Assembly (NCBI GenBank): GCA_964600695.1 | Contig: CAZRKK010000001.1 | Coordinates: forward strand, 63,043-127,042 | Source: an uncultured Candidatus Saccharibacteria bacterium | GTDB taxonomy: Bacteria; Patescibacteriota; Doudnabacteria; UBA920 | DNA: 64,000 nucleotides | Direction: 5' to 3' | Shown: positions 1 to 64,000 of the stretch, piece after piece | Position numbering within the stretch: the first letter of the stretch is position 1 | How the letters are laid out: every line of letters begins with the position of its first letter | Notes under the pieces: model-generated | Told to the model about the DNA's origin: nothing | Database searches by the model: none | Seen by the model: the letters and a program-made list of their open reading frames with translations, nothing else | Made by a program: the position numbers and the translations under genes

Positions 1-571
1 GACTGATGCTGATGTAGATGGTGCTCACATTCGCACACTTCTACTTACTTTATTCTATCGCTACTTCCCAGAAATTATTCGTGATGGCCATCTGTACATT
101 GCTCAACCTCCGCTGTTTCGTGTTCAGGTTGGTAAGAATTTTCAATATGCTTTTTCTGATACCGAACGTGATGAGATCTTAGATGATTTAATTGGTGAAG
201 CCGAAGCCAAGCGTGGTGCTAGCGCTGCCCAAAAGAAGATCAATAAAAAGAAGGAAGCAGACCAAGCTAACGCTGCAGAAAACTTAGATCTAGGTGACGA
301 CGAACCAGAAGACGGAAGCGAAGCAGTCGAACAAGGAAGCAAGGGTGGAGTTAAATATAACATTCAACGTTACAAAGGTTTGGGAGAAATGAACGCAGGC
401 CAACTTTGGGAAACTACTATGGACCCAGAAAATCGCGTCATGCTTAAAGTTGAAATTGAAGATGCAGAAAAAGTCAGTGAAGTCTTCGAAACCCTAATGG
501 GTGATGAAGTTCCTCCTCGTAAGAGATTTATTACCACTCACGCCAAGACAGTAAAGAATTTGGATATTTAA
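1..571 (+). CDS. gyrB: DNA gyrase subunit B, C-terminal part (5' end lies outside the window)
   Basis: The frame beginning at nt 2 reads ...[38 protein letters not shown]...[22 protein letters not shown]...[17 protein letters not shown]. These are the canonical Toprim/C-terminal GyrB motifs. An acidic, Lys-rich linker precedes the RYKGLGEM motif. Confidence 0.9.
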
Positions 572-593
572 TTTGGAATTAAATTGAAAATAT

Positions 594-1160
594 ATGGGTG
601 AATTCGAAAACGATGACAAGAATAATAAAGAGTTTAGAACTCCATCAACTGAGACTCAAACTCCTAAAGTAGAAGACAAAGCAGAAGTAGATCCAGAATC
701 TAGGATTGGTAAACCAGATGAATCACGTGAGGCCACATCTCAAGAAAAAAGTGAGGCACAACGTGTCTTGGTAGAAAAGATTCAAAAGCGAGTTGATGGA
801 ATGAAAGCTGATTTATCAAAAATGGAAGAAATGTACCCAGCTGTTAAATCTGTGGAAACGAATACACAACAAGCAGACAAGAAAGAAGCAGAGTTAATCA
901 CTCTTATCCGTGATCAATTGCAGTCTGGCCAAGAAGGTTACGAAGAAAATATTAAAGAACAAGAAAGAATACAAACAGAAATCACTGAGCTCAGACGACA
1001 AGCTGACGACACCAGAAAAGAAGTCTTCAGTAAATTACCCAATGGCCAAAGAGATACGACTGAGCTGAACCAGAAGATATATAATCTAAAAGAAGATATA
1101 GCAAAAGAAGAAGATATACTAGAAGCTAACAAAAAAGAGCTAGCAAAAATGTCAAAATAA
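594..1160 (+). CDS. hypothetical acidic coiled-coil protein
   Basis: 188-aa ORF, E/K/Q-rich with heptad-like periodicity, no recognisable catalytic motif. A perfect 17-bp stem terminator follows it. Confidence 0.55.
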   Translation: MGEFENDDKNNKEFRTPSTETQTPKVEDKAEVDPESRIGKPDESREATSQEKSEAQRVLVEKIQKRVDGMKADLSKMEEMYPAVKSVETNTQQADKKEAELITLIRDQLQSGQEGYEENIKEQERIQTEITELRRQADDTRKEVFSKLPNGQRDTTELNQKIYNLKEDIAKEEDILEANKKELAKMSK

Positions 1161-1172
1161 CATAAATCAAAC

Positions 1173-1208
1173 ATAAATCCGCGAGAAAAGGTTTTCTCGC
1201 GGATTTAT
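1173..1208 (+). terminator. perfect 17-bp stem hairpin (ATAAATCCGCGAGAAAA / TTTTCTCGCGGATTTAT) after ORF 594-1160
   Basis: Inverted repeat read directly from the sequence. The loop is 2 nt and no long U-tract follows. Confidence 0.6.
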
Positions 1209-1228
1209 GTCATTGAACACTAAAATAA

Positions 1229-1257
1229 TTGACTTTCTGCCAAAAAACTAGTATTAT
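1229..1257 (+). promoter_or_regulatory. sigma70-like promoter TTGACT-N17-TATTAT upstream of secE-nusG
   Basis: TTGACT at 1229-1234, a 17-nt spacer, then TATTAT at 1252-1257, about 70 nt upstream of the secE start. Confidence 0.5.
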
Positions 1258-1327
1258 TTAAGAAAGCCCTGCGAAGGGTTTTAAAAAAGCCTTTATTTTG
1301 ATAATAAACGCTTAATTAAAGGATAAT

Positions 1328-1510
1328 ATGTCAAGAATCATCAAATATTTTCGTGATGTACGAAGCGAAGTTTCTAAAGTAATCTGGCCATCTCGCCAAG
1401 ATGCTATTCGCTATACCATCACAGTTATCGTATTCTCATTAGTGCTAGCCGCTATTTTAGGGGCAGCAGACTTTGGATTATTAAAAGGCTTCGAAGCCCT
1501 TATTAAGTAA
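1328..1510 (+). CDS. secE: preprotein translocase subunit SecE
   Basis: 60-aa single-TM protein (MSRIIKYFRDVRSEVSKVIWPSRQDAIRYTITVIVFSLVLAAILG...) lying directly upstream of nusG, the conserved secE-nusG-rplK context. Confidence 0.85.
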   Translation: MSRIIKYFRDVRSEVSKVIWPSRQDAIRYTITVIVFSLVLAAILGAADFGLLKGFEALIK

Positions 1511-1514
1511 AAAT

Positions 1515-2060
1515 ATGTCTAAACAACAAGTCACCGGCGAACAACACTGGTACGTACTTCACACATATAGTGGATACGAAGATAGTGTCGCCATCAACTT
1601 AAAACAACGTATCGAAAACTTGAATATGCAAGATAAAATCTTTGATGCGATTGTTCCTAAAGAAAAAAAGATTAAGATCCGTGATGGCAAACGTACAACC
1701 TTCGAAGAAAAGATCTTCCCAGGTTACGTACTTGTTAACATGATTGTAACCGATGACTCTTGGTATGTAGTTCGTAACACTCCTAACGTAACAGGGTTCG
1801 TAGGTAGTGGAACAATTCCAACTCCAGTCGCAGCAGAAGAGTGGGCATTCTTACAAAAGCGAATGGGTGCCGAAGAACCAAAGTTCAAAGTTGACTTTGA
1901 AGTTGGTGAACTGGTTCAAATCAACGACGGACCGTTCAAGGATTACGAAGGTAAAATTGGTGAATTAGACCAAGCTAAAGGTAAAGTGAAAGTAATGGTA
2001 ACAATCTTTGGTCGCGAAACTCCAGTTGAACTCGATTTTCTTCAGATTAAAAAGTTATAG
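1515..2060 (+). CDS. nusG: transcription antitermination factor NusG
   Basis: 181 aa with an NGN domain (WYVLHTYSGYE) and a C-terminal KOW motif (GELVQINDGPFKDYEGKIGELD...KVKVMVTIFGRETPVELD). Confidence 0.9.
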   Translation: MSKQQVTGEQHWYVLHTYSGYEDSVAINLKQRIENLNMQDKIFDAIVPKEKKIKIRDGKRTTFEEKIFPGYVLVNMIVTDDSWYVVRNTPNVTGFVGSGTIPTPVAAEEWAFLQKRMGAEEPKFKVDFEVGELVQINDGPFKDYEGKIGELDQAKGKVKVMVTIFGRETPVELDFLQIKKL

Positions 2061-2086
2061 CTTAGTTATTATATTTTAGATTTTTT

Positions 2087-2115
2087 CAGAGCCTCAATAT
2101 TTTATTTAGGCTCTG
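2087..2115 (+). terminator. hairpin CAGAGCC...GGCTCTG after nusG
   Basis: 7-bp GC-containing stem with an AT-rich loop. The U-tract is weak. Confidence 0.4.
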
Positions 2116-2209
2116 TGCTAAATCCAAAATTGGATTCAATCATTAACAAGTAGTCGGTCGCGGTTATGACTTGCGATCTCGTCCCTAATAAGGATTACTA
2201 CTCTACAAA

Positions 2210-2635
2210 ATGGCAAAGAAGATAAAGACAATGGTAAAGTTGCAGCTCCCAGCCGGAAAAGCAACTCCAGCACCTCCTGTCGGTACAGCCCTTGGGCCCC
2301 ACGGGATTAACATTGGTGATTTCACCAAGCAGTTCAACGAACAGACAGCCCCATTAGGAGACACAATCATTCCGGTCGAAATGACCATTTATGAAGATCG
2401 TTCGTTCACATTCATTCTTAAGACTCCTCCAGCATCTGTGTTAATTCGCAAAGCTGCTGGTCTAGCTAAAGGTTCTAGCAATCCTTTGACTACAAAAGTA
2501 GGAAAAATTTCTACTGCACAGTTAAAAGAAATTGCCGAGACCAAAATGCCCGATCTTAACGCCGTCGACTTAGACGCTGCAGAAAAGATCATCCGCGGCA
2601 CAGCCCGAAGCATGGGTATCGAAATTAAAGATTAA
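2210..2635 (+). CDS. rplK: 50S ribosomal protein L11
   Basis: [47 protein letters not shown]... is the classic L11 N-terminal domain, in the secE-nusG-rplK arrangement. Confidence 0.95.
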
Positions 2636-2658
2636 TAAAATCATTAATCAATAAATAC

Positions 2659-3006
2659 ATGAACTTATCATGGATTAAAAAGGTTTACCTATATTTGGTA
2701 TCCTTGATCTCTCTAGTAATCTTTGTGATTGCTGGAATTATGCTCATCAATTTAGGATTAAAGACTTGGGTCTTCCCAAAAGCTGACACTAATTACTACA
2801 GTAATTTTTGTTCTAAAATTACCCCTATTGCTGCGCCTAATGGTGAGGTGATTAGTGGCGACCCGACCGAATGTGCAAATAGCCAACAAGCCCAAGATGA
2901 ACGCTCTGCCCAAAAGCAGCGCGATGCATCCCAAGCACTAGCTATGATTATAGTCGCAACTCCAGTATTCTTCTATCACTGGAGGCTGGCACGAAAAGAA
3001 GTATAG
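2659..3006 (+). CDS. small two-TM membrane protein inserted between rplK and rplA
   Basis: 115-aa ORF with N- and C-terminal hydrophobic segments and a Cys-containing extracytoplasmic loop. It is not part of the canonical L11-L1 operon. Confidence 0.5.
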   Translation: MNLSWIKKVYLYLVSLISLVIFVIAGIMLINLGLKTWVFPKADTNYYSNFCSKITPIAAPNGEVISGDPTECANSQQAQDERSAQKQRDASQALAMIIVATPVFFYHWRLARKEV

Positions 3007-3017
3007 GTTAGTTAATT

Positions 3018-3111
3018 AGAGTACAGGAATATTTGTTAAGTAGGTAGTCTGCTAGCGCCAGACCGCACAGCGGTCGAGAGCGCTACCTACGTACAAATAT
3101 TCCTGTACTCT
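3018..3111 (+). ncRNA. long nested stem-loop structure upstream of rplA (possible ribosomal-protein leader or attenuator)
   Basis: The outer arms AGAGTACAGGAATATTTGT (3018-3036) and ACAAATATTCCTGTACTCT (3093-3111) are perfectly complementary. Nested inside are GTAGGTAG/CTACCTAC and GACCGC-ACAG-GCGGTC helices. Confidence 0.45.
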
Positions 3112-3168
3112 CAATAAACAATTAATTTGTGGGAGAGCATTAGCTCGATTACCACGAAAGGAATTCAA

Positions 3169-3852
3169 ATGAAGAAATTATCAAAGCGCACCAAAGCTAA
3201 TTTGGAAAATGTAGAAAAAGACAAAGTCTATTCTATCGAAGAAGCCTTAGAGCTTGCAAAGAAAACTGCTACAACTAAATTTGTAGGTTCAGTAGAGGTT
3301 CATATTAAGACTGCAATTGATGCTAAAAAAACAGATCAAGCTATTCGTGGATCTGTTACTTTACCTCACGGTACTGGTAAGACCAAGAGAATCGCAGCAT
3401 TTGTAAGCGAAGGCAAAGAAGCAGAGGCAAAAGCTGCTGGAGCTGCTATCGTTGGTGGCGAAGAGCTAATCAAACAAATCAAAGAATCAGAAAAGACTGA
3501 CTTCGATGTAGCTATTGCAGAGCCTAGCATGATGCCAAAATTGGCTGCTATCGCTAAAATCCTGGGAACTCGAGGAATGATGCCTAATCCAAAAACTGGC
3601 ACGATCTCTGACAATATCACAGGAGCTATCGCTGAAATCGCAGGTGGTAAAATCAACTTTAAAAATGACAATACTGGTAACGTTCACCAAATCATTGGTA
3701 AGACTGATTTTGAAGCTCCAAAACTTTTAGAAAACTTAAAAAAGTTTATGGAAGCACTACACGCTGCTAAGCCATCTACTGTTAAGAAGCAGTTTATTGA
3801 AAGCTGTACAATCAATTCAACAATGGGTCCTGGAATCAAATTTAAAGCTTAG
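3169..3852 (+). CDS. rplA: 50S ribosomal protein L1
   Basis: Starting at MKKLSKRTKANLENV..., the translation gives ...GSVTLPHGTGKTKRIAAF...MPKLAAIAKILGTRGMMPNPKTGT..., which are L1 hallmark motifs. A GGA RBS lies upstream of this ATG. The ORF-track start at 3127 is probably too early. Confidence 0.9.
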   Translation: MKKLSKRTKANLENVEKDKVYSIEEALELAKKTATTKFVGSVEVHIKTAIDAKKTDQAIRGSVTLPHGTGKTKRIAAFVSEGKEAEAKAAGAAIVGGEELIKQIKESEKTDFDVAIAEPSMMPKLAAIAKILGTRGMMPNPKTGTISDNITGAIAEIAGGKINFKNDNTGNVHQIIGKTDFEAPKLLENLKKFMEALHAAKPSTVKKQFIESCTINSTMGPGIKFKA

Positions 3853-3967
3853 TCAATTTGCATTTCTAATAAGAAGTATAAAGCAGTGCCGCAAGGTGCT
3901 GTTTTATTTTGACAAAGTTAACTCAATCAGTTATGATTCGCTTAGTTTAAAACCACAGGAGGTAGTG

Positions 3968-4531
3968 ATGCAAAACACACAAGCAATTTTACAAGACCGA
4001 GAGCTGGCAAGTAAAATTGCCAGTGGAGATGTATATGCCTTCGAAGACTTGTACAAACGAGACCATAGTAGAGTCTATGCAATCTGTTTTCGAATGACAA
4101 AAAATAAGTCTATGGCCGAAGATCTAACTCAAGATGTGTTCATTCATATCTGGAAAAAGATCAGTACCTACAAAGGTGATTCCCAACTTTCAACTTGGAT
4201 CTTTCGTATGACCGTCAATGCAGTCTTAATGCACTTTAGGAAAAAGCATGTGCGTCTAGAAAAAGATTCGCTAGAAGATAACACTCCAGAGATAAACATT
4301 GCCAGAAGTAAGGGTTACAACGACCCTGACAATCTTTCAATGCTCGAACTATTGAAAGCAATCAGTAGCTTAGCTCCAGGATATAAGAGTGTTTTGATCC
4401 TTAAGGATGTTTATGGCTTTAAGGAACAAGAAGCTGCAGAGATTCTCGGTTGTTCCAAGGGAACCATAAAATCCCAAGTGCATAAGGCAAGAATTAAAGT
4501 TCGTCAGTATCTCACTGAAAAGGCGATTTAA
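3968..4531 (+). CDS. ECF-type RNA polymerase sigma factor (sigma-70 family)
   Basis: Region 2 (DLTQDVFIHIWKKISTYKGDSQLSTWIFRMTVNAV) and a region-4 HTH (KDVYGFKEQEAAEILGCSKGTIKSQVHKARIKVRQYL) are present. A GGAGG RBS sits 6 nt before the ATG at 3968. The ORF-track start at 3797 is likely upstream read-through. Confidence 0.8.
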   Translation: MQNTQAILQDRELASKIASGDVYAFEDLYKRDHSRVYAICFRMTKNKSMAEDLTQDVFIHIWKKISTYKGDSQLSTWIFRMTVNAVLMHFRKKHVRLEKDSLEDNTPEINIARSKGYNDPDNLSMLELLKAISSLAPGYKSVLILKDVYGFKEQEAAEILGCSKGTIKSQVHKARIKVRQYLTEKAI

Positions 4532-4536
4532 AGCCG

Positions 4537-4561
4537 ACCGTCCAAAATGGGCGGTTTTTTC
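4537..4561 (+). terminator. rho-independent terminator ACCGTCC-AAAAT-GGGCGGT followed by TTTTTT
   Basis: 7-bp stem including one G-U pair, then a T6 run, immediately after the sigma-factor stop codon. Confidence 0.6.
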
Positions 4562-4645
4562 TTGCTAAAAACAGCCTTTGCCTGAGCCTAAAGTTATAGT
4601 AGAATAATTCAAGAATGGTAATATTGAGTGGAAAGTATCAAATTT

Positions 4646-5278
4646 ATGGCTATATTTAAAAAATCTGAACCAGCTCCTAAACCAATTGGTAAGTTTATTG
4701 TTATAGAAGGGTCTGGGAGTACAGACAAAAATACTCAGGTTGAACTTCTAGCAAAGACCCTGGGTAGTTATGATTATGACGGGATGGTTTTTGACTTTCC
4801 TCAATATTCATCAGTCTCTGCCGAAATGTTGACTAATTACTCAGAAGGTAAGTATGGCGATCTAAACCCCGAAGCCACTTCAATACTTTTTGCGCTCGAT
4901 AGATTCGATGCTGGTTTTGATATTCGACAACACCTTTCTGACGGTAAAATTGTTTTAGCTAACCGTTACACGAGCTCCAGTGCAGCCCATCAAGGATCGA
5001 AAATATTTGATCGCGCTGATAGAATAAAATTTTATAAATGGTTAGACAACTTAGAACATTCAATTTTTAATATTCCAAAACCTGACCTCACTATTATCTT
5101 ACACAGCAGTCCAGACAAAAGTGAAGCCGACACAGCTTATACCGAAATTGCCAGCCTGTTTCCTAATACTAAACTAGTAGAGTGTTCCGAACAGGGAGTA
5201 ATTCTTTCTGCCCAAGAAATTCATGCTAAAGTCTGGGAATTAGTACGGAGGATGGTTTTACGCAACAATTCTTTTTAA
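4646..5278 (+). CDS. thymidylate kinase-like protein with degenerate P-loop
   Basis: GKFIVIEGSGSTDKNTQ aligns with the Tmk motif GKFIVIEGLEGAGKST. LANRYTSSSAAHQG matches the Tmk DRYxxSSxAYQG lid motif. Walker A, however, reads G-S-G-S-T-D-K-N-T, so the Gly that normally precedes the Lys is an Asp. Confidence 0.6.
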   Translation: MAIFKKSEPAPKPIGKFIVIEGSGSTDKNTQVELLAKTLGSYDYDGMVFDFPQYSSVSAEMLTNYSEGKYGDLNPEATSILFALDRFDAGFDIRQHLSDGKIVLANRYTSSSAAHQGSKIFDRADRIKFYKWLDNLEHSIFNIPKPDLTIILHSSPDKSEADTAYTEIASLFPNTKLVECSEQGVILSAQEIHAKVWELVRRMVLRNNSF

Positions 5279-5316
5279 TACCTGTATAAATATTCCAAGG
5301 AGGAATGATACTTTAT

Positions 5317-5901
5317 ATGCTAAGTATAATTGCTGCGCGAGCAGCTAATAACGTGATTGGTAACAACAATGAACTACCATGGGAATTACCAGAGGACCTA
5401 AAATGGTTTAAAGCAAAAACCGAAAAACACCCAGTAATCATGGGTCTGAATACTTTCTTTTCTATCCTAGCTAGACTCAAAAGACCACTACCAAATCGAC
5501 CCAATTTTATTCTGAGTGGAAAGAAACCATCAGAAATTATCGAACTGATAGAAAGTAATCCATTGTACGGAATACCCAATTTTGAGCAAAGCGTGTTTTC
5601 TCAGACTACTCATTTCCACAATTCTTTAGAGTCAGCAATCCTTGATGTCGAAATTCTGAACACCGAAGTCTTCGTTATCGGAGGAGCTCGAGTTTACCAA
5701 GAAGCCCTACCTTATGCTTCGAGAATGTACCTAACAGAAATTCAACAAGAATTTAATGGTGATGTATTTTTTCCAACATTTAACCAAAGCGAATGGCGTC
5801 TCATTCCAAATCTTGAGGATAATAGAGTGAGAACGGTCAATAACATCGATTATTACTTTGCAACCTATTTTCGAAACTGGCTTAAACAAAAGGCTGCCTA
5901 A
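5317..5901 (+). CDS. folA: dihydrofolate reductase
   Basis: MLSIIAARAANNVIGNNNELPWELPEDLKWFKAKT...PVIMG...VFVIGGARVYQEALPYASRMYLTEI...GDVFFP are the canonical DHFR motifs. Confidence 0.85.
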   Translation: MLSIIAARAANNVIGNNNELPWELPEDLKWFKAKTEKHPVIMGLNTFFSILARLKRPLPNRPNFILSGKKPSEIIELIESNPLYGIPNFEQSVFSQTTHFHNSLESAILDVEILNTEVFVIGGARVYQEALPYASRMYLTEIQQEFNGDVFFPTFNQSEWRLIPNLEDNRVRTVNNIDYYFATYFRNWLKQKAA

Positions 5902-5960
5902 TTATTCCCTGCAAAATTTGCAGGGTTCTTTTTTTAACCCAAATTGGCTATAATTAGCTA

Positions 5961-7064
5961 ATGAATCAAAGCCTTTCGGAGCTCTTAACTGAGCTCAATA
6001 ACTTAAACCAGGAAGCTAAGAGCTTAACTAGTAAACTCAATCTCGAACAGAAACAGCAACAGGCTTTAGAACTACAAGATCGCATGCAAGCTGCGGATTT
6101 TTGGTCAGACCAAGAGTCTGCCCAGCAAGTTTCGCAAAGCTATAACTCCATCCAAGATTTTGTGAATTTCTGGACGGCATTGGAAAATAAGATCACAGAG
6201 TTACAAGAACTAATTACTAGCAACACAGATGAATCGGAAGAAACGATTAGCTATCTTAATCAACAAGTTAAAGATTTACAAGAACAATTCAACCAAAACC
6301 GATTAACAGTGATGATGTCCGGCAAATATGATAATCATAACGCGATCTTTGCGTTACACGCCGGAGCTGGTGGTACTGATGCTCAAGACTGGACAGAAAT
6401 TTTGCTCAGACAATTTTTACGTTACGCAGAAAAGCATAATTTAAAAACAGAAATTATAGACCAAAGTAAAGGTTCCGAAGCGGGTATAAAGTCTGTGACG
6501 GTTCATGTTAAAGGATTGAATGCTTACGGATTATTTAAAAGCGAGGCCGGTGTGCATCGCCTTGTTAGACTATCTCCGTTTAACCCAGCTCATACCCGAG
6601 AGACTTCTTTTGCTTTACTAGAACTTATTCCAGAACTTGCCGAACAAGAAAGTTTAAAGTTAGATCCAAAAGATATAGAAATCGAAGCCAACACATCATC
6701 TGGGCATGGCGGCCAGAGTGTGAACACAACATATAGTGCTATTAGGATTACTCATATTCCTACGGGGATCCGGGTAAGTATCCAAAACGAACGAAGCCAA
6801 CATCAAAATAAAGAATTGGCTATGAAGATCTTACTAGGAAAACTCCAAGCCTTAGAGGACAAAAAATTAGCCGAGGAGAAAAAAGAACTTCGCGGCGAAT
6901 TCAAATCGGCCGAGTGGGGAAATCAGATTCGTTCTTATGTTTTGCATCCGTATAAAATGGTTAAAGACCATCGCACTGACTACGAAGAAAGTGACCCCGA
7001 CAGAGTTTTAGATGGTGGTTTAGATAACTTTGTAGAAAAATATTTAGAAAGCCAAATTAAATAG
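5961..7064 (+). CDS. prfB: peptide chain release factor 2, encoded in one uninterrupted frame
   Basis: 367 aa with the SPF tripeptide (RLSPFNPAH) and the GGQ motif (SGHGGQSVNTT). There is no internal +1 frameshift site. Confidence 0.9.
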   Translation: MNQSLSELLTELNNLNQEAKSLTSKLNLEQKQQQALELQDRMQAADFWSDQESAQQVSQSYNSIQDFVNFWTALENKITELQELITSNTDESEETISYLNQQVKDLQEQFNQNRLTVMMSGKYDNHNAIFALHAGAGGTDAQDWTEILLRQFLRYAEKHNLKTEIIDQSKGSEAGIKSVTVHVKGLNAYGLFKSEAGVHRLVRLSPFNPAHTRETSFALLELIPELAEQESLKLDPKDIEIEANTSSGHGGQSVNTTYSAIRITHIPTGIRVSIQNERSQHQNKELAMKILLGKLQALEDKKLAEEKKELRGEFKSAEWGNQIRSYVLHPYKMVKDHRTDYEESDPDRVLDGGLDNFVEKYLESQIK

Positions 7065-7074
7065 GATAAAAATA

Positions 7075-7098
7075 AAAGACGACTGAAATGTCGTCTTT
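7075..7098. terminator. bidirectional terminator AAAGACGAC-TGAAAT-GTCGTCTTT between prfB (+) and ORF 7120-7497 (-)
   Basis: Perfect 9-bp stem flanked by an A-run and a T-run. Confidence 0.65.
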
Positions 7099-7119
7099 AG
7101 TTAAAGTTGTTGATGAATG

Positions 7120-7497
7120 TTATGTATAGAAGTTACCGCTTCCCAAACTACTAGAACGCAAAGCATGCGAAGAAGATCTTCTCGCAATTGCTGGGGGTGT
7201 TCGATGTAACTTTAGAATAGAGGAAGTATCTGTTTTATCTGTCTTCATTCCTGGAATTACATCAAAATCATTGTTAAGATAGGGAATTTCATTTTTCTCT
7301 ATCGCTTCTATGATTTGTTTTAAACACTGCAATGTGATTAAGACGTTCATCTTTTCACAACTACGTTTGTGTTTAAGTAATGACATCGCTGCGAGTTGTT
7401 GCCGCTCGACACACAACTCTTTAAAGCGATTTAGAAGTTTTTCGCCACCCACCTTGTTAATACATTGCAAAACTTCATCTAACGAACTTACTTGCAT
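7120..7497 (-). CDS. hypothetical protein
   Basis: 125-aa ORF with no recognisable motif. It sits between convergent terminators and the ftsE promoter region. Confidence 0.4.
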   Translation of the reverse strand: MQVSSLDEVLQCINKVGGEKLLNRFKELCVERQQLAAMSLLKHKRSCEKMNVLITLQCLKQIIEAIEKNEIPYLNNDFDVIPGMKTDKTDTSSILKLHRTPPAIARRSSSHALRSSSLGSGNFYT

Positions 7498-7572
7498 ATA
7501 TTTCTCCTCCTAGAAAAATCAACTTTAACTGATTTTTAATATACCAAAAATAATGGATCTAGTCTAGCCTGG

Positions 7573-7583
7573 TGTGGTATAAT
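7573..7583 (+). promoter_or_regulatory. extended -10 element (TGgTATAAT) upstream of ftsE
   Basis: TGGTATAAT at 7575-7583, ending 8 nt before the ftsE ATG. The -35 element is weak. Confidence 0.35.
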
Positions 7584-7590
7584 AAATGCA

Positions 7591-8268
7591 ATGATTCAAT
7601 TCAAAAAAGTTACAAAATATTACGGCAACCATAAAGCCTTAAACAACATTAACCTCCAAATCGACCAGGGGGAGTTTATTTCTTTAGTAGGAATGAGTGG
7701 CGCAGGGAAGTCTACTTTAATGAAGTTAATTGTAGGAGAGGAAGAACTAGACGATGGTAGCATCCTAATCGACGACATAGACATGACTCGTATTCGCAAG
7801 AGTGATCTGCCTTATTTACGCAGAAAAATTGGGGTAGTTTTTCAAGATATAAAATTGCTTCCCCGTCGCACAGCTTTCGAGAATGTAGCTTTTGCGATGG
7901 AAGTTTCCGGTCACCGCAAGGAACAAATCAACAAAGATGTCCCTCGCATTTTAGATTTGGTAGGGTTAACTCATAAGAGCAATAATTTTCCTAACGAGAT
8001 GAGCGGTGGAGAAAAGCAACGAGTGGCAATTGCACGAAGCTTAGCTCATCGCCCAGTACTACTTCTTGCAGATGAACCAACTGGTAACTTAGACGAAGTC
8101 AACGCTGCAGAAGTAATCGATTTATTATTGAAGATCAATGAACTAGGCACCACTGTAATTTTAGCTACTCACGCTTCCGACTTAGTAAACAAAATTAAAC
8201 GACGAGTAATTACCATCGAAGGTGGTCAAGTAACCCTAGAACAACAAAAAGGAAAGTATAAACTGTAA
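7591..8268 (+). CDS. ftsE: cell-division ABC transporter ATP-binding protein FtsE
   Basis: Walker A (GMSGAGKST), ABC signature (LSGGEKQRVAIARSL) and Walker B (LLLADEPTGNLD), followed directly by an FtsX-like permease. Confidence 0.9.
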   Translation: MIQFKKVTKYYGNHKALNNINLQIDQGEFISLVGMSGAGKSTLMKLIVGEEELDDGSILIDDIDMTRIRKSDLPYLRRKIGVVFQDIKLLPRRTAFENVAFAMEVSGHRKEQINKDVPRILDLVGLTHKSNNFPNEMSGGEKQRVAIARSLAHRPVLLLADEPTGNLDEVNAAEVIDLLLKINELGTTVILATHASDLVNKIKRRVITIEGGQVTLEQQKGKYKL

Positions 8269-8273
8269 ACTCT

Positions 8274-9191
8274 ATGCGAGGATTAATTTCATTTTTTAGA
8301 ATCGTTAAAAGCGGTACTACTAATTTACGCCGCAACTTATGGCTCGCTGGAGCTTCTACTTTAGTAATGACAGTGACACTGATTATTTTGTCGGTGTTGA
8401 CTTTACTATTCATCATCACCAGCTATTCAGTAGCCTCTATTCAGCAAAGAGTTGATATTAGCGCCTATTTCAAGAGTGATGTTACCGAGGCTAAAGTTCT
8501 AACAATCCGGGATGAAATTAAGCAAGATTCCAGAATCAAAGAGATTAATTACGTTTCTTCAGATCAAGCCCAAGCAGCATTTAAAGAAAAACATAAAGGT
8601 GACCAATTAATAATCGACTCCTTAGGCGAACTTACAGAAAATCCTTTCCCAGCAACTTTGCAAATCAAAGCAACTAATTTGGAAGATTTTCCTGCTATAG
8701 CTGAATCACTCAACAGCGACAAGTACAAGAGTGTAATTCAAGAGGTAAACTTCGAAGACAACAGAGTTATTATCGAAAGACTAAACTCCTTATTAAAATT
8801 TATTATTACCTTTGGTTCGGTTCTAATGGTCGTGTTCTGTTTAATTGCAATTTTGGTAATGTTTAACACGATTGCTCTAACAATTTATAATCGCCGTGAG
8901 GAAGTCGAAATTATGAGACTTGTAGGTGCTACAAACTGGTATATCCGTGGTCCTTTTATTGTCGAAGCCTTCACATATAGTATTATCGCTGCCATTATCA
9001 CCAGCGCCTTACTAATACCGATCTATTTCAACATGCTTCCCAAGATCAGTAACTATCTTACCCCAGGAGCTAATATATTCAACGGTAATGTCACTGTATT
9101 CCTAGGTGTGATTGCTATTCAATTAGGTATCGCCTTTGTACTAAGCACAATCTCAAGCTTATTAGCCATGAGAAAGTACTTACGCATCTAG
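8274..9191 (+). CDS. ftsX: cell-division permease FtsX
   Basis: 305 aa with an N-terminal TM segment, a periplasmic domain, and three C-terminal TM segments (FtsX topology), immediately after ftsE. Confidence 0.85.
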   Translation: MRGLISFFRIVKSGTTNLRRNLWLAGASTLVMTVTLIILSVLTLLFIITSYSVASIQQRVDISAYFKSDVTEAKVLTIRDEIKQDSRIKEINYVSSDQAQAAFKEKHKGDQLIIDSLGELTENPFPATLQIKATNLEDFPAIAESLNSDKYKSVIQEVNFEDNRVIIERLNSLLKFIITFGSVLMVVFCLIAILVMFNTIALTIYNRREEVEIMRLVGATNWYIRGPFIVEAFTYSIIAAIITSALLIPIYFNMLPKISNYLTPGANIFNGNVTVFLGVIAIQLGIAFVLSTISSLLAMRKYLRI

Positions 9192-9208
9192 AGATATCCA
9201 CAGTAAGA

Positions 9209-9236
9209 TTGACATTTCTCAAATTTCGTGTATAAT
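9209..9236 (+). promoter_or_regulatory. consensus sigma70 promoter TTGACA-N16-TATAAT upstream of rplI
   Basis: TTGACA at 9209-9214 and TATAAT at 9231-9236. A hairpin with a long T-tract lies immediately downstream at about 9252-9285. Confidence 0.5.
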
Positions 9237-9251
9237 AAGAAAGAGCCAAAA

Positions 9252-9285
9252 CTCTCGGAAGAGGGTTTTTTATTTTTTTATAACT
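9252..9285 (+). terminator. hairpin plus T-rich tract (AACTCTC-GGAA-GAGGGTT then TTTTTTATTTTTTTAT): ftsX terminator or rplI leader attenuator
   Basis: 7-bp stem including a G-U pair, followed by a T-rich run of 14 or more nt. Confidence 0.5.
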
Positions 9286-9305
9286 AAAAGCTTAAAAACA
9301 ATCAC

Positions 9306-9752
9306 ATGAAAGTCATACTAATAAAGGACGTACCCAAGGTTGGTCGAAGCGGCGAAATTAAAGAAGTTAACGCTGGTTTTGCTACCAATTTTTTAATTAA
9401 AAAAGGTTTAGCTAAGTTAGCAACAGCTGATGCCCAAAAGGACCTAGAAAAAGGTAAGAAAGAATTAACCGCTAAAAAACAAAAAGAGTTAGATAAATTG
9501 CATCTAGCCAAAAAAGAACTGGAACGCAGAACCTTCACAGTAAAAATCAAAACAGGTGATAAAGGGCAAATCTTTGGAGGGGTTCACGAAAAAGATATTG
9601 CCTCTGCAATATTCCAGAAAACAAAAATACAGCTAGATAAATCACAAATTGGAGCTAACAAAGGAATAAAAGAGTTAGGGGAACATATTATAAGCATTAA
9701 GCTAGGGCAGGGAATAACTGCAAATACTAAAATTAATATAGAAAGTCTATGA
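9306..9752 (+). CDS. rplI: 50S ribosomal protein L9
   Basis: MKVILIKDVPKVGRSGEIKEVNAGFATNFLIKKGLA... is the L9 N-domain. The length is 148 aa. Confidence 0.9.
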   Translation: MKVILIKDVPKVGRSGEIKEVNAGFATNFLIKKGLAKLATADAQKDLEKGKKELTAKKQKELDKLHLAKKELERRTFTVKIKTGDKGQIFGGVHEKDIASAIFQKTKIQLDKSQIGANKGIKELGEHIISIKLGQGITANTKINIESL

Positions 9753-10564
9753 TCGAATCAAAAAAATTAGTTGTGCCATTAATTATTTTAATTGTTTTAG
9801 TCCTGCTTTATATCGGAAGCATGGTTCTTAAGACTAAAACTGAAACAGAGACCACAACAAACCAAACTAATCAACAAGATACGATAAAAGATGAATCAAA
9901 TGTAAACGAAGAACCGAAGAATGAAACTTTAAAATTTAAATACGAACTGGTGAGCTTCTATAATGGTGGGAATCCAGAACCTAACCAGAGCTATGATGGT
10001 CAAATCATCCAGACTGACATTATGACTGGCAAAAAAACTACAGTCGTAAAAAGCATTAAATCTGCTTATCCAGCGTTAAAAGAAAATCAGTACAAAAGCT
10101 TTATTCAACTTAATCAATCCACTACCAAGCCTTACCTATACTTAGGAATAGTTTACTATGCCGGAGACGCTCCAATTGGTGGAATTGTTCGGTATGATGG
10201 TGATGCTAACAAGTTTACAGAATTAAAGATTAGCAAGAACTTTAATAGTTTCACTAGCACTGCAAGTAAAGAAAGTGCTTATGCTGCTAGTATTTATAAC
10301 ATTAATGATGGTGATGATACACGATCCCTATTTTTGCTAGATTTTGATGAAGATGCTGTTAAAAGTTTAGCAACATTACCAAGCAATGAAACTTTTAATT
10401 TATGTGAGAAAGTTGGTTGTTTGATGCCATCAGCTCCAGAAATAGAATGGTTATCCGGAGATACTTTTAGAATATCTATCTTTGATCCAGAAAAAGTTGT
10501 GAAAGACAAAAATGGTAACGAAACACAAAAACTTATTGAAACTCGCAAATTTATAATTAAATAG
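9749..10564 (+). CDS. hypothetical secreted or membrane-anchored protein
   Basis: 271 aa with an N-terminal TM/signal-anchor (LVVPLIILIVLVLLYIGSMVL), then a Thr/Asn-rich linker and a beta-rich body. It overlaps the rplI stop by 4 nt. Confidence 0.5.
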   Translation: MIESKKLVVPLIILIVLVLLYIGSMVLKTKTETETTTNQTNQQDTIKDESNVNEEPKNETLKFKYELVSFYNGGNPEPNQSYDGQIIQTDIMTGKKTTVVKSIKSAYPALKENQYKSFIQLNQSTTKPYLYLGIVYYAGDAPIGGIVRYDGDANKFTELKISKNFNSFTSTASKESAYAASIYNINDGDDTRSLFLLDFDEDAVKSLATLPSNETFNLCEKVGCLMPSAPEIEWLSGDTFRISIFDPEKVVKDKNGNETQKLIETRKFIIK

Positions 10565-10577
10565 ACTGAAGTAACTC

Positions 10578-12287
10578 ATGTCATACCAACTCAAAACAAG
10601 AAAAGCTAAAAAGTTAAATACAAAATTCATCTTTGTCTCTGGTGGGGTTATCTCTGGAGTAGGAAAAGGTGTGACGACTTCATCTATAGCCGCACTATTA
10701 CAGTCTAGAGGTTACATTGTTGCTCCAGTTAAATGTGACGCCTATTTAAATGTTGATGCAGGGACTATCCGCCCTCAAGAGCACGGCGAAGTTTTCGTCA
10801 CAGACGATGGCATGGAAACCGATCAAGACTTAGGAAACTACGAACGTTTTTTAAATATTGATCTGTCTAAAGCTAACTATGTAACTAATGGTCAATTGTT
10901 TCAAACTATAATTCAGAAGGAAAGAAATTTTGAATATGACGGTGAAGACGTCGAAGTCGCTCTGCATGTTCCAGAAGAAATTATTAATAGATTAGAACAA
11001 GCGGCTCGAGCTCTTAAAGCTGACTTTGTAATTTGTGAAATTGGCGGCACAGTGGGTGAGTATCAAAACATTTTGTTTATAGAAGCTAATCGAATTATGA
11101 AGTACCGTGACGGTCGCGACACTGCCCATGTGCACGTGGGTTATTTACCAACTCCACCAAGTATCGGTGAAATGAAGTCAAAGCCTACACAAAACTCTGT
11201 GAAGCAATTAATTTCTTCCGGTATTCAACCAGACTTCTTAGTAGCGCGAGCCGAAGGACAATTAGATGATCGTCGTAAAGAAACATTAGCTTGGACTACA
11301 AATATTCCTGTTGAGCATATTATTTCTGCACCTAATGTAGATACAATTTACCGAGTACCAAGTAACTTTGATAAAGAAGGATTTACAGACCAACTGCTGG
11401 AGCACTTTGATATGCCTAACAAAAAGCGCGACCTTAGAAAGTGGAACAACTTTGTTACGAAAATAACAAGAGTTCAGAATTCTAATAAAACTGTGAATGT
11501 TGCTGTTGTTGGTAAATACTTTGATACGGGTGATTTTAAATTGTCGGATGTTTATGTTTCGGTAATCGAAGCTTTAAAGCATGGTTGTTGGGCAAATAAT
11601 ACCAATGTAAAATTAGAATGGATATCTAGTAACACCATAGAAAAGCAGGGTGCCAAAAAAATCCTAGCTGGCTATGATGGAATTTGTGTTCCAGGTGGAT
11701 TTGGAAGTCGGGGAGTAGAAGGTATTATTCAAGCTATCGAATATGCCCGAAAACAAAAAGTTCCTTACCTTGGTTTATGTTACGGAATGCAATTAGCAAC
11801 AATCGAATTTGCTCGCAATGTGGTTCGTTTAAAAACCGCTCACACTACTGAGGTTGATCCTAAAACTCGTCATGCGGTAATTCATATTATGCCAGAACAA
11901 GAAAAGTTACTGCTTGCTCGTGAATATGGTGCAACTATGCGCTTGGGTGCATGGGATTGTGTTTTAGAAAAAGGAACCAAAACAGAGCGCGCTTATGCTA
12001 AAGCTGGTTGGGTAAATCCAAATGGTCGTGGTAAAAATAAGAACACTATTTCGGAGCGTCATCGCCACCGTTATGAATTTAATAATGAATACCGTGAACG
12101 TTTAGAAGCTAAAGGTTTAATCGTTTCTGGTACTACTCCAGACGGCCAACTTGTGGAGATTATAGAATTAAAAGACCATCCATTCTTTGTGGGAACCCAA
12201 TTCCACCCAGAATTTAAATCTCGACCCCTAGACCCACATCCCTTGTTTGTGGAATTTGTTCGTGCTATCCTAAAGCAACAAAAATAG
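10578..12287 (+). CDS. pyrG: CTP synthase
   Basis: N-terminal synthetase motif KFIFVSGGVISGVGKG and a C-terminal class-I glutamine amidotransferase domain (GICVPGGFGSRG...LGLCYGMQL). Confidence 0.92.
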   Translation: MSYQLKTRKAKKLNTKFIFVSGGVISGVGKGVTTSSIAALLQSRGYIVAPVKCDAYLNVDAGTIRPQEHGEVFVTDDGMETDQDLGNYERFLNIDLSKANYVTNGQLFQTIIQKERNFEYDGEDVEVALHVPEEIINRLEQAARALKADFVICEIGGTVGEYQNILFIEANRIMKYRDGRDTAHVHVGYLPTPPSIGEMKSKPTQNSVKQLISSGIQPDFLVARAEGQLDDRRKETLAWTTNIPVEHIISAPNVDTIYRVPSNFDKEGFTDQLLEHFDMPNKKRDLRKWNNFVTKITRVQNSNKTVNVAVVGKYFDTGDFKLSDVYVSVIEALKHGCWANNTNVKLEWISSNTIEKQGAKKILAGYDGICVPGGFGSRGVEGIIQAIEYARKQKVPYLGLCYGMQLATIEFARNVVRLKTAHTTEVDPKTRHAVIHIMPEQEKLLLAREYGATMRLGAWDCVLEKGTKTERAYAKAGWVNPNGRGKNKNTISERHRHRYEFNNEYRERLEAKGLIVSGTTPDGQLVEIIELKDHPFFVGTQFHPEFKSRPLDPHPLFVEFVRAILKQQK

Positions 12288-12292
12288 CTTTT

Positions 12293-12330
12293 AAAAAACC
12301 GCCCCGATTACTCGAGGCGGTCTTTTATTT
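12293..12330. terminator. bidirectional terminator ACCGCC...GGCGGT between pyrG (+) and rpmA (-)
   Basis: 6-bp GC stem with an A-run upstream and TCTTTTATTT downstream. Confidence 0.55.
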
Positions 12331-12337
12331 GTGTGAG

Positions 12338-12643
12338 TTACTTTAGTGTTACTGGTTTTACAGTATCAACTGGTTCAACTTTTACAACACGTGTACTGCG
12401 AAGGTTGCCATGGAACTTTCTTAACATCTTGGTTTGGAATTTTACAATTCCAGTAACAAGAGAATAGAGAGTATCATTGCCACCTTTTTTTACATTAGCA
12501 CCAGCGTGCCATTTGCTACCGTGTTGGCGAACTATAATTTCACCTTTTTGAACGTACTGGTCACCGAAGACCTTTACGCCTAATCGTTTTGATACGGAGT
12601 CTCTACCTAAACCGGTTGAGCCTCCAGCTTTCTTATGAGCCAT
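12338..12643 (-). CDS. rpmA: 50S ribosomal protein L27 with a C-terminal extension
   Basis: [31 protein letters not shown]...[16 protein letters not shown] is the L27 signature. The protein is 101 aa, against about 85 aa typically. Confidence 0.9.
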
Positions 12644-12652
12644 ATATGGAAG

Positions 12653-13942
12653 TTAATTCTTTTCAAAAATGATGATTTCTCTGGCGACGACTTGGTCTTT
12701 GCGATCATATATTGCCGTTCCACGATCCGTTAGTTTTAGGAAAGGCAGATTTGCAGCCAATTCGAGAGGAATCAAATCTATAAAATTATAGCCAATTTTC
12801 TTAATAAAGTCAAGGTTTTCTAGCTGAACATAAGTAGAGCCCTTTTTATAGGCAGGTAAGCACATTACGACTTTTCCACCGCTCGGCAAAAACTTGAGAA
12901 AATCTTGAAATGCACCTGTATATAATTTAGCTAGGTCATCAAAGTTCTTTTTAATATCAGCCTGAGAAGGGAACTCTCCGTACATTGGCCCAAGATAACC
13001 TTCGGTTACAACGGCGTCAACTTGCTTGAATGCATCTACCTTTTTTAGATGCTCAACTACCTTAGAAACTTCTTTGACGTCCGCAACTTCAATATGAAAC
13101 TTGCCTTTAGGAATCTTGTAACGATTTCGGAACCACTCTAAGTTTTTCTCACTACCTGCGATAGCAATTGGGTTAATGTCTGTGCCAAGAACTCTGTAAC
13201 CTTGTAGTACACCTTCTTGAACAATCGTTCCTATCCCACATAGCGGGTCGAGTAGGGTACTGCCAGCTTTTTGGCCAGCTAAGTTGATCATAATCTGAGC
13301 AACTTTTGGAGGAATCATACCTTGCTTTTCATCACGTACAGGACGCTGATAATCTCGACGACCATAATCTTCGAAGTCTTGAACAACTAAAGTTTTAGCG
13401 ACATACAATTTAGTTGGTGCTGCCAAGATACAAATCTCGGCACCTTTTTCTAATAGGTGATTGTGAGTTACTACAACAGAAGCAAGTGCAAGGCCATTAA
13501 ATTTTGGTAGCACTAATCGAATACTAGAACCACCTTCTTGCATGCCTCGCTTGATGAACATTCCTAAACGTTTTGGTTCTTCAAAAGCTTTAATACTTTC
13601 ATCAAGTAAGTAGACACTAATACCAAATTGAATTTTTCCTTTAGCAGAACCAAGGAAGTCCTTCTTCAATTTACTAGGCTTGAAATAATTTTGTAATGCA
13701 AAGTTAATATAGTCTGTATCTTTCTTCTTGACCTCATTAATAACTTTTAGAATCTTAACTACTCCACCCAATTCTTTCTGAATTTTACGAAAATCTAATT
13801 CTTGATCTGTTTCTACAACTAAGACTTCATGAGACAAATCTAAAACCTTGAGTGTCCAATCATGATTTTGAAAATAAAAAAACAGCTCAGCTAAAGAAAG
13901 TGTATAAACCCGTCCTAAAACAAAAGCATATTTGTGTGCCAT
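12653..13942 (-). CDS. class I SAM-dependent methyltransferase, Trm11/RlmL-like putative RNA methyltransferase with atypical motif IV
   Basis: SAM-binding motif I is LLDPLCGIGTIVQEG. The expected (D/N)PPY motif IV reads VDAVVTEGYLG. The N-terminal approximately 150 aa may be a substrate-binding (THUMP-like) domain. Confidence 0.5.
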   Translation of the reverse strand: MAHKYAFVLGRVYTLSLAELFFYFQNHDWTLKVLDLSHEVLVVETDQELDFRKIQKELGGVVKILKVINEVKKKDTDYINFALQNYFKPSKLKKDFLGSAKGKIQFGISVYLLDESIKAFEEPKRLGMFIKRGMQEGGSSIRLVLPKFNGLALASVVVTHNHLLEKGAEICILAAPTKLYVAKTLVVQDFEDYGRRDYQRPVRDEKQGMIPPKVAQIMINLAGQKAGSTLLDPLCGIGTIVQEGVLQGYRVLGTDINPIAIAGSEKNLEWFRNRYKIPKGKFHIEVADVKEVSKVVEHLKKVDAFKQVDAVVTEGYLGPMYGEFPSQADIKKNFDDLAKLYTGAFQDFLKFLPSGGKVVMCLPAYKKGSTYVQLENLDFIKKIGYNFIDLIPLELAANLPFLKLTDRGTAIYDRKDQVVAREIIIFEKN

Positions 13943-13969
13943 AAATTAAGCCTTAATTATCCTCATATT

Positions 13970-14356
13970 ATGTTGACTAAAATAGAAATAAACTTAGAAA
14001 AAATTAGATTATGGTTTGTGATAATTTTGATTCAAGCAGGGAGCTTTGGAATGGGTATGTACACAGCTCACACTTACTGGATTCCAAAATCACAACCTTT
14101 AAGTACTGTTAATTATACCACAAATCAGGATGAAGCCAAAAATTTAGAGATACCAAGCAAAGATAGCCCTGCCAGTGCAACAACCCCAAACTCTCTCGAT
14201 TTAGACAATTGTACAAGTGTAAAAGGTAACATCTCTGGGACATCCAAGACATATCATATTCCTGGTGGTTCATTCTATGATCGGACAACCCCAGAAATGT
14301 GTTTTGCCACCGAAGCAGAAGCTCAATCAGCTGGTTTTGCAAAATCTTCAAAATAG
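13970..14356 (+). CDS. small membrane-anchored protein with Cys-bracketed C-terminal domain
   Basis: An N-terminal TM segment (LWFVIILIQAGSFGMGMY) is followed by a C-terminal CTSVKGNISGTSKTYHIPGGSFYDRTTPEMCFATEAEAQSAGF module. The ATG lies at 13970. Confidence 0.45.
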   Translation: MLTKIEINLEKIRLWFVIILIQAGSFGMGMYTAHTYWIPKSQPLSTVNYTTNQDEAKNLEIPSKDSPASATTPNSLDLDNCTSVKGNISGTSKTYHIPGGSFYDRTTPEMCFATEAEAQSAGFAKSSK

Positions 14357-14384
14357 CTTCGAAGTAGTTTTGATATAGCCCTAA

Positions 14385-14413
14385 TTGACAAAATAGAATG
14401 TATACAGTATAGT
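14385..14413 (+). promoter_or_regulatory. sigma70-like promoter TTGACA-N17-TATAGT upstream of ORF 14447
   Basis: TTGACA at 14385-14390 and TATAGT at 14408-14413. A GGAGG RBS lies before the ATG at 14447. Confidence 0.45.
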
Positions 14414-14446
14414 GTTGGGTTAGATAAAACCAACCGGAGGAAAAAC

Positions 14447-14710
14447 ATGTGCATGCCAACTCTGCCGTCTAGTGCTTATAATTATAAAATTAAGTTCGAG
14501 TACGAGCAAAACCACTACGAAACCGACTTGTCGTCATTTTTCAAAGAACTGGTCGTGCTACCAGATGGAACAATGCTGGCCATCGAAGGCTGGAACAAAA
14601 TGGAACCGCCTCAAGTAGTTAACATGAGGAAAATCGAACACACGCTCGATAGGTCCAACCCGACCTTCATCGCAATGAGTTTCAACGCTTGTTTGGCAGT
14701 GAAAATTTAA
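14447..14710 (+). CDS. hypothetical small protein
   Basis: 87-aa ORF with a strong GGAGG RBS 8 nt upstream and its own promoter and terminator. Confidence 0.45.
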   Translation: MCMPTLPSSAYNYKIKFEYEQNHYETDLSSFFKELVVLPDGTMLAIEGWNKMEPPQVVNMRKIEHTLDRSNPTFIAMSFNACLAVKI

Positions 14711-14778
14711 ATGGTAATGTTTCTCATTATAGCTTGTACTTTGTACAAGCTTTTTATTTTGCAAATTTTAAAAGAAAA

Positions 14779-14800
14779 GAGTAGGAAACTTTCCTACTCA
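14779..14800. terminator. hairpin GAGTAGGAAA/TTTCCTACTC between convergent genes
   Basis: Perfect 10-bp inverted repeat with A/T runs on either side. Confidence 0.5.
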
Positions 14801-14860
14801 AAAACTAATTTAACAACACATAATGATTAGCCACATCTAATGCTTAACCTCGCACAATGA

Positions 14861-15493
14861 TTAACAACACAGCTTTTTATTGTTGATAATCATACAGCCG
14901 GCGATGAACATAAGAATCGCAATTACAATGTCACCATATAAATGACTTTGAGGAATTCTATGTTCTAACATTCCAGCAACAGCAGCCACTACTCCAGACA
15001 AAACACAAAACACGGACTGCAGAGCTTCGGCCCAACGAGGATCATGCTTGTCGGTACTTTGTTGCCACTTCAAGAACCCCATTGTTCCAGTGGTCAATGT
15101 GAATACCCCCAACATTACCGTTGGCCAAATTACTGTCGATGGAGTTGGTTCTGTTCCTGTCAGTAAGGGCCAAATCAAAGTTGAAAGAGCTAGACCAAAG
15201 AATACAAATGCTACATACTGCGAAGCTTTTCCTTCCCGTTCATGAAATTCATGTTCATGGGGAGTTGTCCCAGCATGCTTATGACTATCTTTGTGTTTAA
15301 TAATATTGCCCAAATAAAATAGTACAACTAAATTTGAGACAAGCTCACCAACACTATCGTGACCAAATGCAAGATAAGCAAACCCTCCATACATTGCAAA
15401 TACAATTGCTGCGAAAATAATTTCGCAAATTATTAAAGTAAGATCCACGCGCCATATCCATTGGGAGGTGCGCTCATTGTCTGTCTTATTCAT
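14861..15493 (-). CDS. integral membrane protein with His-rich loop (possible metal-cation transporter)
   Basis: 210 aa with about 5-6 TM segments and the loop HKDSHKHAGTTPHEHEFHE. Family assignment (CDF-like) is uncertain. Confidence 0.4.
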   Translation of the reverse strand: MNKTDNERTSQWIWRVDLTLIICEIIFAAIVFAMYGGFAYLAFGHDSVGELVSNLVVLFYLGNIIKHKDSHKHAGTTPHEHEFHEREGKASQYVAFVFFGLALSTLIWPLLTGTEPTPSTVIWPTVMLGVFTLTTGTMGFLKWQQSTDKHDPRWAEALQSVFCVLSGVVAAVAGMLEHRIPQSHLYGDIVIAILMFIAGCMIINNKKLCC

Positions 15494-15548
15494 TTTGCTT
15501 CCTCCTAAGGAAATCTAATACTTTACACTATCACACATTTTTGGTACA

Positions 15549-16808
15549 ATGTCAAATATGAACAATAGGATTGGCAAGAATAAAAAACAGGTCTATTTAG
15601 ACAATGCAGCCTCAACACCGCTCCAGAAAGCCATTTTTTTAGCAATGAAGCCATATCTAGAAGGCAAGTTCGGCAACCCATCTAGCTTACATGACCAAGG
15701 TAGAGAATCCAGAACTGCTATAGATGAAAGTCGTTCAAAAGTTGCCCAACTTTTAGGGACGAACCCTAAAGAAATTATATTTACAGCTGGTGGTACCGAA
15801 AGTATCAACCTAGCTATTTTTGGAATCGCTAAAGCCTATCAAGCCAAACATTCAAAGCCTGGAAGAATTATAGTTTCTAAAATTGAGCACGAAGCAGTTT
15901 TAGAATGCGCCAAGGCCCTTCAACAATGGGGATGGAAAATTGATTACCTAGAAGTTAACGACGAAGGATTTATTGATCCACAAGATCTTAAGAAAAAGAT
16001 AAAACCAGATACAGCTTTAATTTCTGTGATGTACGCTAATAATGAAGTTGGAACAATCCAGCCTATAACAGAGATTGGTAAAATTATTACCGGAATAAAT
16101 AAAGTTCGTAACCAAAAAGGATTAGGCCCAATTTATTTTCATACCGATGCTTGCCAAGCCGGGGGAGTGTTGGAGCTAGAAATAAATAAATTAAAAGTTG
16201 ATCTGTTAACCTTGAATGGCTCCAAAATAAATGGCCCTAAAGGTTCCGGAATTTTATCTGTCCGCGCAGGCATTAAATTAGAACCAATCATTTATGGTGG
16301 GGGACAAGAGCGAGGCTTACGCAGTGGCACAGAGAATACTCCAGCCATAGTAGGTTTTGCTACAGCCTTGGAGCTCAGCCAAAAAATGCGCAAACAAACT
16401 ATTACTAAACTCTTAACATTACAACAATACTTAGAATCGCTCTTGCAAAAGAATAAACTCGTAACTATTAACGGTCCTCAGAATAAAAAGCTTAACACAA
16501 CCGAATTTAATGATGGTTTAAAAAAACTACCAGGAACAACAAATTTTTCTGTACGCGGTATCGAAGGTGAAGCTTTAATGTATTATTTAAATAGTGATGG
16601 TTTTGAAGTAGCAACCGGCAGTGCTTGCACCACAGCCTCCGAGGAAGCTTCTCATGTTTTACTGGCTATGAAAGTTAATCCCAAACTCGCTAAGTCGACA
16701 ATAAGATTAAGTCTTAACACAAATATCACCAAACAGGATCTCAAAGCTTTTGTAGACGCTTTAAACCGCTCTATCAAAATAATTGGACGTACAGTTCAGG
16801 ATCTATAG
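15549..16808 (+). CDS. cysteine desulfurase / class V aminotransferase (IscS/NifS family)
   Basis: YLDNAASTPL...GNPSSLHDQG...SGTENTPAIVGF are family motifs. The PLP Lys lies in LTLNGSKINGPKG. Confidence 0.8.
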   Translation: MSNMNNRIGKNKKQVYLDNAASTPLQKAIFLAMKPYLEGKFGNPSSLHDQGRESRTAIDESRSKVAQLLGTNPKEIIFTAGGTESINLAIFGIAKAYQAKHSKPGRIIVSKIEHEAVLECAKALQQWGWKIDYLEVNDEGFIDPQDLKKKIKPDTALISVMYANNEVGTIQPITEIGKIITGINKVRNQKGLGPIYFHTDACQAGGVLELEINKLKVDLLTLNGSKINGPKGSGILSVRAGIKLEPIIYGGGQERGLRSGTENTPAIVGFATALELSQKMRKQTITKLLTLQQYLESLLQKNKLVTINGPQNKKLNTTEFNDGLKKLPGTTNFSVRGIEGEALMYYLNSDGFEVATGSACTTASEEASHVLLAMKVNPKLAKSTIRLSLNTNITKQDLKAFVDALNRSIKIIGRTVQDL

Positions 16809-16813
16809 AAGAC

Positions 16814-16845
16814 TAAAAAATCCCTTGCCTAGCAAGGGTTTTTTG
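16814..16845 (+). terminator. rho-independent terminator CCCTTGC-CTA-GCAAGGG followed by TTTTTT
   Basis: Perfect 7-bp stem and a T6 run after the desulfurase gene. Confidence 0.7.
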
Positions 16846-16894
16846 TAGTATATTAAGCAGTGATTTAAACAATTTTTTGGAGGAAAAATATATA

Positions 16895-17839
16895 ATGACT
16901 GAACAAATCGCGCCTGATATGACAGGCAAAATTAGTGTTGTTGACTATTTACCGTTTGAACAAAGACTGCCAGATAATCAGTATCAAAAGCTACTTTTGA
17001 ATATTAGTTGGAACGGTGAAAATTCTGAATCATTCCATGCTGAGAAATCTAAATCTCTTATGGCTCCGAACCCGTTACGCTATAATTTACGGAATGGGAT
17101 ACCTCTCGGAACAGAACGAAGCATGAAGCAAATTGGCATGTCTGCTGTTGCAGAAATTTTAGAATTTGCTAAAGGTGCAACTACCCAAGATGAATTAGTC
17201 GCTGGGGGAGTAAGCCCACGCTTCTGGGGTGACTTTGTCACTGCAAAAAAATGCGCAGACTTTGGTCTCGAAGCAGGGGACTTAGGACCTGGTTCTTACG
17301 GTGGCGCTTTTGGACATTTTCCAACAGCAGAAGGAAAAGAAGTGAATCAGTTCAAAAATGTGATCGCACAAATCAAAAGAGCTCCACATTTAAGAACACA
17401 CTTTATATCTCCGTGGATTCCACAATACTGTGTCTCTGGAGAAAACGCAGAACGTAAAGTAGTGGTTGCACCATGTCATGGTTGGGTTCACATCCGCGTG
17501 ATGAACAACGAACTTCATCTGCATATGTTCCAAAGGTCGGGTGATGTACCAATCGGAGTACCATCGAATATTTTTCAATACTCAATTCTCACTCTAGCCT
17601 TAGCCTATGTTCTGGACATGAAAGCTTCTCACTACTATCACTCCTTTTCTGACGCTCACTTTTATGAAAATCAAACGGAAGCGATTGCAGAAATAGTAAG
17701 CAGAATCCCGACTCGATTTCCAACTGTCTACTTAAGTAAAGATACTCCGAAAGATTTATTTCAAATCAGACCGGAACACTTCATTATAGAAGACTATCAC
17801 CCAAATCCCGCCATCAAAGGCATACCGGTGGCAATATAG
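16895..17839 (+). CDS. thyA: thymidylate synthase family protein (ThyA-like, divergent N-terminus)
   Basis: The C-terminal half aligns convincingly with E. coli ThyA. Matching stretches are VVAPCHGWVHIRV (catalytic Cys), QRSGDVPIGVPSNIFQYSILTLALA, SDAHFYENQ, and a tail ending HPNPAIKGIPVAI that parallels DPHPGIKAPVAI. The DRTGTGT motif and the ELLWFL folate-site Trp residues are not conserved. A GGAGG RBS precedes the ATG at 16895. Confidence 0.75.
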   Translation: MTEQIAPDMTGKISVVDYLPFEQRLPDNQYQKLLLNISWNGENSESFHAEKSKSLMAPNPLRYNLRNGIPLGTERSMKQIGMSAVAEILEFAKGATTQDELVAGGVSPRFWGDFVTAKKCADFGLEAGDLGPGSYGGAFGHFPTAEGKEVNQFKNVIAQIKRAPHLRTHFISPWIPQYCVSGENAERKVVVAPCHGWVHIRVMNNELHLHMFQRSGDVPIGVPSNIFQYSILTLALAYVLDMKASHYYHSFSDAHFYENQTEAIAEIVSRIPTRFPTVYLSKDTPKDLFQIRPEHFIIEDYHPNPAIKGIPVAI

Positions 17840-17861
17840 GGGCGGAACAACAGGAGAAGAA

Positions 17862-18341
17862 ATGGATACTAAAGAAACTGAACCTGTAGATGTAAACAAC
17901 GCGTTTACCCCAGAATACAAAAAAGTTCTTGAAGAGATCAACAAGGATGGAGCTTGCCCAGCACCTTTCTGTCTCGAGACAGCTCCGTATCATAAACATC
18001 CTAGAGTCTTTAGCTTTGTATATTGGAAAGTTACTAGAAATAGTTTCAACTACCAAAACGCCAAGCATGCCTTTCTAATTGTTTTAAATAGACATGAAGA
18101 AGACTTCATGAATATCAAACCAGAGGAGTGGGCCGATCTGGGATTTGCGATTCGCACTTTGGTATATTACTTCAAACTCGAAGGCTACACCTTAGTCTGG
18201 AGAATGGGGGAGAAGTCTCACACCGGAGCTAGCGTCAGCCATCTTCATGCTCACCTAATCTGTGGCGGCCCAAGACCAGACAAGGCCCCTCAAGACATGG
18301 ACGAGTCAGAAGTAATTAAAGCACTTGTTGGGTTTGCATAA
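17862..18341 (+). CDS. HIT-family nucleotide hydrolase (Hint-like)
   Basis: An N-terminal CPAPFC zinc-knuckle-like motif, the HAFLIVLNRHEE stretch, and the histidine triad HLHAHLICGG. Confidence 0.75.
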   Translation: MDTKETEPVDVNNAFTPEYKKVLEEINKDGACPAPFCLETAPYHKHPRVFSFVYWKVTRNSFNYQNAKHAFLIVLNRHEEDFMNIKPEEWADLGFAIRTLVYYFKLEGYTLVWRMGEKSHTGASVSHLHAHLICGGPRPDKAPQDMDESEVIKALVGFA

Positions 18342-18401
18342 AATCAAACCTATATAAACAAATACCCGTGTAATCATGATTAATGATTTACACGGGTTCT
18401 T

Positions 18402-19232
18402 TTATTTAACTTGGATAATCTCTATGCCATGTTTTCGAAAAGTTTCTTGGGCCTCTAGAGCAGAGTATCCTTCTGAGTAGTAAACTTTAGCAATGCCGGC
18501 TGTTGCCACATCGTAAGCACAGCCTGGGCATGGAAAAGTTGATACATAGATAGAAGCACCTTTTGTCGAAACGCCATTGGCAGCTGCTCTGGAGATTAAA
18601 ACTTTCTCAGCATGATGAGCACTAGATATTTCTAAGTGCTCTCCTGGTTGAAAATTATTTCTTGGGTCACCCAAAGCATACAGACTTTGTTGAGCTGGCA
18701 TATGCTTGTTATAAGCAACATCCAGAACCTTTCCGTCTTTTACCAAAACTACACCAACTTGTCGCCACCAATCCGGACTCTTTTGGGCAGTGGATTTTGC
18801 TAAGGCCATAAATTCAAAATCTAATTGCTCCAGATCTATTTGACGATCCGATTCAACAGGATTCTGACTAAAGGTCTTAGGCATATCGTACCGTAAGAAG
18901 ACAGACTCAAAAGTTATATTCCGAGTAGAGAAGTACTTTTCGGCTACATGCCTACAAATATCTTCGTCTGGCATGGTGATCTTATACCCTCGATCAAGTT
19001 GCTGTAAGCGCTGTTGGCCAACTACAGCCACCTTAGAGAATATTTGCAATGAAGATATAACAGTCCTCATAAGATTCGGGTCGAGTGCTCGAATCTCGCG
19101 AGTTAGCTGTTCAAGCTCACCGTAGACATCGCTATCCAATAAATATAATTTACTTCGGCGATGCCTGTTAAAAAAATTTATATACCCAGAGTGGAGGATT
19201 GGTACAAAGGCAACGACAATTTTATTGTTCAT
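18402..19232 (-). CDS. deoxycytidylate/cytidine deaminase domain protein with N-terminal extension of unknown function
   Basis: The C-terminal part carries zinc-ligand motifs HAEKVLI and STFPCPGCAYDVATAGIAKVYY, like dCMP deaminase/ComEB. The N-terminal approximately 130 aa are unassigned. Confidence 0.65.
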   Translation of the reverse strand: MNNKIVVAFVPILHSGYINFFNRHRRSKLYLLDSDVYGELEQLTREIRALDPNLMRTVISSLQIFSKVAVVGQQRLQQLDRGYKITMPDEDICRHVAEKYFSTRNITFESVFLRYDMPKTFSQNPVESDRQIDLEQLDFEFMALAKSTAQKSPDWWRQVGVVLVKDGKVLDVAYNKHMPAQQSLYALGDPRNNFQPGEHLEISSAHHAEKVLISRAAANGVSTKGASIYVSTFPCPGCAYDVATAGIAKVYYSEGYSALEAQETFRKHGIEIIQVK

Positions 19233-19834
19233 AGCTTTGATTCAATCTCATCAAAGGTTGAATTAACAACCTTGAGGATTTTCTCCCGTGATTTTTGAGT
19301 ACCCTTGATCATCAGATCTCGAACTCGAGCTGTGGTAGAAATTTTGTCAGGCGGTGCTTGGGGCTCCAAGAATATAATCTCCGCAGAATATTTTTTGTAC
19401 TCCGTAAGATTGTCTGGATTCATGTCTTTAGTAGACTTAGAAAACACCAACTTGTCTGGCTGAACAGCCTTAAGGACAGAAATAAAATCTTCACCGACAG
19501 AAGTGACAATATCAACCGCTCGTAAGTACGAAAGTATTCTCGAACGTTCCTCGAATGGGACAATTGGACGATCAATATCATCCGTTGCTTTGCGGCTCCT
19601 AGTAAGTTCGTCTGTATCAGAACCAACTATTAGTAAGTCGACACCATCCTTGGCTTTTTCTATATAAGCCATATGGCCGAGGTGGATCAAATCCCAAACG
19701 CCGCTGACAAAACCAACTTTAGCTTTCGGATGCAACTTTCGATATATTGCTAGGAAGTCTGCCAAGACCGTATAGTCCGCTATAAACCTTTCCTCGTAAC
19801 AAGATTGACTGGTATCGAATATGCCATTCAACAT
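19229..19834 (-). CDS. cytidylyltransferase-like nucleotidyltransferase (HxGH)
   Basis: GFVSGVWDLIHLGHMAY is the (T/H)xGH Rossmann nucleotidyltransferase motif found in TagD, RfaE-II and PPAT-like enzymes. It overlaps the downstream deaminase gene by 4 nt. Confidence 0.6.
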   Translation of the reverse strand: MLNGIFDTSQSCYEERFIADYTVLADFLAIYRKLHPKAKVGFVSGVWDLIHLGHMAYIEKAKDGVDLLIVGSDTDELTRSRKATDDIDRPIVPFEERSRILSYLRAVDIVTSVGEDFISVLKAVQPDKLVFSKSTKDMNPDNLTEYKKYSAEIIFLEPQAPPDKISTTARVRDLMIKGTQKSREKILKVVNSTFDEIESKL

Positions 19835-20394
19835 AGCTTCTAATTCCTCCTTAGAATAAACTTATATCTATACTAACTGACTACTATGATCAGTACAAGA
19901 GGCAATAATACTTTTTATATCTAACGAACGTTTATTATGGCATAGGTAAATATTAAGAGAATTATGAATACATATTAAATAGAAAAGAATAGAAAGATAC
20001 AGTAGAGAGTGGCAGGCAGTTAAAGGGAATAGTAAAGAACAATTACAATTAATTTCAAAACATCAAAATATACAAGGGGATATAAGCTTTTGAGATTGAT
20101 ACCGCGTCGCACAATGTATCTTATGCGACATGGTATACCATAGAAACCTTTTGATTGGTCTTAAGTAATGTTTAGATTCCATCCTAGAAAAGAAAAATTT
20201 TAAATTGGATTTCTATATCTACTTATATACAAATCTTTTAATCTGCCGGGCAAATTCTCTACTTTGAACTATTTAATAATTAAGTATTCGCAAACTAATT
20301 CTTATTTAAATGGTTTCTCCTTTATTCTCTATCCCCTAACTTCTATAGTATCCACTTTTTATGATTGACGATCGAAGATATATCCCCTAATATA

Positions 20395-20425
20395 AAACCC
20401 CTTCACAGGATACTCGAAGGGGTTT
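20395..20425 (-). terminator. hairpin AAACCCCTTC...GAAGGGGTTT downstream of gene 20444-21529
   Basis: Perfect 10-bp stem about 20 nt after the stop codon on the minus strand. Confidence 0.5.
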
Positions 20426-20443
20426 AAATATATATTATTAAAT

Positions 20444-21529
20444 TTATTTATAGGTGTTGATGTGTATATGGGCACCGGTTCCGAAAGTGGTGGATTTGGC
20501 GGGACCACATTCCGTTGCCTGGCTAGAAGCTTCATTTAAGAAGCTTGTAATACCAACGGCTTTTAAGGCCTTACAGTAATTATTAAAGTTTTGTACATTT
20601 TTATCAGCAGGACTTATATCAAAACATCTCCCATTAAAATGACATGTGCTTGAATGCATTGATGTTGGAGGATACGCTTCTGTTACTCGTAGTGCTGGCC
20701 CACCATTTTTATCCAAGTAAGCTTTAAGGGCTTTCATTTTTTCAACTACCGAAGGATCGGCATAACTGTTATTCTTGAATGTTGCCCCACTAGACTTCAA
20801 GTCCGCTAAAGGTGGTGAAAATGTACTTGGTGCCGGACAAGCTTTCCCCAAACATTTACCCCCAGGCGGTAATTTTCCTGGATCACCAGTACTTACAGCT
20901 CCACCATTACCAGTACTTACTCCAAACTTACCTGGCTCAATCAAACACTCTTGGCCGAATCCTACCTGTTCGCAACTTGGTAAATCTGCTGCATCAAATA
21001 TCGGTGGTTGAATAGGTTTAAATGCAACCAATGATGGGTTAATAAAATTTAACAAAACATAACTACCGAGCAAGATTGCCATTCCTGTCAGTGAATTTTT
21101 TATATAACCCTTAGCTTTAGTTTTTCCAGATTCGTCTGAGGTTATATAAATGTATCCGGCGTAAATGATTAAGAATACAAGCACCAAAGCTCCTGCTGAT
21201 ATTCCAAATCTATATAGTCGATTAACACACCTTTCTAAATCATGACCATCAGCTGGCTGACTTGGAGTACATAAGTAATCTTGGATACTTCTATCGACCC
21301 CAGCGTTATAGACCGGTAATTCTGTGGGTGTTTGAGCTGGAGGTGTGGTTGTAGCACTATTAGGTTTTGGTGATGTAGTAGCTGGTTTGGTTGCGGGTTC
21401 ATTTACACCAGGAATCGGTAATTGCAATGGTGCACCAATTGGATTTGTTTGAGCGTAAACCAATAATGGACTCGCTGCCAGAGCAACAAAGCCTAAAACA
21501 ACAATAAGTTTTGAAATTTTATTTAGCAA
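20444..21529 (-). CDS. secreted protein: signal peptide + Pro/Thr-rich linker + two-TM pilin-like hairpin + C-terminal LAS/M15-like zinc peptidase domain
   Basis: Signal peptide (MLNKISKLIVVLGFVALAASPLLVYA), then conserved LPVYNAGVDRSIQDYLCTP...RLYRFGISAGALVLVFLIIYAGYIYI...LTGMAILLGSYVLLNFINP. The C-terminal domain carries H-x6-D (HFNGRCFD) and HxH (GAHIH) zinc-ligand motifs. Confidence 0.55.
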   Translation of the reverse strand: MLNKISKLIVVLGFVALAASPLLVYAQTNPIGAPLQLPIPGVNEPATKPATTSPKPNSATTTPPAQTPTELPVYNAGVDRSIQDYLCTPSQPADGHDLERCVNRLYRFGISAGALVLVFLIIYAGYIYITSDESGKTKAKGYIKNSLTGMAILLGSYVLLNFINPSLVAFKPIQPPIFDAADLPSCEQVGFGQECLIEPGKFGVSTGNGGAVSTGDPGKLPPGGKCLGKACPAPSTFSPPLADLKSSGATFKNNSYADPSVVEKMKALKAYLDKNGGPALRVTEAYPPTSMHSSTCHFNGRCFDISPADKNVQNFNNYCKALKAVGITSFLNEASSQATECGPAKSTTFGTGAHIHINTYK

Positions 21530-22256
21530 GTTCGGATTCGATTATTTGTTTAAAACTTTGCCAGTCAAATACCTGATTAATCTTTAGACCATTAATAAAT
21601 ACGGTTGGTGTAGAATCTACACCATACGAAGTTCCACTATTAACAGATTCTTCTATTTGAGCCTTATATATTCTTTGATCAAAACAGTTATCAAAAGCCT
21701 TAGTGTCTAAACCTAAATCTTTGGCAAACTTCTTTAAGTTAATATCACTGAACGCACCGTTATTTTCTTGATTTTGATTTTTGAAAACGTAATCATGATA
21801 ATCCCAAAATTTGTTTTGATCTTTTGAACACAATGCAGCTTCTGCGGCCTTAAATGATTCTTCACCTAAGAAAGGGTAATCCCAGTAAACAAACCTAATC
21901 TTACCTTGGTCAATATATTCTTCCTTTAATTTTGGGAAGATTGTTTTTTGCCATTCGCCACAGTACGGACATTGGAAATCAGCGAATTCAACAATAGTAA
22001 CTTTTGATTCCCTACTCCCCTGTTGCGGTTTATTTTCTGGAATTTGAATATCAACAGGATTATTTACCACAGGATCAACAAGATTAGTATTTTGAGTAAT
22101 ATTTTGTTTTGCAATTTCTCTAGAAATTAACCACCCTGCCCCTAAAATACTCATCGCGATTAACCAAGCAGACAAAAGCGCAGTTAATATCCATGGTGAA
22201 TAGCTTGTAGTCTTAGTGATTTTTATATTTTCCTGCGGGTTAAATTCTTCTGACAT
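21519..22256 (-). CDS. DsbA-family thiol:disulfide oxidoreductase, membrane-anchored
   Basis: An N-terminal TM segment and a thioredoxin fold with active site FQCPYCGEW. Confidence 0.8.
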   Translation of the reverse strand: MSEEFNPQENIKITKTTSYSPWILTALLSAWLIAMSILGAGWLISREIAKQNITQNTNLVDPVVNNPVDIQIPENKPQQGSRESKVTIVEFADFQCPYCGEWQKTIFPKLKEEYIDQGKIRFVYWDYPFLGEESFKAAEAALCSKDQNKFWDYHDYVFKNQNQENNGAFSDINLKKFAKDLGLDTKAFDNCFDQRIYKAQIEESVNSGTSYGVDSTPTVFINGLKINQVFDWQSFKQIIESELAK

Positions 22257-22257
22257 A

Positions 22258-22716
22258 TTATTTACAAAAACTTAATGAAAAAACTTCTCCGGACAGCTTG
22301 GGATCAAAAGAACCACCATTTAATACTTCAACATTTAGATTACATGCTTGTTCTTCGGTCACTCCAAGTAATTTAAGGAACTCTTGCTCTGCCAATGGTT
22401 TCTTTTTAGTAAAATCTTCGAAGGTGGCTTCATTCAAAGTAATAGTAAATTTATTTCCAATCTCGTTGTAAAAGTAAGTAGCTAAATCTGTATCCCTGTT
22501 GATTGTAACCATTCCGGTAGAAGTCTCGACAGGGTTAGCATAAAAATTATTTACAGTTACTTTTGAGCTATCTTTACCATATATAGATATCTCGGTAAGA
22601 TTTTTCCCTGGGGCTGATGGTTCGGATCTAAATGCAAAATAAGCAAGTAATGAAATTATCAGCAAGACCATTAGAGAAACTACGGCAATAATAATTCTTC
22701 TATCTATTTGTTGCAT
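22258..22716 (-). CDS. hypothetical single-TM protein
   Basis: 152 aa with an N-terminal TM (IIIAVVSLMVLLIISLLAYFAF) and a beta-rich extracytoplasmic part. It is tightly packed between DsbA and the pilin-like paralog. Confidence 0.45.
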   Translation of the reverse strand: MQQIDRRIIIAVVSLMVLLIISLLAYFAFRSEPSAPGKNLTEISIYGKDSSKVTVNNFYANPVETSTGMVTINRDTDLATYFYNEIGNKFTITLNEATFEDFTKKKPLAEQEFLKLLGVTEEQACNLNVEVLNGGSFDPKLSGEVFSLSFCK

Positions 22717-23846
22717 GTTTTTGATGTTAATTTGCTTCTAGTTGACCATGGTTGCCAACATTGTTTTTTCCAAGCACTACAAGCCGAATTAATATTTCCT
22801 TCTTTGCTCTTAAGTAAATTTAAGCACTTGTTAAGAGCATCCATACCACTCGGAGCGGTACACTTTCTTTTTGGACAATACTTCATACCATTACTCAGTA
22901 CTTTGATTGGCACCATACAAAATGCAGGATCAGACGCGCCCCCATATGTTAGTACATTTTTACATTCAGGAACACCGTTATCACCTGCTAATGCTGGGGA
23001 CATTTGAAATAAACCCATAGTGATTGGAACCGTGATCTGCGTAGTTGTACCTGTTTTGGAATCAGTAACTTGCCCACAAGGATCAGCTTTCCCTTCAATC
23101 CCTGTATTACCCCCACTTTCTGCCTTACAAATAGTTAATGCCTCGTTTACATTCCAAGAACAACTTTTTAAGTTAGCTTCTGTACATTGTCCGGTTTCAC
23201 CACCACCACCTCCAGCATTATAGACTTGACCGGCACTGCTTCCGCTGGTTATAAGACAGTTTTCAGAAAAACCAATTACTTCACAACTTGGTAAATCGGC
23301 AGCATTAAAAATTGGAGGTTGAATGGTTTTTATTTGAACTAAACTTGGATTGATAAAATTCAACAAGATAAAACTTCCTAACATGATTCCCATGCCAGTA
23401 AATGCAGCGTACAGAGTTTGCTTGGCTTTGGTCTTCGAAGCTTCCCCTCCAGTTATGTAAATATATCCAGCGTAGATTATAAAAAACACGACCATAATCG
23501 CTCCGGCAGAAATTCCAAAGCGATATAATCTATCTACGCAATCATATAAATCTGTGCCTGTGCCAGTTGGAGTACATAAATAATCTTGGATACTTCTATC
23601 TACCCCAGCATTATACACAGGGAGTTCGGTTGGGGCTTGCTTAGTCACATCAATTGCGTCAGGTACCAAAGGCTTTGAGGCTGGAGTCGTAGCTGGTTCA
23701 TTTACACCTGGAATCGGTAATTGCAAAGGCCCACCGATTGGATTAGGCTGGGCTTGGACTTGTGTAGGAGACAGAAAAACAAACAGTTGCATCAAAACCA
23801 CAACACTTAAAAATGCAATCTGAATTTTGTTTGACCAGTTTTTCAT
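22704..23846 (-). CDS. paralog of 20444-21529: signal peptide + two-TM pilin-like hairpin + Cys-rich C-terminal lysozyme/SLT-like domain
   Basis: It shares the LPVYNAGVDRSIQDYLCTP...RLYRFGISAGA...FINPSLV module with the paralog. The C-terminal domain carries ES (ICKAESGGN) and GLFQMSPA motifs and at least 14 Cys. Confidence 0.5.
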   Translation of the reverse strand: MKNWSNKIQIAFLSVVVLMQLFVFLSPTQVQAQPNPIGGPLQLPIPGVNEPATTPASKPLVPDAIDVTKQAPTELPVYNAGVDRSIQDYLCTPTGTGTDLYDCVDRLYRFGISAGAIMVVFFIIYAGYIYITGGEASKTKAKQTLYAAFTGMGIMLGSFILLNFINPSLVQIKTIQPPIFNAADLPSCEVIGFSENCLITSGSSAGQVYNAGGGGGETGQCTEANLKSCSWNVNEALTICKAESGGNTGIEGKADPCGQVTDSKTGTTTQITVPITMGLFQMSPALAGDNGVPECKNVLTYGGASDPAFCMVPIKVLSNGMKYCPKRKCTAPSGMDALNKCLNLLKSKEGNINSACSAWKKQCWQPWSTRSKLTSKTCNK

Positions 23847-23861
23847 TTTTATTTCTAAAAT

Positions 23862-25184
23862 CTAGTTACCCAAAAACGTCATTGGGTTATAAGTATATCC
23901 TGATGGCACAGAATACGAACCATAAACATTTGAATACTTACCGGCAGTCACAGTGTAGCCGTCGCAATCAAAAATACTAAAATGCAAATGATAACCTCTC
24001 TCTGGACCATATAATAAACGAGTAGTATTTCCTGTATTACCTTCGTAACCGATCAAATCCCCTTTTTCTACAGCTGTACCTTTTTTAACTTTAACCGAAC
24101 GCATGTGAGCGTAGAGGCTAACAATACAACGCTTCCCAGACTTGGTTTCGATATTATGTTTAACTGTACACCAGTTGCCGTAAGCCGCTTCGCCTGTGTC
24201 ACAATTTGCCACTGTACCATCTGCTGCTGAGTAAATTGGTTTACCTGCTGGAGCTGCTATGTCGATACCATTATGGGAATTGTAGCCAAGTGACTTAAAG
24301 CCAGTGTTACCATATCCTTGCGTTAACACACCATCCATTGGCCAAGCCAAAACACCTTTACTAACAGAAATAGATTTTTTACCACCCTTTGACTGAGCAG
24401 CAGAATCGAGATCGCTTAGTTCCTCTAAAATTTTGTACTCTTCATTTTTAGTTTGACCCAATAGGTTCTGATAATTTTTTTCTGCGCCTTTAGTTTGTGC
24501 TAGCAATTGCTCTTTAGCACCTCGTTGGCTTTCTAAGGTGTCCTGACTGATATTTAATTGCTCTTTAAGAGATTGGAGTTTTGCTAAAGAGGCCTTTAAA
24601 TCTGCTTGTTGAGTTTCTAATTTCTTTTTAATTTCTTTGATTCGAGTGACTAATGAATAGACTTGATCCTGAACGCTACGCACATACTGAACCTGATCTA
24701 GGAAACTAGAAAAATCATCTGTGCCTAAACCAATTTGCAAAAATGAACTGTTATCCAACTTAGCTAATTGAACAATTAGCTGGGAGAGGATAGTTTTGTT
24801 TTCTTCGATTTCTTCTTGGCGACGTTGAATTTGGATTTCGAGTTCATTGATCTGTAAAGTTGTGTCTTCTGTCTGAGTGTTATTAGCTTCGATTTGCAAC
24901 TCTAAAGACTTTATCTGATTATCATAAATAGAAATTTCATTTTTCAAACTAGCTGCCTGGCTTCGGGTTTGACTGATTTGAGTTTGATAATTATTGATCT
25001 GATTCTTGAGCTGATCTAGCTTTAACTGAAGACGGTCTCGTTCGTTAGCGCTAAAAACTTTTGGCACAGATGGAGCAATAAAAACAGCCGCGACAGAAAT
25101 CGCAACAGTTAAAATAGTCATACCGACTAAAACCAATTTTTTGTTGGTTTTTGTTATTTTTGTTTCGAAGTTGGAGTTACTCAT
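23862..25184 (-). CDS. M23/LytM-family peptidase with N-terminal TM and long coiled-coil (EnvC-like)
   Basis: The C-terminal part carries HNGIDIAAP, LYAHM and GNTGNTTRLLYGPERGYHLHF. Upstream is an approximately 250-aa Q/L/E-rich coiled-coil. Confidence 0.8.
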   Translation of the reverse strand: MSNSNFETKITKTNKKLVLVGMTILTVAISVAAVFIAPSVPKVFSANERDRLQLKLDQLKNQINNYQTQISQTRSQAASLKNEISIYDNQIKSLELQIEANNTQTEDTTLQINELEIQIQRRQEEIEENKTILSQLIVQLAKLDNSSFLQIGLGTDDFSSFLDQVQYVRSVQDQVYSLVTRIKEIKKKLETQQADLKASLAKLQSLKEQLNISQDTLESQRGAKEQLLAQTKGAEKNYQNLLGQTKNEEYKILEELSDLDSAAQSKGGKKSISVSKGVLAWPMDGVLTQGYGNTGFKSLGYNSHNGIDIAAPAGKPIYSAADGTVANCDTGEAAYGNWCTVKHNIETKSGKRCIVSLYAHMRSVKVKKGTAVEKGDLIGYEGNTGNTTRLLYGPERGYHLHFSIFDCDGYTVTAGKYSNVYGSYSVPSGYTYNPMTFLGN

Positions 25185-25247
25185 TAGACTAATTATACCA
25201 TAAAATAAAAGACTTTTTACCGATTTGGCGAAAGTCTTTTAAGTTAT

Positions 25248-26813
25248 TTATGATAATAAATTTATTGCCTTATTTAAGCGTTTTATAACAGCGTCTTTGC
25301 CGCCATTTAAGCTCAAACAGCTAGCTACCTCGAATGGGCTCGGACTCTTCGCAAGCCCGGTTAAGGCTACACGCATAGGCCAAAGCACATTGCCGGTCTC
25401 GTAGCCCTGTTCGGAAATCCATGCCTTAACTTTCTCTTCCAAAATTGAAGTCGAAGCAAGGTCTGAATCTGGTAGGTTTGATAGAAATTCGACTAGACTA
25501 GAAAGTTTCTGAACAGCATCGGCTTTGTCAGCTTTTTTCCAAATCAGCATTTCTGGAGTGGAATCTTCAGAATCAAACTTTGGCGCATCGACAAAATAAA
25601 AATCTGTATTCTCTGTAATTTGCGAAAGGGTTTTGAGACGTTCTTTTTCGATATTAATCATGGCTAGTAAAAACTCTGATGGGAAACTAGATAACTCTAT
25701 CCCCTGCTCTGCCAAAAACGGTTTTAGCCAAGGCTCAACTAATTGTAAAAGTTCTTGGTTAGATTTTTCTTTAATGTAACTGGCGTTCATCCAGTCTAGT
25801 TTATTCACATCAAAGACAGCACCCGCCTTGTTAACCTTAGCAAGATCAAAGGCCTCGATCAGTCCATCCATAGAAAAAATTTCTTGTTCAGTTTTAGGAT
25901 TCCAACCTAGTAATGCCACAAAGTTAACTAGTGCTTCTGGTAAGTAACCTTTTTGCAAAAAGTCTTCAACAGAAACATCACCTTGACGTTTAGACAATTT
26001 GGTTTTGTCCGGATTCAAAATTAACGGCAAATGAGCAAAAGCAGGTGGTGTCCACCCAAAAGCTTGGTACAACAATAAATGCTTAGGTGTAGATGGAATC
26101 CACTCTTCAGCCCTAATTACATGAGTGATTTCCATATAATGATCGTCAATAACAACAGCTAAATGGTAAGTAGGAAAACCATCCGACTTTAATAAAACTT
26201 GGTCATCTAATAAATTGTGTTCGTATGCAATATCGCCGTAGACTAAATCGTGAATAACAGTTTGTCCTTGATCTGGATTTGCCTGACGGATAACCGCATT
26301 AGGATTTTCTTGTAATTTAGCAGTGACCTCTTCTGCAGAAAGTTTCTTACAATGACGATCGTACATTGGCGGCTTCTTTAAAGCCACTTGCTCTTTGCGA
26401 AGTTCATCTAAACGTTCCTGTGAACAAAAACAATAATAAGCTTTCCCCTGCTCTACTAATTGTTTGGCGTGACTTTGATACATACCCAAACGCTCTGATT
26501 GCACATAAGGACCAACATCGCCCTTAAACTTTATAGTTGCAGAATCAAAATTTACACCGTCATAATTTTCTAAGTAAGCACCTTCATCAAAAGACACTCC
26601 CATTTTAGACATTACAGCTAAGAGATTTTCTACAGCGCCATCTGTTTTACGAGTTTGATCTGTGTCTTCGATTCGCAAAATATTCACACCATTAAAATGC
26701 CGCGCATACAAAAATGCAAACAAGGCGGTGCGAAAATTGCCAACATGAACAAACCCTGTTGGGCTAGGAGCAAAGCGTGTGCGAACTTGTTTATTTTGTG
26801 TGGAGTCTGTCAT
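25248..26813 (-). CDS. gltX: glutamyl-tRNA synthetase
   Basis: RFAPSPTGFVHVGNFRTALFAFLYAR (HIGH-type HVGN), LRIEDTD and TKLSKRQG (KMSKS). Confidence 0.88.
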   Translation of the reverse strand: MTDSTQNKQVRTRFAPSPTGFVHVGNFRTALFAFLYARHFNGVNILRIEDTDQTRKTDGAVENLLAVMSKMGVSFDEGAYLENYDGVNFDSATIKFKGDVGPYVQSERLGMYQSHAKQLVEQGKAYYCFCSQERLDELRKEQVALKKPPMYDRHCKKLSAEEVTAKLQENPNAVIRQANPDQGQTVIHDLVYGDIAYEHNLLDDQVLLKSDGFPTYHLAVVIDDHYMEITHVIRAEEWIPSTPKHLLLYQAFGWTPPAFAHLPLILNPDKTKLSKRQGDVSVEDFLQKGYLPEALVNFVALLGWNPKTEQEIFSMDGLIEAFDLAKVNKAGAVFDVNKLDWMNASYIKEKSNQELLQLVEPWLKPFLAEQGIELSSFPSEFLLAMINIEKERLKTLSQITENTDFYFVDAPKFDSEDSTPEMLIWKKADKADAVQKLSSLVEFLSNLPDSDLASTSILEEKVKAWISEQGYETGNVLWPMRVALTGLAKSPSPFEVASCLSLNGGKDAVIKRLNKAINLLS

Positions 26814-26865
26814 GTTGATAAATTATTGATTCTAATTTTCTACCTTCGTAAGGAAAATACCATAT

Positions 26866-28206
26866 TTATGCGTTTTTTTCAAGCGCTTCCGTTAGCTCAG
26901 CGACGACTTTTTTTAGATGATCTTGACGTGGACCAGAAACTACGGATTGAGCTTTATCTAAATCGACCCATTGCCATCGACTAAAAACTTTTGGATCTAA
27001 AATTATTTCTGAATCTTGACCAGTAAATCTAAAAAAGGCTGTTTGTTGCTTTTGACCTCGAAACAATCTTTTAGTACTGAACAAACCTCGAATACCGTTT
27101 GGCCAGTCGAAAGTATTAATATGCTTAGCGGTTCCCAAGTATTGCACTGAAGAAATGTTGACCTCTTCTTTTAATTCTCGCAGCGCAGAAGCTTGTAAAT
27201 CCTCACCAGGTTTAACACCTCCCTGTGGAGGAAGCCATTCACCTTGTGGGTTATATCTTTGCGCATAACCAACCTTAGAAATTTTGTTTGGGTTATTCTC
27301 GCATAATAAAATTTGATTTTGATTGTTGATGACAATAATCGAAACATTATTACGGTAGCCATAACTAGAAAAGACTTTGTACCGTACTAAAGAAAGGATT
27401 AAACCCCAAGTAGCTCGATAAATTCTAGGTAATCGACTAGGTTGTGTTACTAAACGAAACAACCATTCCAACCCAATTGATCGAATCCAAACAGGTGGTG
27501 GAGTCTTAAAACCAGAAGCATAATCAAAAGTCCCTCCGACCCCCATCGCAACTGTAACAGGTAAATTTTTTAAATGATTGGCAATCCATTGCTCTTGCTT
27601 AGGTTGGCCATAAGCTAAAAATAAAAGATCCGGTTTCGCCTGCTGAATATCCTCAAGTAAGGACAAGTTGTTCCAGTTTTTTCTAGACAATCCCACTATC
27701 TGCAATCGAGGATATCTTTCTTTAAGTAACTCTGCAGTTTTTTCTGCAGAATCACTGCGGTGATTTACAAAATAGACAGTCTTGTTATTTTCAGATGCCA
27801 ATTTGATTAAATCAAAAAACACATCTGCTCCAGTAATCTTCTCTGGTATATTTTTATACAAATAACTAGGTGTGAGCAAAATCCGAGCCCCAGAAACTAC
27901 AACATGCGCCCAAGTCTCTATGATCTTGCCCCAAAAACCAGTCGAACGAAGGGGAATGTCTAAGTATCGCTCTGCCCACATTATTGCTATACCATCTGCC
28001 AAAGCAATGTCGGCAGAATTAAATAAATCTCGCAATGAAGACTCAGTCAAACTTGCGTACAAAAACTCCGAATTAGGTGTAGTAATAAAAGTTTGCTGTT
28101 TTGATTCCAGCAAACTTTTGACTTCCGACAAAAATTGAGATTTTGTAATTGCGGAAATATTTAAATTAGCAACTAAAACTTTATGAATCATAAATTTATT
28201 TGTCAC
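26866..28206 (-). CDS. fusion protein: WecB/TagA/CpsF-family glycosyltransferase (N) + NUDIX hydrolase (C)
   Basis: The N-terminal half carries ADGIAIMWA, VGLSRK, LLFLAYGQPKQEQW and GLEWLFRLVTQPSRLPRIYR (PF03808-like). The C-terminal 150 aa carry the Nudix box GGVKPGEDLQASALRELKEEVN. Confidence 0.7.
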   Translation of the reverse strand: MTNKFMIHKVLVANLNISAITKSQFLSEVKSLLESKQQTFITTPNSEFLYASLTESSLRDLFNSADIALADGIAIMWAERYLDIPLRSTGFWGKIIETWAHVVVSGARILLTPSYLYKNIPEKITGADVFFDLIKLASENNKTVYFVNHRSDSAEKTAELLKERYPRLQIVGLSRKNWNNLSLLEDIQQAKPDLLFLAYGQPKQEQWIANHLKNLPVTVAMGVGGTFDYASGFKTPPPVWIRSIGLEWLFRLVTQPSRLPRIYRATWGLILSLVRYKVFSSYGYRNNVSIIVINNQNQILLCENNPNKISKVGYAQRYNPQGEWLPPQGGVKPGEDLQASALRELKEEVNISSVQYLGTAKHINTFDWPNGIRGLFSTKRLFRGQKQQTAFFRFTGQDSEIILDPKVFSRWQWVDLDKAQSVVSGPRQDHLKKVVAELTEALEKNA

Positions 28207-29074
28207 TTTCTAAACATCTATTAAAAGAGTTAACCTGAGAATTATAATCATTAACCAACGCTTTGGTTTTATCTATCAACACATTGAGTGCATCTGCTCG
28301 GCGGTTGTACTCTGCAACTGCATTATCATATTCTTCTCGGGTTCGATACTTATTAGCTTCGATCTGCTTCTTTAACGTAGCTAAAGAGGTTTCTTCTGCT
28401 TGAATACTTAAACGGTTTTGTTCAATTTGAGATTTTATACCTGCACCAGGATTTGGACAGCTAGATGATGGTGTACCAAACTCTTGAACAGCCAGCCAAA
28501 CTTCTTTACCTTCAAACATTCCCTTCCCTACTGCTACGCCAATTTCTTCAAATTTACCATCTAAAATATTAGCGCGGTGACCAGGGCTATTCATCCAGGC
28601 CTCAACCAATACTTGGTCATTTTCGTAATTACCCAAAGCAAGGTTTTCGCCTACAACTAAGTAATCATAGCCAGTGGCTTTAATTACATCTGCAGGATGT
28701 TTACCATCAGGTGATTCATGTTCAAAATACTGCTGACGAAACATATCATCCAGCTTAGCTTTAGCTGCCAAATTCAACTTTGAGTTTGTATGCAAAGGTG
28801 TCTTACTGTATAGCTCGCGCTGTTTATTAGTTTGTTCTACCACCCCAGACAGGGTTAAATTGCTATACCCCTCTAATGGACCACGCAACGGGCCAGACAA
28901 GGACTCTGGCAAGGCGACTTGATCCATAAATCCTTTAAAATTTTGGTCACTTTTCACCCAATTTCCAAAACGTTGAGGTAATCCTTCTAAGATTGCTATC
29001 CCAACAAATACGACTATTAATAAAATTGACCAAAATTTACTCATATATTCACAATTATACCTAGAAATAAGCAA
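28196..29074 (-). CDS. CAP/SCP (YkwD-like) domain secreted protein with C-terminal coiled-coil
   Basis: An N-terminal TM/signal sequence, then CAP motifs GENLALGNY...WMNSPGHRANIL...EIGVAV, then a K/E/Q-rich helical tail. Confidence 0.65.
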   Translation of the reverse strand: MLISRYNCEYMSKFWSILLIVVFVGIAILEGLPQRFGNWVKSDQNFKGFMDQVALPESLSGPLRGPLEGYSNLTLSGVVEQTNKQRELYSKTPLHTNSKLNLAAKAKLDDMFRQQYFEHESPDGKHPADVIKATGYDYLVVGENLALGNYENDQVLVEAWMNSPGHRANILDGKFEEIGVAVGKGMFEGKEVWLAVQEFGTPSSSCPNPGAGIKSQIEQNRLSIQAEETSLATLKKQIEANKYRTREEYDNAVAEYNRRADALNVLIDKTKALVNDYNSQVNSFNRCLESDK

Positions 29075-29096
29075 AAATTCTAGGTATAATAACTAT

Positions 29097-29366
29097 ATGG
29101 ACTCCCTAAAAGACTTAGCTATTGGCAAAAAATTTCCTAAGAAAAAGGACCCAAAACTTCACTCTGCAGCTCATGTTCTGGCAGATGAACTTGCCACTCA
29201 ATTGTCAGATCCAAAACACTTTGGATTTTATTTAAAAATGGCTGTGACAATGTCACCTGCTGTATTAAGAGGTATAGCAGGAAAAGTTTTAGAAAACCCC
29301 AATGTCGATAATAAAGGCAGACTGTTTGCCTATTTAATAAAGAAACATAACGAAGAAAATAAATGA
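29097..29366 (+). CDS. hypothetical small protein upstream of def
   Basis: 89-aa basic ORF overlapping the def start by 4 nt. Confidence 0.4.
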   Translation: MDSLKDLAIGKKFPKKKDPKLHSAAHVLADELATQLSDPKHFGFYLKMAVTMSPAVLRGIAGKVLENPNVDNKGRLFAYLIKKHNEENK

Positions 29367-29860
29367 TTTTACCTATCTCTAAACTTCCAGCCAAGATTTT
29401 AAGAACCCCAACCGAAGCTATCACTTTTCCTCCTGATAAGCAGTTTTTAAAATTACTTAAAAATATGGTGAGCACCTGCAAAGCTGCTAACGGTGTTGGG
29501 TTGGCTGCTCCTCAAATTGGATTGAATTTACAAGTTGCGATTATTTACTTGGAAGAAATGGGCTTGCCTGTCTTCCCGATCATCAATCCAAAAATTATTA
29601 AACAATCTAAAGAAACCGAAGAGATGGAAGAAGGATGTTTATCCCTTCCACAATTATTTGGCAAAGTAACTCGTCCTAAAAAAATCACCATGGAAGCATA
29701 TAATCTACAAGGTGAGAAATTTGAAATTACCGACGACACTTTTTTAGCTCGTGTTCTTCAACATGAAATTGACCACTTAAACAATATTTTGATTATCGAC
29801 AAATTTTCCGAGATCACCGCAGGGCAAGAACTAGTAAAATCGTTTAAGGAGCGTAAGTAA
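29363..29860 (+). CDS. def: peptide deformylase
   Basis: GVGLAAPQIG, EGCLSLPQ and HEIDHLNN, the three PDF metal-site motifs. Confidence 0.9.
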   Translation: MILPISKLPAKILRTPTEAITFPPDKQFLKLLKNMVSTCKAANGVGLAAPQIGLNLQVAIIYLEEMGLPVFPIINPKIIKQSKETEEMEEGCLSLPQLFGKVTRPKKITMEAYNLQGEKFEITDDTFLARVLQHEIDHLNNILIIDKFSEITAGQELVKSFKERK

Positions 29861-29866
29861 TTATTC

Positions 29867-30400
29867 ATGAAGTTAATTAAAGATATATTAATCTTTCAAA
29901 TTGAAGCCACTGGAACAGATGTTGAGCGCGATCATATCATTCAACTTTCTGGAATACTTTTAGATAAAGATAGTTTACTAGAAAAAAACTTTTTTAATTC
30001 ATATATTAAAGTTAGTTTTTTAGATGGCACTGTTCAAGCCCATGCTAATCATTTAGGTATTACTTTCGATCAACTCCGTAAGAGTCCAAAACTGGCTGAG
30101 ACCATCAAGAACTTTGTAAATACTTTTGGTTATGAACCATTACTAGCAACACAGTCTGTACCAAACTACTTATTTCTCAAGCAAGCCTTTAAAAAGACTC
30201 TAACCCCGTTTAATTACGACAAGCATTTATTAGATATCTGGTCGCTAAGCTACATCTACATTATTCATTATGGAATAAAAAAGATTCCTACTCTGCAAAC
30301 TATGGCCACTCATTTTAATCTAAAACTTTCTCGAGCCAATGATGCTCTAGCCAAAGCACGTTTAACAGCAGAAGTTTTTAAAAAAATTATTAACGGTTAG
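29867..30400 (+). CDS. DnaQ-like DEDD 3'-5' exonuclease domain protein (paralog 1, degenerate Exo II)
   Basis: Exo I is FQIEATGTD and Exo III is ANDALAKARLTAEVF (H-x4-D absent, N present). The Exo II region YLFLKQAF lacks the Asp. Confidence 0.55.
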   Translation: MKLIKDILIFQIEATGTDVERDHIIQLSGILLDKDSLLEKNFFNSYIKVSFLDGTVQAHANHLGITFDQLRKSPKLAETIKNFVNTFGYEPLLATQSVPNYLFLKQAFKKTLTPFNYDKHLLDIWSLSYIYIIHYGIKKIPTLQTMATHFNLKLSRANDALAKARLTAEVFKKIING

Positions 30401-30413
30401 AACTTATAAACTT

Positions 30414-30977
30414 ATGTTCCATAAAGATATTTTAATTATTGATGTAGAAGCCACAGGCTTAGACTACCAAAACAACGAGCTCATTCAGTTAGCTGGAGTT
30501 TTGTTAGACAAAAAAACTTTGAAAGAGAAGAAGCACTTTGAATCATTAATTAAACCAGTAAAATGGCGGAATCGCGACCCAGAAGCTATGGCTGTTAACA
30601 AAATCGACTGGAAAGATTTAGCAAAAGCTCCGTCTTTAAAAACAGTTATCGGAAAGTTCGAAAAAACTTTTGGAACCAATGTTATTCTGGCACCATACGG
30701 CACAATCATGGACACAGCTATGTTGCGCGTAGCTTACAAGAAACTTGGTAAGCAATACAAATACGATTACCATGTGTTTGATGTTTGGCCACTCTGTTTT
30801 ACTTACATGGCAAAAAAGAAATTATTAGTAAACAAAAAACGTTTTTCTGGATTTTCATTAAATGATATTGCTAACCATTTCAAAATTAAAGTCCCAACTA
30901 ACCGACACACTGCTTTAGCTGATTGCCGTCTCGAAGCTGAAGTCCTCCGCAAACTTGTTAAAGCATTTAAAGTTTAA
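30414..30977 (+). CDS. DnaQ-like DEDDh 3'-5' exonuclease domain protein (paralog 2)
   Basis: Exo I is IIDVEATGLD, Exo II is PYGTIMDTAML and Exo III is HTALADCRLEAEVL. Confidence 0.65.
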   Translation: MFHKDILIIDVEATGLDYQNNELIQLAGVLLDKKTLKEKKHFESLIKPVKWRNRDPEAMAVNKIDWKDLAKAPSLKTVIGKFEKTFGTNVILAPYGTIMDTAMLRVAYKKLGKQYKYDYHVFDVWPLCFTYMAKKKLLVNKKRFSGFSLNDIANHFKIKVPTNRHTALADCRLEAEVLRKLVKAFKV

Positions 30978-30980
30978 TCT

Positions 30981-31856
30981 ATGAAGATTGTTTTCTTTGG
31001 AACATCAGATATTGGCTTACCCATTTTAGAAGATTTAATTGCGAATCATCAAGTTTTAGCTGTGGTTACTTCTCCCGATAAACCAGTAGGTCGCAAACAA
31101 GAGCTTACCCCTACTCCCATTGCCGAACTTGCCAAGCAACATAAAATTCAAATTTTAAAACCAAAAAAAGTTCGAGATAATCCCGACTTTTTAAGTGAAC
31201 TGGCAGAAATTGTAGATTCTAGATATATCGATATTTTTATTGTGGTTTCCTATGGAAAGATCCTCCCTGCTGAATTACTAGAATTGCCACCTCTGAAAAC
31301 AATCAATGTCCACTTTTCTGTGCTACCAAAATATCGTGGTGCGGCCCCTGTTCAATTTGCCTTACTCAATGGCGAAACCACCACTGGCACCAGTATATTT
31401 ATACTAGACGCAGAAGTTGATCACGGTCCTATCTTAGCTACAAAAAATCTTGCCATTGACGATGACGATACTAATACAACTCTACAAACCAAACTTGCGG
31501 AGTTGTCCAGTACTTTACTATTAGAAACTTTACCAAAATATGCTGACGGCTCGCTGACCCCTGTACAACAAGACCACAGCCAAGCCACTTTTACTAAACT
31601 TATTTCGAAGGAAGATGGCTTAGTAGATTGGTCTAAACCAGCTCAAGAAATTTATAATCAATTTAGAGCTTACCAACCTTGGCCAGGGATTTACACAACA
31701 TGGCAGGATAAAAAATTGAAAATTATTGACTGTAAACTTTCTAAAGACAAAACTACACTCGAACTAATCACAGTCCAATTAGAAGGAAAAAATCCTACTA
31801 GCATGAAGGATTTTTTGAACGGTTACCCAGACTTCGAGATGTCGCAACTAAAATAG
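30981..31856 (+). CDS. fmt: methionyl-tRNA formyltransferase
   Basis: MKIVFFGTSDIG...NVHFSVLPKYRGAAPVQFALLNGETTTGTSIF..., the formyltransferase N-domain (HxSLLP...RG) plus C-domain, after def. Confidence 0.9.
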   Translation: MKIVFFGTSDIGLPILEDLIANHQVLAVVTSPDKPVGRKQELTPTPIAELAKQHKIQILKPKKVRDNPDFLSELAEIVDSRYIDIFIVVSYGKILPAELLELPPLKTINVHFSVLPKYRGAAPVQFALLNGETTTGTSIFILDAEVDHGPILATKNLAIDDDDTNTTLQTKLAELSSTLLLETLPKYADGSLTPVQQDHSQATFTKLISKEDGLVDWSKPAQEIYNQFRAYQPWPGIYTTWQDKKLKIIDCKLSKDKTTLELITVQLEGKNPTSMKDFLNGYPDFEMSQLK

Positions 31857-31861
31857 TCTTC

Positions 31862-32737
31862 TTAGTCTTTTTGACGAATATGTTCAGCAAAAGTTTTGCT
31901 AAAGACTGCTTCGCCTGATGGTTGTTTATGTAAAAAGTAGAAGAAGTCAGATTTTGTAGGTCGCAAAGCAGCTTCAATACTACCTAGAGACGGATTCCCA
32001 ATGGGCCCTGGAGTTAGTCCTGCATATTTATAGGTGTTATAAGGTGAATTAACTTTGGTGTCATTCAAGCTTACACCAGGGTCATTCTTGCCAGTAACAT
32101 AATTTACCGTAGCATCACTTTCCAAAGCTTGACCGATCTCTAACCGGTTATAAAATACTCCAGCAACTAGAGCGCGTTCTTCCGCTAGACTCATATTACT
32201 ACTGTTGCCACTTTCTACTTCGATAATCGAAGCGAGTGTTAAGATATCATACAATGACATTCCTGCTTGATTATCCCCACCAATAGGTTGCAAGTTTTCA
32301 TAACCAGGGATTGTAAATTTTGTCTGATTGATTGTAACTCCGATTGTCGACATACGCTTGGTAAAATTCTCTAACATTTTTTCTATCACTTGGTTCGGAG
32401 TAGAATCTTTGGCAAATCTATAAGTATCTGGAAATAAATAACCTTCTAAGCCTGTGCCTTTTGGCTTAACAACTAATGGATAGTTTGTGTAGTCAAAATC
32501 TTCAACAGCTTGCAAAAACTTTTTGCTAGAAAACATTCCCGCATCGTCCAGCTTCTTAGCAATATCATCAGTAGTCCAACCTTCAATAATTGTGACTTGA
32601 GTCTCGGCGGCTTTTTCTTGTAATTTACTTACCTTCAGAGCTTGATCGGCTCGATAATCTTTAAAAACTACCCACAAGCCTAATAAGCCAGCGATCATTA
32701 TTATTAATATTATAAACGGCCAATACTTTTTTATCAT
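31862..32737 (-). CDS. mltG: endolytic murein transglycosylase MltG (YceG-like)
   Basis: An N-terminal TM and YceG motifs EGYLFPDTYRF, LASIIEVESG and PGPIGNPSL. Confidence 0.85.
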   Translation of the reverse strand: MIKKYWPFIILIIMIAGLLGLWVVFKDYRADQALKVSKLQEKAAETQVTIIEGWTTDDIAKKLDDAGMFSSKKFLQAVEDFDYTNYPLVVKPKGTGLEGYLFPDTYRFAKDSTPNQVIEKMLENFTKRMSTIGVTINQTKFTIPGYENLQPIGGDNQAGMSLYDILTLASIIEVESGNSSNMSLAEERALVAGVFYNRLEIGQALESDATVNYVTGKNDPGVSLNDTKVNSPYNTYKYAGLTPGPIGNPSLGSIEAALRPTKSDFFYFLHKQPSGEAVFSKTFAEHIRQKD

Positions 32738-32817
32738 GTAGATATTATAGCAGAAAAAACCACCCCTTTCGGGGCGGCTTTTGATATCAAATTTATTTGT
32801 TTTTATTTTATTCTGAA

Positions 32818-33510
32818 CTAGTCTTTCTTTTTGATGCCGTCCTCTACGTAGTCCAATACCTTTTTGGCATGGTCTTTACCGCCGAGGCCAAAGGCCAAAC
32901 CACCAGCTACGGCTAACATGGCGATTACAGCACGGAACAGATCAAGCAAGAATGCTTGTGCAATTTGCAATTCAGAAAGAGCTGCGATGATCGCAAAAGT
33001 AATAATAGCCCAACGTGTTAATGAACCAAGCATATTGCCAGATTCAAAACCACCAGCTTTAACAGTACCTTTGATTACATCACCTAAGAAGTTAGCAGCA
33101 ATAATACCTAGTAAGATAATTACCATTGCGATAATTACATGACCAGCGTAACCAAATACATCTGCATAGAAGAAGTTGGTAATGTTTGATAGCCCTAAGA
33201 TATCTGCAGCAGCAATAATGCTAGCTAAGATAAAGAACCATTTTACAATCCATTGAACGATTCCAGAGATTCTAATACTGCGACCACTGCGTTCGGATAA
33301 ACGCTTTAGTCCTAATTGATCACCTAATCCATCGATACCGACAGATACTAACGCTCGCTTGAGTACATTACTCAAGAAAATACCAATAATCCAACCGAGC
33401 AATAATACAATTGCTGCAGCTAGAACGTTTGGCAAAAACTGAATTACCCGGTCGTACAAGTTGTATACAGAATCTTGTACCACAGTTGGATAATCGTTGT
33501 AATAATTCAT
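32818..33510 (-). CDS. multi-pass membrane protein with repeated 'conserved TM helix' units
   Basis: 230 aa with four similar hydrophobic repeats (..FL..VL.AAIVLLLGWIIG.., ..KWFFILASIIAAADILGL.., etc.) resembling TM_helix repeats found N-terminal to MscS-type channels. Confidence 0.45.
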   Translation of the reverse strand: MNYYNDYPTVVQDSVYNLYDRVIQFLPNVLAAAIVLLLGWIIGIFLSNVLKRALVSVGIDGLGDQLGLKRLSERSGRSIRISGIVQWIVKWFFILASIIAAADILGLSNITNFFYADVFGYAGHVIIAMVIILLGIIAANFLGDVIKGTVKAGGFESGNMLGSLTRWAIITFAIIAALSELQIAQAFLLDLFRAVIAMLAVAGGLAFGLGGKDHAKKVLDYVEDGIKKKD

Positions 33511-33616
33511 TTATTGTTCCTTTCGTGCATAACATCATCAATTAAATAACTGAGACATGATGCGAATTTTTTAGCCTCCGGTAATCGACCTTGCCGGAAA
33601 ATTAACATAAATAAAA

Positions 33617-33640
33617 ACAATAGGAAATTACCTATTGTTC
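33617..33640 (-). terminator. hairpin AACAATAGG-AAATTA-CCTATTGTT overlapping the stop of yjbQ-like gene, followed by T-rich tract on the minus strand
   Basis: Perfect 9-bp stem. The minus-strand downstream sequence is TTTTATTTATGTT. Confidence 0.55.
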
Positions 33641-34075
33641 GCCGTAGATAAGAATAGAAAAATCACGCGCTCTACCACCGTCACATTCAACAAAAAACAA
33701 ACTTTGTTTTTTACCGATAGCTAACTGACCATCTATAACTGGCAAAGTTTCTGATGAACCCAGCAAGAAGGCCTTAACATGAGCATGCCCATTGGAACGC
33801 TCGTTGGTATCAACTTCACTTCGCAATTCGAAGACATCATGACCATAACTGTCTTCTATGGGTACAGTTTTGTACAACATCTTCATAATATCTTGTTGCA
33901 ACATTTCTTCGTTATGATTAAGACGAATACTAGCCGTTGTGTGAGGATTATAAATTAAAGCCATCCCCTGTTTGATACCACTCTCTGTTAGGGCGGTTTT
34001 TGCGTGGCTAGTTATATCTATTAACTCAAATTGTTTACGAGACATCACTTCGACTAACTTGTGAAAGGTTGCCAT
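33632..34075 (-). CDS. YjbQ/UPF0047 family protein
   Basis: DITSHAKTALTESGIKQGMALIYNPHTTASIRLNHNE...DGHAHVKAFLLGSSETLPVIDGQLAIGKKQSLFFVECDG. Confidence 0.7.
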   Translation of the reverse strand: MATFHKLVEVMSRKQFELIDITSHAKTALTESGIKQGMALIYNPHTTASIRLNHNEEMLQQDIMKMLYKTVPIEDSYGHDVFELRSEVDTNERSNGHAHVKAFLLGSSETLPVIDGQLAIGKKQSLFFVECDGGRARDFSILIYGEQ

Positions 34076-34112
34076 ATATATATTATACCAAAAAATGAGT
34101 GAATTTCCAAAG

Positions 34113-35780
34113 TTATCCCAGTGATTTTGTCAAATCCACGGTTGATGTAGGTTGAATTTTACTATGAATTGGCAGGCTAAAGGCAAATGTGGCTCCTTTG
34201 CCAATTCCTTCGCTCTCGGCCCAAATTTTGCCGTTATGCTGCTCGATAATGACCTTAGCAACATACATACCTAAGCCTAACCCAGTGGCGTGAGTAGCTG
34301 AATCTTTGCCTCTAGAATACTTTTGGAAGAGACCTTCGATTTCTGATGGTTCTATGCCCTTTCCAGTGTCTTTAACCTTAACTACTACGTTTTGAGGGTC
34401 TGTAGCTGAGTCTAATTCAAGACTAATATGAATATCGCCTTTCTTAGAATACTTTATCGCGTTATCCACCATGTTGTTGATAACTTGGCGGACCTTTTCG
34501 TTATCCACTAAGATGTCTGGGATAGGAGTGGTTGGAGGTGTATAAACTAAATGCTGCTTCTTCATCTGAGCTAATGGTTCTAATTGCTCTACTAAAGTTT
34601 TTAACATTGGTGCAATATTTCCCATTTCGAAGAAGAATTCTAACTTCCCTCTTTCTATACGTGAAGCATTGAGAAGATCATCAATAGTAGAAATCTGTGC
34701 TTCGTTAGTGACGTTGGTTCGTAAGAGAGCGGCTTTTAATTCTTCGCTTAATGGACCAAAGTCTCCATTAAGAATCGCGCCTACATACCACTTAATTGTG
34801 GCTGGAGGAGTACGTAACTGATGACTAGCAATAGATATGAACTCTGCCCGAGCTTTATCGAGGGCTTTGAGTTGTTCGTTAGCTTCTGCTAATTGTTTGG
34901 ACAAAACTTCAAGTTCTTCGCGTTGTTTGACTTCTTTAAGTACGCTTCGGATTAACAAAATGCTTGTTATGAGAGTAAAAATAGTCGCTAATACAGCGAG
35001 AATTCTACCAAAAGAAGTCGTGGTAACTAATATATTTATAAAACTAACAAGTAATAACGTGAAGGAAATTAATTCTGTTGTTATAACTTTTACACTAAAA
35101 AGTCTGTGCTTAAGAATCGCATAACCAATACCCACAAAGATTGGAAGAATAAACAGTGCAGAGTAGCGAACATAAGTAATGTCATTTAAAACGACCACAT
35201 GCAAAAATACAAACACTATCAACAAAGTATATGCAGTACCTAACCCAATCCCAATAGACAACCATTGTCCTTTTACAGACTGCTCTGCCAATCTATACCG
35301 CTTTATTACAATAAAAAGTGATATTAAGAAAAAAGTGACCAAAGAAATTCCAAAGAATGGAATTAGAACACCAGGAATCGGGATAGCGTGTCCATCAATA
35401 GGGTCAATAGACAAAGATCTAAATACATAAGGTGTCAGTGTGAGCCCCATTAAGATAAAAACCAAAACAAGATACCAAAACCACTCCTTGGATTTATAAA
35501 CAAACCTGGAATTTGGGAAATTGGAAACAAAAAGAAAAAACAAAGCAACATACGGCACTGCAAAGAACATTACTAGCCTAATCCAAAGCAGCAGAGTATT
35601 TTCATCAGCTACAATAGATTTATAATTTACTAATGCCCAAATAGAACCTATTAAAGAATGTAAAATGAAAATTTTGTTCGATGCGCTTTTTCTCTCATGA
35701 ATAAAAACCAGCAACCCTAAAAAGGTAGTAACTGCAGCTGCAACAATTGCATAAAATAAATCTGTGTTTAATGAACCCAT
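34113..35780 (-). CDS. sensor histidine kinase with polytopic N-terminal membrane domain
   Basis: About 8 TM segments, then HisKA (FISIASHQLRTP) and HATPase_c (NAIKYSKKGD...DTGKGIEPSE...GLGLGMYVAK). Confidence 0.85.
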   Translation of the reverse strand: MGSLNTDLFYAIVAAAVTTFLGLLVFIHERKSASNKIFILHSLIGSIWALVNYKSIVADENTLLLWIRLVMFFAVPYVALFFLFVSNFPNSRFVYKSKEWFWYLVLVFILMGLTLTPYVFRSLSIDPIDGHAIPIPGVLIPFFGISLVTFFLISLFIVIKRYRLAEQSVKGQWLSIGIGLGTAYTLLIVFVFLHVVVLNDITYVRYSALFILPIFVGIGYAILKHRLFSVKVITTELISFTLLLVSFINILVTTTSFGRILAVLATIFTLITSILLIRSVLKEVKQREELEVLSKQLAEANEQLKALDKARAEFISIASHQLRTPPATIKWYVGAILNGDFGPLSEELKAALLRTNVTNEAQISTIDDLLNASRIERGKLEFFFEMGNIAPMLKTLVEQLEPLAQMKKQHLVYTPPTTPIPDILVDNEKVRQVINNMVDNAIKYSKKGDIHISLELDSATDPQNVVVKVKDTGKGIEPSEIEGLFQKYSRGKDSATHATGLGLGMYVAKVIIEQHNGKIWAESEGIGKGATFAFSLPIHSKIQPTSTVDLTKSLG

Positions 35781-35788
35781 TTAAATTA

Positions 35789-37270
35789 TTATTTTGAAAC
35801 CCATTTTTGTTTCACACCACTTTGAAAATATTTACGGTGCCCATTTTCCCATAAAATAACCTTAGGCTTTACTCGTTTTACCCCAATCATCTTGGTTAGC
35901 TCTCTAAATTCTGAACTAGCGTCTAACAAAGCCTTAATTACATACTGTTCCAATTTAGTTTTAAGAGCTTTGTTATTCTTTTTACCTTTTATTAACTCTA
36001 TGTTAACTTCTAAATATTGATCGTGACGTTTATTGTACTTAGTGAGTAGATTAAATTTCCCAGTAATTTGGCTGAAAAAAATCTTATTCTCTAAAGCCTG
36101 CTTAATAGTTTGAGGGTAAACCTGTAAGCCATAAATTGTAGTGGAAAAATCTGCCCTTTCATAGATATAAACAAAAGGTAGTTCGAAAAGTTTTATACCT
36201 AATCTATTTGCTTCCTTTATCAAGTCTAACCCTAACTCTTTAAATTTATTTTTCACTTCTTCATAATGATAAACACCTCCGTTATCACCGATATCATACC
36301 GAATTAAATTGGTCGAACTATGACCGGAAATTAGTATTCGTTTTTGTTTGATTTCAAAGTTTGTAAAACGTGGATCATATTGAACCAACGTAGGGATTTT
36401 TTTATCTTCAAAGAAACTATCGTGTAAATCTGGGTTACTCAATATCAATTTTCTAATCAAAATAGTGCCGGGATTCTCGAAAGCCATAGCCCCTAACTCA
36501 GCACTACCGTAAATATTCATGGTGTCATAATATGCGCTCTGAATTCCACATTTTTCTACTAAATAATCCCTAAACTTTTCGGTAAAACTTTCTGCAGCAA
36601 AGACCAGCCTTATAGGGATTTTTTTAAGATCTATACCCATTAATTCTGATTCATCGACAATATCCTTTATGAATGGCGGATAGCCACTAAGTATAACGTT
36701 ATCAAACATTGGTGCGAGTTTTTGTAAAGCATTGAATATTTCTTTTTTATTTATCCCTGGAGTAATTATTGTAACGGGATTACCACGCAATGATGCCATG
36801 CGAAAAGCTTGATAAGTAATCAAGCCACCTATCCAAACTCCCATGCCGAAACAATTAATGAGTAAAGTTGATCCTTTTTTCCCATTATTTAAAAAGTTTT
36901 CTGCAATGATTGAGTAGTGGTAATCGACTAACTCATCTCTTAAAAAATATGTCGGTTCAGATGTAGAACCAGAGGTTGAAGTCAGGACAAACCCTTTTTT
37001 CTTCAATTGTTCTTTGGGGAGTATTGATTGAAGGCTATATTTTTTAAAAAAGTCTTTTTTATTGACCTGAGGAACTTCTGAAGAATCAAATTTTTTGGGA
37101 AATTTATATTTTTTCCTTACTAAAAAATCTCGATAGTTCGGTATCGATTTAATTATCTCTAAGAATAATTTTTTTATATTCTCCTTTTGCTGTCTAACCC
37201 AAAAGCCCTGCTTTTTTACTGACCACTCGGCTATAACTTGTTTAGAATCGATAAATTTAGGTGTTGGCAT
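35789..37270 (-). CDS. PaaK/F390-synthetase-like adenylate-forming enzyme
   Basis: LTSTSGSTSEPTYF aligns with the PaaK P-loop SSGTTGKPT. GMGVWIGGL aligns with GYGLFTGGL. RLVFAAESFTEKFRDYLVEKCGIQSAYYDTMNIYGSAELG aligns with the PaaK A8 region. The P-loop Lys is replaced by Glu. Confidence 0.6.
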   Translation of the reverse strand: MPTPKFIDSKQVIAEWSVKKQGFWVRQQKENIKKLFLEIIKSIPNYRDFLVRKKYKFPKKFDSSEVPQVNKKDFFKKYSLQSILPKEQLKKKGFVLTSTSGSTSEPTYFLRDELVDYHYSIIAENFLNNGKKGSTLLINCFGMGVWIGGLITYQAFRMASLRGNPVTIITPGINKKEIFNALQKLAPMFDNVILSGYPPFIKDIVDESELMGIDLKKIPIRLVFAAESFTEKFRDYLVEKCGIQSAYYDTMNIYGSAELGAMAFENPGTILIRKLILSNPDLHDSFFEDKKIPTLVQYDPRFTNFEIKQKRILISGHSSTNLIRYDIGDNGGVYHYEEVKNKFKELGLDLIKEANRLGIKLFELPFVYIYERADFSTTIYGLQVYPQTIKQALENKIFFSQITGKFNLLTKYNKRHDQYLEVNIELIKGKKNNKALKTKLEQYVIKALLDASSEFRELTKMIGVKRVKPKVILWENGHRKYFQSGVKQKWVSK

Positions 37271-38291
37271 GTTTTGATATAAAGGTTTTTTCTACTATCT
37301 TATTAGCTATTCTATCCATGGACTCACTAGAATTCATAGAACTCAAATATACTCTCTTCAATGTGGGTTTTAACTTACTAATATTTCGCAATACTCGAGA
37401 TTTCTTATACCCACCTGCAAGCAATTCATCTGCGACATTAAGAACACCTCCGGCATTAGCAATGTAGTCGGGCACGTGCAGAATACCCTTTAATTTCAAC
37501 TTATCGGATAATTTAATATCACCGAGCTGATTATTAGCTGTACCTATAATCATTTTACTACATATTTGATTAATATTCTTCTTATTTATATCATTTCCCA
37601 TTGCGCAGGGAGCGAAGATGGTAAATTCGTATTTTTCAAATTTCTTTAAGGGTAAGTATGTAGCTTTGGGATACTTTTTTTTAACAATATTTATCCTACT
37701 CTGGTCTATGTCATAATAGAAAACTCTGGCTTTATCTTTTTGTAATAGTCTTAATAATTCAATTCCAGTTTTTCCAACACCCTTTATTCCTATACTTACA
37801 CTCTTAAGAGTCTTAAGTTTTAGGTGTAATTGTGTCATCCATTTGATACAGTAATAAGCACTTAAGGCCGCAAACTCTGATGGATCACCTGCTTGACCAG
37901 CCTTGCCAATAAAATAAGGTGAGTACTTCAACATCCTTTGAACCTGCTTGAAGGTTAATCCCACATCTTCTCCAGTATAAAATCTTCCATTTAACTTCTT
38001 AACTTGTTGCGCATAATTTCTTAGTATCTGGTCCAACTTAGAACTTTTGGGATCCGCAATTATCACACCCTTACCACCGCCAAACTTCAAACCAGCAATA
38101 CAGGTTTTATAAGTCATTGCTTTTGATAATCTTTTTGCATCAAGTAATGCAGATTTTTTATCCTTATAATTGAAAATTCTAGTACCGCCAAGAGCTGGAC
38201 CCAGTTTTGTATTAAACAAAACGATATAACCTTTCAATGGATACTCTTTATCTTTGGATAAATCAATTATTTTTTCTGGTCGATTTTTCAT
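37257..38291 (-). CDS. Glu/Leu/Phe/Val dehydrogenase-family amino-acid dehydrogenase (short Leu/Phe/Val-type)
   Basis: GPALGGTRIFNY...KTCIAGLKFGGGKGVI is the catalytic-Lys motif. An NAD Rossmann GIKGVGKTG is also present. Confidence 0.7.
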   Translation of the reverse strand: MKNRPEKIIDLSKDKEYPLKGYIVLFNTKLGPALGGTRIFNYKDKKSALLDAKRLSKAMTYKTCIAGLKFGGGKGVIIADPKSSKLDQILRNYAQQVKKLNGRFYTGEDVGLTFKQVQRMLKYSPYFIGKAGQAGDPSEFAALSAYYCIKWMTQLHLKLKTLKSVSIGIKGVGKTGIELLRLLQKDKARVFYYDIDQSRINIVKKKYPKATYLPLKKFEKYEFTIFAPCAMGNDINKKNINQICSKMIIGTANNQLGDIKLSDKLKLKGILHVPDYIANAGGVLNVADELLAGGYKKSRVLRNISKLKPTLKRVYLSSMNSSESMDRIANKIVEKTFISKHANT

Positions 38292-39355
38292 TTAAGCAAA
38301 TAATCATCGAAAACAATTCTAGTACGACCACTTTTAATTTTTTCTCCCAATATAATTTTCCTAGCTATCATTGCCGCAATACCACCTCCGATTGTTACGG
38401 TACTCATTAACTGTGGTCTCCCTACTAAAGTTTTATTAACTTGCATGACTGAATCCAAAACCCGTTTTGGAACATTTTGTATACCAACAATTTGAACAGC
38501 ATACTTTTGCTTATCTGCTTCTGTGATAGGTTTTGATAAAATATCCTTCGCTGCGTTGCCAATTAAACCATTGAAAACCTGAACATTTTTTTCTGTATCA
38601 TACCTTTCTATATCAATCAGTAAACTATCTCCTAAATTAGTTAACATCACGACAGGTACCTTAGACTTTTTTGCTTCTAGTCGAATACGAATCTTCATTT
38701 CAAAGTCATCAATGGCTTCAAAAATTACTTGGGGTTTATGCTTCCCATTAAGGAACTTGTCTAACTCTTTAGCTTTTAGACCGTTCTGGTATAAATCTAA
38801 TTTTATATATGGATTAATCTCATATATCTGTTGGGAGGTTATTTCAATCTTAGGTTTACCTACATAACCTATTCCTGCGCGAATTCTATTTAAATTAGAA
38901 GTAGATAATACATCAAAGTCTGACATCTTAATTACTCCACCAACACCCGTATATGCCATACTTACAGCCATAGCGTTGCCGATTGATAGCCCAACAACTC
39001 CCACCACTGATTGGGATAATTTTTTTTGCTCTTCCGAAGTGATAATATTTTGGTTACGGTTGGTATGAATGATTTCATACTGGTTCTTGTTGACCATATG
39101 TATCAATTGACCATTCCAAGGGTAAAAAATCCAATCCCCTAAATTGGACCTATCCTTACTGCTAGTAGAATTTATAAATTCCCGAGACTTCTTTGCAAAA
39201 TCAGGGTCAAACTTTTCTGATGGGTGTTCAATTTCATATAACTCTTCCAGTTGCTCTTTATAAAGATCAATTACCTCTCTTACCTTTGTAGACTTTTTAA
39301 GCTTGGTAATTTCAGTAAAAGAATATTTATTTTCTCTAAATATAATTGGTTTCAT
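38288..39355 (-). CDS. ThiF/MoeB/E1-like adenylyltransferase-fold protein with N-terminal extension
   Basis: VVGVVGLSIGNAMAVSMAYTGVGGVIKMSDFDVLSTSNLNRI is the E1-like nucleotide-binding motif (GxGxxG...D.D.V..SNLNR). About 110 aa of unknown N-terminal sequence precede it. Confidence 0.6.
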   Translation of the reverse strand: MKPIIFRENKYSFTEITKLKKSTKVREVIDLYKEQLEELYEIEHPSEKFDPDFAKKSREFINSTSSKDRSNLGDWIFYPWNGQLIHMVNKNQYEIIHTNRNQNIITSEEQKKLSQSVVGVVGLSIGNAMAVSMAYTGVGGVIKMSDFDVLSTSNLNRIRAGIGYVGKPKIEITSQQIYEINPYIKLDLYQNGLKAKELDKFLNGKHKPQVIFEAIDDFEMKIRIRLEAKKSKVPVVMLTNLGDSLLIDIERYDTEKNVQVFNGLIGNAAKDILSKPITEADKQKYAVQIVGIQNVPKRVLDSVMQVNKTLVGRPQLMSTVTIGGGIAAMIARKIILGEKIKSGRTRIVFDDYLLK

Positions 39356-39356
39356 T

Positions 39357-40370
39357 TTATTTCATTACTTTTTTTAGATCTAGTCTAGGAGTGAATATTG
39401 GTTTCTTATCTGCGTATCCAATTCTAAAAAACATCTGAGGCCTTAAGTTTGTATTTAAGACTTTCTGTAAATCCTTATAATAGTCGCCAATCTCAGTAGG
39501 TGCTGCCATCACGGCATACTTTAAATTCTGCTTAGTTGCTTCTAAAACTATTTTCTCAAATAACTCCCCAACTGCTAACCAGTCTTGGACATCATCACCT
39601 TTTGAACTAATTACAATAACCGCTGGACTATGTTGTAGCCATAGCTTATGACGTCCCATCTGTAATTTTGCAGTGTTGAAAGTTCTGATGATAAATGGAA
39701 TAAAAAATGATAATAGTTTTGGGAAACCTAAATTATAAGCAGGCATGCCATCTCGGTATTTTTGAAGGCTTGGCCGTACCCAATCTGCTGCCTCTTTAGA
39801 AAAATCTTTATTAGAAAAGGCTACGTCTGTTGACTCCACTACTATATCTGTGATTTTGTCTAATTTATTTTTTTCAGTCACTACAAAGCTATGTAGATTT
39901 TCTGTGTCCCAAGTCTTAATTAAATTAATGAAATCCTGAGGCAGTGTTTGTTCAGTGTATAATTCTCTATTGTTATGTCTGTCCAAAATTGCTTGCAAAT
40001 CCGTACGATTCACTATTGAATTACTTTTTAGATTAGAAAATTTAACGGTGACCTTAAAATTTTCTAGATTACCAGTATTGTAATGGGTTTCAAACTCTAG
40101 ACCATATGCTAAGGCAGCTATTTTAAAATTATAAACCGCAGCACCAATGCTAATGGTCACTTGCCTACCTACAAAATCTGAAAAAGGCAAGATTCGATCC
40201 CGATTTGCAGTAATCTCTACACCTTGATCTATTAACTTAAAAAACCACGGTTGAACATTTCTAGTTGATGGGGCTAGGTGCGCATACCGCAATAAAAATT
40301 CTAACTTTTCACTATTTTCACTAAGTTTTAAGAAATCCTCAGGAATAATATTATCTCTAAGAGGTTTCAT
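39357..40370 (-). CDS. two-domain nitroreductase-superfamily (SagB/McbC-like) putative FMN dehydrogenase
   Basis: RYAHLAPSTRNVQPWFF is the nitroreductase motif. The 337-aa length implies duplicated halves as in SagB-type dehydrogenases. It lies 2 nt from the E1-like gene. Confidence 0.6.
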   Translation of the reverse strand: MKPLRDNIIPEDFLKLSENSEKLEFLLRYAHLAPSTRNVQPWFFKLIDQGVEITANRDRILPFSDFVGRQVTISIGAAVYNFKIAALAYGLEFETHYNTGNLENFKVTVKFSNLKSNSIVNRTDLQAILDRHNNRELYTEQTLPQDFINLIKTWDTENLHSFVVTEKNKLDKITDIVVESTDVAFSNKDFSKEAADWVRPSLQKYRDGMPAYNLGFPKLLSFFIPFIIRTFNTAKLQMGRHKLWLQHSPAVIVISSKGDDVQDWLAVGELFEKIVLEATKQNLKYAVMAAPTEIGDYYKDLQKVLNTNLRPQMFFRIGYADKKPIFTPRLDLKKVMK

Positions 40371-40456
40371 ATGATTAAATTCATAAGAATCAATAACTAC
40401 TAAAAAAATACCATGGCAATATAATTTCTCCTTTTAATTATACCACATTTAAATAA

Positions 40457-40484
40457 AATCACTTGCATATGCAAGTGATTTTGG
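40457..40484 (-). terminator. perfect palindrome AAAATCACTTGCATATGCAAGTGATTTT between HAL-like gene and nitroreductase gene
   Basis: 12-bp perfect inverted repeat with no loop or a 2-4-nt loop. The minus-strand sequence after it is TGtGGTATAAT plus an AAGGAG RBS and a 4-codon mini-ORF. Confidence 0.5.
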
Positions 40485-40491
40485 ATAATAA

Positions 40492-42000
40492 CTATTTTGA
40501 TTTAATTGCTTTCGACAGGCTCTCTATAAATGGGTAAAATACGGAATCTTTCTCGAAGAAAGGCACGACTTGCCGAATCTGATTATGTATCTGCTGGGTG
40601 CCGAAACCAGGCTTAAGTGGGTTTCTGATATCTACAGCCTGAGCTGCACAGATTAACTCTATAGTTATGATTTGGTAAACCATTTCTATAATATCTCGAC
40701 ACTTTCTAGAAGCTGTTGTGGCAAAGCTTACATAATCTTCCTGGTTAGCAGAAGTTGGTATGGAATCAATAACTACTGGATGAGCAAGTACCTTGATTTC
40801 TGCAAGCATTGCAGCTGCAGTATATTGCAAAATCATAAACCCACTATTCAAACCAGTTTGATGGGTTCCAATCAAATATGGAGGAAGACCATTATTGTGA
40901 TTAGAATCCATAAACTTAGCAGTACGTCGTTCAGAAATATTTGCAAGCTCAGTGAGTGCTATAGACAATGAATCCATAACGAGACCTATTGGCTCACCAT
41001 GGAAGTTACCACCGGATATAATATCTCCACTTTCTGGAAAGACTAAAGGATTGTCTGTAACTGAATTTAACTCCACTTCTACAACAGAGGTAACATACTC
41101 GAGTATTTGTTTGACTGGTCCATGAACCTGAGGGGAACATCTTAGTGAGTAAGAATCTTGAACACTATTGTATCCATTATCTGGACCAACTAGCTGACTC
41201 CCTTCGCACAATTCTCTAATTATTCTAGCTGTTTCAATTTGTCCTTTATGTGGGCGAATTTCATGGACCCTTTTATCGAAAGCTGTTAAGGTTCCTCGCA
41301 TACCTTCTAAACTTAAAGCTAAGCTCTTATCAGACCAGTGAATGATATTTTTCGCGTCGTATACATTCAGACTCGCAACAGCAGTTAAAAAAGCAGTGCC
41401 GTTATTTAAAGCCAGGCCTTCCTTTGCTTGCAACTTTAATGGAGTAAAGTCGTAAGCATACATCGCATCTTTTGTGAGTTTTCTTTGACCATTCACAATT
41501 AGCTCCCCTTCACCCATGATTACTAATGCTAAATGGGAAAGCGGTGCTAAATCTCCACTAGCCCCACAGGAACCACGCTCAGGAATATATGGATAAATTC
41601 CCTTATTTAAAATTTCCAAAAACTTTTCTACTAATTCTAATCGTACGCCTGAGTGGCCGTTTGCCAATGAGTTAGCCCGAATTAAAATAGCAGCCCTTAC
41701 CTCAGCTTCCGAAAAGGGTGACCCAGTACCCGCAGCATGACTACGGATTAAATTTTCTTGTAATTCTTCAAGCTGGGTTTGATCTATGCTTTTGTCCTTT
41801 AAACTACCAAAGCCGGTATTCAGACCATATACGATCTTACCGGCTTTGATTATGTCTTCTACAACTTTACGCGATTTTAAAATAGCAGTCTTTGCCTCTA
41901 CAGACAAAACTATATGATAATGCTTATGATGAGCAATGTCGTGAACCAAATCGATTGACAGGCTCTTGCCGTCTATCTCTATGGTTTTTACGTGGTCCAT
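40492..42000 (-). CDS. MIO-dependent aromatic amino-acid ammonia-lyase/aminomutase family (histidine ammonia-lyase-like)
   Basis: The MIO-forming tripeptide lies within GSCGASGDLAPLSHLA. YGLNTGFG is present. The selectivity positions read S-H (IRSHAAGTG) as in HutH. Confidence 0.8.
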   Translation of the reverse strand: MDHVKTIEIDGKSLSIDLVHDIAHHKHYHIVLSVEAKTAILKSRKVVEDIIKAGKIVYGLNTGFGSLKDKSIDQTQLEELQENLIRSHAAGTGSPFSEAEVRAAILIRANSLANGHSGVRLELVEKFLEILNKGIYPYIPERGSCGASGDLAPLSHLALVIMGEGELIVNGQRKLTKDAMYAYDFTPLKLQAKEGLALNNGTAFLTAVASLNVYDAKNIIHWSDKSLALSLEGMRGTLTAFDKRVHEIRPHKGQIETARIIRELCEGSQLVGPDNGYNSVQDSYSLRCSPQVHGPVKQILEYVTSVVEVELNSVTDNPLVFPESGDIISGGNFHGEPIGLVMDSLSIALTELANISERRTAKFMDSNHNNGLPPYLIGTHQTGLNSGFMILQYTAAAMLAEIKVLAHPVVIDSIPTSANQEDYVSFATTASRKCRDIIEMVYQIITIELICAAQAVDIRNPLKPGFGTQQIHNQIRQVVPFFEKDSVFYPFIESLSKAIKSK

Positions 42001-42028
42001 AAAAAATATTAATTAATTAGTGGTGTTT

Positions 42029-42562
42029 TTATTTTTTTATTAGAGATAAAGCTTTTATAACTGCTTCTTCCGCTGTTGCGGCAGGTTCGACTACTAACCT
42101 ATGTCTTGGGTCAAAAAACTCTCCAGCCATTTTGTCTGCCCACCCACCAGTACCTTTTATAGCTACCATAGGGATATTAGCTTGATAAGCAATTGCTAAC
42201 TCTGTTAGGGTGCCACTCCCACCATTTATAGCAATTACAGCATCGCAAGACAAAACTAAATTCAATTCTCTACCACCCCCTCTTTCCATCCCGCTTACAA
42301 TAATCACATCAACATTTTCTTCCACTATATCTTTGCCTTTGCCATAAGTGACTCCAACTGTTAAACCACCTGCTTTTTTTGCTCCTCTACAAGCAGCGGT
42401 GGAAAGTGAGTCGAAATCTTTTTCTGCCCCAAAGAACAAAATTGCTCCCGATTTGGCAATATGATAGCCAGTCTCTTCAGCGATTCGTTCAAATTCCTTA
42501 CTATAATTTAAATCACTGCAACTTCCCATTACCCCTATTTGGGGCTTTCTATTTGATTCCAT
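42029..42562 (-). CDS. LOG/TIGR00725-family Rossmann-fold protein (putative nucleotide N-glycosidase-like)
   Basis: GVMGS... and AINGGSGTLTELA (the PGGxGTxxE LOG motif). Confidence 0.6.
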   Translation of the reverse strand: MESNRKPQIGVMGSCSDLNYSKEFERIAEETGYHIAKSGAILFFGAEKDFDSLSTAACRGAKKAGGLTVGVTYGKGKDIVEENVDVIIVSGMERGGGRELNLVLSCDAVIAINGGSGTLTELAIAYQANIPMVAIKGTGGWADKMAGEFFDPRHRLVVEPAATAEEAVIKALSLIKK

Positions 42563-42605
42563 GGATAATAATTATACTTAATTAACGCTATTATAGTCTA
42601 AATAA

Positions 42606-42635
42606 AAGCCGACTTCAAGTCCTGAAATCGGCTTA
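42606..42635 (-). terminator. hairpin AAAGCCGA...TCGGCTT between the kinase-like gene and LOG-like gene
   Basis: 7-8-bp stem with T/A-rich flanks. Confidence 0.45.
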
Positions 42636-42705
42636 TTCTGTAGCTCGCAAATGCCCATATTATTCCACTTCAATCTCAACTGTGTCGAATATGGTAAAAC
42701 TGGGA

Positions 42706-43638
42706 TCAATTAAAATTAAAATTTTCATAGCGGTTTCCTTGTAAGATTTCCAAGGAAGATATGGCTCTTTTTGCATATATCGCCGACTGTACAGGGTCTG
42801 CATTGCGTACGAATGCAGAAAGAACATTCTGCAAAATGCTTCCTAACCAAAGAAGGAAATTGGCATCAGATGGACTAATCCCCATTTTAGAAGCTAATGA
42901 GTCCTTGCAAAAATTTGTTAACATTTTACACCCAATTTTTGAACCTGGTAAATTATAAACATCTTTTGCAATGGTAATAAATTGACCAAAACTAATTAAA
43001 GTATTACCCAAATAAGTTGATTGCCTCCAAGGATCAATGAAATTTACCCCATCCTTCACTAAAAATAAATTATCCGGTGTGAAATCTAAAAGAAATAACG
43101 ATACATACCTGCACTCGACAGTTAAATCTAAACCTTTTAAATCTTGAATGAAAGTACTCCGCAAAAGCATTTGTGTTTGCTTAGCAAAATAATTAATCTT
43201 ATTTAGAGTTTCGTTAATAGATTTGATACCCATGCCACTATGGTCAGGAATTCTAACTAAATCTATAATTGGAATTAATCCATCGCAGAGTACCTGGTAA
43301 GCAAGTTCGGGATGTTCATTAGCATAATCACGAAAACTATTTTCTAAATAATCTAGACAAAGAATTACACCCTGCTCTGATTCAACTACTTTATAATTGG
43401 GTAATATTTTACCTGCCCCAATTTTTTCGAGCTCTGTAAAACCAAAAATATTGTCAGACAAATCATCAGACTGAAGATGAGAATTAGAATCTACAAATTT
43501 CGCAACGAAAAAAGTCCTTTTCTGCTTATCGTAAAACTTTACTAAGCGAGTATCTGTGTGACCTTTTTTAAGTTCCGAATTATAACGAGAATTTAGCAAA
43601 CTTTCGATCAGACTAATCTTACAATCACTATTTTCCAT
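42706..43638 (-). CDS. hypothetical protein, possible protein-kinase-like (APH/choline-kinase) fold
   Basis: LLDFTPDNLFLV resembles the H/xDxxxxN catalytic loop and FIDPW a DFG/IDxE-like motif. There is no P-loop, so the assignment is weak. Confidence 0.35.
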   Translation of the reverse strand: MENSDCKISLIESLLNSRYNSELKKGHTDTRLVKFYDKQKRTFFVAKFVDSNSHLQSDDLSDNIFGFTELEKIGAGKILPNYKVVESEQGVILCLDYLENSFRDYANEHPELAYQVLCDGLIPIIDLVRIPDHSGMGIKSINETLNKINYFAKQTQMLLRSTFIQDLKGLDLTVECRYVSLFLLDFTPDNLFLVKDGVNFIDPWRQSTYLGNTLISFGQFITIAKDVYNLPGSKIGCKMLTNFCKDSLASKMGISPSDANFLLWLGSILQNVLSAFVRNADPVQSAIYAKRAISSLEILQGNRYENFNFN

Positions 43639-43663
43639 TTATTTATCCTCCTACTGATTTCTA

Positions 43664-44470
43664 TTAAGTATGTGCAATTTTGTTCAAGATTTCTTCAACC
43701 CCTTTTGTATATTTTGCTCTAGAAACATAATAAGCTTTTCTTTTTATTTGGATCTCGGCGTTGCCTACGGCGTAAAATTTATCTACAATATTTAGTGCTG
43801 GAACATCAGCATAATCATCGCCAATCATAAAAATCTTAGCTTTGGGAAAATATTTCTTTTTTAACATATCAATTGCACGACCCTTATCTATATTTTTAGG
43901 AGATACTAATACATTAGCAAATATTTCTGAGACATTAACATTATAACGATTCCCTAAAAAACTTTTTAGATTGTCTGCCAATTCCATTGCTGAGTTAAAA
44001 TCCTTCTTACCATTTTTCTTAACATGAATACTCATCGTCCATCTTCTAAATTTGTTTACCGACCAACTTAAGTTCAGTGAAATCTTTTTAGACTTTTTAG
44101 ATAATTTCACCGTATCAACAAAATTCATATTTGCTTTCATTGATTTAGCCAATTTTTTCAAATATGGAGCAGTATCATTTCTTAAATCTAATAATTTTTT
44201 AAGCATCTCTATCTTACCATTAAAAAAAATAAATGCTCCATTTTCCCCTATGACCGGTCCGTTAATTTTGAATTTTTGTATAATTGGTCTTAAATCATGC
44301 AACGATCTATTAGAATTTAGACAGAAAAAATAGCCATACTTTGACATATTTTTTATTATACTCGTGACATTATTCGAATTTGTGGAATAATTAGGCTTGA
44401 GCAATGTTCCATCAATGTCCAAAAAGATTAGAGTATGTGGCTCACCATTGAGATCCTGTTTATTTATCAT
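43664..44470 (-). CDS. HAD-superfamily (Cof/IIB-like) phosphatase
   Basis: Motif I is LIFLDIDGTLL and motif IV is MIGDDYADVPALN. Confidence 0.75.
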   Translation of the reverse strand: MINKQDLNGEPHTLIFLDIDGTLLKPNYSTNSNNVTSIIKNMSKYGYFFCLNSNRSLHDLRPIIQKFKINGPVIGENGAFIFFNGKIEMLKKLLDLRNDTAPYLKKLAKSMKANMNFVDTVKLSKKSKKISLNLSWSVNKFRRWTMSIHVKKNGKKDFNSAMELADNLKSFLGNRYNVNVSEIFANVLVSPKNIDKGRAIDMLKKKYFPKAKIFMIGDDYADVPALNIVDKFYAVGNAEIQIKRKAYYVSRAKYTKGVEEILNKIAHT

Positions 44471-44506
44471 AAAATTTTTTATACATCAATTATAGAATAT
44501 ATAAAA

Positions 44507-44536
44507 TCCGACTTCAAGGGCAAGCTCAAAGTCGGA
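44507..44536 (-). terminator. hairpin TCCGACTT...AAGTCGGA between AstE-like and HAD genes
   Basis: Perfect 8-bp stem. Confidence 0.4.
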
Positions 44537-44548
44537 ACATAATTTTTT

Positions 44549-45376
44549 CTACAAATACTCCCCCAAGAGGAATGCCTCCTCCCCTACTTTATTACGGTTG
44601 TGTGCAAACAAAATGATACTCTTCCGTTCAGCAACCACAGCCAGACTTCCATCATAGCCAATAATTTGACCAGCTTCGACTTCAGTAAAATCTGCCAAAG
44701 GTTTGACCAAACGAAATTTCTTAGTTTTTGTGAGGTACAACTCATACATCTGGATTTGTTCTTTTTTAGAACGATTGAGTCTACCACTGATATGCTGTCT
44801 TGCCTTTAAAAAGGAGAATATGCTTTCCAAGGCAGTGTCAAAAGCTTTATCTGAACCAATAATTCCACACTCCACGCAAATCCCAACCTTTCCAATGGAG
44901 TTCATGTAATAATCTGTTCCGCCAGGTTCTACATCGTCAAAACCATAGACGATGGTTTGAATGGGCAGTACGTCCGTGATTTTTTTTGCGTTCCTTTCAC
45001 ATATAACAAACTCCCTACTTTCTGGATTAGAACTTGCATGGACATCCAATAACACATCACACTGATCAAGATATGTTTTAAGATACAGAGCCCTTTGGAA
45101 TTCGTAACTTCTTAACTCTTGAACTGATAATTGACCAATTGGTCTAAACAACCGGTTTAAGTTCTGCTCAGTTGACCTAACACCTCTAAGGATCGCATTA
45201 GGATTAGCGTAAGCGATCAACAGCCGACCTCTTTCAATTTTGAGTTCAGGAAGAAGATAATCCATTGCCAGTGGTCCACAAGTTTCATTCCCATGAACAC
45301 CAACGAGAACCATGCTAGTACCACCAGGTTCTTCTCCTAAAATTTCAACTACTTCACCGCTAAATTTCTTATTCAT
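44549..45376 (-). CDS. succinylglutamate desuccinylase/aspartoacylase (AstE/AspA) family zinc hydrolase
   Basis: LVGVHGNETCGP (the H-G-N-E zinc motif) plus a downstream His/Glu-containing core. The length is 275 aa. Confidence 0.65.
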   Translation of the reverse strand: MNKKFSGEVVEILGEEPGGTSMVLVGVHGNETCGPLAMDYLLPELKIERGRLLIAYANPNAILRGVRSTEQNLNRLFRPIGQLSVQELRSYEFQRALYLKTYLDQCDVLLDVHASSNPESREFVICERNAKKITDVLPIQTIVYGFDDVEPGGTDYYMNSIGKVGICVECGIIGSDKAFDTALESIFSFLKARQHISGRLNRSKKEQIQMYELYLTKTKKFRLVKPLADFTEVEAGQIIGYDGSLAVVAERKSIILFAHNRNKVGEEAFLLGEYL

Positions 45377-45398
45377 ATCTTACTCCTTTAGAGAAATG

Positions 45399-45426
45399 CG
45401 GCTTATGTTATTTCTAACATAAGCCG
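45399..45426 (-). terminator. perfect 12-bp hairpin CGGCTTATGTTA-TTTC-TAACATAAGCCG between PRTase-domain and AstE-like genes
   Basis: Perfect inverted repeat read from the sequence. Confidence 0.5.
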
Positions 45427-45432
45427 GCTACA

Positions 45433-46395
45433 TCACACTAACTTCAAGAGATCAACAAGAAACTCTCTAATACTCTGATCCATATTTGGCTCTGATCCCA
45501 CCATATACGGAATAGAGTGCAAGGTCGAAAGCTTAGCCAAGTCTGCAACCTTCACAGGGCCAGCTATATCTTCGAGCTTAGAAAACAGATCTATATGCCA
45601 CTCTAAGATAAACCGCGACAGATCATCTACATGCCCAGCCGGAATACTTGCAGAGTCCCCCAGAGCGCCAGTTGGCCTAGGGTAAGGCCTTGAAAAGTAG
45701 AAAGGCTGTCCATTGTGCGAGATAGAAAGCAACTGACCATCGTCAGCTCTAATCGGTTTACCGGTACGGGCAATAAAGTACCTTAGGTCTCGCTCGCAAA
45801 CCCAATCTATTGGCTCATCGAGCGAAATCAATTGGCAGACCTTTACTCCCATTTTACGAAACTTCCTAAAACCTTTTTTCGTCGCAACGGGCACGTAAAT
45901 TACAAACTCCGTTTTCCCTAAGCTTCGAAGCTGTTGAATTACCCACTCCACTGTTCCGCCGCTAAACAATCCGTCATCGGTAATGATGATCTTCTTGTCG
46001 CCAGACAGACGAGCTGCTTCTTGAAGTTGGACCATAGGATCCGGATAACCCGGTCGAGCACAATACGGATCAGCACCTTCTATTTTATTATCAGGTCGAC
46101 AAATCTGTAATTTATAACCATCTTCACCCAACCAATCCTCTTCTAGCGATACAACGTAATATTCCGAGAGATCCAATTCACTCTCCATTTTCTCCACTAG
46201 CCGAGGCTGCAGTTCTGCCAAGTTGATAATCTTCACATCAACATCATCAAACATTTGTTCGATTTTATCTTTGATTAACTGCAAAAAACCGGCCGATTTA
46301 GTGCGAAGGTCATCACAACTCACCCCTAACAAACCAAAATATGGCGCCAAATGGCTCACATCAGAATGCGTCAAAAAATACTCTCTTTTAGCCAT
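45433..46395 (-). CDS. phosphoribosyltransferase (type I PRTase)-domain protein with unassigned N- and C-terminal regions
   Basis: The PRPP-binding motif is KKIIITDDGLFSGGT. The flanking approximately 130-aa and 150-aa regions have no recognisable motifs. Confidence 0.5.
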   Translation of the reverse strand: MAKREYFLTHSDVSHLAPYFGLLGVSCDDLRTKSAGFLQLIKDKIEQMFDDVDVKIINLAELQPRLVEKMESELDLSEYYVVSLEEDWLGEDGYKLQICRPDNKIEGADPYCARPGYPDPMVQLQEAARLSGDKKIIITDDGLFSGGTVEWVIQQLRSLGKTEFVIYVPVATKKGFRKFRKMGVKVCQLISLDEPIDWVCERDLRYFIARTGKPIRADDGQLLSISHNGQPFYFSRPYPRPTGALGDSASIPAGHVDDLSRFILEWHIDLFSKLEDIAGPVKVADLAKLSTLHSIPYMVGSEPNMDQSIREFLVDLLKLV

Positions 46396-46512
46396 ACAAA
46401 CCTCCTATGAACTTTCACTAACTCAAAACTTTATGATGTTGCTTAGACCTATTTTCTACCGCAACCTTCTATCTACCATTTCGGTGATAAACAAAAAGTT
46501 ATTGAAGAAAGT

Positions 46513-46532
46513 GGGGGAATTTTACATCCCCC
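46513..46532 (-). terminator. hairpin GGGGGA...TCCCCC after hisS
   Basis: 6-bp G/C stem immediately past the hisS TGA stop on the minus strand. Confidence 0.45.
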
Positions 46533-46537
46533 TAGTA

Positions 46538-47881
46538 TCAATTATTCACACTATCAGACTGTATAATCTGGATCGCCTCTTGTATACCTAAGGTTAGTTG
46601 ACCATCACCAAATTGACTATTCATTTTTTTTAAAATGACTTTATCATCAGATAATTCAGCCTCACTAATAAGTACCACAAAAGGAATCCCCAAATCATTT
46701 GCATATTTCAGCTGCTTCTTTAGCTTAGCGACTTCAAAATAAACTTCACAGTTTATCCTGCTTTCACGTAACTCATTTGCAACCTCCATGCAACGTTTCC
46801 TAGAAGAATCATCCAACCCGACCACTAAAACACTAGAAATATGTTGTGGTATATTGGGAAGCAATTCCACTTCTTTAAGCTGAGAGAACAACCGAGATAA
46901 ACCGATTGATATCCCAACACCGGGAAGATTCTTGTCAGTATAGTATTTACACAGATCATCATACCGACCACCCGAACAAATACTTCCTACTTTAGGAAAA
47001 TCATCCAAAAGTGTTTCATAAACTGTACCAGTATAATAATCAAGCCCTCGCGCAACGCTTAGATCGATACGTACGAAGTCTGATGGAACACCAAACGACA
47101 ACACCCCATTATAGACTGCTTCTAACTCAGATAGACCATCACGAACTAATTGATTAGAAAATTTCCAATCGGAAAACTTATCCATTAGCTCTGAGTAGTT
47201 ACCTTTAAACGACAAAAGCCTAATTATAAAGTTGGCATCCGTAGTTTCTACACCTAGCCCAACGAGTTGATCTCGAACTTCAGTTTCGCCGATTTTATCC
47301 AGCTTATCGACGATTGTTAAAAACTCTTTCGTCGAACCTTCTTTCGAAATTTCTCCAAATACTCCAGAAATAAACTTTCGGTTATTTAAACCTATAGTAA
47401 ATTTTGGGATTCTAAGCCTTTTGAACACCTCGTAGATCACACTGGGAATCTCTGCGTCAGTCAAAGGATTATTTGTCCCGATCACATCAATGTCGCATTG
47501 ATAAAATTCTCTGTAACGACCCTTTTGAGCCCTTTCACCACGCCAAACTTTTTGCATTTGATAGCGTCTAAAAGGAAAAGTTAACTCATTAAAGTGTTCG
47601 ACAACATATCGAGCCAAAGGCACTGTAAGATCAAAGTGCAGACACATCCCAGTATCACCAGCTCGACTAGAGAGACCGTAGACCTGCTTTTCTGTTTCAC
47701 CACCACCCTTAGCCAGCAGAACTTCCTTAAGCTCTACTGCTGGTGTTTCGATTGGGAGATAACCAAAAAGCTCGAAAATGCTTTTGATCTGCCCAAACAT
47801 CCAGTTGAATATAATTTGATCCTTTGGAAGCAATTCCAAAAAGCCACTCGGGGTGCGAGCTTCTACCTTATTATTACCCAT
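46538..47881 (-). CDS. hisS: histidyl-tRNA synthetase
   Basis: Motif 2 is FRRYQMQKVWRGERAQKGRYREFYQCDIDVIG and motif 3 is GSICSGGRYDDL. A C-terminal anticodon-binding domain follows. The gene ends with TGA. Confidence 0.88.
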   Translation of the reverse strand: MGNNKVEARTPSGFLELLPKDQIIFNWMFGQIKSIFELFGYLPIETPAVELKEVLLAKGGGETEKQVYGLSSRAGDTGMCLHFDLTVPLARYVVEHFNELTFPFRRYQMQKVWRGERAQKGRYREFYQCDIDVIGTNNPLTDAEIPSVIYEVFKRLRIPKFTIGLNNRKFISGVFGEISKEGSTKEFLTIVDKLDKIGETEVRDQLVGLGVETTDANFIIRLLSFKGNYSELMDKFSDWKFSNQLVRDGLSELEAVYNGVLSFGVPSDFVRIDLSVARGLDYYTGTVYETLLDDFPKVGSICSGGRYDDLCKYYTDKNLPGVGISIGLSRLFSQLKEVELLPNIPQHISSVLVVGLDDSSRKRCMEVANELRESRINCEVYFEVAKLKKQLKYANDLGIPFVVLISEAELSDDKVILKKMNSQFGDGQLTLGIQEAIQIIQSDSVNN

Positions 47882-47944
47882 AATTCCTCCTATTTGAGCA
47901 CTAAATCACTTTGAGGGATTTAGCTAATCATCATGCATGAACTA

Positions 47945-47978
47945 AAAAAAGTTGTCAAATGAAATTGACAACTTTTTT
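47945..47978. promoter_or_regulatory. perfect 14-6-14 palindrome AAAAAAGTTGTCAA-ATGAAA-TTGACAACTTTTTT in the divergent hisS / response-regulator promoter region
   Basis: Read directly from the sequence. It contains TTGACA hexamers on both strands. It lies between divergent starts, so a terminator role is unlikely and it is more likely an operator or shared -35 elements. Confidence 0.45.
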
Positions 47979-48027
47979 GGTACTGACTACCTAATTCTGC
48001 TATTTACCACTCCCCCAAGGACTCAAT

Positions 48028-48531
48028 ATGTTCGTTCATGAAAATTATGGTATAATAGACTTAACAAATATGGAAACTACTCCAACCCAACAACCTAATC
48101 AAACTATAGTTATTGTTGAGGATGATGTCGCGATGCGCGAAATTGTTGCTCATAAACTCTCTACCAACGGCTTTTCTGTTAAAGAAGCAGAAGATGGCCA
48201 AGAAGGTATAGACCTTATCATCTCTAGCAAACCCAATTTGGTGTTGTTAGATTTGATGCTACCGGAAGTAGATGGTTTTAAAGTTCTAGAAACAATCCGT
48301 AAGAATCCAGACCCGCAAATTGCCAAAACTCCAATTATTATTTTAAGCAACCTCTGGAGCAACAAAGACATCCTCAAGACTAAGGCACTCAATGTGCAAG
48401 CTTATCTTGTGAAGGCCTATTTTACTACCGAGGAGATTATGAAGAAAGTTCAAGAGGTTCTAGCTAATCCAGAAAAATCTGCCGAGCTATCAGTAAGTAA
48501 CCAAGAAGGTTCACCTACTATTAATCAATAA
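48028..48531 (+). CDS. stand-alone response-regulator receiver (CheY-like) protein
   Basis: IVIVEDD...LVLLDLMLPEVDGF...TPIIILSN...K: receiver Asp pocket, phospho-acceptor D, T and K. There is no output domain. The true start may be the internal Met (METTPTQ). Confidence 0.75.
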   Translation: MFVHENYGIIDLTNMETTPTQQPNQTIVIVEDDVAMREIVAHKLSTNGFSVKEAEDGQEGIDLIISSKPNLVLLDLMLPEVDGFKVLETIRKNPDPQIAKTPIIILSNLWSNKDILKTKALNVQAYLVKAYFTTEEIMKKVQEVLANPEKSAELSVSNQEGSPTINQ

Positions 48532-48544
48532 TTACTGTATAAAA

Positions 48545-48590
48545 TCAAATAAAGGGCCAGGCCAACCACATCGGAAAGCCTAGCCCTTTT
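48545..48590. terminator. hairpin AAAGGGCCAGGC...GCCTAGCCCTTT between response regulator (+) and HU (-)
   Basis: 11-bp stem with one mismatch, then TTTT. Confidence 0.5.
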
Positions 48591-48597
48591 ATTATGA

Positions 48598-48870
48598 TTA
48601 AAGAATAGAATCTTTAGCAGCTTTAGCGACTGTAAATTTAACTACAGTTTTTGCTGGAATAGAAATAGATTCACCAGTTGCAGGGTTACGGCCCATACGA
48701 GCGTCACGGTGCTTCTTCTTAAGCTTACCAAGACCAGGGATAGAAAATTCTCCGCTAGACTTAGTTTCTTTGTAAGCTAATTCGACCATGGCATCCATGA
48801 ATTCGATTACTTCTTTTTTGGTCTTGCCAGTTTTTTCGGCAAGGTGCTGCAAGATTTCTGACTTAGTCAT
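48598..48870 (-). CDS. DNA-binding protein HU/IHF family
   Basis: MTKSEILQHLAEKTGKTKKEVIEFMDAMVE...FSIPGLGKLKKKHRDARMGRNPATGESISIPAKTVVKF. The ATG lies at 48870 with an AAAGGA RBS. The ORF-track start at 48915 is upstream read-through. Confidence 0.85.
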   Translation of the reverse strand: MTKSEILQHLAEKTGKTKKEVIEFMDAMVELAYKETKSSGEFSIPGLGKLKKKHRDARMGRNPATGESISIPAKTVVKFTVAKAAKDSIL

Positions 48871-49003
48871 TCTTGTATTCCTTTTATCTTCGCCCCGCGG
48901 TTGATATAAGACCAACTAGCTTTTCAGCCTGCGCAGTATAAAGATAATTATTTAATTAAATTGCCCGTTCACTGATTCGCTTCAGGGCTCTTATGTATAA
49001 ATT

Positions 49004-49031
49004 AATAGTATCTAAAAACCCTATGTTTTAC
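49004..49031. terminator. hairpin AAAACCCT-ATGTTTTAC-AAGGGTTTT downstream of sortase-like gene
   Basis: Perfect 8-bp stem flanked by A- and T-runs on both strands. Confidence 0.45.
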
Positions 49032-49142
49032 AAGGGTTTTTAAAGATTCGTCAAGGGTTTGTGGGGAAAAGTTCAATGTTTTCGGTACTAGGGTTTTAAA
49101 CAAAGTCAATAAGGGCAAAATTACCGCTTAAATAAGCAAGGT

Positions 49143-49748
49143 TTACTCCTCAACCAACCTCGCCTTAACAATATATCTTTTCAAGGCTGTGCCAATTGGG
49201 TAAGAAGTTTGGAGGGTTAAAATGGCCTTGCCGTTAGTTTCTTGGCTCAGTAAATCTGTACGATTCTTTTCGGCCACAAACTTGTCATACACCTTATATG
49301 TATATTTCGTCCCCTCTTTATCAGAAACAATAATAGGAGCACCGATTTCTATTTGAGGAAGTAATGCAAAAACAGTTTTAAAGTTGCCTTTACTAAAAGC
49401 AAAGTCGGAAGAATGACCAAAGATATATGTATTACCTGCCTGCCCTACCTCTGCTGTTCCAGGGAAAAGCACAACTCCATTAACTAAAGCTGTTTGATAA
49501 GCTGTCTCGTTTGCTTCTGTGACAAACTGAATCGGCGCAACTATGTCTAAACTTTCGATAACTAATTGATTTGGTTCGTACTTAATTGGGTTTTCTTTAC
49601 GAAGTTCTTGACGTTGAACCTCTGTAATAAACACCTTACCTAAATGGAACCGAGCTTGCTTAGTAAAGTAAGTGAAGTTTAACAAACCAAACACTAACAA
49701 TCCTAGCACAACAATAATTAATAAATATTTAATAAATTTAATACCCAT
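49143..49748 (-). CDS. sortase-fold protein lacking the catalytic cysteine (TLQTS instead of TLXTC)
   Basis: An N-terminal TM anchor, the conserved His (YIFGHSS) and Arg (RYIVKARL), and a C-terminal ILTLQTSYPIG. The Ser is encoded by TCT (AGA on the plus strand at 49203-49205). The whole protein contains no Cys. Confidence 0.65.
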   Translation of the reverse strand: MGIKFIKYLLIIVVLGLLVFGLLNFTYFTKQARFHLGKVFITEVQRQELRKENPIKYEPNQLVIESLDIVAPIQFVTEANETAYQTALVNGVVLFPGTAEVGQAGNTYIFGHSSDFAFSKGNFKTVFALLPQIEIGAPIIVSDKEGTKYTYKVYDKFVAEKNRTDLLSQETNGKAILTLQTSYPIGTALKRYIVKARLVEE

Positions 49749-49813
49749 ATTTTTAAGATTAGTAACTAAAAACTACCCGCAGGATAACCTTTGGGTAGTT
49801 TTATTATATCACT

Positions 49814-52800
49814 TTAGTTGTTTTGTTTAGCTATGTATTTTGGTAAAAGAATAATACCAAGAGTAGCTAGCATAACCATTACCACATAAGCAGGAGTTCC
49901 TGTTCGAGGTAACTCTGTAGTAGCACCAAGTACAGTTCCTGTTGTTGGGGTACTTGGGATATTTGTACTATCACCAAGGACTCGTCCAACTGTAGGGTTT
50001 GGTACTTCTGGAGCTGGCCCGCCGCCAGTGCTTCCACCACCGCCAGTGCTTCCACCACCGCCGCCTCGATAGATATTCCCAAAGTCTAGACCAGAAGCAT
50101 CACCAGAATAATTTGGATAAACATCAACTGATGCATTGGCTGTTTTAAACATAAAGTCTGTCCAAGAAGAATCTTTATTAGATTCTAGAGTAACTGCTTC
50201 GCAAGGCCAAATTGCACCACCAATAGCAATGTTGTATTCAGTCAAAACAGGTTCTGTCTCTGCCCAATTAGATTGTAAGACTTCTCTAACTGAGTAACAA
50301 CCAGCTACTAAACCAGTAAATTGATAATTCCCGTTGCTATCAGATATAGTTGAGGTTTCTTCGTTATTTAGAGTATTACTTCCATCCTGGTCAAGGTACA
50401 CAACCCAACCTTCAAGCTCATCTTCTACTTCACCATCATGATCACCATTATTGCTGTTATTATCATGATAAACTGTACCGCTTATCTTGAATCCACCATT
50501 ACCACCACCATCTTCATCATCACGGTTATAGAAGTTTTGACCAGTTTCAATTGAATCAGTAACTAATACTTGATTAGCGCCGTTGTCTGCTGGGGTCATT
50601 TGTGTCCAACCTTCTTGACCAACTTCGCGAACGAAATATGTTCCTGTAGGTAAATCTGCAAATGAATAATTACCATCTTTGTCGGTTTTATCATATGGCT
50701 CATTATCATCAAGTTCACCATTTTTATTTAGGTCCAGATAAATTACCCATCCACCTAATGTGATTGGTGTTAACTCTTCATTGCCAGACTGATATTTATA
50801 CTTTGTTCCTGAGATTCCATTTCCACAAGTTGGGAGTTCTGGCTCATCATTAATAATCTGGGTAAAGATACTAAATAATGATTTACGAACTTTTTCCTCT
50901 TGTCGTTGTACACAAACTTGATGGTTACCAAAATCATTATTGATACTATCTGCGTTAGCAGGGACTACATTTAGACTACCTTCTGGAGCACTTTGTTGCC
51001 ATCCAGTTTGCATACCTTCAACAATAGCAAGATTACCGGTTAGATCAGTCACATCAAAACTATAATTACCGTTGGAATCTGTTGTTGTTGAAGATAAGAC
51101 TTCGAAAATTTCTACATCTAGAGTTCCAGTATTATTACCTGGAGCAATATCATTAATTGCGAAATTAACAGCAGCCCCAGTACCAGTTAATGTTTTCCAA
51201 TAAATATGAGAGCTAGTGTATGGACCCCAGTAAGAAGAGTTGCCATCTATTTGCAGGTCCAATAAGTCTGGACCATATATTTCATAATTCTGAACTAAGT
51301 CAGTCCAATCAGGGTTTAAATTTCGAGATGAATATTGAGCATCGGATAGAATTCCATCGTTAGCGTCATAAGTTCCGGAAGCTTTTACTAAATAGGTAGC
51401 GCCATTGGTTAAAGGCAAGCTATCAACACCTGTAACACTAGTTGAATCAACTTCATACTCTGCTACTTTTTTAGTTAAGTAGATAGTCCAATCTTGAATT
51501 CCATTTTCCCCTTGTTCTCTTTCACCGTCACCATCAAGATCATTCCACTTTGTTCCTGTAGCATGATAAGTAGGCTCTCCTTGGCCAGTTTCATCACCAC
51601 AGTAATTAAAGTCTAGGTTGTAAATTAATCCGGTTGGATTGTTGGTTGGTTGGTATGCCCAGTTCTTTACAGCAAATTTTAGAACATGTGTACCTGGTGT
51701 TAGTGCTAATGGAGAGCTATCAGAAACTACGGCATAATCATTGCTAAATCCTACCTGAACTCCATCTAAGAAAGCAGTTACTTCATTGTCAGCGGTAAAA
51801 TGTAAGATTGCAGGAGAAATGCTTGTTGCCCCGGCAGGAATAGTAAAGGTATGGCTATACAGTCTCCATGTATCAATAGAACCATCCCCACCTGCGCCTG
51901 GTGGATTTGTTGGTTGAGCTGCGCTATTGCTGACCCATACCCCGGACCCCTCTGTTATATCTGGATCATTTTGCGGCCCATCCCATGCACCTGGATGACC
52001 AGTAGGACCAGCTAATACAGCTGGAGCATCAATACCTAATGGGTAATTAGCTTCATCACTTAAATCACTCGGTGCTGTATTTTCCTTTAGACCTTCAAAC
52101 TTAGTAAACATACCACTAGCGATAGCTGGGTCTTGCTCCACACAAGGAGTTAGTGACCCAATATTATACGCGATACAGTAGATATGCTCTGGTTGATTAT
52201 TACCTAAGCTAATATACTCTAGATTATCACCATTTAAAGCGTCGTTAAAACATCGAATTGCGGCAAATTCGTAACCATATTTTTCTTGTTCACTCACCCA
52301 CATTTGCCCGTTAACAATTGCTGACTGCATGGCTGGGTTAAGCGCAGAATCTTCTCCAGAAATAGGAGTTACGAATTCACCATCTTCGGTAGCACCTAGA
52401 ACTTGTGCATCATCACTTGTAAAACTACTCTCATTGGAAACGTTAAACTTCCACCCATCGGCACGAACACAATTAGAGTCCTTGCCAGGGATTTCACTTG
52501 GATTTACCAGACCATTCACTAAAGGTGATGGTAAGAACATCCCGTTATTATAGTTATTAAAGTAAACATAATTACCATTGGTTTCATCAGCAGAGCTTCC
52601 AGACTCGTTCCCTGCAACATCACCATATTCTTCACAGACGACTTTGATTAAATGAAGTTTAGGAATCGGTCGATCACAACCATTTTCACTACATTGGTTC
52701 ACGAGTGTAAATGATTCATTTTGAGTATCAACCATTTTAGTTTCATTCTTTCCAGAAATATTGGTCCAGCCATCCTTCATGATTTCATCTAGTTTATATG

Positions 52801-55702
52801 AGCCAAATGGAACATTTTCGATTGTCACACATCCATCCTGACCTGTGGTGCCAGAATAAACAGGATAAATATCCACAGTCATGGTTCCATTGTTATCACC
52901 AAACCAATCAGGATACTGAGTATTAGTTAATGTATCACCGTCAAAGACGCGGAAATTGACAGTCGAGCCAGTTCCAGAAGTTACTAAACTATATGCATGA
53001 GAAGTAGCATATGGACCCCAAGAAACAAATTGACCATCAACTTGCATTTCTAGTAATCCATTCGGGTAACCACCTTGTGGTCCATCAAGAACCGTAGTCC
53101 AACCATCTGGTGTAGTAAAGCGTGGATCTACAGTTTCAAAACCCCGATTTTGCCATGTACCACTAGCGACAATTAAATAATTCTGACCACTAGTTAAGGT
53201 GTTTGTAGAATTAAAACCTGTAGATGAATTTGAATTTACAGAAACTGTTTCTAGTTTAGGACCCTTTAACATGACTTGCCAGTTAGATAGTGGATTTTGA
53301 TTACTATCCAATTTACAAATTTTTACAGTAGAAACACAGCCTGTGTTACATCGATTGACCAAAGTGAAGGTTTCTTTTGGTTGATCAACAACAGCGGAAG
53401 TGTTTTTCCCTGAGTCGTTGCTCCAACCATCTTTCATAAGTTCATCCAATTTGTATGTGCCGTAATCGATATTTTCGAAAGTCACACAACCGTCTTCACC
53501 AGTAGTACCTTTAATGACAGGATAAATATCCACGGTTAAAGTACCGCTATTATCAGAATAGTTGTTGTCTAAAATTCGGAAACCAATTGAACCTGGTACT
53601 GCTAATGTTTTGAATGCAGCATAATTATGAGAAGCGTTAAAGCTCATTGCCCAATTAAAATTGGCATCATCTACTTGAATACCCAAGTATCCTTCATAGC
53701 CAACTAAATCTAGGTTACGAACCCAAGGCAAATCTGCACCAGAGTAAAAACTTGGGTGAATACCAGCATCACTAGCAATTCTCTTAGAGAAAGCTGCGTC
53801 ACTAATATCGCCTTCACTGCCTGGTCGATAAACATAGGTTCCACTTGCTTCTAATACATAATCACCTGCTGGCAAACTATCAGAAAGAGTGCTTAAACCA
53901 GTAGTAGAGTCAACAGTCACGGAGTCTACCATGTCGCCTTTTAAGAATACACTCCATCCCGATAAAGGATTTTGATGATTGTCTAATTTACAAATTGTAA
54001 CATCAGATTCACAATCTTCTTTTACACTTACGTCATCGACAAAACCACCGAGTGTGTTTCCTTCACCAAGATCGGTAATACTTAAACGAGTTACTCCACT
54101 TGTCGCAGTGAATGAATAAGTATGTTGAGTCCAAACTGTGTTGCTGTTTGATGTGCCGTTTTCTGTAATAGTACCTAAAACGGTTGCACCCATTTTTACC
54201 TGAGTGATATTTTCAGACAAGCCCTGTCCTGGACGAGGTGATGTCCAAAGGCTTACTGTATAGTTGCTTCCAACTTTAGTAATTAAATCTTGAAAAAGAC
54301 TAACTGAAGCATCCTCACTACCACCGCCTGATGGGCCTTCCCAATCTGAATCTAACTCTGTGTACTGAGACCCACTCTTTGGATTCCAACCATTTACACC
54401 TCGGTGAAGCTCGGCTTTAGCTATTGCAGGTGCTCCACTTGGATTAACCCAATCAACACTCCATGCTAAACCGGCAGTACCAGAATCTCGAATATCCCAC
54501 GAATTCCCTATTGCAGGAGATTCAAAGCCACCGTTCGCCACCATTTCGGTACCACAAGGCACTGGATTTTTTAACTTATTTACAACTTTATGTGTACAAG
54601 TATTATTTGGTGAACATACAGGAGACACTGTACCGACAGTACTATCGTCTACTTGCCAACCTGCCGGAAGACCTGTTTCTGTAACAGTAATGTCTTCATC
54701 TGTAAAACTATTAATAGTTTCGTCACAAACTAAAGCAGATTGTTGATTATACTTACATACTATTGTATCTTGTCCTGCGTTTACTGTAATTGTAATATCA
54801 TCTTTATTATCAGGAGCATCAATAACCTGTCCATTTGCATCCTGCCATTCTTTAGAGATAGTAACCGTGGTTGGACATCGCAATACTGCTGAATCATCAT
54901 CTTGAGCAACTTTAAGATCTTGCCCAATTAAACATGGATCCGGGGGTGTAACTGGAATATTACAACCTTTGCCTTGTTGATCTTTTGTATTGTATATAGT
55001 TTGCCCGTCAGTCCAGTTATACCCAGCAAACGAACCACCAGAATATGTGAACGGTGGAATAATATCTCCCCAATCTTCTGTAATTCCAGAGAACCATACA
55101 GGACCTGTGTGAGTAGCATGACCATTTGGTCCCTTCATAATACTATTTACACTAACTTCTAACTCTACATAAGGATTTGTGCCATTATTTTCGTGACAGA
55201 TAACTACCTTTTTGGTCTCATCATTTTCACAAAGTCCATTAACAGAAAGGTAATCTTTGTCATGATCCTCATGATCATCTTCATAGTCTTCCTGTTTCAT
55301 TAACTTTCTTTCATACTTACCATTTTTTTCGTGACAAACAATAACCATTTTACTATCACCTGTACCCTGACCAGGACACTTCTTGTTTTCACCATCAATC
55401 ACAAAATCTGAATCATGAGCATCATGAACACCTACCTCACTCTTCTTCATTTGAAGATTATCCCAAGTTGCGCCGTTATAGTGACAAACTGTGACTTTCT
55501 TGTCGTTATCATTATCCCTGGCAACAGCAGTAGTAGGAATACTAAAACTTGAAAGCACTAACGAAAAAACCGCAACTACCGCTAAACCACGAGCTGTAAA
55601 AGCTTTGATTCTACGGATATTTGCAGTTTTAGGAAAACCTCTCAAAATAGCCACATTTGCCCATAATTGAGATATATTTTTGAAAAACTTGTTTTCTGTC
55701 AT
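49814..55702 (-). CDS. giant (1962 aa) LPxTG-anchored surface protein with internal tandem repeats
   Basis: An N-terminal signal region, then three tandem V-x-V/I-C-H-x-x-NG repeats. Three approximately 200-aa repeats follow (CKLD..QNPLS..., each ending GTTG.DGCVT.EN...KLDE.MKDGW). SdrD/Cna-B-like Asp-rich repeats (DGEREQGENGIQDWTIYL; DDNEPYDKTDKDGNYSF) come next. A Gly-rich tract (GGGGGSTGGGGSTGGG) is present. The C-terminus ends LPRTG + hydrophobic TM + KQNN. Confidence 0.8.
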   Translation of the reverse strand: MTENKFFKNISQLWANVAILRGFPKTANIRRIKAFTARGLAVVAVFSLVLSSFSIPTTAVARDNDNDKKVTVCHYNGATWDNLQMKKSEVGVHDAHDSDFVIDGENKKCPGQGTGDSKMVIVCHEKNGKYERKLMKQEDYEDDHEDHDKDYLSVNGLCENDETKKVVICHENNGTNPYVELEVSVNSIMKGPNGHATHTGPVWFSGITEDWGDIIPPFTYSGGSFAGYNWTDGQTIYNTKDQQGKGCNIPVTPPDPCLIGQDLKVAQDDDSAVLRCPTTVTISKEWQDANGQVIDAPDNKDDITITVNAGQDTIVCKYNQQSALVCDETINSFTDEDITVTETGLPAGWQVDDSTVGTVSPVCSPNNTCTHKVVNKLKNPVPCGTEMVANGGFESPAIGNSWDIRDSGTAGLAWSVDWVNPSGAPAIAKAELHRGVNGWNPKSGSQYTELDSDWEGPSGGGSEDASVSLFQDLITKVGSNYTVSLWTSPRPGQGLSENITQVKMGATVLGTITENGTSNSNTVWTQHTYSFTATSGVTRLSITDLGEGNTLGGFVDDVSVKEDCESDVTICKLDNHQNPLSGWSVFLKGDMVDSVTVDSTTGLSTLSDSLPAGDYVLEASGTYVYRPGSEGDISDAAFSKRIASDAGIHPSFYSGADLPWVRNLDLVGYEGYLGIQVDDANFNWAMSFNASHNYAAFKTLAVPGSIGFRILDNNYSDNSGTLTVDIYPVIKGTTGEDGCVTFENIDYGTYKLDELMKDGWSNDSGKNTSAVVDQPKETFTLVNRCNTGCVSTVKICKLDSNQNPLSNWQVMLKGPKLETVSVNSNSSTGFNSTNTLTSGQNYLIVASGTWQNRGFETVDPRFTTPDGWTTVLDGPQGGYPNGLLEMQVDGQFVSWGPYATSHAYSLVTSGTGSTVNFRVFDGDTLTNTQYPDWFGDNNGTMTVDIYPVYSGTTGQDGCVTIENVPFGSYKLDEIMKDGWTNISGKNETKMVDTQNESFTLVNQCSENGCDRPIPKLHLIKVVCEEYGDVAGNESGSSADETNGNYVYFNNYNNGMFLPSPLVNGLVNPSEIPGKDSNCVRADGWKFNVSNESSFTSDDAQVLGATEDGEFVTPISGEDSALNPAMQSAIVNGQMWVSEQEKYGYEFAAIRCFNDALNGDNLEYISLGNNQPEHIYCIAYNIGSLTPCVEQDPAIASGMFTKFEGLKENTAPSDLSDEANYPLGIDAPAVLAGPTGHPGAWDGPQNDPDITEGSGVWVSNSAAQPTNPPGAGGDGSIDTWRLYSHTFTIPAGATSISPAILHFTADNEVTAFLDGVQVGFSNDYAVVSDSSPLALTPGTHVLKFAVKNWAYQPTNNPTGLIYNLDFNYCGDETGQGEPTYHATGTKWNDLDGDGEREQGENGIQDWTIYLTKKVAEYEVDSTSVTGVDSLPLTNGATYLVKASGTYDANDGILSDAQYSSRNLNPDWTDLVQNYEIYGPDLLDLQIDGNSSYWGPYTSSHIYWKTLTGTGAAVNFAINDIAPGNNTGTLDVEIFEVLSSTTTDSNGNYSFDVTDLTGNLAIVEGMQTGWQQSAPEGSLNVVPANADSINNDFGNHQVCVQRQEEKVRKSLFSIFTQIINDEPELPTCGNGISGTKYKYQSGNEELTPITLGGWVIYLDLNKNGELDDNEPYDKTDKDGNYSFADLPTGTYFVREVGQEGWTQMTPADNGANQVLVTDSIETGQNFYNRDDEDGGGNGGFKISGTVYHDNNSNNGDHDGEVEDELEGWVVYLDQDGSNTLNNEETSTISDSNGNYQFTGLVAGCYSVREVLQSNWAETEPVLTEYNIAIGGAIWPCEAVTLESNKDSSWTDFMFKTANASVDVYPNYSGDASGLDFGNIYRGGGGGSTGGGGSTGGGPAPEVPNPTVGRVLGDSTNIPSTPTTGTVLGATTELPRTGTPAYVVMVMLATLGIILLPKYIAKQNN

Positions 55703-55756
55703 ATATTTTAATTAATTAGTTGTTTAACAGTTAATAATAAAGGAAATAATTATATA

Positions 55757-55785
55757 AATATAACTAAAACATCACTTCCTGTCAA
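55757..55785 (-). promoter_or_regulatory. sigma70-like promoter TTGACA-N17-TATATT for the giant LPxTG gene (minus strand)
   Basis: On the minus strand, TTGACA (plus-strand 55780-55785) is followed by a 17-nt spacer and TATATT (plus-strand 55757-55762), about 50 nt upstream of the ATG at 55702. Confidence 0.45.
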
Positions 55786-55869
55786 TTGAGTATTAACAGA
55801 TAAAGCTATGATTAGATTAATTATAAACCTCGCACAAATAAAAGGCAAATCGGGAAAAAGCAAACAAAA

Positions 55870-55896
55870 AAGGCCTAGACTAAATGTCTAGACCTT
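55870..55896 (-). terminator. hairpin GGCCTAGAC-TAAAT-GTCTAGACC with T-run on the minus strand, downstream of ORF 55916-57019
   Basis: 9-bp stem with one mismatch. The plus-strand AAAAAA upstream gives a U-tract on the minus strand. Confidence 0.5.
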
Positions 55897-55915
55897 GTAA
55901 AACTACAAAAACAAC

Positions 55916-57019
55916 TTACTGCTTCTTAGGGTTGATTTTAAGAATCAAACCCAGCACCATCAGGTCCGATGGTGAAGTTTTTACTTTACTGGAGTGCTCA
56001 AGCCTAGCTAGTTTTTTCTCCAGAGAAAGTTCAATGTTAATCAAAACACTTTTAACCATATTGTTTTCTCTGGTCAAAGCCATAGGTTTACGATCTACAA
56101 CCAAAAATTGATTGTCGATTATATATGGACTTAATTCACCAGCGACCTTACTCAATGATAAGAAAATATTTCTATTTGTATTAACACCAGCTTTCGCTAT
56201 CCCAGCACCAGACAATGTCCCGATTATTCGGCAACCCTTGGTTTCGTAAACTCGTTTAGCAATCCTGCCCTTCTGAACATTGAGCCTTTCGAAACCGATA
56301 ATTACATAATGACTGGGATTAACATACCGATCTATAAAATCAACCAACTTTCCCCATTGATACAGATCGAGAATACTTCCTAACTCTCGGAATATACCCG
56401 TAGGTGCATTACGAACCAAATCACCAGCTAAATAACTAAGCTCATTTGGTCTTAGCCGGCCGGGTTTTTTGGACGATCCAGATAATCTGATACTAAGGAG
56501 GTCCAAAGATTTAACTCCGTACAAGTTTGAAGCAAAAACATCATTATTGGTTGATCGATTATATATCTCGACACCAGCAGAAGCTATGTACTTCATCAAA
56601 TTGGTATTGATCTCAGCCAGCTTCTCCACTCCATGACCGCGAAACTCGGAAGATTTTTGTAGGCGTTCAACCTCAGCACGTAAGCCTTGATTGATACCTT
56701 TTAACTTCTGCACCTCTTCCGAATCGGCCCTCTTTTGAATATTGCGTTCCTGACGGAACTCATTTAGAGCTTCTTTGAATTGCTCCACGTCCTTAATAGC
56801 CGTGTGCGCAGCATTAAAGTGTTGAGAAATATCTTTCCTTTCGGTTCGATCTTCGTGCTTTATTGCGGCCAAAGTCTGAGCCGTTCTTAATGCCAACTTA
56901 TGATATTCATCCTCGGTTAGCTTAAGTTTTAAGATGGAGTAATCCCACCCAATTACCTCTAAAGGATTTTTGGATACAATTACTCCGTCCGAATTTTGCA
57001 ACGCTGTTACAGTGGTCAT
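55916..57019 (-). CDS. hypothetical protein (N-terminal coiled-coil + C-terminal globular domain), second gene of orphan two-gene operon
   Basis: 367-aa ORF with no recognisable catalytic motif. Its start overlaps the upstream ORF's stop by 4 nt. Confidence 0.5.
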   Translation of the reverse strand: MTTVTALQNSDGVIVSKNPLEVIGWDYSILKLKLTEDEYHKLALRTAQTLAAIKHEDRTERKDISQHFNAAHTAIKDVEQFKEALNEFRQERNIQKRADSEEVQKLKGINQGLRAEVERLQKSSEFRGHGVEKLAEINTNLMKYIASAGVEIYNRSTNNDVFASNLYGVKSLDLLSIRLSGSSKKPGRLRPNELSYLAGDLVRNAPTGIFRELGSILDLYQWGKLVDFIDRYVNPSHYVIIGFERLNVQKGRIAKRVYETKGCRIIGTLSGAGIAKAGVNTNRNIFLSLSKVAGELSPYIIDNQFLVVDRKPMALTRENNMVKSVLINIELSLEKKLARLEHSSKVKTSPSDLMVLGLILKINPKKQ

Positions 57020-57681
57020 AAATTATACCTCTCGCGCAGATCTTCCCAAGTGATGTTTTGATACATCTCCTTGCGCTCTGTAAAGTCCATTTCCCGGATG
57101 CGTTCGACATAATCCGTCCCTAGATAGGAAATCGAAACTCCTCTATCCATGTCTGCCCAAGCACAACGCACTAAGGCTAACACTGCTTGACGCAGGACAT
57201 TTCTATCAATCGCAGCATCGGGCATGAAGAACAATTCTCGAATATCTTCCAAGTACCCGTAAAGATCCGAGATCAAAGATTCAGCTGAATCGCCAAACAC
57301 AATAACCAAAGCCACGGCTGTGGGTTTATTTATCTCCAAGCCGTCAAACTCTCGTGCCGTCGGGCCGTTGAGTTCCAAAGCGATAACCAATTCGTTCCGA
57401 ATCTTATCGGCTTTGTTGGCGACCAAATTTTCGCCCACACTTACCCATTCATCGTCGCCGTCTCGTAACCGGTTTGGACACGAAATGACTTCCAACATCT
57501 TGGCACAATCCTGAACGTTAAGCTTGTAGTCAACCGCCAAGCCAAAATAGATATTTTGAGCGATTGCATCAGGCAAATACTTCTCCAGGTTTTTTTCGAT
57601 CGTTGCAGGCTTAATACCTAAACCATAACCAATTTTGATGATGGCCAAATGCCGCTCATCACTAACAATTAATTTTTTCAT
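57016..57681 (-). CDS. hypothetical acidic cytoplasmic protein, first gene of orphan two-gene operon
   Basis: The ATG lies at 57681, preceded by a GAGGGAAAT RBS. The protein is 222 aa with no recognisable motif. The ORF-track start at 57750 is likely too early. Confidence 0.5.
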   Translation of the reverse strand: MKKLIVSDERHLAIIKIGYGLGIKPATIEKNLEKYLPDAIAQNIYFGLAVDYKLNVQDCAKMLEVISCPNRLRDGDDEWVSVGENLVANKADKIRNELVIALELNGPTAREFDGLEINKPTAVALVIVFGDSAESLISDLYGYLEDIRELFFMPDAAIDRNVLRQAVLALVRCAWADMDRGVSISYLGTDYVERIREMDFTERKEMYQNITWEDLRERYNL

Positions 57682-57771
57682 ATTTCCCTCTTCTTCAGTT
57701 GTAATAGAACAAAGCAAAGAATAACACGTTTTCTGTTTTCTGTCAACCAAATATCCATATAAACATTGGTC

Positions 57772-57812
57772 AAAAAAAACAGTGGAACCAAATCTTGGTA
57801 TCCACTGTTTTT
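57772..57812 (-). terminator. strong rho-independent terminator after rpsI (AACAGTGGA...TCCACTGTT + T8 on the minus strand)
   Basis: Perfect 9-bp stem. The plus-strand AAAAAAAA before it becomes a U8 tract on the minus strand. Confidence 0.75.
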
Positions 57813-57852
57813 AAAATATATATTAACGTTTTGCTCTTCCAAACGTGCAAAA

Positions 57853-58422
57853 TTAACGTTTTGCCCATTGAGGAGCGCGACGAGCGCCACGCAAACCTGG
57901 CTTTTTACGTTCCTTTTTACGGTCATCACGAGTGAGGAATCCATTCTTCTTAAGAACGTTTTGTAAATCAGCATTTAGTGTAGCTAAAGCTTGAGCAACA
58001 CCATGACGGACTGCTTCTACCTGAGACATGCGTCCACCACCAGCAACGTGAGAAGTAAAATAGTATTCACCAAGTAATCCACTCACAGCTAACGGACGTA
58101 AAGCTGTATCTTGTTGAGGTTTTTCGGAAAAATAAACTTCCAAAGCTTTCTTGTTAACAATGTTTTCGCCACTACCAGCAAACATCCGAACATTGGCGAT
58201 TGCAGTCTTACGACGACCTGTAGCAAAAATATAACGGCCAGTAGCTAACTTTTTGTGGTCAGCAGTCTTAGCAGCTTTTGCAATTGGATTAGCAACAGCT
58301 TCTGTTTCTGTAACTTCTTTAGCAACCACAGCTTTTTTAGCTACTGGGGCTTTCTTAACAACAGCCTTCTTGACTGCTGGCTTGTCTGCTACTTTTTTAG
58401 TTGTAGGTTTCTTAGTTTCCAT
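57853..58422 (-). CDS. rpsI: 30S ribosomal protein S9 with Lys/Ala-rich N-terminal extension
   Basis: The C-terminal part ...GGGRMSQVEAVRHGVAQAL...RDDRKKERKKPGLRGARRAPQWAKR is the S9 signature. The N-terminal approximately 60 aa are AKK/KKA repeats. The start METKK sits at a TAAtATG junction with the rplM stop. Confidence 0.88.
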   Translation of the reverse strand: METKKPTTKKVADKPAVKKAVVKKAPVAKKAVVAKEVTETEAVANPIAKAAKTADHKKLATGRYIFATGRRKTAIANVRMFAGSGENIVNKKALEVYFSEKPQQDTALRPLAVSGLLGEYYFTSHVAGGGRMSQVEAVRHGVAQALATLNADLQNVLKKNGFLTRDDRKKERKKPGLRGARRAPQWAKR

Positions 58423-58423
58423 A

Positions 58424-58855
58424 TTATTTAATCTCTTTATCAATCTTATAAGTGTGCTTATCGCCCTTAATTAACTTTAAGCGAGAAACTAACTTTTTAC
58501 GAAACTTAATGTCATCAATCATAGAAAATACTGCGCGTTGTAAAACCTTCTCTGGGTTACGAATATTTTCGTCACGAAGAGTTTTGGTTTTTAAACCACC
58601 TAAGTAACCAGAGTGATGGTAGTACTTCTTTTGTTCAACTTTGCGACCAGTGAATTTAAGCTTATCAACATTAATAGCTACAACAAAGTCACCCATATCC
58701 ATATGAGGAGTGAAGTTACGCTTGTGCTTACCACGGAGCAAGTTAGCAATTTGAGTTGCTACACGACCCATTGGCAAACCACTAGCATCAATTTGATGCC
58801 AAGTGCGAGTTACTTCGCTAACTTTTGGGAGTGAAATTTTTTGATTCTTTAACAT
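58424..58855 (-). CDS. rplM: 50S ribosomal protein L13
   Basis: ...TWHQIDASGLPMGRVATQIANLLRGKHKRNFTPHMDMGDFVVAINVDKLKFTG... is the L13 signature. Confidence 0.9.
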   Translation of the reverse strand: MLKNQKISLPKVSEVTRTWHQIDASGLPMGRVATQIANLLRGKHKRNFTPHMDMGDFVVAINVDKLKFTGRKVEQKKYYHHSGYLGGLKTKTLRDENIRNPEKVLQRAVFSMIDDIKFRKKLVSRLKLIKGDKHTYKIDKEIK

Positions 58856-58882
58856 ATATTCTTCTATCTGATTATTGGCAAT

Positions 58883-59227
58883 TTATTCAACAAATTCTAT
58901 CACTGCTTTAGACAGACCAGCTTTAGGGTTGTTCAGCTTGGTTAATCGCAAGTATCCGCCATTACGTTCTGCGTAGCGTGGGCCATAGACTTCTAGAGCC
59001 TTAGCTGTAGCATTCTTAGAAATCTTGGATAGCAACATACGACGATTGTGCAAACTTGGATCCTTAGCTCGGGTAATCAATTTTTCTAAATATGGCTTAA
59101 CGGCACGAGCATATGAGTAGCTTGTTTCGATTCTTTCATACAGAATAGCTGAAGAAGCCAACGCTCGTAACAGTTTACGACGGTGGTCCATACCTTTTCC
59201 AAATTTTTTCTTTTTCTGGTGTCTCAT
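58883..59227 (-). CDS. rplQ: 50S ribosomal protein L17
   Basis: MRHQKKKKFGKGMDHRRKLLRALASSAILYERIETSYSYARAVKPYLEKLITRAK. It lies downstream of rpoA. Confidence 0.9.
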   Translation of the reverse strand: MRHQKKKKFGKGMDHRRKLLRALASSAILYERIETSYSYARAVKPYLEKLITRAKDPSLHNRRMLLSKISKNATAKALEVYGPRYAERNGGYLRLTKLNNPKAGLSKAVIEFVE

Positions 59228-59252
59228 ATAATTATAATTAAATTCTTAAGCC

Positions 59253-60221
59253 TTAGGCCTGATTTCTTCCTAGCATTTCTAGAATTTCGGTAATTGTCTT
59301 TTCACCTAATCCGGAAATATTATTAATATCATCATTTGTCATAGCAGTCAACGATTCGATAGTAGTGATGCCAGACTTCTGTAAAGCATTCTTCGCGCGG
59401 TTAGAAAGAGTTGTGTCATCAATCGGAGTTCCAGTAGCAACAGCTTCGGTAGGTTCTGTAGCAACTTCTGCAGGAGCTTCTAGCTCGGCTGCTTCTTCCA
59501 AAGCTGCTTGATTCATCATTTCTAAACGATCAGCTCCTTCATTGTTGAATAACATTGAGAAGTGATCCACTAAGATATGAGAAGCAATGTCGATAGCTTC
59601 ACCACCGGTGATTGTGCCATCAGTTTCCATGCGAACTACCAATTTATCAAAGTTAGTCATTCCACCTACACGAACGTTAGATACATCAAAGTAAACTGAA
59701 CGAACTGGTGTGTAGATTGCATCGATAGCTAGCATACCAGCTTCGAGGTTAGAATTCTGACGAACTTCTACTGGTTCGTAACCACGACCTTGTTCAACAA
59801 TTAATTCCATTTCTAAATCGGAATTTTTGTTGTCCAAAGTACAAATATATAGATCTTTGTTCATTACTTCGACCTGATCAGTTTCTTCGATCATGTCGGC
59901 AGTAACTACACCTTCACCTTTAGATACAAGCTTCAAACGAACCGGCTCAGTAGAAAAACTACGCAAGCGAAGTTGTTTTAGATTCAAAATGATTTGAATC
60001 ACATCTTCTTTAACATTTGGTACAGATGCAAATTCGTGATCCACGAATTTAATCTTTACCGCAGTTACTGCTGCACCTGGCATAGAAGATAGTAATACAC
60101 GGCGTAGTGTATTACCAATAGTAACACCATAGCCAGGATAAAGTGGCTCGAGTGTGACTTCGTAAGAGTTGCCCTCTAAGTGGGTAATCTTAGCCTGATT
60201 AGGTAATGGGATTGGTTGCAT
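59253..60221 (-). CDS. rpoA: DNA-directed RNA polymerase subunit alpha
   Basis: GYGVTIGNTLRRVLLSSMPGAAVTAVKI... is the N-terminal domain and ...NALQKSGITTIESL... is the C-terminal domain HhH. Confidence 0.92.
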   Translation of the reverse strand: MQPIPLPNQAKITHLEGNSYEVTLEPLYPGYGVTIGNTLRRVLLSSMPGAAVTAVKIKFVDHEFASVPNVKEDVIQIILNLKQLRLRSFSTEPVRLKLVSKGEGVVTADMIEETDQVEVMNKDLYICTLDNKNSDLEMELIVEQGRGYEPVEVRQNSNLEAGMLAIDAIYTPVRSVYFDVSNVRVGGMTNFDKLVVRMETDGTITGGEAIDIASHILVDHFSMLFNNEGADRLEMMNQAALEEAAELEAPAEVATEPTEAVATGTPIDDTTLSNRAKNALQKSGITTIESLTAMTNDDINNISGLGEKTITEILEMLGRNQA

Positions 60222-60287
60222 AATGCCCCTTTTTACTGTTCGCTTTGTCCAAAAATCATGTGTCTGCGAAGAGTAGATTAATTAATA

Positions 60288-60896
60288 TTAAATTCTAGAA
60301 TAATGTTCAACGATCAACTGGGTATCAATTAAGTTACCGATTTGATCTGGTGTTGGTGTGGATAATACTTTACCCGAGAAATCTGCTGCTTTTAGCTCTA
60401 CCCAGTCTTGAGTTTTGAAATTCTTCAAAACTTCTTTATGAGTTTGCATGTACTTAGAAGCTTTCTTGTTTTCGCGAACCGCGATTACATCTCCAGGTTT
60501 AGTAGCGTAAGAAGGAATATCAACTTTTTTGCCATTAACTTGGAAGAATCCATGGTTAACTAATTGACGAGCTTGGGCTCTAGTCACTGCAAATCCTAAA
60601 CGGAATGCAATATTATCGAGACGAAGTTCCAATTGAGCTAATAAGGAATCACCGGTTACACCAGCGCTGTTATATGCTTTATCGAAGTAACGTAAGAACT
60701 GACGTTCTGTAATACCATAATTGATTTTAGCTTTTTGCTTTTCACGCAACTGAGTTCCGTATTCCGAAATTCGAACGCGATTCTGACCGTGTTGTCCAGG
60801 TGGAAAACCACGCTTTTGCAAAATCTTGGCATCTTTGTCTGTGAAGGCAAAGCCTAAACGACGAGCTCTTTTAACTTTTGGTCCTGTGTATCTCAT
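60288..60896 (-). CDS. rpsD: 30S ribosomal protein S4
   Basis: MRYTGPKVKRARRLG...REKQKAKINYGITERQFLRYF... and an S4 domain. Confidence 0.92.
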   Translation of the reverse strand: MRYTGPKVKRARRLGFAFTDKDAKILQKRGFPPGQHGQNRVRISEYGTQLREKQKAKINYGITERQFLRYFDKAYNSAGVTGDSLLAQLELRLDNIAFRLGFAVTRAQARQLVNHGFFQVNGKKVDIPSYATKPGDVIAVRENKKASKYMQTHKEVLKNFKTQDWVELKAADFSGKVLSTPTPDQIGNLIDTQLIVEHYSRI

Positions 60897-60899
60897 ATA

Positions 60900-61397
60900 T
60901 TAAACCCTTCTTACTTTCTTAGGGCGAACTCCGCCATGAGGTGTTGGGGTGCGATCTTTAATAGTTAAAACGGTTAAGCCAGCACCTAATAGTGCGCGAA
61001 TAGCTTGTTCACGGCCGGAGCCAATTCCTTTGATGAAAATATCAACTTCTTGTAAACCACGATCTTTAACTCGGGACAAAACGTCTTCCATAGTCTTACC
61101 ACCAGCATAAGGAGTTGATTTCTTTGAACCCTTAAAACCAGCTTTACCAGCACTACCCCAAGCAATTACGTTACCAGTTAAATCTGTTACAGAAACGATA
61201 GTGTTGTTGTAAGTGGAATTAATAAAGATCTTACCTTTAGTGACTTTGATCTTGTTCTTCTTTTTCTTGCCGCCTTTGATCTTTGATGCAATGTCGGCAG
61301 TAGCAGTCTCACCCTTAGCCGCAGCTAATTCGGCACTAACCTGTTCGGCAGCACTTGCAGTAGAAACTTCTTCAGTTGTAGTTGTGTCGTTTTCCAT
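60900..61397 (-). CDS. rpsK: 30S ribosomal protein S11 with N-terminal approximately 35-aa acidic/Ala-rich extension
   Basis: ...GKIFINSTYNNTIVSVTDLTGNVIAWGSAGKAGFKGSKKSTPYA...KGIGSGREQAIRAL.... Confidence 0.9.
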   Translation of the reverse strand: MENDTTTTEEVSTASAAEQVSAELAAAKGETATADIASKIKGGKKKKNKIKVTKGKIFINSTYNNTIVSVTDLTGNVIAWGSAGKAGFKGSKKSTPYAGGKTMEDVLSRVKDRGLQEVDIFIKGIGSGREQAIRALLGAGLTVLTIKDRTPTPHGGVRPKKVRRV

Positions 61398-61400
61398 AGT

Positions 61401-61790
61401 TTAGGTCTTATCTGATGACTTCTTACGTCCGCTACCAGCTGTACGACGAACGTTACCGTGTCGAGTTCGGGAGTTTGTTTTGGTTCGTTGTCCACGAACT
61501 GGCAAACTCTTTTTGTGACGACTTCCTCGGTATGAACCAATTTCTTTAAGTCGCTTGATATTTAGCAATACTTGCTGTTTAAGGTTACCTTCGGTTTTAA
61601 AGTTTTTATCAATAAAATCGCGTAGCTTGGTTAAATCTTCTTCGGTTAAATCTTTAGTACGGATGTCTGGGCTAACTTTAGTCTCTGCTAATGCTTTTTT
61701 AGCTAAAGTTGCACCAACTCCGTAGATATACTGAAGAGAGGCTTCTATTCTTTTTTCTGTAGGAATGTTTACTCCGGCAATACGTGCCAT
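61401..61790 (-). CDS. rpsM: 30S ribosomal protein S13
   Basis: [26 protein letters not shown].... Confidence 0.92.
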
Positions 61791-61810
61791 ACTTTATAAT
61801 TTAATAACAA

Positions 61811-61830
61811 TAAAAACGCCAAAGGCGTTC
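61811..61830 (-). terminator. hairpin AACGCC-AAA-GGCGTT + T-run between rpmJ and rpsM (attenuator or terminator)
   Basis: The minus strand reads GAACGCCTTTGGCGTTTTTATTGTT. Confidence 0.5.
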
Positions 61831-61846
61831 GTTCTAATAAATAGAA

Positions 61847-61960
61847 CTAGCCTTGACGTTGCTTGTGCTTAGGTACTTCGCAGATAACAAAGACTCGACC
61901 GAATCTTTTAACGACCTTACACTTCTTACAAATAGGTTTTGCAGATGCTCTAACTTTCAT
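61847..61960 (-). CDS. rpmJ: 50S ribosomal protein L36
   Basis: The reverse-complement translation is [37 protein letters not shown] (37 aa) with a zinc-ribbon CxxC...C...H. It is absent from the ORF track because of its length. Confidence 0.85.
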
Positions 61961-62085
61961 AAATATTTATCCTTGAACTTTGAACCGAATTAATTAATCG
62001 GGTTAAAAGTCAATTTAGGGAGTTTTGGGGTCCCACAGCCATTAAGACTGGTTCTAATAAAATTGTTTAAACTTACTTGAGGTTA

Positions 62086-62313
62086 TTACTTTAACCGCCG
62101 TGTGATGCGACCCTTAGAAAGATCATATGGCGTAACTTCGATTAGCACTTTGTCTCCGAGTAAAACTCGAATACGATGCAATCTCATCTTGCCAGATAAG
62201 TGACCAAGGATTACTTGGCCGCCTTCTAATTGAACGCGAAAAACAGTGTTAGGTAAACTTTCGATTACTTTACCCTCAAGTTCAATAGTTTGATTTTGTT
62301 CGGAACTTCCCAA
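62086..62313 (-). CDS. infA: translation initiation factor IF-1
   Basis: ...[62 protein letters not shown]. Confidence 0.92.
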
Positions 62314-62485
62314 ATTCTTGTATTTCCTTACGGAATTTATCTAATTTACAGATTTCTCTAATCTTAACACAGTTGTAGCTTTTGTCAACATATTTTGCAG
62401 AATTTAACCAGAAAATCCAAGATATTGACAAAAGTAGTAATTTGTTCTGTAATAAAACAATACCAGCGAGGCCAATTTATGTTTT

Positions 62486-62524
62486 CCAAAAACCGCCAAC
62501 TTTATGTTGGCGGCTTTTTTTATT
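62486..62524. terminator. bidirectional terminator CCGCCAAC-TTTAT-GTTGGCGG with T-runs on both strands
   Basis: 8-bp stem with a U-tract on the minus strand after gene 62535-63953. Confidence 0.6.
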
Positions 62525-62534
62525 CAATTATTTG

Positions 62535-63953
62535 TTATTCAACTATTTCGATATGAACTTTGGAGGTAATCCTAGGGAATGACTTTTGCCACGAAGGAGC
62601 AAGGTTTATAGTTACCCTTTCTATATTCGGATTGGTTAACAAAATATCACTAGCCTGCTCTTTAGACTTTCCTGCCAATTGAGTAACCAGACTATTTTTA
62701 TCAATAGTAGGCTTAGCCTGGCTTTCGTAATGAATCGACAACTGCATTAAGCCAGTAGCTAAATCTAGATTTTTAATTTTGTACACCACGGAATCTTTAT
62801 CTGGGACTTGTAAAGTTTTGTCGGTACCAAGGGTTTGAGTTAAACGGCCACGCACCATAGATTTTAGATCATTTTCATTAAACGCTAACCCAGTAATTTT
62901 TACATTCGCACTTGCTACAAAAACTGTACTTTCTGCTCCTTCTGGTTTATCTGGAGTGAAGTTAGTTACTTCAACATTATATGCACCATCGACTAGCTTT
63001 CTTCCGTCAGATAGATTTTTGTTTACTTCTTCAACAGCTTTATTAATCAATGTTTTTTGGGCTGCCTCTATATCTTCTTTAGCTACTACAGAAACAAAAC
63101 GAGATGACCCACCAATAACCTGAGTAACTGTTTTGGCGTACAAGCGTTGTGGTTGGCTACCAAAAGATTGGTTGCTAATTTCGACTCGTGTTCCAGCCGG
63201 TAAATTGAAGTCTTCCCCACCGTCTGCGGCGACGATATCGGCTGTTGTAGCATTACTGTCTTTACTTGGGCTTTCTAAAGAATTTATGCCATTGATATCT
63301 GAGACAAAATAGTAAGTCTTATTCCCTACTGTTAACACAGTTGTACTACTTCTAAGATTCATGGCACTGCCTGTAAGGTTGTAAATAGCAATTCGTCCTT
63401 GTGCCTTACTCCCAACTTCCTTTTTACCATTAACATTAAACGAATCTGAAACTTGTTTAACCTCATCAACTTTAGTGGCAGGTAAAGTTAAACTACCAGC
63501 GTTAATAGAATCCTGATTGGAATCAATAACCAATTCGAGGTCGCGCGCCACTGTTTGAGAACGAGCATAAATCGTAACATTAGAACTTGGTAAAACTACT
63601 ACTACTAAAGCAACTACGGTGATCAAAGCTAAAGCTACAAAAACCATTGCTAATTTTTTATACGAACGGCGTTGTGGTGGCTTATTAGTCTTACTATTAG
63701 GAGGCATGAACATATTGTCCTGCCTATCATTTAAATTAATTGGAGTTGGAGTAAGCCAAGTGTTGTTTTCTAATCTTGATTTTCTAACTGCAGTTTTTGA
63801 AGCTACTGATGGAGAGCTGTGTCTCACAGCAGTGCGTGGCTGACTGGGTCTCTGCTGATTAGTTCGTGGAGTGACAGCTGGAGCTGTTTTTCTAATAAGT
63901 TTTCTAGTTGGTTGAGTTGGTGCTTTAAAAGTTGTCACAGATGCAGCAGCCAT
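62535..63953 (-). CDS. hypothetical membrane-anchored protein with basic Pro-rich N-terminus and large extracytoplasmic domain (5' end may extend beyond window)
   Basis: 472 aa with a single TM (LAMVFVALALITVVALVVVVL) after an R/K/P-rich N-region. The frame remains open upstream of the Met at 63953 to the window edge. Confidence 0.5.
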   Translation of the reverse strand: MAAASVTTFKAPTQPTRKLIRKTAPAVTPRTNQQRPSQPRTAVRHSSPSVASKTAVRKSRLENNTWLTPTPINLNDRQDNMFMPPNSKTNKPPQRRSYKKLAMVFVALALITVVALVVVVLPSSNVTIYARSQTVARDLELVIDSNQDSINAGSLTLPATKVDEVKQVSDSFNVNGKKEVGSKAQGRIAIYNLTGSAMNLRSSTTVLTVGNKTYYFVSDINGINSLESPSKDSNATTADIVAADGGEDFNLPAGTRVEISNQSFGSQPQRLYAKTVTQVIGGSSRFVSVVAKEDIEAAQKTLINKAVEEVNKNLSDGRKLVDGAYNVEVTNFTPDKPEGAESTVFVASANVKITGLAFNENDLKSMVRGRLTQTLGTDKTLQVPDKDSVVYKIKNLDLATGLMQLSIHYESQAKPTIDKNSLVTQLAGKSKEQASDILLTNPNIERVTINLAPSWQKSFPRITSKVHIEIVE

Positions 63954-64000
63954 AATAGGTTCGGAATACTGTGGTACTCCGGCTGGGCGAATATCGGAAA

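Follow-up and report, generated by a model that had tools for sequence, protein, structure and literature searches.

A Patescibacteria-type ThyA with a trimmed phosphate site is probably a true thymidylate synthase

The ThyA-family protein encoded at 16895..17839 on the forward strand of the window (the whole 64,000-nucleotide stretch of DNA that was analyzed) is, with a probability of roughly 80%, a true thymidylate synthase (TS) whose phosphate site has been trimmed. The gene specifies 314 amino acids, stop codon included in its coordinates, and the function of the product is very probably that of an ordinary TS. This reading is favored because of the residue determinants of the active site, the synteny with dihydrofolate reductase (DHFR) and other genes of the dTMP pathway, and the precedent of a natural TS from Vibrio. 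A sequence-only reading of the same gene had weighed a hydroxymethylase or other ThyA paralog against a very divergent true TS; the second option is the one favored here, whereas the determinants and the DHFR/dTMP synteny do not fit the hydroxymethylase pattern. Few enzymes have been studied as thoroughly as TS, whose four phosphate-binding arginines usually pass for invariant. A lineage-wide subfamily without two of the four is a natural experiment on the dispensability of the phosphate clamp, and bears on the selectivity of antifolates and TS inhibitors against Patescibacteria. These bacteria are, to our knowledge, incapable of de novo nucleotide synthesis, so that the supply of dTMP is central to their host dependence.

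The protein is a full-length member of the ThyA family with a TS fold. In profile searches it matches PF00303 over residues 28-309 (E=8e-52, 176.4 bits, cut-off 24.3) and TIGR03284 with 143.6 bits, above the cut-off of 108.35; it falls below the cut-off of all the narrower PRK01827 equivalog models. Identity with E. coli ThyA is 30% across residues 29-314 (E=1e-37), and from residue 29 onward canonical TS can be aligned over the entire protein, rather than only over the C-terminal two-thirds that the sequence-only reading had matched. The AF2 model has a pLDDT of 94.7 and a pTM of 0.93, and its top 50 Foldseek matches are all TS structures, those of E. coli TS reaching TM scores of 0.92-0.95 (normalized to the target).

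Together with its relatives the protein forms a distinct, monophyletic subfamily, marked by K48R, R127T, a variable residue 21 and a conserved N-terminal extension of 25 residues (YxPxxxRTPDxQY) with a near-invariant Arg. Among species genomes 581 relatives were found, and the best 80 of these come nearly all from Patescibacteria, plus two actinomycetes. E-values run from 1e-85 to 1e-42 within the clade, and canonical TSs appear only from about E=1e-34. Patescibacteria (CPR bacteria) usually have a ThyA of this subfamily, which is sporadic in actinomycetes, and the missing Arg21 and Arg127 are a trait of the subfamily rather than a peculiarity of a single gene. Literature searches found no published description of the residues of Patescibacteria ThyA or of a ThyA-HIT-cytidylyltransferase module. 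By the sequence-only reading, close homologs with the same N-terminal features that are demonstrated TSs would tell against an altered specificity: close homologs do share the features, and full-text literature searches turned up no assayed member of the subfamily. The open frames of the window hold neither a second ThyA nor a ThyX motif (RHRxxSxxxxSxR), and neither enzyme was found in 1.87 Mb of DNA flanking related loci, which is weak evidence as it covers loci rather than whole genomes. Assignment of the protein itself to ThyX is rejected, as it has no ThyX motif and the ThyX fold is unrelated.

The catalytic apparatus is complete. Residue conservation was counted among 120 close homologs, and the numbers of E. 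coli ThyA are given in parentheses. Cys194 (Cys146), Arg214 (Arg166), Glu87 (Glu58), Tyr135 (Tyr94), His195 (His147) and Asp217 (Asp169) each occur in 120 of the 120. The motifs that had been named from the sequence are all present: APCHG (17468..17482, +), which carries the catalytic Cys194 and His195, FQRSGD with Arg214, PSNIF with Asn225 (Asn177), DAHFY with His255/Tyr257 (His207/Tyr209), and the C-terminal tail PNPAIKGIPVAI, which aligns with GIKAPVAI of canonical TS. Ser215 (Ser167) is likewise kept, and Asn225 is found in every one of the 120 homologs. Asn177 is the uracil selector of TS (PMC13326640), and His207/Tyr209 are the ligands of the 3'-OH (PMC5175136). Twelve residues have been listed at 6 Å or less from C5 of dUMP (PMC13326640); nine of them are identical here and invariant or near-invariant among the homologs (W80, Y94, C146, H147, Q165, S167, D169, G173, N177). 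As to the other three, A142 and L143 are each Val in 113 homologs, and C168 is Gly, Ala or Ser. Position 143 thus stays hydrophobic, with Val191 in this protein and Ile, Leu or Thr in the few homologs without Val.

A bulky hydrophobic residue at 143, together with a sealing C-terminal tail, leads to a methyl rather than a hydroxymethyl product (PMC13326640, PMC6400193). The published switches all stand at the TS setting: residue 177 is Asn and not Asp, residue 143 is hydrophobic and not Asp/Glu, and residue 169 is Asp and not Asn. The pair Ser167 and Arg126, instead of Ala and Lys, is of the deoxyribo-substrate type according to published criteria (PMC5175136). As far as sequence can tell, all the published specificity determinants read as dUMP with a methyl product. 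The tryptophans that contact folate do not depart from this picture as far as had been claimed. Their loss (Trp80/83, placed in ELLWFL) had been reported in the sequence-only reading, a claim that falls because the numbering was wrong: by the E. coli count the Trp of ELLWFL is Trp61, and IWDEW is where Trp80/Trp83 are found. The corresponding stretch here is FWGDF, in which Trp80 is kept as Trp111 (120 of 120 homologs) and Trp83 is conservatively replaced by Phe114 (Trp in 90 of the 120).

The change concerns the phosphate site, where the substitutions seen in the sequence-only reading hold. Only two of the four phosphate arginines are present, Arg167 (Arg126') and Arg214 (Arg166), and Phe47 and Thr168 replace Arg21 and Arg127'. 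Phe47 (17033-17035) sits in ESFHAEK, part of the loop NSESFHAEKSK (17021..17053, +) that is equivalent to DRTGTGT. The second replacement lies in RTHF (17393..17404, +), preceded by Leu, where Arg167 is kept and Thr168 follows. Thr at the Arg127' position is a constant feature of the lineage, being found in all 120 close homologs, 80 of 80 genome loci and 61 of 67 metagenome loci. At the Arg21 position the subfamily has various residues (Q, I, P, G, T, F), and about 7% of members, Actinomadura included, still have Arg; such drift suggests that constraint has relaxed, not that a new motif has become fixed. A further role of Arg21 in canonical TS is to connect the phosphate site with the closing C-terminus. 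Candidates for compensation at the phosphate are Arg24, in the N-terminal extension, and Arg75; covariation analysis for a compensating residue at the lost arginines gave no signal for Arg24, which is too conserved. No characterized TS with two of the four phosphate arginines missing together was found in the literature searched.

Compared with canonical ThyA (E. coli, EC 2.1.1.45), the Patescibacteria-type enzyme has the same fold, closing C-terminal tail and coupling to DHFR, and shares Glu58, Trp80, Tyr94, the catalytic Cys, His147, Gln165-Ser167, Asp169, Asn177, His207 and Tyr209. It differs in having no Arg21, Thr for Arg127', Arg for Lys48, no Trp61 and, in the protein studied here, Phe for Trp83; the conserved N-terminal extension and a eukaryote-like insert after Trp83 are additional. 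The closest precedent for part of this pattern is the TS of Vibrio parahaemolyticus (VAAP clade), an active enzyme with a raised Km that naturally carries R127'->G and K48->R (PMC6005164). This loss was reported in 2018 as the first natural loss of a phosphate arginine in a TS (PMC6005164). Both enzymes have lost Arg127' and have Arg for Lys48, changes that are invariant in the Patescibacteria subfamily. However, residue 127' of the Vibrio enzyme is Gly and not Thr, Arg21 is kept there, and such an N-terminal extension is absent; the likeness is most simply explained as convergent.

Laboratory mutants point the same way. The Arg179' position of Lactobacillus casei TS is permissive, with activity retained, according to mutagenesis cited in PMC6005164. 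The L. casei mutant R179T (PDB 1bo7) has the very substitution represented by Thr168, but it and R178T (PDB 1bo8) are single laboratory mutants in a canonical background, whereas the Patescibacteria-type enzyme has a natural double loss fixed in a lineage. Because a natural TS is active without Arg127' and position 179' of the L. casei enzyme is permissive (PMC6005164), the four-arginine clamp is a conserved feature and not a strict requirement for TS.

On this reading the chemistry would be canonical: in a folate-dependent reaction, dUMP and 5,10-methylene-THF would be converted to dTMP and DHF. Cys194 would attack C6 of dUMP, Glu87 and Tyr135 would serve the proton transfers, Asn225 would select uracil, and His255 and Tyr257 would hold the 3'-OH. 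Closure of the site is predicted to involve Trp111, Val191 and the C-terminal tail (...PVAI), and the reaction would then end by hydride transfer and not by hydration. The phosphate clamp would be reduced to Arg214 (Arg166), Arg167' (Arg126') and Ser215. We infer that binding of the dUMP phosphate is weaker or differently organized, rather than that the substrate is new, and the Km is probably higher. DHFR would recycle the DHF, which is made only by the reductive-methylation (TS) reaction.

The genomic neighborhood is that of thymidylate synthesis. DHFR, noted in the sequence-only reading, is indeed encoded in the window (5305..5901, +; PF00186 E=3.8e-45, NF008037 114 bits), next to a dTMP kinase, which would use what TS makes (4628..5278, +; PF02223 E=2.9e-13, NF005923 82 bits, below cut-off). 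Across 80 loci from species genomes, DHFR lies within 10 kb of the thyA gene in 43, often directly adjacent and often in the order ThyA-DHFR-HIT; dCMP deaminase is nearby in 68 and dUTPase in 39, and dTMP kinase also recurs beside it. The window is otherwise ordinary chromosome, with NusG, a peptide chain release factor (PCRF/RF-1 domains), FtsEX, GltX, HisS, RpoA and, as context only, the CTP synthase PyrG (10578..12287, +; PF06418 E=5.7e-94), which stands upstream in the route from cytosine to thymine. A phage origin of the thyA gene is rejected, given this setting and best phage homologs that are at most 33% identical and all annotated as TS. So is a defense origin, as PADLOC reported nothing for the ThyA, the HIT-like protein or the nucleotidyltransferase.

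The same neighborhood contains genes with a less familiar connection. A HIT-like protein of 159 amino acids (CPAPFC ... TGASVSHLHAHLI; 17862..18341, +) is encoded 22 nt downstream of the thyA gene; it scores 21.7 bits with PF01230, just above the cut-off, and comparison with the PDB gives distant HIT matches. This gene is directly downstream of thyA in 74 of 80 genome loci. When loci are seeded on the HIT-like protein instead, ThyA is upstream in 71 of 80, the nine misses all falling at a contig end, which makes 71 of 71 where there is room upstream. On the opposite strand follow a two-domain protein (18402..19232, -), with an N-terminal cytidylyltransferase fold whose HxGH is degenerate (HSGY) and a C-terminal dCMP deaminase, and a nucleotidyltransferase resembling RfaE domain II/HldC with an intact HLGH (19229..19834, -; PF01467 E=7e-12; TIGR02199 67.5 bits, below cut-off; PDB 5x9q E=1.4e-11). 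The nucleotidyltransferase gene overlaps the start of the deaminase gene by 4 nt, and in Actinomadura spongiicola the two proteins are fused; in Actinomadura the stop and start codons of ThyA-DHFR-HIT also overlap. The whole cassette of ThyA, HIT, nucleotidyltransferase and deaminase is present in a distant phylum as well. The strict linkage of this ThyA with the HIT-like gene and with the nucleotidyltransferase and nucleotidyltransferase-like dCMP deaminase is new here, and the textbook pathway gives no explanation for the HIT-like and nucleotidyltransferase parts of it. The linkage points to two or three uncharacterized enzymes in the dTMP pathway.

NMP-X compounds are substrates of HIT enzymes and products of enzymes with a cytidylyltransferase fold. 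It is conceivable, though unlikely at odds of about one in ten, that the same C5 reductive methylation is carried out on a uracil deoxynucleotide that bears a substituent on its 5'-phosphate (dUMP-X) or presents this phosphate in another way. The conjugate, a phosphodiester or phosphoramidate, would be assembled from a (d)NTP by the neighboring nucleotidyltransferase and would serve as substrate for the deaminase and ThyA; release or transfer of its dTMP moiety would fall to the HIT-like enzyme. Such a substrate would suit a clamp that misses two positive charges yet keeps Arg166, Arg126 and Ser167, and would give a role to the linkage of HIT and ThyA in both directions, to the translational coupling or fusion of nucleotidyltransferase and deaminase, to the second, degenerate nucleotidyltransferase domain that the deaminase itself bears, and to the recurrence of the cassette in a distant phylum. 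However, canonical producers of dUMP (dUTPase) and the dTMP consumer Tmk occupy the same neighborhoods, the loss of Arg127 with K48R already occurs in the Vibrio TS, which uses plain dUMP, and a redesigned pocket predicts something other than an Arg21 position that varies and is sometimes Arg. We know of no pathway of the dUMP-X type.

A broader formulation, equally doubtful, takes ThyA, the HIT-like protein, the nucleotidyltransferase, the nucleotidyltransferase-like dCMP deaminase and usually DHFR as one conserved, transferable thymidylate module with non-textbook nucleotide handling. The transferase might then build a nucleotidyl conjugate that is the substrate of deamination and methylation and is resolved by the HIT enzyme, or the module might channel nucleotides from dCTP, with neither dCMP nor dUMP occurring free. 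If true, Patescibacteria would have a new way of reaching dTMP.

Much less probable is a pyrimidine C5-hydroxymethylase or other C5-modifying paralog (dUMP/dCMP hydroxymethylase, dCMP methylase, 5-hydroxy-dCMP synthase) that serves modified bases, a reading we reject. It would draw on membership of the same superfamily, on the atypical phosphate site and on a few rare members of the clade (P0153, P0161) with Asp at the Asn177 position. T4 gp42 and MilA/BcmA do share the superfamily and the first half of the mechanism with the Patescibacteria-type enzyme, but they have Asp at 177, Asp/Glu at 143 and a short or absent C-terminal tail, where this protein has Asn177, Val at 143, Asp169 and an intact tail. 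The T4 dCMP hydroxymethylase in fact keeps its Arg123'/Arg124' pair, with Asp at the Asn177 position and no C-terminal tail (PMC6400193). By BLASTP, gp42 has no detectable similarity to the protein (E=6.4); by our own reading its Lys28 (VVDKTG) lies in the presumed DRTGTGT segment, so that gp42 would also be without Arg21, although this segment is not alignable to that of the Patescibacteria-type enzyme. The 5-hydroxy-dCMP synthases (RB69 gp48 / DLP3 gp80 type) combine D169N with N177D (PMC13326640), and neither mark is present here, Asp217 and Asn225 being universal among the 120 homologs. Coupling to DHFR would be superfluous for a hydroxymethylase, because such an enzyme releases THF. Moreover, the gene is a conserved chromosomal one across a phylum-level radiation rather than a phage or island gene, and there is no context of glycosyltransferases or kinases typical of modified bases.

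Least probable of all, and likewise rejected, is a ribonucleotide-specific enzyme of the MilA/BcmA kind (UMP -> m5UMP): Ala at 167 and Lys at 126 confer ribose preference on MilA (PMC5175136), and in the subfamily these two positions are Ala in 7 and Lys in 38 of the 120 homologs, but the protein itself has the deoxy-type pair Ser215 and Arg167, with Asn225 in place of Asp177, and its neighbor genes all belong to deoxynucleotide metabolism.

The start of the thyA gene is placed at the ATG at 16895 in preference to a TTG at 16877, which would give a longer frame, because a Shine-Dalgarno GGAGG read from the sequence (16880..16884, +) sits 10 nt upstream of the ATG; alignments with homologs begin only at about residue 13-20. 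A terminator-like hairpin with a T-run (16822..16848, +) marks the 3' end of the cysteine-desulfurase-like gene upstream, and a -35/-10-like pair (16825-16854, +) overlaps it. Both are consensus matches only, and from them ThyA-HIT looks like a separate transcription unit.

The ThyA-family gene at 16895–17839 (+ strand) occupies the single long + strand ORF of its region, which spans 16877–17839 when counted from TTG; its predicted true start is the ATG at 16895, with GGAGG 10 nt before it. A putative terminator (hairpin and T-run, 16822–16848) closes the cysteine-desulfurase-like gene 5′ of it. Pfam Thymidylat_synt covers residues 28–309 of the 314-aa product (E = 8e-52). The protein scores 143.6 bits on TIGR03284, above the cut-off of 108.35, and its alignment with E. 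coli ThyA starts at residue 29 and runs to the C-terminal residue (30% identity, E = 1e-37). Its AlphaFold2 model, computed from 61 sequences, is confident (pLDDT 94.7, pTM 0.93), and the best PDB matches are thymidylate synthases (TS) only, with TM 0.92–0.95 normalised to E. coli TS. The motifs APCHG, FQRSGD, PSNIF and DAHFY and the GIPVAI end, named in the sequence-only reading, are all found (positions are those of E. coli ThyA). That reading was also right that the DRTGTGT loop is replaced (NSESFHAEKSK, with query Phe47 at the Arg21 position) and that the Arg126/Arg127 pair is half kept, the query having RTHF with the first Arg only. Its claim that ELLWFL holds the folate-contact residues Trp80 and Trp83, both lost, is a numbering slip: counted along the E. 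coli sequence, ELLWFL contains Trp61, and Trp80 and Trp83 sit in IWDEW, which reads FWGDF in the query, so that Trp80 is conserved and Trp83 is Phe.

Judged by these comparisons, the query is no one-off and belongs to an undescribed, lineage-wide subfamily, ThyA* (R127T, K48R, variable residue 21, N-terminal extension). A search of 5.8 billion proteins gave 2313 matches at E ≤ 1e-10. Each of the best 120 has at least 48% identity and a length of about 300 aa, and those with a name are labelled thymidylate synthase, from Pacebacteria, Moraniibacteria or "Patescibacteria group". Throughout these best 120 of 2313, Thr replaces Arg127 and Arg replaces Lys48; position 126 is Arg or Lys, and position 21 is mostly Gln (93) or Phe (15), Arg occurring just 5 times. 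When 1.84 billion cluster representatives were searched exhaustively with HMMER, about 45 carried the signature (E = 1e-85 to 1e-42), and canonical R21/K48/R126/R127 enzymes first appear at about E = 1e-34. In a neighbour-joining tree of 123 full-length sequences, R48 with T/S127 forms one 39-leaf clade, 5 leaves of which vary at position 127; the other 84 sequences all fall outside. The N-terminal extension, YxPxxxRTPDxQY, is conserved (its Arg in >90%). Because the Arg21 loop varies by sublineage (SQQG, SRQG, TPQG, PIHG and others) and Arg persists there in about 7% of ThyA*, position 21 looks like a site under relaxed constraint, superimposed on an old, fixed R127T/K48R change. This natural double loss of "invariant" arginines across a large clade is new. 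A one-genome-per-species scan (GTDB) gave 581 relatives. Of the best 80, almost all are Patescibacteria MAGs, with labels such as Saccharibacteria, Paceibacterota, Uhrbacteria, Woesebacteria, Kaiserbacteria and Zambryskibacteria; the one most similar to the query (92% identity) is labelled "uncultured Candidatus Saccharibacteria".

The loss of Arg127′ has precedents. The TS of Vibrio parahaemolyticus (VAAP clade) combines Gly127′ with Arg48 and is active with a raised Km (PMC6005164), a direct precedent for Arg127′ loss with K48R, although ThyA* has Thr in place of Gly. Position 127′ is also permissive by replacement-set mutagenesis, as that paper cites it (PMC6005164), and an R179T mutant of Lactobacillus casei TS has been crystallised (PDB 1bo7). 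We infer, with a probability of roughly 0.8 and activity and Km included, that the query is a genuine dUMP-to-dTMP synthase whose phosphate clamp is weakened or reorganised. Arg75 of the query, or Arg24 in its N-terminal extension, may compensate.

The gene neighbourhood is conserved as well. A HIT-like gene (17862–18341, +, 159 aa) starts 22 nt 3′ of ThyA*, and convergent to this pair runs an operon in which a nucleotidyltransferase (19229–19834, −) overlaps a dCMP deaminase (18402–19232, −, 276 aa) by 4 nt. The N-terminal part of the deaminase is a cytidylyltransferase-fold domain whose HxGH motif has decayed to HSGY. The deaminase is predicted to be translationally coupled to the intact nucleotidyltransferase, in which HLGH is preserved and whose closest match is HldC/RfaE domain II. 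DHFR, noted in the sequence-only reading, is present (5305–5901), as is dTMP kinase, both 11 kb upstream of ThyA*. Across 80 genome loci (the best 80 of 581 relatives), the HIT-like gene lies directly downstream of ThyA* in 74 and the deaminase on the opposite strand in 68; the nucleotidyltransferase (66), DHFR (43, often in the order ThyA-DHFR-HIT), dUTPase (39) and dTMP kinase (9) are nearby. One Pacebacteria locus holds the whole set inside 9 kb. At the Pacebacteria locus (L002–L004), an F420_ligase-domain gene (CofE-like gamma-glutamyl ligase; 13175–13927, +) overlaps DHFR directly upstream, and its product might act on folate glutamate tails.

The HIT-like protein has an intact HxHxHxx and a CPAPFC motif, and its homologs are called "ATP adenylyltransferase" in JGI. 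It represents a distinct subfamily (CPAPFC ... WKVTRNSFNYQNA ... TGASVxHLHAHLI in loci L007–L166) that seems confined to sites directly 3′ of ThyA* or ThyA*-DHFR. When 80 metagenome loci were seeded on it, ThyA* lay directly upstream in 71, that is, in 71/71 with upstream room, the remaining 9 all being ≤300 nt from a contig end; the deaminase was present in 75. The ThyA* copies there have Thr127 (61/67), Arg48 (60/61) and complete catalytic residues. Defence-system models gave no match to the HIT-like protein, nucleotidyltransferase or deaminase except a partial one to the deaminase. The conserved ThyA*-HIT-nucleotidyltransferase-deaminase module is likewise new.

The textbook dTMP route is the simplest account of this neighbourhood: CTP synthase and ribonucleotide reduction would supply deoxycytidine nucleotides, the deaminase (with dUTPase where encoded) would yield dUMP, ThyA* would convert it to dTMP and DHF, DHFR would return DHF to THF, and Tmk would carry dTMP onward. 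Coupling of ThyA* to DHFR is meaningful because only reductive methylation oxidises folate (PMC6400193). Neither a HIT enzyme nor a nucleotidyltransferase is required by this route. Their linkage to ThyA* is nonetheless as tight as that of the deaminase, and it extends over highly divergent lineages and to an actinomycete where two of the partners are fused. HIT enzymes cleave or transfer NMP-X, and cytidylyltransferase-fold enzymes make it. Together with the loss of exactly two positive charges from the phosphate site, this chemistry would allow part of the dTMP pathway to run on a nucleotidyl conjugate, or to be channelled from dCTP. Such a scheme is improbable: canonical dUMP producers and a dTMP consumer share the neighbourhoods, the Vibrio enzyme uses plain dUMP, and position 21 is variable. 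The finding is real but mostly ordinary as to function, probably that of a true thymidylate synthase.

The substrate pocket agrees. Among the 12 E. coli residues ≤6 Å from dUMP C5 (PMC13326640), W80, Y94, C146, H147, Q165, D169, G173 and N177 are identical in all of the best 120 of 2313 homologs and S167 in 113; A142 and L143 are each Val in 113, and position 168 (Cys) is Gly, Ala or Ser in these and the query. Asp at 177 signals a cytosine substrate, Asp/Glu at 143 a hydroxymethyl product and Asn at 169 a 5-hydroxy-dCMP synthase (PMC13326640); the query has Asn (uracil), bulky hydrophobic Val (methyl) and Asp, respectively. Ala167 with Lys126′ confers ribose preference (PMC5175136), and the query has Ser and Arg (deoxyribose). 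T4 dCMP hydroxymethylase lacks the C-terminal tail (PMC6400193), which the query has. All published switches point to dUMP as the likely substrate and methyl as the product; the earlier doubt about specificity was reasonable caution, yet no known determinant bears it out. The loss pattern here is not of the hydroxymethylase type, since T4 gp42 retains its Arg123′/Arg124′ pair, whereas the query keeps the first Arg only, and no pairwise similarity between gp42 and the query was detected. Separately, Asp occupies position 177 in a few cluster representatives from uncultured bacteria, in or near the ThyA* clade (P0153, P0161) and outside it (P0175, P0215, P0229, P0254); these are possible dCMP methylases or hydroxymethylases, for which the published rule predicts a cytosine nucleotide substrate.

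ThyA* also occurs in two cultured actinomycetes, Actinomadura spongiicola (48% identity) and Kineosporia babensis (47%). The Actinomadura cassette (L078, 8442–11888) is complete: stop and start codons of ThyA, DHFR and HIT overlap, and one 469-aa ORF (8442–9851, −) fuses nucleotidyltransferase and deaminase with all three domains. It adjoins a type I restriction R subunit, a STAND-like (STAND/TPR) ATPase and a "conflict-system" GT4. Because ThyA-DHFR-HIT failed a GC3 >0.85 filter that flanking genes passed, and the GC of that kb is about 65% against about 70% around, composition suggests horizontal transfer. In Kineosporia (L085, 9968–10936), ThyA* is accompanied by just a small dCMP deaminase.

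The window itself is ordinary chromosome of a small genome, with a GC of 33–41% (2-kb windows) and genes for NusG, a peptide chain release factor (PCRF/RF-1 domains), FtsEX, PyrG, GltX, HisS and RpoA. It also encodes an aromatic amino acid lyase (40492–42000, −; PF00221, E = 1.7e-188), presumably a histidine or phenylalanine ammonia-lyase, a catabolic enzyme unexpected in a reduced Patescibacteria genome. A 1962-aa ORF (49814–55702, −) with SpaA/SdrD-B/CarboxypepD_reg prealbumin-like domains towards its C-terminus is a probable giant adhesin of the cell surface that may serve in attachment to a host. A 446-aa ORF (26866–28206, −) fuses WecG/TagA-type glycosyltransferase and NUDIX hydrolase domains, and a 429-aa ORF (12653–13942, −) has as its sole assignments a short RMKL-like/UPF0020 methyltransferase match (residues 204–252) and a weak N6_N4 DNA methylase match.

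Follow-up and report, generated by a model that had tools for sequence, protein, structure and literature searches.

Putative peptidoglycan hydrolases on a pilin-related membrane hairpin in a conserved operon of ultra-small Patescibacteria

The VirB2/TrbC-like pilins of Patescibacteria (PF18895, T4SS_pilin; PMC12102498, PMC10633639) consist of a signal peptide and two hydrophobic helices around a short basic loop, with several paralogues located side by side; in CPR surface pilin arrays their mean identity is 25% (PMC12102498). The VirB1-type hydrolases of monoderm type IV secretion systems (T4SS), i.e. PrgK of pCF10, TraG of pIP501 and CwlT of ICEBs1, are membrane-anchored through a plain single transmembrane (TM) helix or a lipobox, carry several heads per protein, are encoded inside the T4SS operon and open the wall locally. 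Here, we describe an operon whose two hydrolases, A and B, share the pilin features, their relatedness being at the level of family HMMs, but the hairpin forms only the first third of an enzyme of 300-600 aa, with a Cys-pair helix added before TM1 and IQPPIF and a C..C loop added after TM2, is conserved at ~60% instead of ~25%, and belongs to a gltX-M23 operon that is free of T4SS genes. The head repertoire of the module family (SLT, M23, CHAP/NlpC-P60-type) is that of PrgK, TraG and CwlT, whereas the pilin-like hairpin for each head, the usual single head per protein and the lack of T4SS genes nearby set the family apart. Our literature search has found no published description of wall hydrolases on a pilin-related membrane hairpin; the remark of the first-pass annotation that this architecture is not commonly described is in line with the searchable literature, although the family is large (1,746 clusters of 50% identity at E<=1e-10). 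We give an even chance to the reading that the operon encodes a membrane-tethered, disulfide-matured set of autolysins working with an M23 protein, perhaps under FtsEX.

The operon is conserved in one clade of ultra-small Patescibacteria and is located at positions 20444-25184 of the window, i.e. the whole stretch of 64,000 nucleotides that has been analysed. The five-gene unit outlined by the first-pass annotation is confirmed, with all of its reading frames on the minus strand; the unit, its domains and its context are as follows.

23862..25184, minus: M23 metallopeptidase gene, 440 aa, first of the unit
22704..23846, minus: hydrolase B gene, 380 aa
23751-23846, minus: signal peptide of B
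23631-23750, minus: Pro/Thr linker of B
23232-23630, minus: pilin-like hairpin module of B
22707-23195, minus: Cys-rich head of B, predicted to be lysozyme/lytic-transglycosylase-like
22258..22716, minus: small single-pass membrane protein gene, 152 aa
21519..22256, minus: gene of a membrane-anchored DsbA-like thiol:disulfide oxidoreductase, 245 aa
20444..21529, minus: hydrolase A gene, 361 aa
21452-21529, minus: signal peptide of A
21332-21451, minus: Pro/Thr linker of A
20930-21331, minus: pilin-like hairpin module of A
20810-20929, minus: Gly/Pro linker of A
20447-20809, minus: LAS (Hedgehog/DD-peptidase-like) zinc hydrolase head of A
20389..20422, minus: intrinsic-terminator-like hairpin at the operon end, read directly from the sequence
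25248-26813, minus: gltX (Pfam), conserved upstream neighbour, taken as context
26866-28206, minus: WecG/TagA-NUDIX fusion (Pfam), conserved upstream neighbour, taken as context
28196-29074, minus: CAP-domain secreted protein (Pfam), conserved upstream neighbour, taken as context
7591-8268, plus: FtsE (Pfam ABC_tran, 3.6e-37)
8274-9191, plus: FtsX (Pfam FtsX_ECD and FtsX)

The five genes are separated by gaps of 15 and 1 bp and joined by overlaps of 13 and 11 bp. Directly 3' of the stop codon of hydrolase A, a stem-loop with a T-run is formed by CCCCTTC (20422-20416), an 11-nt loop and GAAGGGG (20404-20398), followed by TTTTATATT; the terminator scanning tool overlooked this hairpin because its loop is longer than 8 nt.

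Hydrolases A and B are 65% identical across their first ~192 residues (BLASTP E 7e-83), a resemblance far beyond chance, while their C-termini are unrelated to each other. The shared part runs, in order, through the signal peptide, the linker, the Cys-pair helix, two TM helices that flank a Lys-rich loop, IQPPIF and a second Cys pair; the motifs quoted previously (ELPVYNAGVDRSIQDYLCTP, RLYRFGISAGA and INPSLV) and the two hydrophobic helices (about 104-130 and 145-168) are all present, and AGY.Y, E..K...K, FINP and IQPPIF are strictly conserved. As for the pilin-like character that had been suggested, hydrolase A reaches 22.1 bits against PF18895 (gathering score 26.6) and the modules of both window proteins stay below the Pfam threshold, but 78 of 108 representative relatives match PF18895, and the module profile also matches bona fide short PF18895/TrbC pilins. 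These profile comparisons place the module within the Patescibacteria VirB2-like pilin family PF18895, as a divergent subfamily.

A class II holin had been named as the alternative, and a phage-type lysis cassette, i.e. such a holin fused to an endolysin, resembles the operon only superficially, in that a muralytic domain comes after two TM helices. The signal peptide is cleavable and the predicted N-out/C-out topology is the opposite of that of a class II holin; no match has been obtained to a Pfam holin model, to PHROG or to any of 50,697 phage records, the surroundings are conserved core genome without phage genes, and no phage, plasmid or PHROG relation has been found for the operon, so that this explanation is refuted as far as sequence evidence goes.

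The head of hydrolase A had been described as LAS-type, and Foldseek places its predicted structure (pLDDT 75-95) in the LAS fold of zinc hydrolases, with Hedgehog-N as the best PDB match (E 5.6e-4, probability 1.0), followed by VanY and MepA. The zinc ligands that had been pointed out are found in HFNGRCFD (H-x6-D, residue 297) and HIH (354); H297, D304, E333 and H356 are invariant, including the whole zinc triad H297/D304/H356. The fold and the H-x6-D ... H triad are those of VanY, VanX, MepA, the M15 endolysins and Southlakia SEML1_0007; unlike these, the A head (10 cysteines in the whole protein) has three conserved disulfide pairs, is nearer in fold to Hedgehog-N than to VanY, and gives only weak Pfam matches to Peptidase_M15_3 and HH_signal, remaining below the threshold of the M15 models (13.5 vs 23.2 bits).

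In hydrolase B, the expected ES (243) and GLFQ (278) motifs are present, and the cysteines, which had been counted as 14 or more, number 16. Its head is predicted to fold as a Cys-rich domain of the lysozyme/lytic-transglycosylase-like type. It differs from the family-1 lytic transglycosylases and goose-type lysozyme fold (Slt70, MltC, MltE, EtgA) in its 10-12 cysteines, in the lack of a sequence-level match to SLT models or the PDB, in a Foldseek result that is not significant (E 0.76) and in the third SLT motif, AYNxG, which is not recognised.

The order CAP - WecG/NUDIX - gltX - coiled-coil M23 (M23cc) - module-hydrolase(s) occurs at 22 loci from different genomes, with the M23 gene directly upstream of a module-hydrolase gene in all 22; in the deep relatives among them, the minimal unit is M23cc with one module-hydrolase. 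At least 10 head types (SLT, M23+M15, M15_4, CHAP, amidase_2, GDSL and others) occur on the same module, swapped at the linker, also between modules that are 86% identical; recombination breakpoints are located in this linker. A glycosidase (B, SLT1 or SLT2) or an amidase comes first among the hydrolases, with peptidases or an esterase in the slots behind it.

The DsbA-like protein (Thioredoxin_4 1.8e-39, DSBA 1.1e-14) has CPYC at residue 96 and a TM helix at residues 20-45. Where the head is Cys-rich, i.e. of type B or SLT2 (10-12 and 8-10 cysteines per head, respectively), its gene is present (11 of 11 loci), and it is missing from all 9 loci with SLT1 heads (2 cysteines); the M23cc tree shows at least 2-3 independent switches. 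The DsbA in cis that the first-pass annotation had pointed out is confirmed, and it co-varies with the Cys-rich glycosidase heads. The small membrane protein, with one hydrophobic helix (residues 3-33) and an extracytoplasmic domain that contains an invariant Cys pair (C125, C151), is encoded after heads of the B and SLT2 types; SLT1 heads are followed by a small TM protein that is unrelated to it, and amidase_2 heads by none. The DsbA gene and the small-protein family change jointly with the glycosidase head, and the small protein, which matches no known family, is a candidate partner of that head, i.e. an inhibitor, chaperone or regulator.

A constant N-terminal module, head swaps at the linker and a small head-specific downstream gene are also the design of polymorphic toxin systems. 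On such a reading, the N-module would traffic or anchor interchangeable wall-degrading toxins against competitors or hosts, and cognate immunity to the glycosidase head would come from the small membrane protein. This would agree with the at least 10 unrelated heads on one module and with the two unrelated small proteins that track glycosidase type. We consider this improbable: the heads occupy a fixed, single-copy slot of a housekeeping operon and are all of predicted wall-active types, and variable-copy cassette arrays, downstream orphan heads or immunity cassettes and a linked secretion system are absent; moreover, the peptidase heads have no partner gene downstream (the terminator comes after A), none of the known inhibitor families matches the small protein, and a two-TM tether should hold the head at the surface of the producer. 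The resemblance to effector/immunity logic nonetheless counts against the autolysin reading.

The main alternative, doubtful though less improbable, is that the hairpin still acts as a VirB2-type pilin and is pulled out of the membrane by a Patescibacteria T4SS. It could then be a minor or tip subunit with its head displayed on a pilus, or a carrier from which the head is released by cleavage after IQPPIF/C..C; the head would make way for the growing pilus through the cell's own wall, like a VirB1 that is built in, or breach the wall of the host where the epibiont makes contact. The homology of the module to pilins of the PF18895/TrbC superfamily speaks for this alternative and, like the strict conservation of the module, which exceeds the needs of a passive anchor, counts against the autolysin reading. 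Distant relatives of the same design are located in or beside T4SS loci, as T4SS_pilin + SLT and T4SS_pilin + NlpC/P60 fusions that are both above Pfam thresholds: at locus L032, large T4SS_pilin proteins directly follow PrgI - TraC-like - VirB4, beside jag-yidC-rnpA-dnaA; the equivalent position at L031 holds T4SS_pilin + NlpC/P60 and four T4SS_pilin + SLT fusions; and distant multi-hairpin fusions adjoin VirB4. In the T4SS locus of Southlakia, separate lysozyme-like and Hedgehog/DD-peptidase proteins lie beside six PF18895 pilins, all reported essential (PMC10633639), and VirB1 is missing from most CPR genomes with VirB2-like genes (PMC12102498).

Paralogous modules are also more alike within one genome than across genomes (64.7% vs 54.7%), as is expected for co-assembling subunits, but gene conversion can explain this likeness, because patches of the A and B genes are 83-87% identical in nucleotide sequence. 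A head of 17-40 kDa on each subunit does not suit the packing of a VirB2-type pilus, as known from the F- and T-pilus structures, which leaves only a minor-subunit role or cleavage. No T4SS genes have been found by Pfam in the 64-kb window or within 10 kb on either side of the 22 syntenic loci, where type IV pilus genes are also absent, and the window contains no stand-alone pilin. The fused module is about 60% identical among relatives, in contrast to the hypervariable array pilins, a difference more easily reconciled with a conserved partner in the membrane than with a filament exposed to the host.

The M23 protein has an N-terminal TM anchor (~15-46), a long coiled coil (~47-265) and an M23 domain (303-405; PF01551, Peptidase_M23, 6.6e-23), with weak PcsB coiled-coil and SMC-type matches. 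This is the layout of the FtsEX-controlled EnvC, PcsB, CwlO and RipC, near whose counterpart here FtsE and FtsX are also encoded, in the same neighbourhood at the related loci L029 and L034; the M23 gene of the deep relatives, adjoining an amidase-headed protein gene, recalls the EnvC-amidase pair. If taken to mean a degenerate activator, the label 'EnvC-like' is not supported: both zinc motifs, HNGID (304) and HLH (399), are intact, unlike those of EnvC, so that the protein resembles a catalytically active, coiled-coil enzyme of the LytM type. FtsEX could be a regulator of this protein; the intact active site, and the distance of the FtsEX genes (12 kb, opposite strand), count against this, and the predicted partner hydrolases, as fusions to a membrane hairpin, differ from those of FtsEX systems.

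For the tethered autolysin set, we propose that the operon is a chromosomal envelope unit of peptidoglycan hydrolases on a common carrier. Each hydrolase would be exported by its Sec-type signal peptide and kept in the membrane, N-out/C-out, by the VirB2/TrbC-type (PF18895-like) hairpin, with the invariant E..K...K loop on the cytoplasmic side, and the flexible Gly/Pro linker would display the exchangeable head at the outer face. Glycan strands would be cleaved by head B (lysozyme/lytic-transglycosylase fold, Glu243), probably with the small single-pass protein as its head-specific partner; head A, with its LAS zinc site, would cleave peptide stems or cross-links, and the coiled-coil M23 peptidase, of the FtsEX-controlled kind, would act alongside both. 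The target would most likely be the cell's own wall, for separation, turnover or the insertion of envelope machines. The membrane DsbA would form the disulfides, predicted to be two in each module, three in head A and about six in head B; the cysteine count is even in every secreted protein of the operon.

Hydrolases A and B, two paralogous secreted proteins of the window, are 65% identical across ~192 residues (E 7e-83) and unrelated beyond that point: a common N-terminal module is followed by different C-terminal heads. Their genes are located in the interval 20444-25184, which consists of five genes:

Genes of the interval 20444-25184
23862-25184, minus strand: M23 peptidase, 440 aa
22704-23846, minus strand: hydrolase B, 380 aa
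22258-22716, minus strand: small membrane protein, 152 aa
21519-22256, minus strand: DsbA-like protein, 245 aa
20444-21529, minus strand: hydrolase A, 361 aa

The genes are separated by gaps of 15 and 1 bp or overlap by 13 and 11 bp, and directly 3' of the stop codon of A lies a G+C-rich stem with a T-run behind it (20422-20389), so that the five genes seem to close a single transcription unit; the automated terminator scan missed this hairpin because of the length of its 11-nt loop. A 610-bp, AT-rich stretch without ORFs, opening with the terminator-like hairpin, follows the operon (19835-20443), and no Rfam family is matched anywhere in the window. Each of the five products has a hydrophobic segment at its N-terminus and an even number of extracytoplasmic cysteines (10 in A, 16 in B, 4 in the M23 peptidase, 2 in the small protein, and CPYC plus 2 in the DsbA-like protein). 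The window is a chromosome piece of low GC (~38%) that encodes ribosomal proteins and carries gltX, ftsEX and other genes of this kind; among public sequences, it is most closely related to MAGs that bear the labels Candidatus Saccharibacteria, Candidatus Doudnabacteria or Patescibacteria group.

The module is arranged in the order signal peptide, Pro/Thr linker, short helix, TM1, loop, TM2, IQPPIF, C-x8-C loop and Gly-rich linker: the A-Q cleavage context of the signal peptide is nearly invariant and the Pro/Thr linker that follows is variable; two conserved cysteines flank the short helix; TM1 ends with AGYxY, TM2 ends with FINP, and the loop between them is the invariant E..K...K. In A, the two helices are located at residues 104-132 and 150-170 by hydropathy, and at residues 97-130 and 133-163 in the structure models. 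From the signal peptide and the Lys-rich loop, i.e. from hydropathy and the positive-inside rule, we infer an N-out/C-out hairpin that would place the catalytic head outside.

A signal peptide and two hydrophobic helices with a short charged loop are common to A, B and the PF18895/TrbC-VirB2 pilins. With PF18895 (T4SS_pilin; gathering score 26.6), A reaches 22.1 bits and B 13.1 bits, and both weakly match the "pilin-like conjugal transfer" NCBIfams of Mycoplasma ICE. In a search of 1.84 billion cluster representatives, the module profile has matched 28,623 proteins with E<=1e-3, of which 1,746 reach E<=1e-10 and 124 reach E<=1e-30; PF18895 is matched (E<=1e-3) by 78 of the 108 new top representatives of the module family and TrbC by 6, and the profile also matches genuine short pilins in the array of the related locus L027, where a 116-aa pilin found at 8e-16 passes both PF18895 and TrbC. 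On the basis of these matches, the module most probably belongs to the VirB2-like pilin family of Patescibacteria, as a subfamily that is divergent and extended, in agreement with the TrbC/VirB2-like character proposed in the first-pass annotation. The class II holin that had been offered there as an alternative is rejected: a holin of a phage lysis cassette is expected to be N-in/C-in and without a signal peptide, whereas the module has a signal peptide and the opposite topology, and no holin Pfam, PHROG, phage or plasmid match has been found.

The PF18895 pilins are small, stand-alone proteins (about 100-150 aa), while A (361 aa) and B (380 aa) each carry an enzymatic head; nearly all of the 150 best module-family representatives are longer than 280 aa. 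Polypeptides with 3-6 tandem pilin hairpins occur in four related loci (L031 1361-3217; L033 1777-3435; L032 4608-10463; L035 589-2427), some of them ending in an SLT domain and one set being located directly downstream of VirB4, beside replication origin genes; such covalent chains of "pilins" suggest a side-by-side packing of the hairpins.

Each of the 164 homologues that A and B have retrieved carries the module at its N-terminus, followed by 130-450 residues; at least ten head classes occur on it, as classified after trimming the linker that is shared beyond the module.

Head classes of the homologues (counts are biased toward the two queries, A and B)
A-type LAS head: 65
B-type head: 28
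M23+M15 or C39-like head: 22
SLT heads, two classes: 18 + 4
GDSL head: 9
CHAP head: 7
M15_4 head: 6
Amidase_2 head: 2
Two head classes without an assigned family: 2 + 2

An unbiased representative set gives the same picture of the heads, plus tandem-hairpin forms. The profile of the LAS-head alignment has retrieved 1 protein, compared with >60 family members retrieved by the full-length query. Two of the homologues are 86% identical to A or B over their first 224-245 residues, yet carry a different head (C39-like in P0003, SLT in P0009), and their similarity to A or B stops in the Gly-rich linker; the heads are thus exchanged through recombination in this linker.

Module identity has a median of 64.7% for within-genome paralogues, and between genomes it is about 60% within the same slot and 54.7% across slots, slot 1 being the first module-hydrolase gene after the gene of the coiled-coil M23 peptidase (M23cc). 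In the window, the A and B modules differ at most synonymous sites, with the exception of two 20-codon patches whose nucleotide identity is 83-87%, which points to purifying selection with some local gene conversion; recent gene conversion as the sole cause of the A/B similarity is rejected, the same codon being used at only 48% of the identical residues. Paralogous modules show signs of local gene conversion both in the window and in the related locus L030. A and B share the otherwise rare linker NPIGxPLQLPIPGVNEPAT at 83% nucleotide identity (window 21386-21445 and 23679-23738), and L030 holds two paralogues with 84%-identical modules (8778-11593).

The head of A has been modelled from a 44-sequence alignment (pLDDT 75-95), and the comparison of the model with the PDB by Foldseek has returned Hedgehog N-terminal domains (E 5.6e-4, probability 1.0, TM 0.55), followed by VanY and MepA; the model thus has the LAS fold (Hedgehog/DD-peptidase). 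H297, D304, H356 and E333 are invariant across the 44 sequences, as are three Cys pairs; H297 and D304 align with the zinc motif of Shh, and the zinc ligands H-x(3-6)-D, the distal H and the catalytic acid of the LAS metallopeptidases are all present in A. In the head of B, E243, G278 and Q281 are invariant across 28 sequences, and both the catalytic Glu in an E-S motif and the G-L-x-Q motif of lytic transglycosylases and lysozymes (SLT, GH23) are found. This head has no match in Pfam, nor in the PDB with sequence or profile, and its alignment with the SLT2 heads (the second of the two SLT classes) by hhalign has E 0.0075, covering 47 columns only. B is a candidate Cys-rich lysozyme/lytic-transglycosylase-like glycosidase, less certainly assigned than A. 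The earlier M15/LAS and SLT assignments are retained in part: for A in fold and zinc ligands, while no M15 Pfam model is reached (Peptidase_M15_3, 13.5 bits against a threshold of 23.2), and for B in the two invariant motifs, without an SLT match in Pfam or the PDB. The family offers enzymes that lend themselves to expression, and for which catalytic residues and disulfide maps are predicted.

The M23 protein shares a coiled coil and an M23 domain with the EnvC-type activators, but both of its zinc motifs, HNGID and HLH, are intact, while those of the activators are degenerate; it is therefore likelier to be an active LytM-type enzyme than an EnvC-type activator, and the label "EnvC-like" does not apply in the activator sense. 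The DsbA-like protein (Thioredoxin_4 1.8e-39, DSBA 1.1e-14) has a CPYC motif and an N-terminal TM helix, and is predicted to be a DsbA-type thioredoxin-fold oxidoreductase located outside the cytoplasm. Its gene occurs in 11 of 11 loci with a Cys-rich slot-1 head (B or SLT2) and in 0 of 9 loci with the 2-Cys SLT1 head, confirming the proposed provision of DsbA in cis; in a quick M23cc tree, loci with and without DsbA are intermixed, and the switches between the two states number at least 2-3.

The small TM protein gives nothing for known lysozyme inhibitors in Pfam, the PDB or PHROGs. One small-protein family, with an invariant Cys pair, accompanies the B and SLT2 heads and an unrelated family accompanies SLT1; neither matches anything known. 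These head-specific small genes after the glycosidase heads, together with the constant N-terminus, the variety of heads and the breakpoints in the linker, could be read as an effector/immunity system, the constant N-terminus with variable heads being common to polymorphic toxins and the module family. However, the small gene follows the glycosidase heads only, none follows the peptidase heads, and no secretion system is nearby; we consider this reading improbable.

In genomes of different species, the genes recur in the order CAP, WecG/NUDIX, gltX, M23cc, module-hydrolase 1, small TM protein, DsbA, module-hydrolase 2 and module-hydrolase 3, DsbA and module-hydrolase 3 being variably present. 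In members that are far more distant, the core of gltX, M23cc and module-hydrolase is kept; the head is of the amidase_2 or A type there, and the small protein and DsbA are missing. Including these, the syntenic loci are 22 in total. Carriers of the operon include CP064996.1, the 851-kb contig JALHPQ010000001.1 (L029) and the 654-kb contig CAZVXT010000001.1 (L005). Slot 1 is occupied by a glycosidase (B, SLT1, SLT2) or an amidase, and the later slots by peptidases or an esterase. In the locus L005 (1906-6263), about 4.3 kb are inserted between gltX and the M23 gene, whose adjacency is constant elsewhere. The WecG/TagA glycosyltransferase-NUDIX fusion and the secreted CAP-domain protein of the window (26866-29074, minus strand) are conserved: their genes immediately precede gltX in every related locus.

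The architecture and the conserved operon are well supported. We see about even chances that the operon is a membrane-tethered, disulfide-matured autolysin set: the heads of A and B would cut the cell's own wall, held to the membrane by the short hairpin tether, and would act together with the M23 coiled-coil enzyme, possibly under the control of FtsEX (ftsEX 7591-9191). This reading is favoured by a strict synteny of the housekeeping kind that holds across deep divergence, by the way in which the slots divide the labour, by the shortness of the tether, and by a conservation of the module that is the opposite of what exposed pilins show. If it holds, the autolysin scheme of a clade with ~1-Mb genomes would consist of a common carrier, plug-in heads and a DsbA reserved for Cys-rich heads, and caution would be due against taking every PF18895 match as a pilus subunit. 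FtsE and FtsX (plus strand; ABC_tran; FtsX_ECD plus FtsX) are located ~12 kb from the M23cc gene, and their neighbourhood is also conserved in the related loci L029 and L034.

Patescibacteria account for a large part of the diversity of bacteria and live attached to other cells; to our knowledge, their VirB2-like "pilins" and T4SS have no known function. Both are essential in Southlakia, the single genetically tractable species (PMC10633639). Short VirB2-like pilins, often arrayed, occur near VirB4 in many Patescibacteria, most such genomes being without VirB1 (PMC12102498). Fusions of pilins with hydrolases are not mentioned in the literature that we have searched, including surveys of these pilins; in the family described here, members of the VirB2-like pilin family appear to serve as carriers of peptidoglycan hydrolases. 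The physical fusion is a clue of the Rosetta-stone type, tying pilin-like proteins to wall cutting.

The essential T4SS locus of Southlakia contains a lysozyme-like/cysteine-protease protein, a Hedgehog/DD-peptidase-ending protein, VirB4, PrgI, VirB6 and six PF18895 pilins (Table S2, PMC10633639), i.e. it holds as separate genes the three building blocks that are fused in the window proteins; no gltX-M23 operon of the window type is found in Southlakia. In the locus L032, the order is PrgI, TraC-like, VirB4, three large T4SS_pilin proteins, jag, yidC, rnpA and dnaA, and the long T4SS_pilin proteins have no match in PDB searches; at the same place, L031 encodes T4SS_pilin + NlpC/P60 and 4x T4SS_pilin + SLT, all above the Pfam thresholds. 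These relatives in T4SS loci show that the fusion design is broader than the window's subfamily; it probably arose in a T4SS setting, which the subfamily has since left.

The homology of the module to VirB2-type pilins, the over-conservation of the hairpin, the distant relatives in T4SS loci and the Southlakia parallel would also be consistent with hydrolases that are linked to a T4SS or pilus, which would explain how epibionts breach host walls. We regard this as rather doubtful: no T4SS (VirB4, VirB6, VirB3) or type IV pilus gene is found within +-10 kb of the 22 syntenic loci or in the 64-kb window, and a T4SS locus is seen only for the distant multi-hairpin relatives (L032). The co-conservation with such genes that the first-pass annotation had proposed to check is not seen over this range; its observation is confirmed and its interpretation partly supported, a tether to a pilus being less likely than one to the membrane. 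It is unlikely, too, that the hairpin has kept the function of a VirB2-type pilin and the proteins are enzyme-tipped or enzyme-releasing subunits of the Patescibacteria T4SS; in that case, the apparatus on which epibionts depend for life on their hosts would take its own glycan- and peptide-cutting blades into the host wall, and the CPR "pilin arrays" would be part of a wall-breaching device, not of a conjugative pilus.

Elsewhere in the window, three sizeable proteins (493, 367 and 244 aa) without a Pfam family are encoded on the minus strand at 35789-37270 and 55916-57750, the first of them in a cluster that includes ThiF-like and Glu/Leu-dehydrogenase-like genes. The stretch 49143-55702 (minus strand) comprises a sortase gene (49143-49748) and, next to it, the gene of a surface protein of 1962 aa whose repeats are SpaA / SdrD-B / prealbumin-like; this protein is probably a giant adhesin, or a pilus subunit, that depends on the sortase.

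What the first reader, a model, noticed from the sequence alone, without database searches (positions are those of the whole stretch)
26866..28206. Fusion of a WecB/TagA-family glycosyltransferase with a NUDIX hydrolase
The N-terminal 290 aa carry the WecB/TagA/CpsF motifs (ADGIAI..., LAYGQPKQEQW, GLEWLFRL..RLPRIYR). The C-terminal 150 aa carry a canonical Nudix box (GGVKPGEDLQASALRELKEEVN). TagA-type enzymes use UDP-ManNAc-type donors, and a fused Nudix domain could hydrolyse the nucleotide-sugar or released NDP. I am not aware of this fusion being described. The gene overlaps a CAP/SCP-domain secreted protein by 11 nt.
Basis: seen in the sequence. Interest (0 to 1): 0.5.

Follow-up and report, generated by a model that had tools for sequence, protein, structure and literature searches.

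The report
TagA glycosyltransferase fused to RppH-type Nudix
A real, conserved gene of ultra-small Patescibacteria joins a cell-wall-polymer glycosyltransferase to an RppH-like pyrophosphatase, most likely because two neighbouring genes merged, so the fusion alone is weak evidence that the pyrophosphatase works on the sugar-nucleotide.

Summary
One uninterrupted ORF encodes a GT26 WecG/TagA domain (Pfam 156 bits) followed by a Nudix domain (64 bits). All TagA catalytic residues and the Nudix box are intact. The true start is probably the ATG at 28191 (441 aa), so the claimed 11-nt overlap with the CAP gene is a 4-nt gap.

The fusion is not an artefact or a one-off. I collected 86 distinct full-length fused proteins, and 24 of the 80 best GTDB species loci have it. 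All named sources are Patescibacteria.

The interpretation needs revising. The Nudix half belongs to the RppH/NudH clade (RNA 5'-pyrophosphohydrolase / ApnA hydrolase), not to nucleotide-sugar hydrolases. It sits in a fixed slot, TagA-[Nudix]-GltX-M23 peptidase. In that slot the same Nudix clade also occurs as a separate gene (L092), fused to a LigT 2H phosphoesterase instead (Kerfeldbacteria), or absent.

The likeliest reading is a merger of adjacent genes that gave a bifunctional, membrane-peripheral protein with an autonomous Nudix module. Hydrolysis of TagA's UDP product remains possible but unproven. The window's own copy lacks one Mg ligand (E120 equivalent is V402). I found no description of this fusion in the literature. 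Interest is moderate.

The parts
26866..28191 (-). Full CDS of the fusion protein (441 aa from ATG 28191; stop 26866-26868). The longest ORF extends to GTG 28206.
27367..28191 (-). GT26 WecG/TagA/CpsF glycosyltransferase half (aa 1-275). Catalytic D66 and donor-contact residues N40 and Q199.
   Evidence: residue roles from PMC8784642
27859..27951 (-). About 31-aa two-helix insertion in the GT core (aa 81-111) relative to T. italicus TagA. Typical of the 'long' Patescibacteria clade.
27367..27492 (-). TagA C-terminal tail (aa 234-275) with invariant E242, W243, R246, R253 and R256 (TiTagA E210, W211, R214, R221, R224). It continues as one long helix (251-275) into the Nudix domain.
26869..27360 (-). 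RppH/NudH-clade Nudix hydrolase half (aa 278-441).
27154..27222 (-). Nudix box (aa 324-346, GGVKPGEDLQASALRELKEEVNI). E330, R338, E339, E342 and E343 are invariant in all 50 fused members in the alignment.
26986..26988 (-). Codon for V402, aligned to the Mg ligand E120 of E. coli RppH. It is E in 36 of 50 fused homologues and is lost in this protein's own subclade.
   Evidence: role of E120 from PMC7144940
28196..29044 (-). Upstream membrane-anchored CAP/SCP-domain gene (probable ATG start, 282 aa). It lies 4 nt from the fusion gene and is a conserved neighbour in the Doudnabacteria-like clade.
25248..26813 (-). Glutamyl-tRNA synthetase gene, the conserved immediate downstream neighbour of TagA, TagA-Nudix, LigT-Nudix and the split Nudix.
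23862..25184 (-). Coiled-coil M23 peptidase (PcsB/EnvC-like), the third conserved member of the cluster.

Best explanation
The gene encodes one 441-aa, two-enzyme protein. It formed when two neighbouring genes of a conserved Patescibacteria cluster (TagA - Nudix - GltX - M23 peptidase) merged.

Shown: the N-terminal half is a complete GT26 TagA/WecG-type glycosyltransferase. It includes the C-terminal tail that in TagA binds the membrane and closes the active site. The C-terminal half is a complete Nudix hydrolase of the RppH/NudH clade. Both halves keep their catalytic residues across the family and are under purifying selection.

Inferred: the GT half works like TagA. At the cytoplasmic face of the membrane it transfers a ManNAc-type sugar from a UDP-sugar onto a polyprenyl-PP-GlcNAc acceptor, making the linkage unit of a wall-attached glycopolymer. 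The Nudix half is a catalytically autonomous Mg-dependent pyrophosphohydrolase of the RppH/ApnA-hydrolase type. It acts on 5'-di/triphosphorylated RNA ends or (di)nucleoside polyphosphates. Through the fusion it is held at the membrane and made in 1:1 ratio with TagA.

The fusion is therefore mainly a product of operon compaction, not evidence that the Nudix domain processes TagA's sugar-nucleotide.
For: Domain identity: Pfam and TIGRFAM scores are above cut-offs. Foldseek gives TM 0.90 to TagA 7mpk/5wfg and 0.80 to E. coli RppH. PDB sequence hits are TagA at 6e-27, lupin Ap4A hydrolase at 5e-15 and RppH at 3e-11.

Catalytic residues: the TiTagA D65, E210, W211, R214, R221 and R224 equivalents are in 52/52 sequences, and Q167 in 51/52 (roles from PMC8784642). 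The Nudix E44, R52, E53, E56, E57 and R8 equivalents are in 50/50.

Selection: dN/dS is 0.12-0.16 for the GT half and at most about 0.34 for the Nudix half.

Fixed slot: GT(+/-Nudix)->GltX->M23 holds in all 24 fused and 29 unfused genome loci and in distant clade B.

Neighbour-merger origin and autonomy: L092 has a TagA-type ORF with its own stop, then a separate Nudix ORF overlapping it by 23 nt, then GltX. In Kerfeldbacteria, LigT-Nudix lies directly upstream of GltX->M23 (L090), and a second LigT-Nudix is followed by GltX (L091). The clade of TagA-fused, LigT-fused and solo Nudix has 81% bootstrap against proteobacterial-type RppH, and the TagA-fused members are never exclusive (0/100). Unfused TagAs nested among fused ones have nothing in the Nudix position.
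Against: The fusion has been kept over a deep radiation, down to about 25% identity, which suggests some benefit from the physical linkage.

AlphaFold gives pTM 0.88 for the whole two-domain chain. That implies a fixed mutual orientation rather than beads on a string. The Nudix starts directly after the tail whose arginines hold the UDP diphosphate.

The nucleobase pedestal of RppH (V137/F139) is not conserved in this clade, so RNA recognition as in E. coli is not assured.

Scores fall below NCBIfam's RppH equivalog cut-offs (100 vs 116 bits).

No substrate was tested. The NJ trees are simple distance trees.
Confidence: 0.55

Rival explanations
1. Catalytic coupling. The Nudix domain hydrolyses the UDP released by the GT half (UDP -> UMP + Pi), or trims the UDP-HexNAc donor pool. 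This would relieve product inhibition or set flux into the wall-polymer linkage unit.
For: The fusion is long-lived, with both active sites conserved. The whole-chain model is confident (pTM 0.88), and the Nudix starts right after the tail arginines that bind the UDP diphosphate. E. coli RppH hydrolyses NDPs including UDP, and prefers diphosphate ends (PMC7144940). It can also cleave UDP-sugar caps (PMC12541447). The altered base pedestal (F139 -> E/P) suggests substrate recognition different from E. coli RppH.
Against: The same Nudix clade, in the same slot, works as a separate gene or is fused to LigT without any TagA domain. It was lost repeatedly while TagA stayed, with no replacement at the locus. 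It is not related to known NDP-sugar Nudix enzymes (TM 0.58 to GDPMH). The altered pedestal is shared by the LigT-fused and solo forms, so it is not an adaptation to TagA. This window's copy lacks a Mg ligand.
Confidence: 0.2
2. Regulatory link between the envelope and RNA. The GT half modulates an RppH-like RNA 5'-end hydrolase, as DapF does for E. coli RppH. Alternatively, it recognises UDP-HexNAc caps on RNA and presents them to the Nudix site for decapping.
For: The Nudix half is closest in structure to E. coli RppH, including chains taken from RppH-DapF complexes. DapF, a peptidoglycan-precursor enzyme, binds and stimulates RppH (abstracts of PMC6061855 and PMC6061791). RppH removes GlcNAc and glucose caps in vitro. 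The alternative partner, LigT, is an RNA-end enzyme.
Against: All GT catalytic and acceptor-binding residues are invariant, so the GT half is an enzyme and not merely a binding module. There is no evidence for sugar-capped RNA in these organisms. The Nudix module is dispensable in many relatives.
Confidence: 0.08
3. In this particular organism the Nudix half is catalytically weakened or decaying, a passenger domain on its way to loss.
For: The E120-equivalent Mg ligand is V402 here, and no nearby Glu exists in P0001-P0005 (role of E120). The Nudix half evolves 2-3 times faster than the GT half. P0038 and P0039, nested in the same subclade, have lost the domain entirely.
Against: All Nudix-box residues, R280, Q323, G379 and Q380 are intact. 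dN is well below the saturated dS against L004, and omega is 0.34 against L005. There are no nonsynonymous differences in the Nudix half against the 99% relative. The domain is confidently folded.
Confidence: 0.12
4. Assembly or sequencing artefact: a missed stop or frameshift joins two separate genes.
For: One relative (L092) does have two overlapping ORFs in different frames.
Against: I found 86 distinct full-length fused proteins from NCBI, JGI, ENA and Logan assemblies, with a conserved junction. There are 24 fused GTDB species loci. A continuous helix is modelled across the junction.
Confidence: 0.01

Closest known systems
TagA/TarA (GT26), e.g. Thermoanaerobacter italicus TagA (PDB 5WB4, 5WFG, 7MPK, 7N41)
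   Same: Same fold (TM 0.90). Same catalytic Asp, Gln and Thr-Pro-Asn motif. Same C-terminal tail with the E-W-R...R..R residues needed for catalysis and membrane association.
   Different: It has a roughly 31-aa two-helix insertion in the core and a Nudix domain attached directly to the end of the tail. It scores far below the TarA equivalog cut-off (126 vs 350 bits). The ManNAc-contact Asn is Tyr in 34 of 52 family members. No TagO or MnaA genes are nearby.
E. coli RppH (NudH/YgdP) and plant-type Ap4A hydrolase (Lupinus, PDB 1F3Y)
   Same: These are the best sequence and structure matches. Shared features are the YRxN N-terminus, the PQGG...Nudix box, the GQxQ motif and the W of the FxxWxW motif. 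The phosphate-binding residues are conserved as R8, Q37, Y77 (F), Q95 and K140 (R).
   Different: It is fused to a glycosyltransferase. The base-stacking pedestal V137/F139 is replaced (F139 is E in 35 of 46 clade-A members and P421 in the query). There is a roughly 13-aa insertion in the first hairpin. E120 is missing in this copy. Scores are below the NCBIfam RppH cut-offs.
E. coli RppH-DapF complex
   Same: An RppH-type Nudix enzyme physically associated with a cell-envelope precursor enzyme (PDB 6D13, 5YGU; abstracts).
   Different: That association is non-covalent and the partner is an epimerase. Here the link is covalent and the partner is a GT26 transferase. No regulatory effect has been shown here.
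LigT(2H phosphoesterase)-Nudix fusion of Kerfeldbacteria (e.g. MBI5465919.1 = P0338)
   Same: Same Nudix clade (81% bootstrap for the joint clade). Same genomic slot, immediately upstream of GltX->M23.
   Different: The N-terminal partner is an RNA 2',3'-cyclic phosphodiesterase-type domain instead of TagA.
WcaH/Gmm GDP-mannose mannosyl hydrolase (Nudix enzyme of the colanic-acid cluster)
   Same: Precedent for a Nudix enzyme that acts on the sugar-nucleotide of a surface-polysaccharide pathway (established knowledge).
   Different: It is a different Nudix clade (TM 0.58, 19% identity). It is a separate gene, not a fusion, and it cleaves the glycosidic bond rather than the pyrophosphate (own knowledge).

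Membership tests
GT26 WecB(WecG)/TagA/CpsF glycosyltransferases | Profile match above curated thresholds (PF03808, TIGR00696) | tested here: met
   155.9 bits vs 27.4, and 120.2 bits vs 69
GT26 WecB(WecG)/TagA/CpsF glycosyltransferases | TagA-type (GT-E) fold | tested here: met
   AF2 model pLDDT 92.8. Foldseek to 7mpk/5wfg gives E 4e-14 and TM (target) 0.90-0.91
GT26 WecB(WecG)/TagA/CpsF glycosyltransferases | Catalytic base Asp65, and tail residues E210, W211, R214, R221, R224 | tested here: met
   D66, E242, W243, R246, R253 and R256 are invariant in 52/52 (roles from PMC8784642)
TagA/TarA sensu stricto (UDP-ManNAc:lipid-alpha ManNAc transferase) | ManNAc-specificity contacts N39 and Q167 | tested here: inconclusive
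   The query has N40 and Q199. Across the fused family the N39 position is Y in 34/52, and Q167 is conserved in 51/52
TagA/TarA sensu stricto (UDP-ManNAc:lipid-alpha ManNAc transferase) | NCBIfam equivalog score (NF041710, cut-off 350) | tested here: not met
   126 bits. Only family-level assignment is justified.
TagA/TarA sensu stricto (UDP-ManNAc:lipid-alpha ManNAc transferase) | Transfer of ManNAc from UDP-ManNAc to undecaprenyl-PP-GlcNAc | not testable with these tools
   Needs an enzyme assay. No TagO/WecA or MnaA gene is among the window ORFs scanned; ORFs 57678-61790 were not scanned.
Nudix hydrolase superfamily | PF00293 above the gathering score, and Nudix box GX5EX7REUXEEXGU | tested here: met
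   63.9 bits vs 21.1. The box at aa 324-346 is intact except G->N at position 345. E330, R338, E339, E342 and E343 are invariant in 50/50
RppH/NudH (RNA pyrophosphohydrolase / ApnA hydrolase) clade | Closest sequence and structural relatives are RppH or plant-type Ap4A hydrolase | tested here: met
RppH/NudH (RNA pyrophosphohydrolase / ApnA hydrolase) clade | NCBIfam RppH equivalog cut-offs | tested here: not met
   Best is NF001938 at 100.3 bits vs 116. The other models fall further below
RppH/NudH (RNA pyrophosphohydrolase / ApnA hydrolase) clade | Mg ligands Q37, E53, E57, E120 | tested here: not met
   Q323, E339 and E343 are present. The E120 equivalent is V402 in the query (E in 36/50 fused relatives)
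RppH/NudH (RNA pyrophosphohydrolase / ApnA hydrolase) clade | Phosphate-binding residues R8, Y77, Q95, K140 | tested here: met
   R280, F361 (Y in most relatives), Q380 and R422 (roles)
RppH/NudH (RNA pyrophosphohydrolase / ApnA hydrolase) clade | Base-binding cleft R27 / V137 / F139 that reads RNA nucleotide 2 | tested here: not met
   V137 -> A/H/S and F139 -> E/P. R27 is R in most relatives, but the alignment is ambiguous in the query
RppH/NudH (RNA pyrophosphohydrolase / ApnA hydrolase) clade | Hydrolysis of pp/pppRNA 5' ends or Ap4A/Ap5A | not testable with these tools
   Needs an enzyme assay
Nucleotide-sugar Nudix hydrolases (GDPMH/WcaH, NudK, UDP-sugar diphosphatases) | Closest relatives or fold neighbours are NDP-sugar hydrolases | tested here: not met
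   GDPMH 1rya has TM 0.58 and 19% identity, ranked below all RppH entries. No NDP-sugar hydrolase model appears among the NCBIfam hits

The most novel reading that the evidence does not exclude
The covalent TagA-RppH pairing could be a functional bridge between envelope-precursor chemistry and RNA 5'-end metabolism. In one version, the GT26 half binds UDP-HexNAc-type caps on transcripts and hands them to the Nudix site, making a dedicated sugar-cap decapping enzyme. In another, occupancy of the GT site by UDP-ManNAc or lipid acceptor gates the RppH-like activity, a hard-wired version of the DapF-RppH partnership. My evidence does not exclude either: the Nudix is RppH-like, RppH can remove GlcNAc and glucose caps in vitro, and the two domains are modelled in a fixed orientation.
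Probability: 0.07. Interest if true: 0.8.

Novelty: new variant of a known kind. Interest (0 to 1): 0.35.

Why it matters
Patescibacteria have tiny genomes, and almost nothing is known experimentally about their envelope synthesis or RNA turnover.

A widely conserved gene that welds a TagA-type enzyme to an RppH-type enzyme is a convenient experimental handle. It can be expressed as one soluble or peripheral protein, and both activities have established assays.

If the domains turn out to be coupled, through UDP removal or through control of RNA 5'-end processing by envelope precursors, that would be a new regulatory principle.

If they are not coupled, the locus is a clean, datable example of operon compaction. 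It shows separate, fused, partner-swapped and lost states of one module in one genomic slot. It is also a warning against reading function from 'Rosetta-stone' fusions in streamlined genomes.

Practically, these proteins are annotated only as glycosyltransferases, so the only recognisable RppH-like enzyme in this region goes unreported.

Tried and rejected
1. Frameshift or misassembly: rejected (see rivals).

2. Search for a pre-fusion state among 80 GTDB loci: Nudix ORFs near unfused TagA in L058, L069 and L084 turned out to be other Nudix types (MutT-like and NUDT2-like boxes, no PQGG/GQxQ), so they are uninformative.

3. 'Stand-alone' members inside the fused clade: P0295 proved to be a fused gene truncated by the contig end. 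The upstream frame reads FKVFRS and GltX follows. Several others start with V or lack the N-terminus and are probably fragments. Only P0349, P0290 and P0365 were verified as separate genes.

4. The word-index homology search with the Nudix half alone returned only proteobacterial-type RppHs and none of the fused proteins. The exhaustive search was needed.

5. Looked for TagA pathway partners (TagO/WecA, MnaA, LCP) in the window: none among the roughly 54 ORFs scanned; the ORFs between 57678 and 61790 were not scanned.

6. Second Nudix gene in the window: none.

Model coordinates are not exposed, so the distance and orientation between the two active sites could not be measured.

8. Literature searches for Nudix+TagA, Nudix+WecG and Nudix+LigT fusions, and the Nudix-clan survey PMC5389931: no description of this architecture.

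9. dN/dS against the 99%-identical relative was uninformative for the Nudix half, with only one difference.
Full report
**1. What is in the sequence**

- Pfam finds PF03808 (Glyco_tran_WecG, 155.9 bits, cut-off 27.4) and PF00293 (NUDIX, 63.9 bits, cut-off 21.1).
- NCBIfam adds TIGR00696 (120 bits, cut-off 69). For the C-terminal half it lists a series of RNA-pyrophosphohydrolase (RppH) models. The best is NF001938 at 100 bits, just under its equivalog cut-off of 116.

The upstream gene is a CAP-domain protein, and the downstream genes are GltX and a coiled-coil M23 peptidase.

The likely start is the ATG at 28191, not the GTG at 28206. Homologues are 438-444 aa, and independent gene calls in L004 and L007 begin at the equivalent Met. 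This leaves a 4-nt spacer after the CAP stop codon instead of an 11-nt overlap. Residue numbers below refer to the 441-aa protein.

**2. Not an artefact, not a singleton**

A search of 5.8 billion proteins returned about 54 clusters with the same two-domain architecture, from 99% down to 25% identity. The named sources are Doudnabacteria, Magasanikbacteria and 'Patescibacteria group'.

An exhaustive search with the Nudix half alone added more. These include a 'short' form of 394-411 aa that also combines PF03808 and PF00293. In total I hold 86 distinct full-length fused sequences.

Among the 80 best loci from GTDB species representatives, 24 have both domains in one ORF. The closest is 66% identical to the query.

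The junction is conserved as (L)V(R/K)YK.F.S..YR.N. AlphaFold2 on a 52-sequence alignment gives mean pLDDT 92.8 and pTM 0.88. A single helix (251-275) runs from the TagA tail into the first Nudix strand.

**3. The GT half**

It aligns with Thermoanaerobacter italicus TagA (7mpk, E 6e-27), and the model superposes on it with TM 0.90.

The residues shown to matter in TagA (PMC8784642) map as follows:

| TiTagA residue | Role | Query residue | Conservation in fused family |
|---|---|---|---|
| D65 | general base | D66 | 52/52 |
| Q167 | ManNAc contact | Q199 | 51/52 |
| E210, W211, R214, R221, R224 | C-terminal tail | E242, W243, R246, R253, R256 | 52/52 each |
| N39 | ManNAc contact | N40 | N in 18/52, Tyr in 34/52 |

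Because the N39 position varies, the donor sugar cannot be fixed from sequence.

Relative to TagA there is a roughly 31-aa two-helix insertion (aa 81-111). The TarA equivalog threshold is not reached (126 vs 350 bits). The safe assignment is 'GT26 family, TagA-like mechanism'.

A sortase and a 1962-aa SpaA-like surface protein in the window fit a Gram-positive-type wall. No TagO or MnaA gene turned up among the ORFs scanned.

**4. The Nudix half**

The best PDB sequence matches are the lupin Ap4A hydrolase (5e-15) and E. coli RppH (3e-11). Structurally, RppH is the top Nudix match (TM 0.80), while GDP-mannose mannosyl hydrolase reaches only 0.58. The closest named stand-alone relatives are alphaproteobacterial RppHs.

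Conserved across the family (E. coli RppH numbering):
- The Nudix-box residues E44, R52, E53, E56 and E57, plus R8, G94 and W126, are invariant in all 50 fused members in the alignment.
- Q37, Q95 and K140 (as R) are nearly invariant.

In RppH these residues bind the Mg cluster and the substrate phosphates (PMC7144940).

Two differences stand out:
- The base-stacking pedestal V137/F139 is replaced (mostly A/H and E).
- In the query's own subclade the fourth Mg ligand, E120, is V/T/I. It is V402 here, against E in 36 of 50 relatives.

The Nudix half diverges faster than the GT half, for example 52% vs 81% identity to P0002. It is still under purifying selection. dN/dS is about 0.34 against L005, and against L004 dN is 0.40 with dS saturated. 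The GT half gives 0.12-0.16.

**5. Genomic context and history**

The order GT -> GltX -> M23 peptidase is conserved:
- in all 24 fused genome loci and in 29 unfused loci, most of them labelled Patescibacteria;
- in the Doudnabacteria-like relatives of the query;
- in the distant Magasanikbacteria-type clade at 28% identity.

In unfused relatives, GltX follows the GT gene directly, with nothing in the Nudix position. A GT-domain tree shows these unfused forms interleaved with fused ones. Nudix-domain trees group the fused domains of all clades together.

Three further states of the same slot were found:
- **Split (L092):** a TagA-type ORF ends with its own stop. A separate 170-aa Nudix ORF of the same clade overlaps it by 23 nt in another frame, and GltX follows.
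- **Partner swap (L090, L091):** in Kerfeldbacteria the Nudix domain is fused to a LigT/2H phosphoesterase domain instead. In L090 this gene lies directly upstream of GltX -> M23; in L091 GltX follows and the contig ends within it.
- **Solo elsewhere (L089, L093):** true stand-alone genes at other locations.

The joint clade of TagA-fused, LigT-fused and solo Nudix domains has 81% NJ bootstrap support against proteobacterial-type RppH. The TagA-fused domains are never an exclusive group (0/100). The altered pedestal motif, (H/F)P.R, is shared by all three architectures.

**6. Interpretation**

The data fit a Nudix gene resident between TagA and GltX in a tightly packed, conserved cluster. In different lineages it has been merged with its upstream neighbour, given a different N-terminal partner, or deleted.

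This makes the Nudix module functionally autonomous. Together with its RppH/NudH affiliation and the LigT partnership, it favours a nucleotide or RNA-5'-end pyrophosphohydrolase role. A role dedicated to TagA's sugar-nucleotide is less likely.

Coupling is not excluded:
- The linkage is old.
- The predicted inter-domain geometry is confident.
- The Nudix begins right after the tail arginines that hold the UDP leaving group.
- RppH hydrolyses UDP and other NDPs, weakly at pH 7.0-7.5 and nearly completely at pH 8.0.
- RppH also removes UDP-sugar caps.

My probabilities are:

| Reading | Probability |
|---|---|
| Autonomous RppH/NudH-type enzyme tethered to TagA | about 0.55 |
| UDP or UDP-HexNAc hydrolysis coupled to the GT | about 0.20 |
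| Weakened or decaying domain in this lineage | about 0.12 |
| Envelope-to-RNA regulatory link or sugar-cap decapping | about 0.08 |
| Artefact | about 0.01 |

**7. Novelty and score**

Both families are well known. The fusion sits in public databases under a GT-only name, and I found no paper describing it. I rate it a new variant (domain architecture) of known kinds, of moderate interest (0.35).

The most interesting product of this check is the series of states of one module in one genomic slot: separate, TagA-fused, LigT-fused and lost. A secondary point is that the RppH-like enzyme of these organisms is hidden inside a 'glycosyltransferase' annotation.

**8. Limits**

- No enzyme assay was possible.
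- Trees are neighbour-joining on BLOSUM distances.
- Whole-genome phyletic profiles could not be built with the locus-limited data.

Noticed in passing
window 26866-28191 vs L007 2558-3883: Against the 99%-identical relative, the GT half has 25 nucleotide differences (20 synonymous, 5 not) and the Nudix half only 1. This mosaic divergence suggests a recent recombination breakpoint inside the gene.
   Followed up: no
window 27859-27951 (-), aa 81-111: A roughly 31-aa insertion forms two confident helices in the GT26 core, relative to T. italicus TagA. It is shared by fused and unfused members of the 'long' Patescibacteria clade and absent from the 'short' fused forms.
   Followed up: partly
window 28196-29074 (-): CAP/SCP-domain protein with an N-terminal membrane anchor. 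The C-terminal ~90 residues (heptad-like, charged) look like a coiled coil by eye; this was not tested. The probable start is ATG 29044 (282 aa). It is conserved immediately upstream of the GT gene, with a gap or overlap of only a few nt, in the query's clade but not in clade B. Its function is unknown.
   Followed up: partly
window 29867-30400 and 30414-30977 (+): Two tandem RNase_T-type 3'-5' exonuclease paralogues sit between def and fmt. The arrangement is conserved in L001-L005.
   Followed up: no
window 49143-55702 (-): A 1962-aa surface protein with SpaA/SdrD-type domains lies next to a sortase gene, consistent with a Gram-positive-type wall.
   Followed up: no
window 35789-42000 (-): A run of five genes: aromatic amino-acid ammonia-lyase, nitroreductase-like, ThiF-like, Glu/Leu-dehydrogenase-like, and a 493-aa ORF without a Pfam hit. 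This is an unusual small-molecule or modification cluster for a reduced genome.
   Followed up: no
window 7591-9191 (+) and 23862-25184 (-): FtsE/FtsX and a coiled-coil M23 peptidase (PcsB/EnvC-like) are both present. The M23 gene is the third fixed member of the TagA-GltX-M23 cluster across Patescibacteria.
   Followed up: partly
L090 8001-9011; L091 2719-3702: LigT(2H phosphoesterase)-Nudix fusion proteins in Kerfeldbacteria-type genomes occupy the slot upstream of GltX. I found no description of this architecture either.
   Followed up: partly
P0286 (427 aa): An RppH-like Nudix domain fused N-terminally to an alpha/beta-hydrolase domain, another architecture turned up by the exhaustive search.
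   Followed up: no
tool behaviour, vs 54: The word-index homology search with the Nudix half alone returned none of the fused proteins, not even the 99%-identical one. The exhaustive representative search did. Negative results from the indexed search should be treated with care for sub-domain queries.
   Followed up: yes
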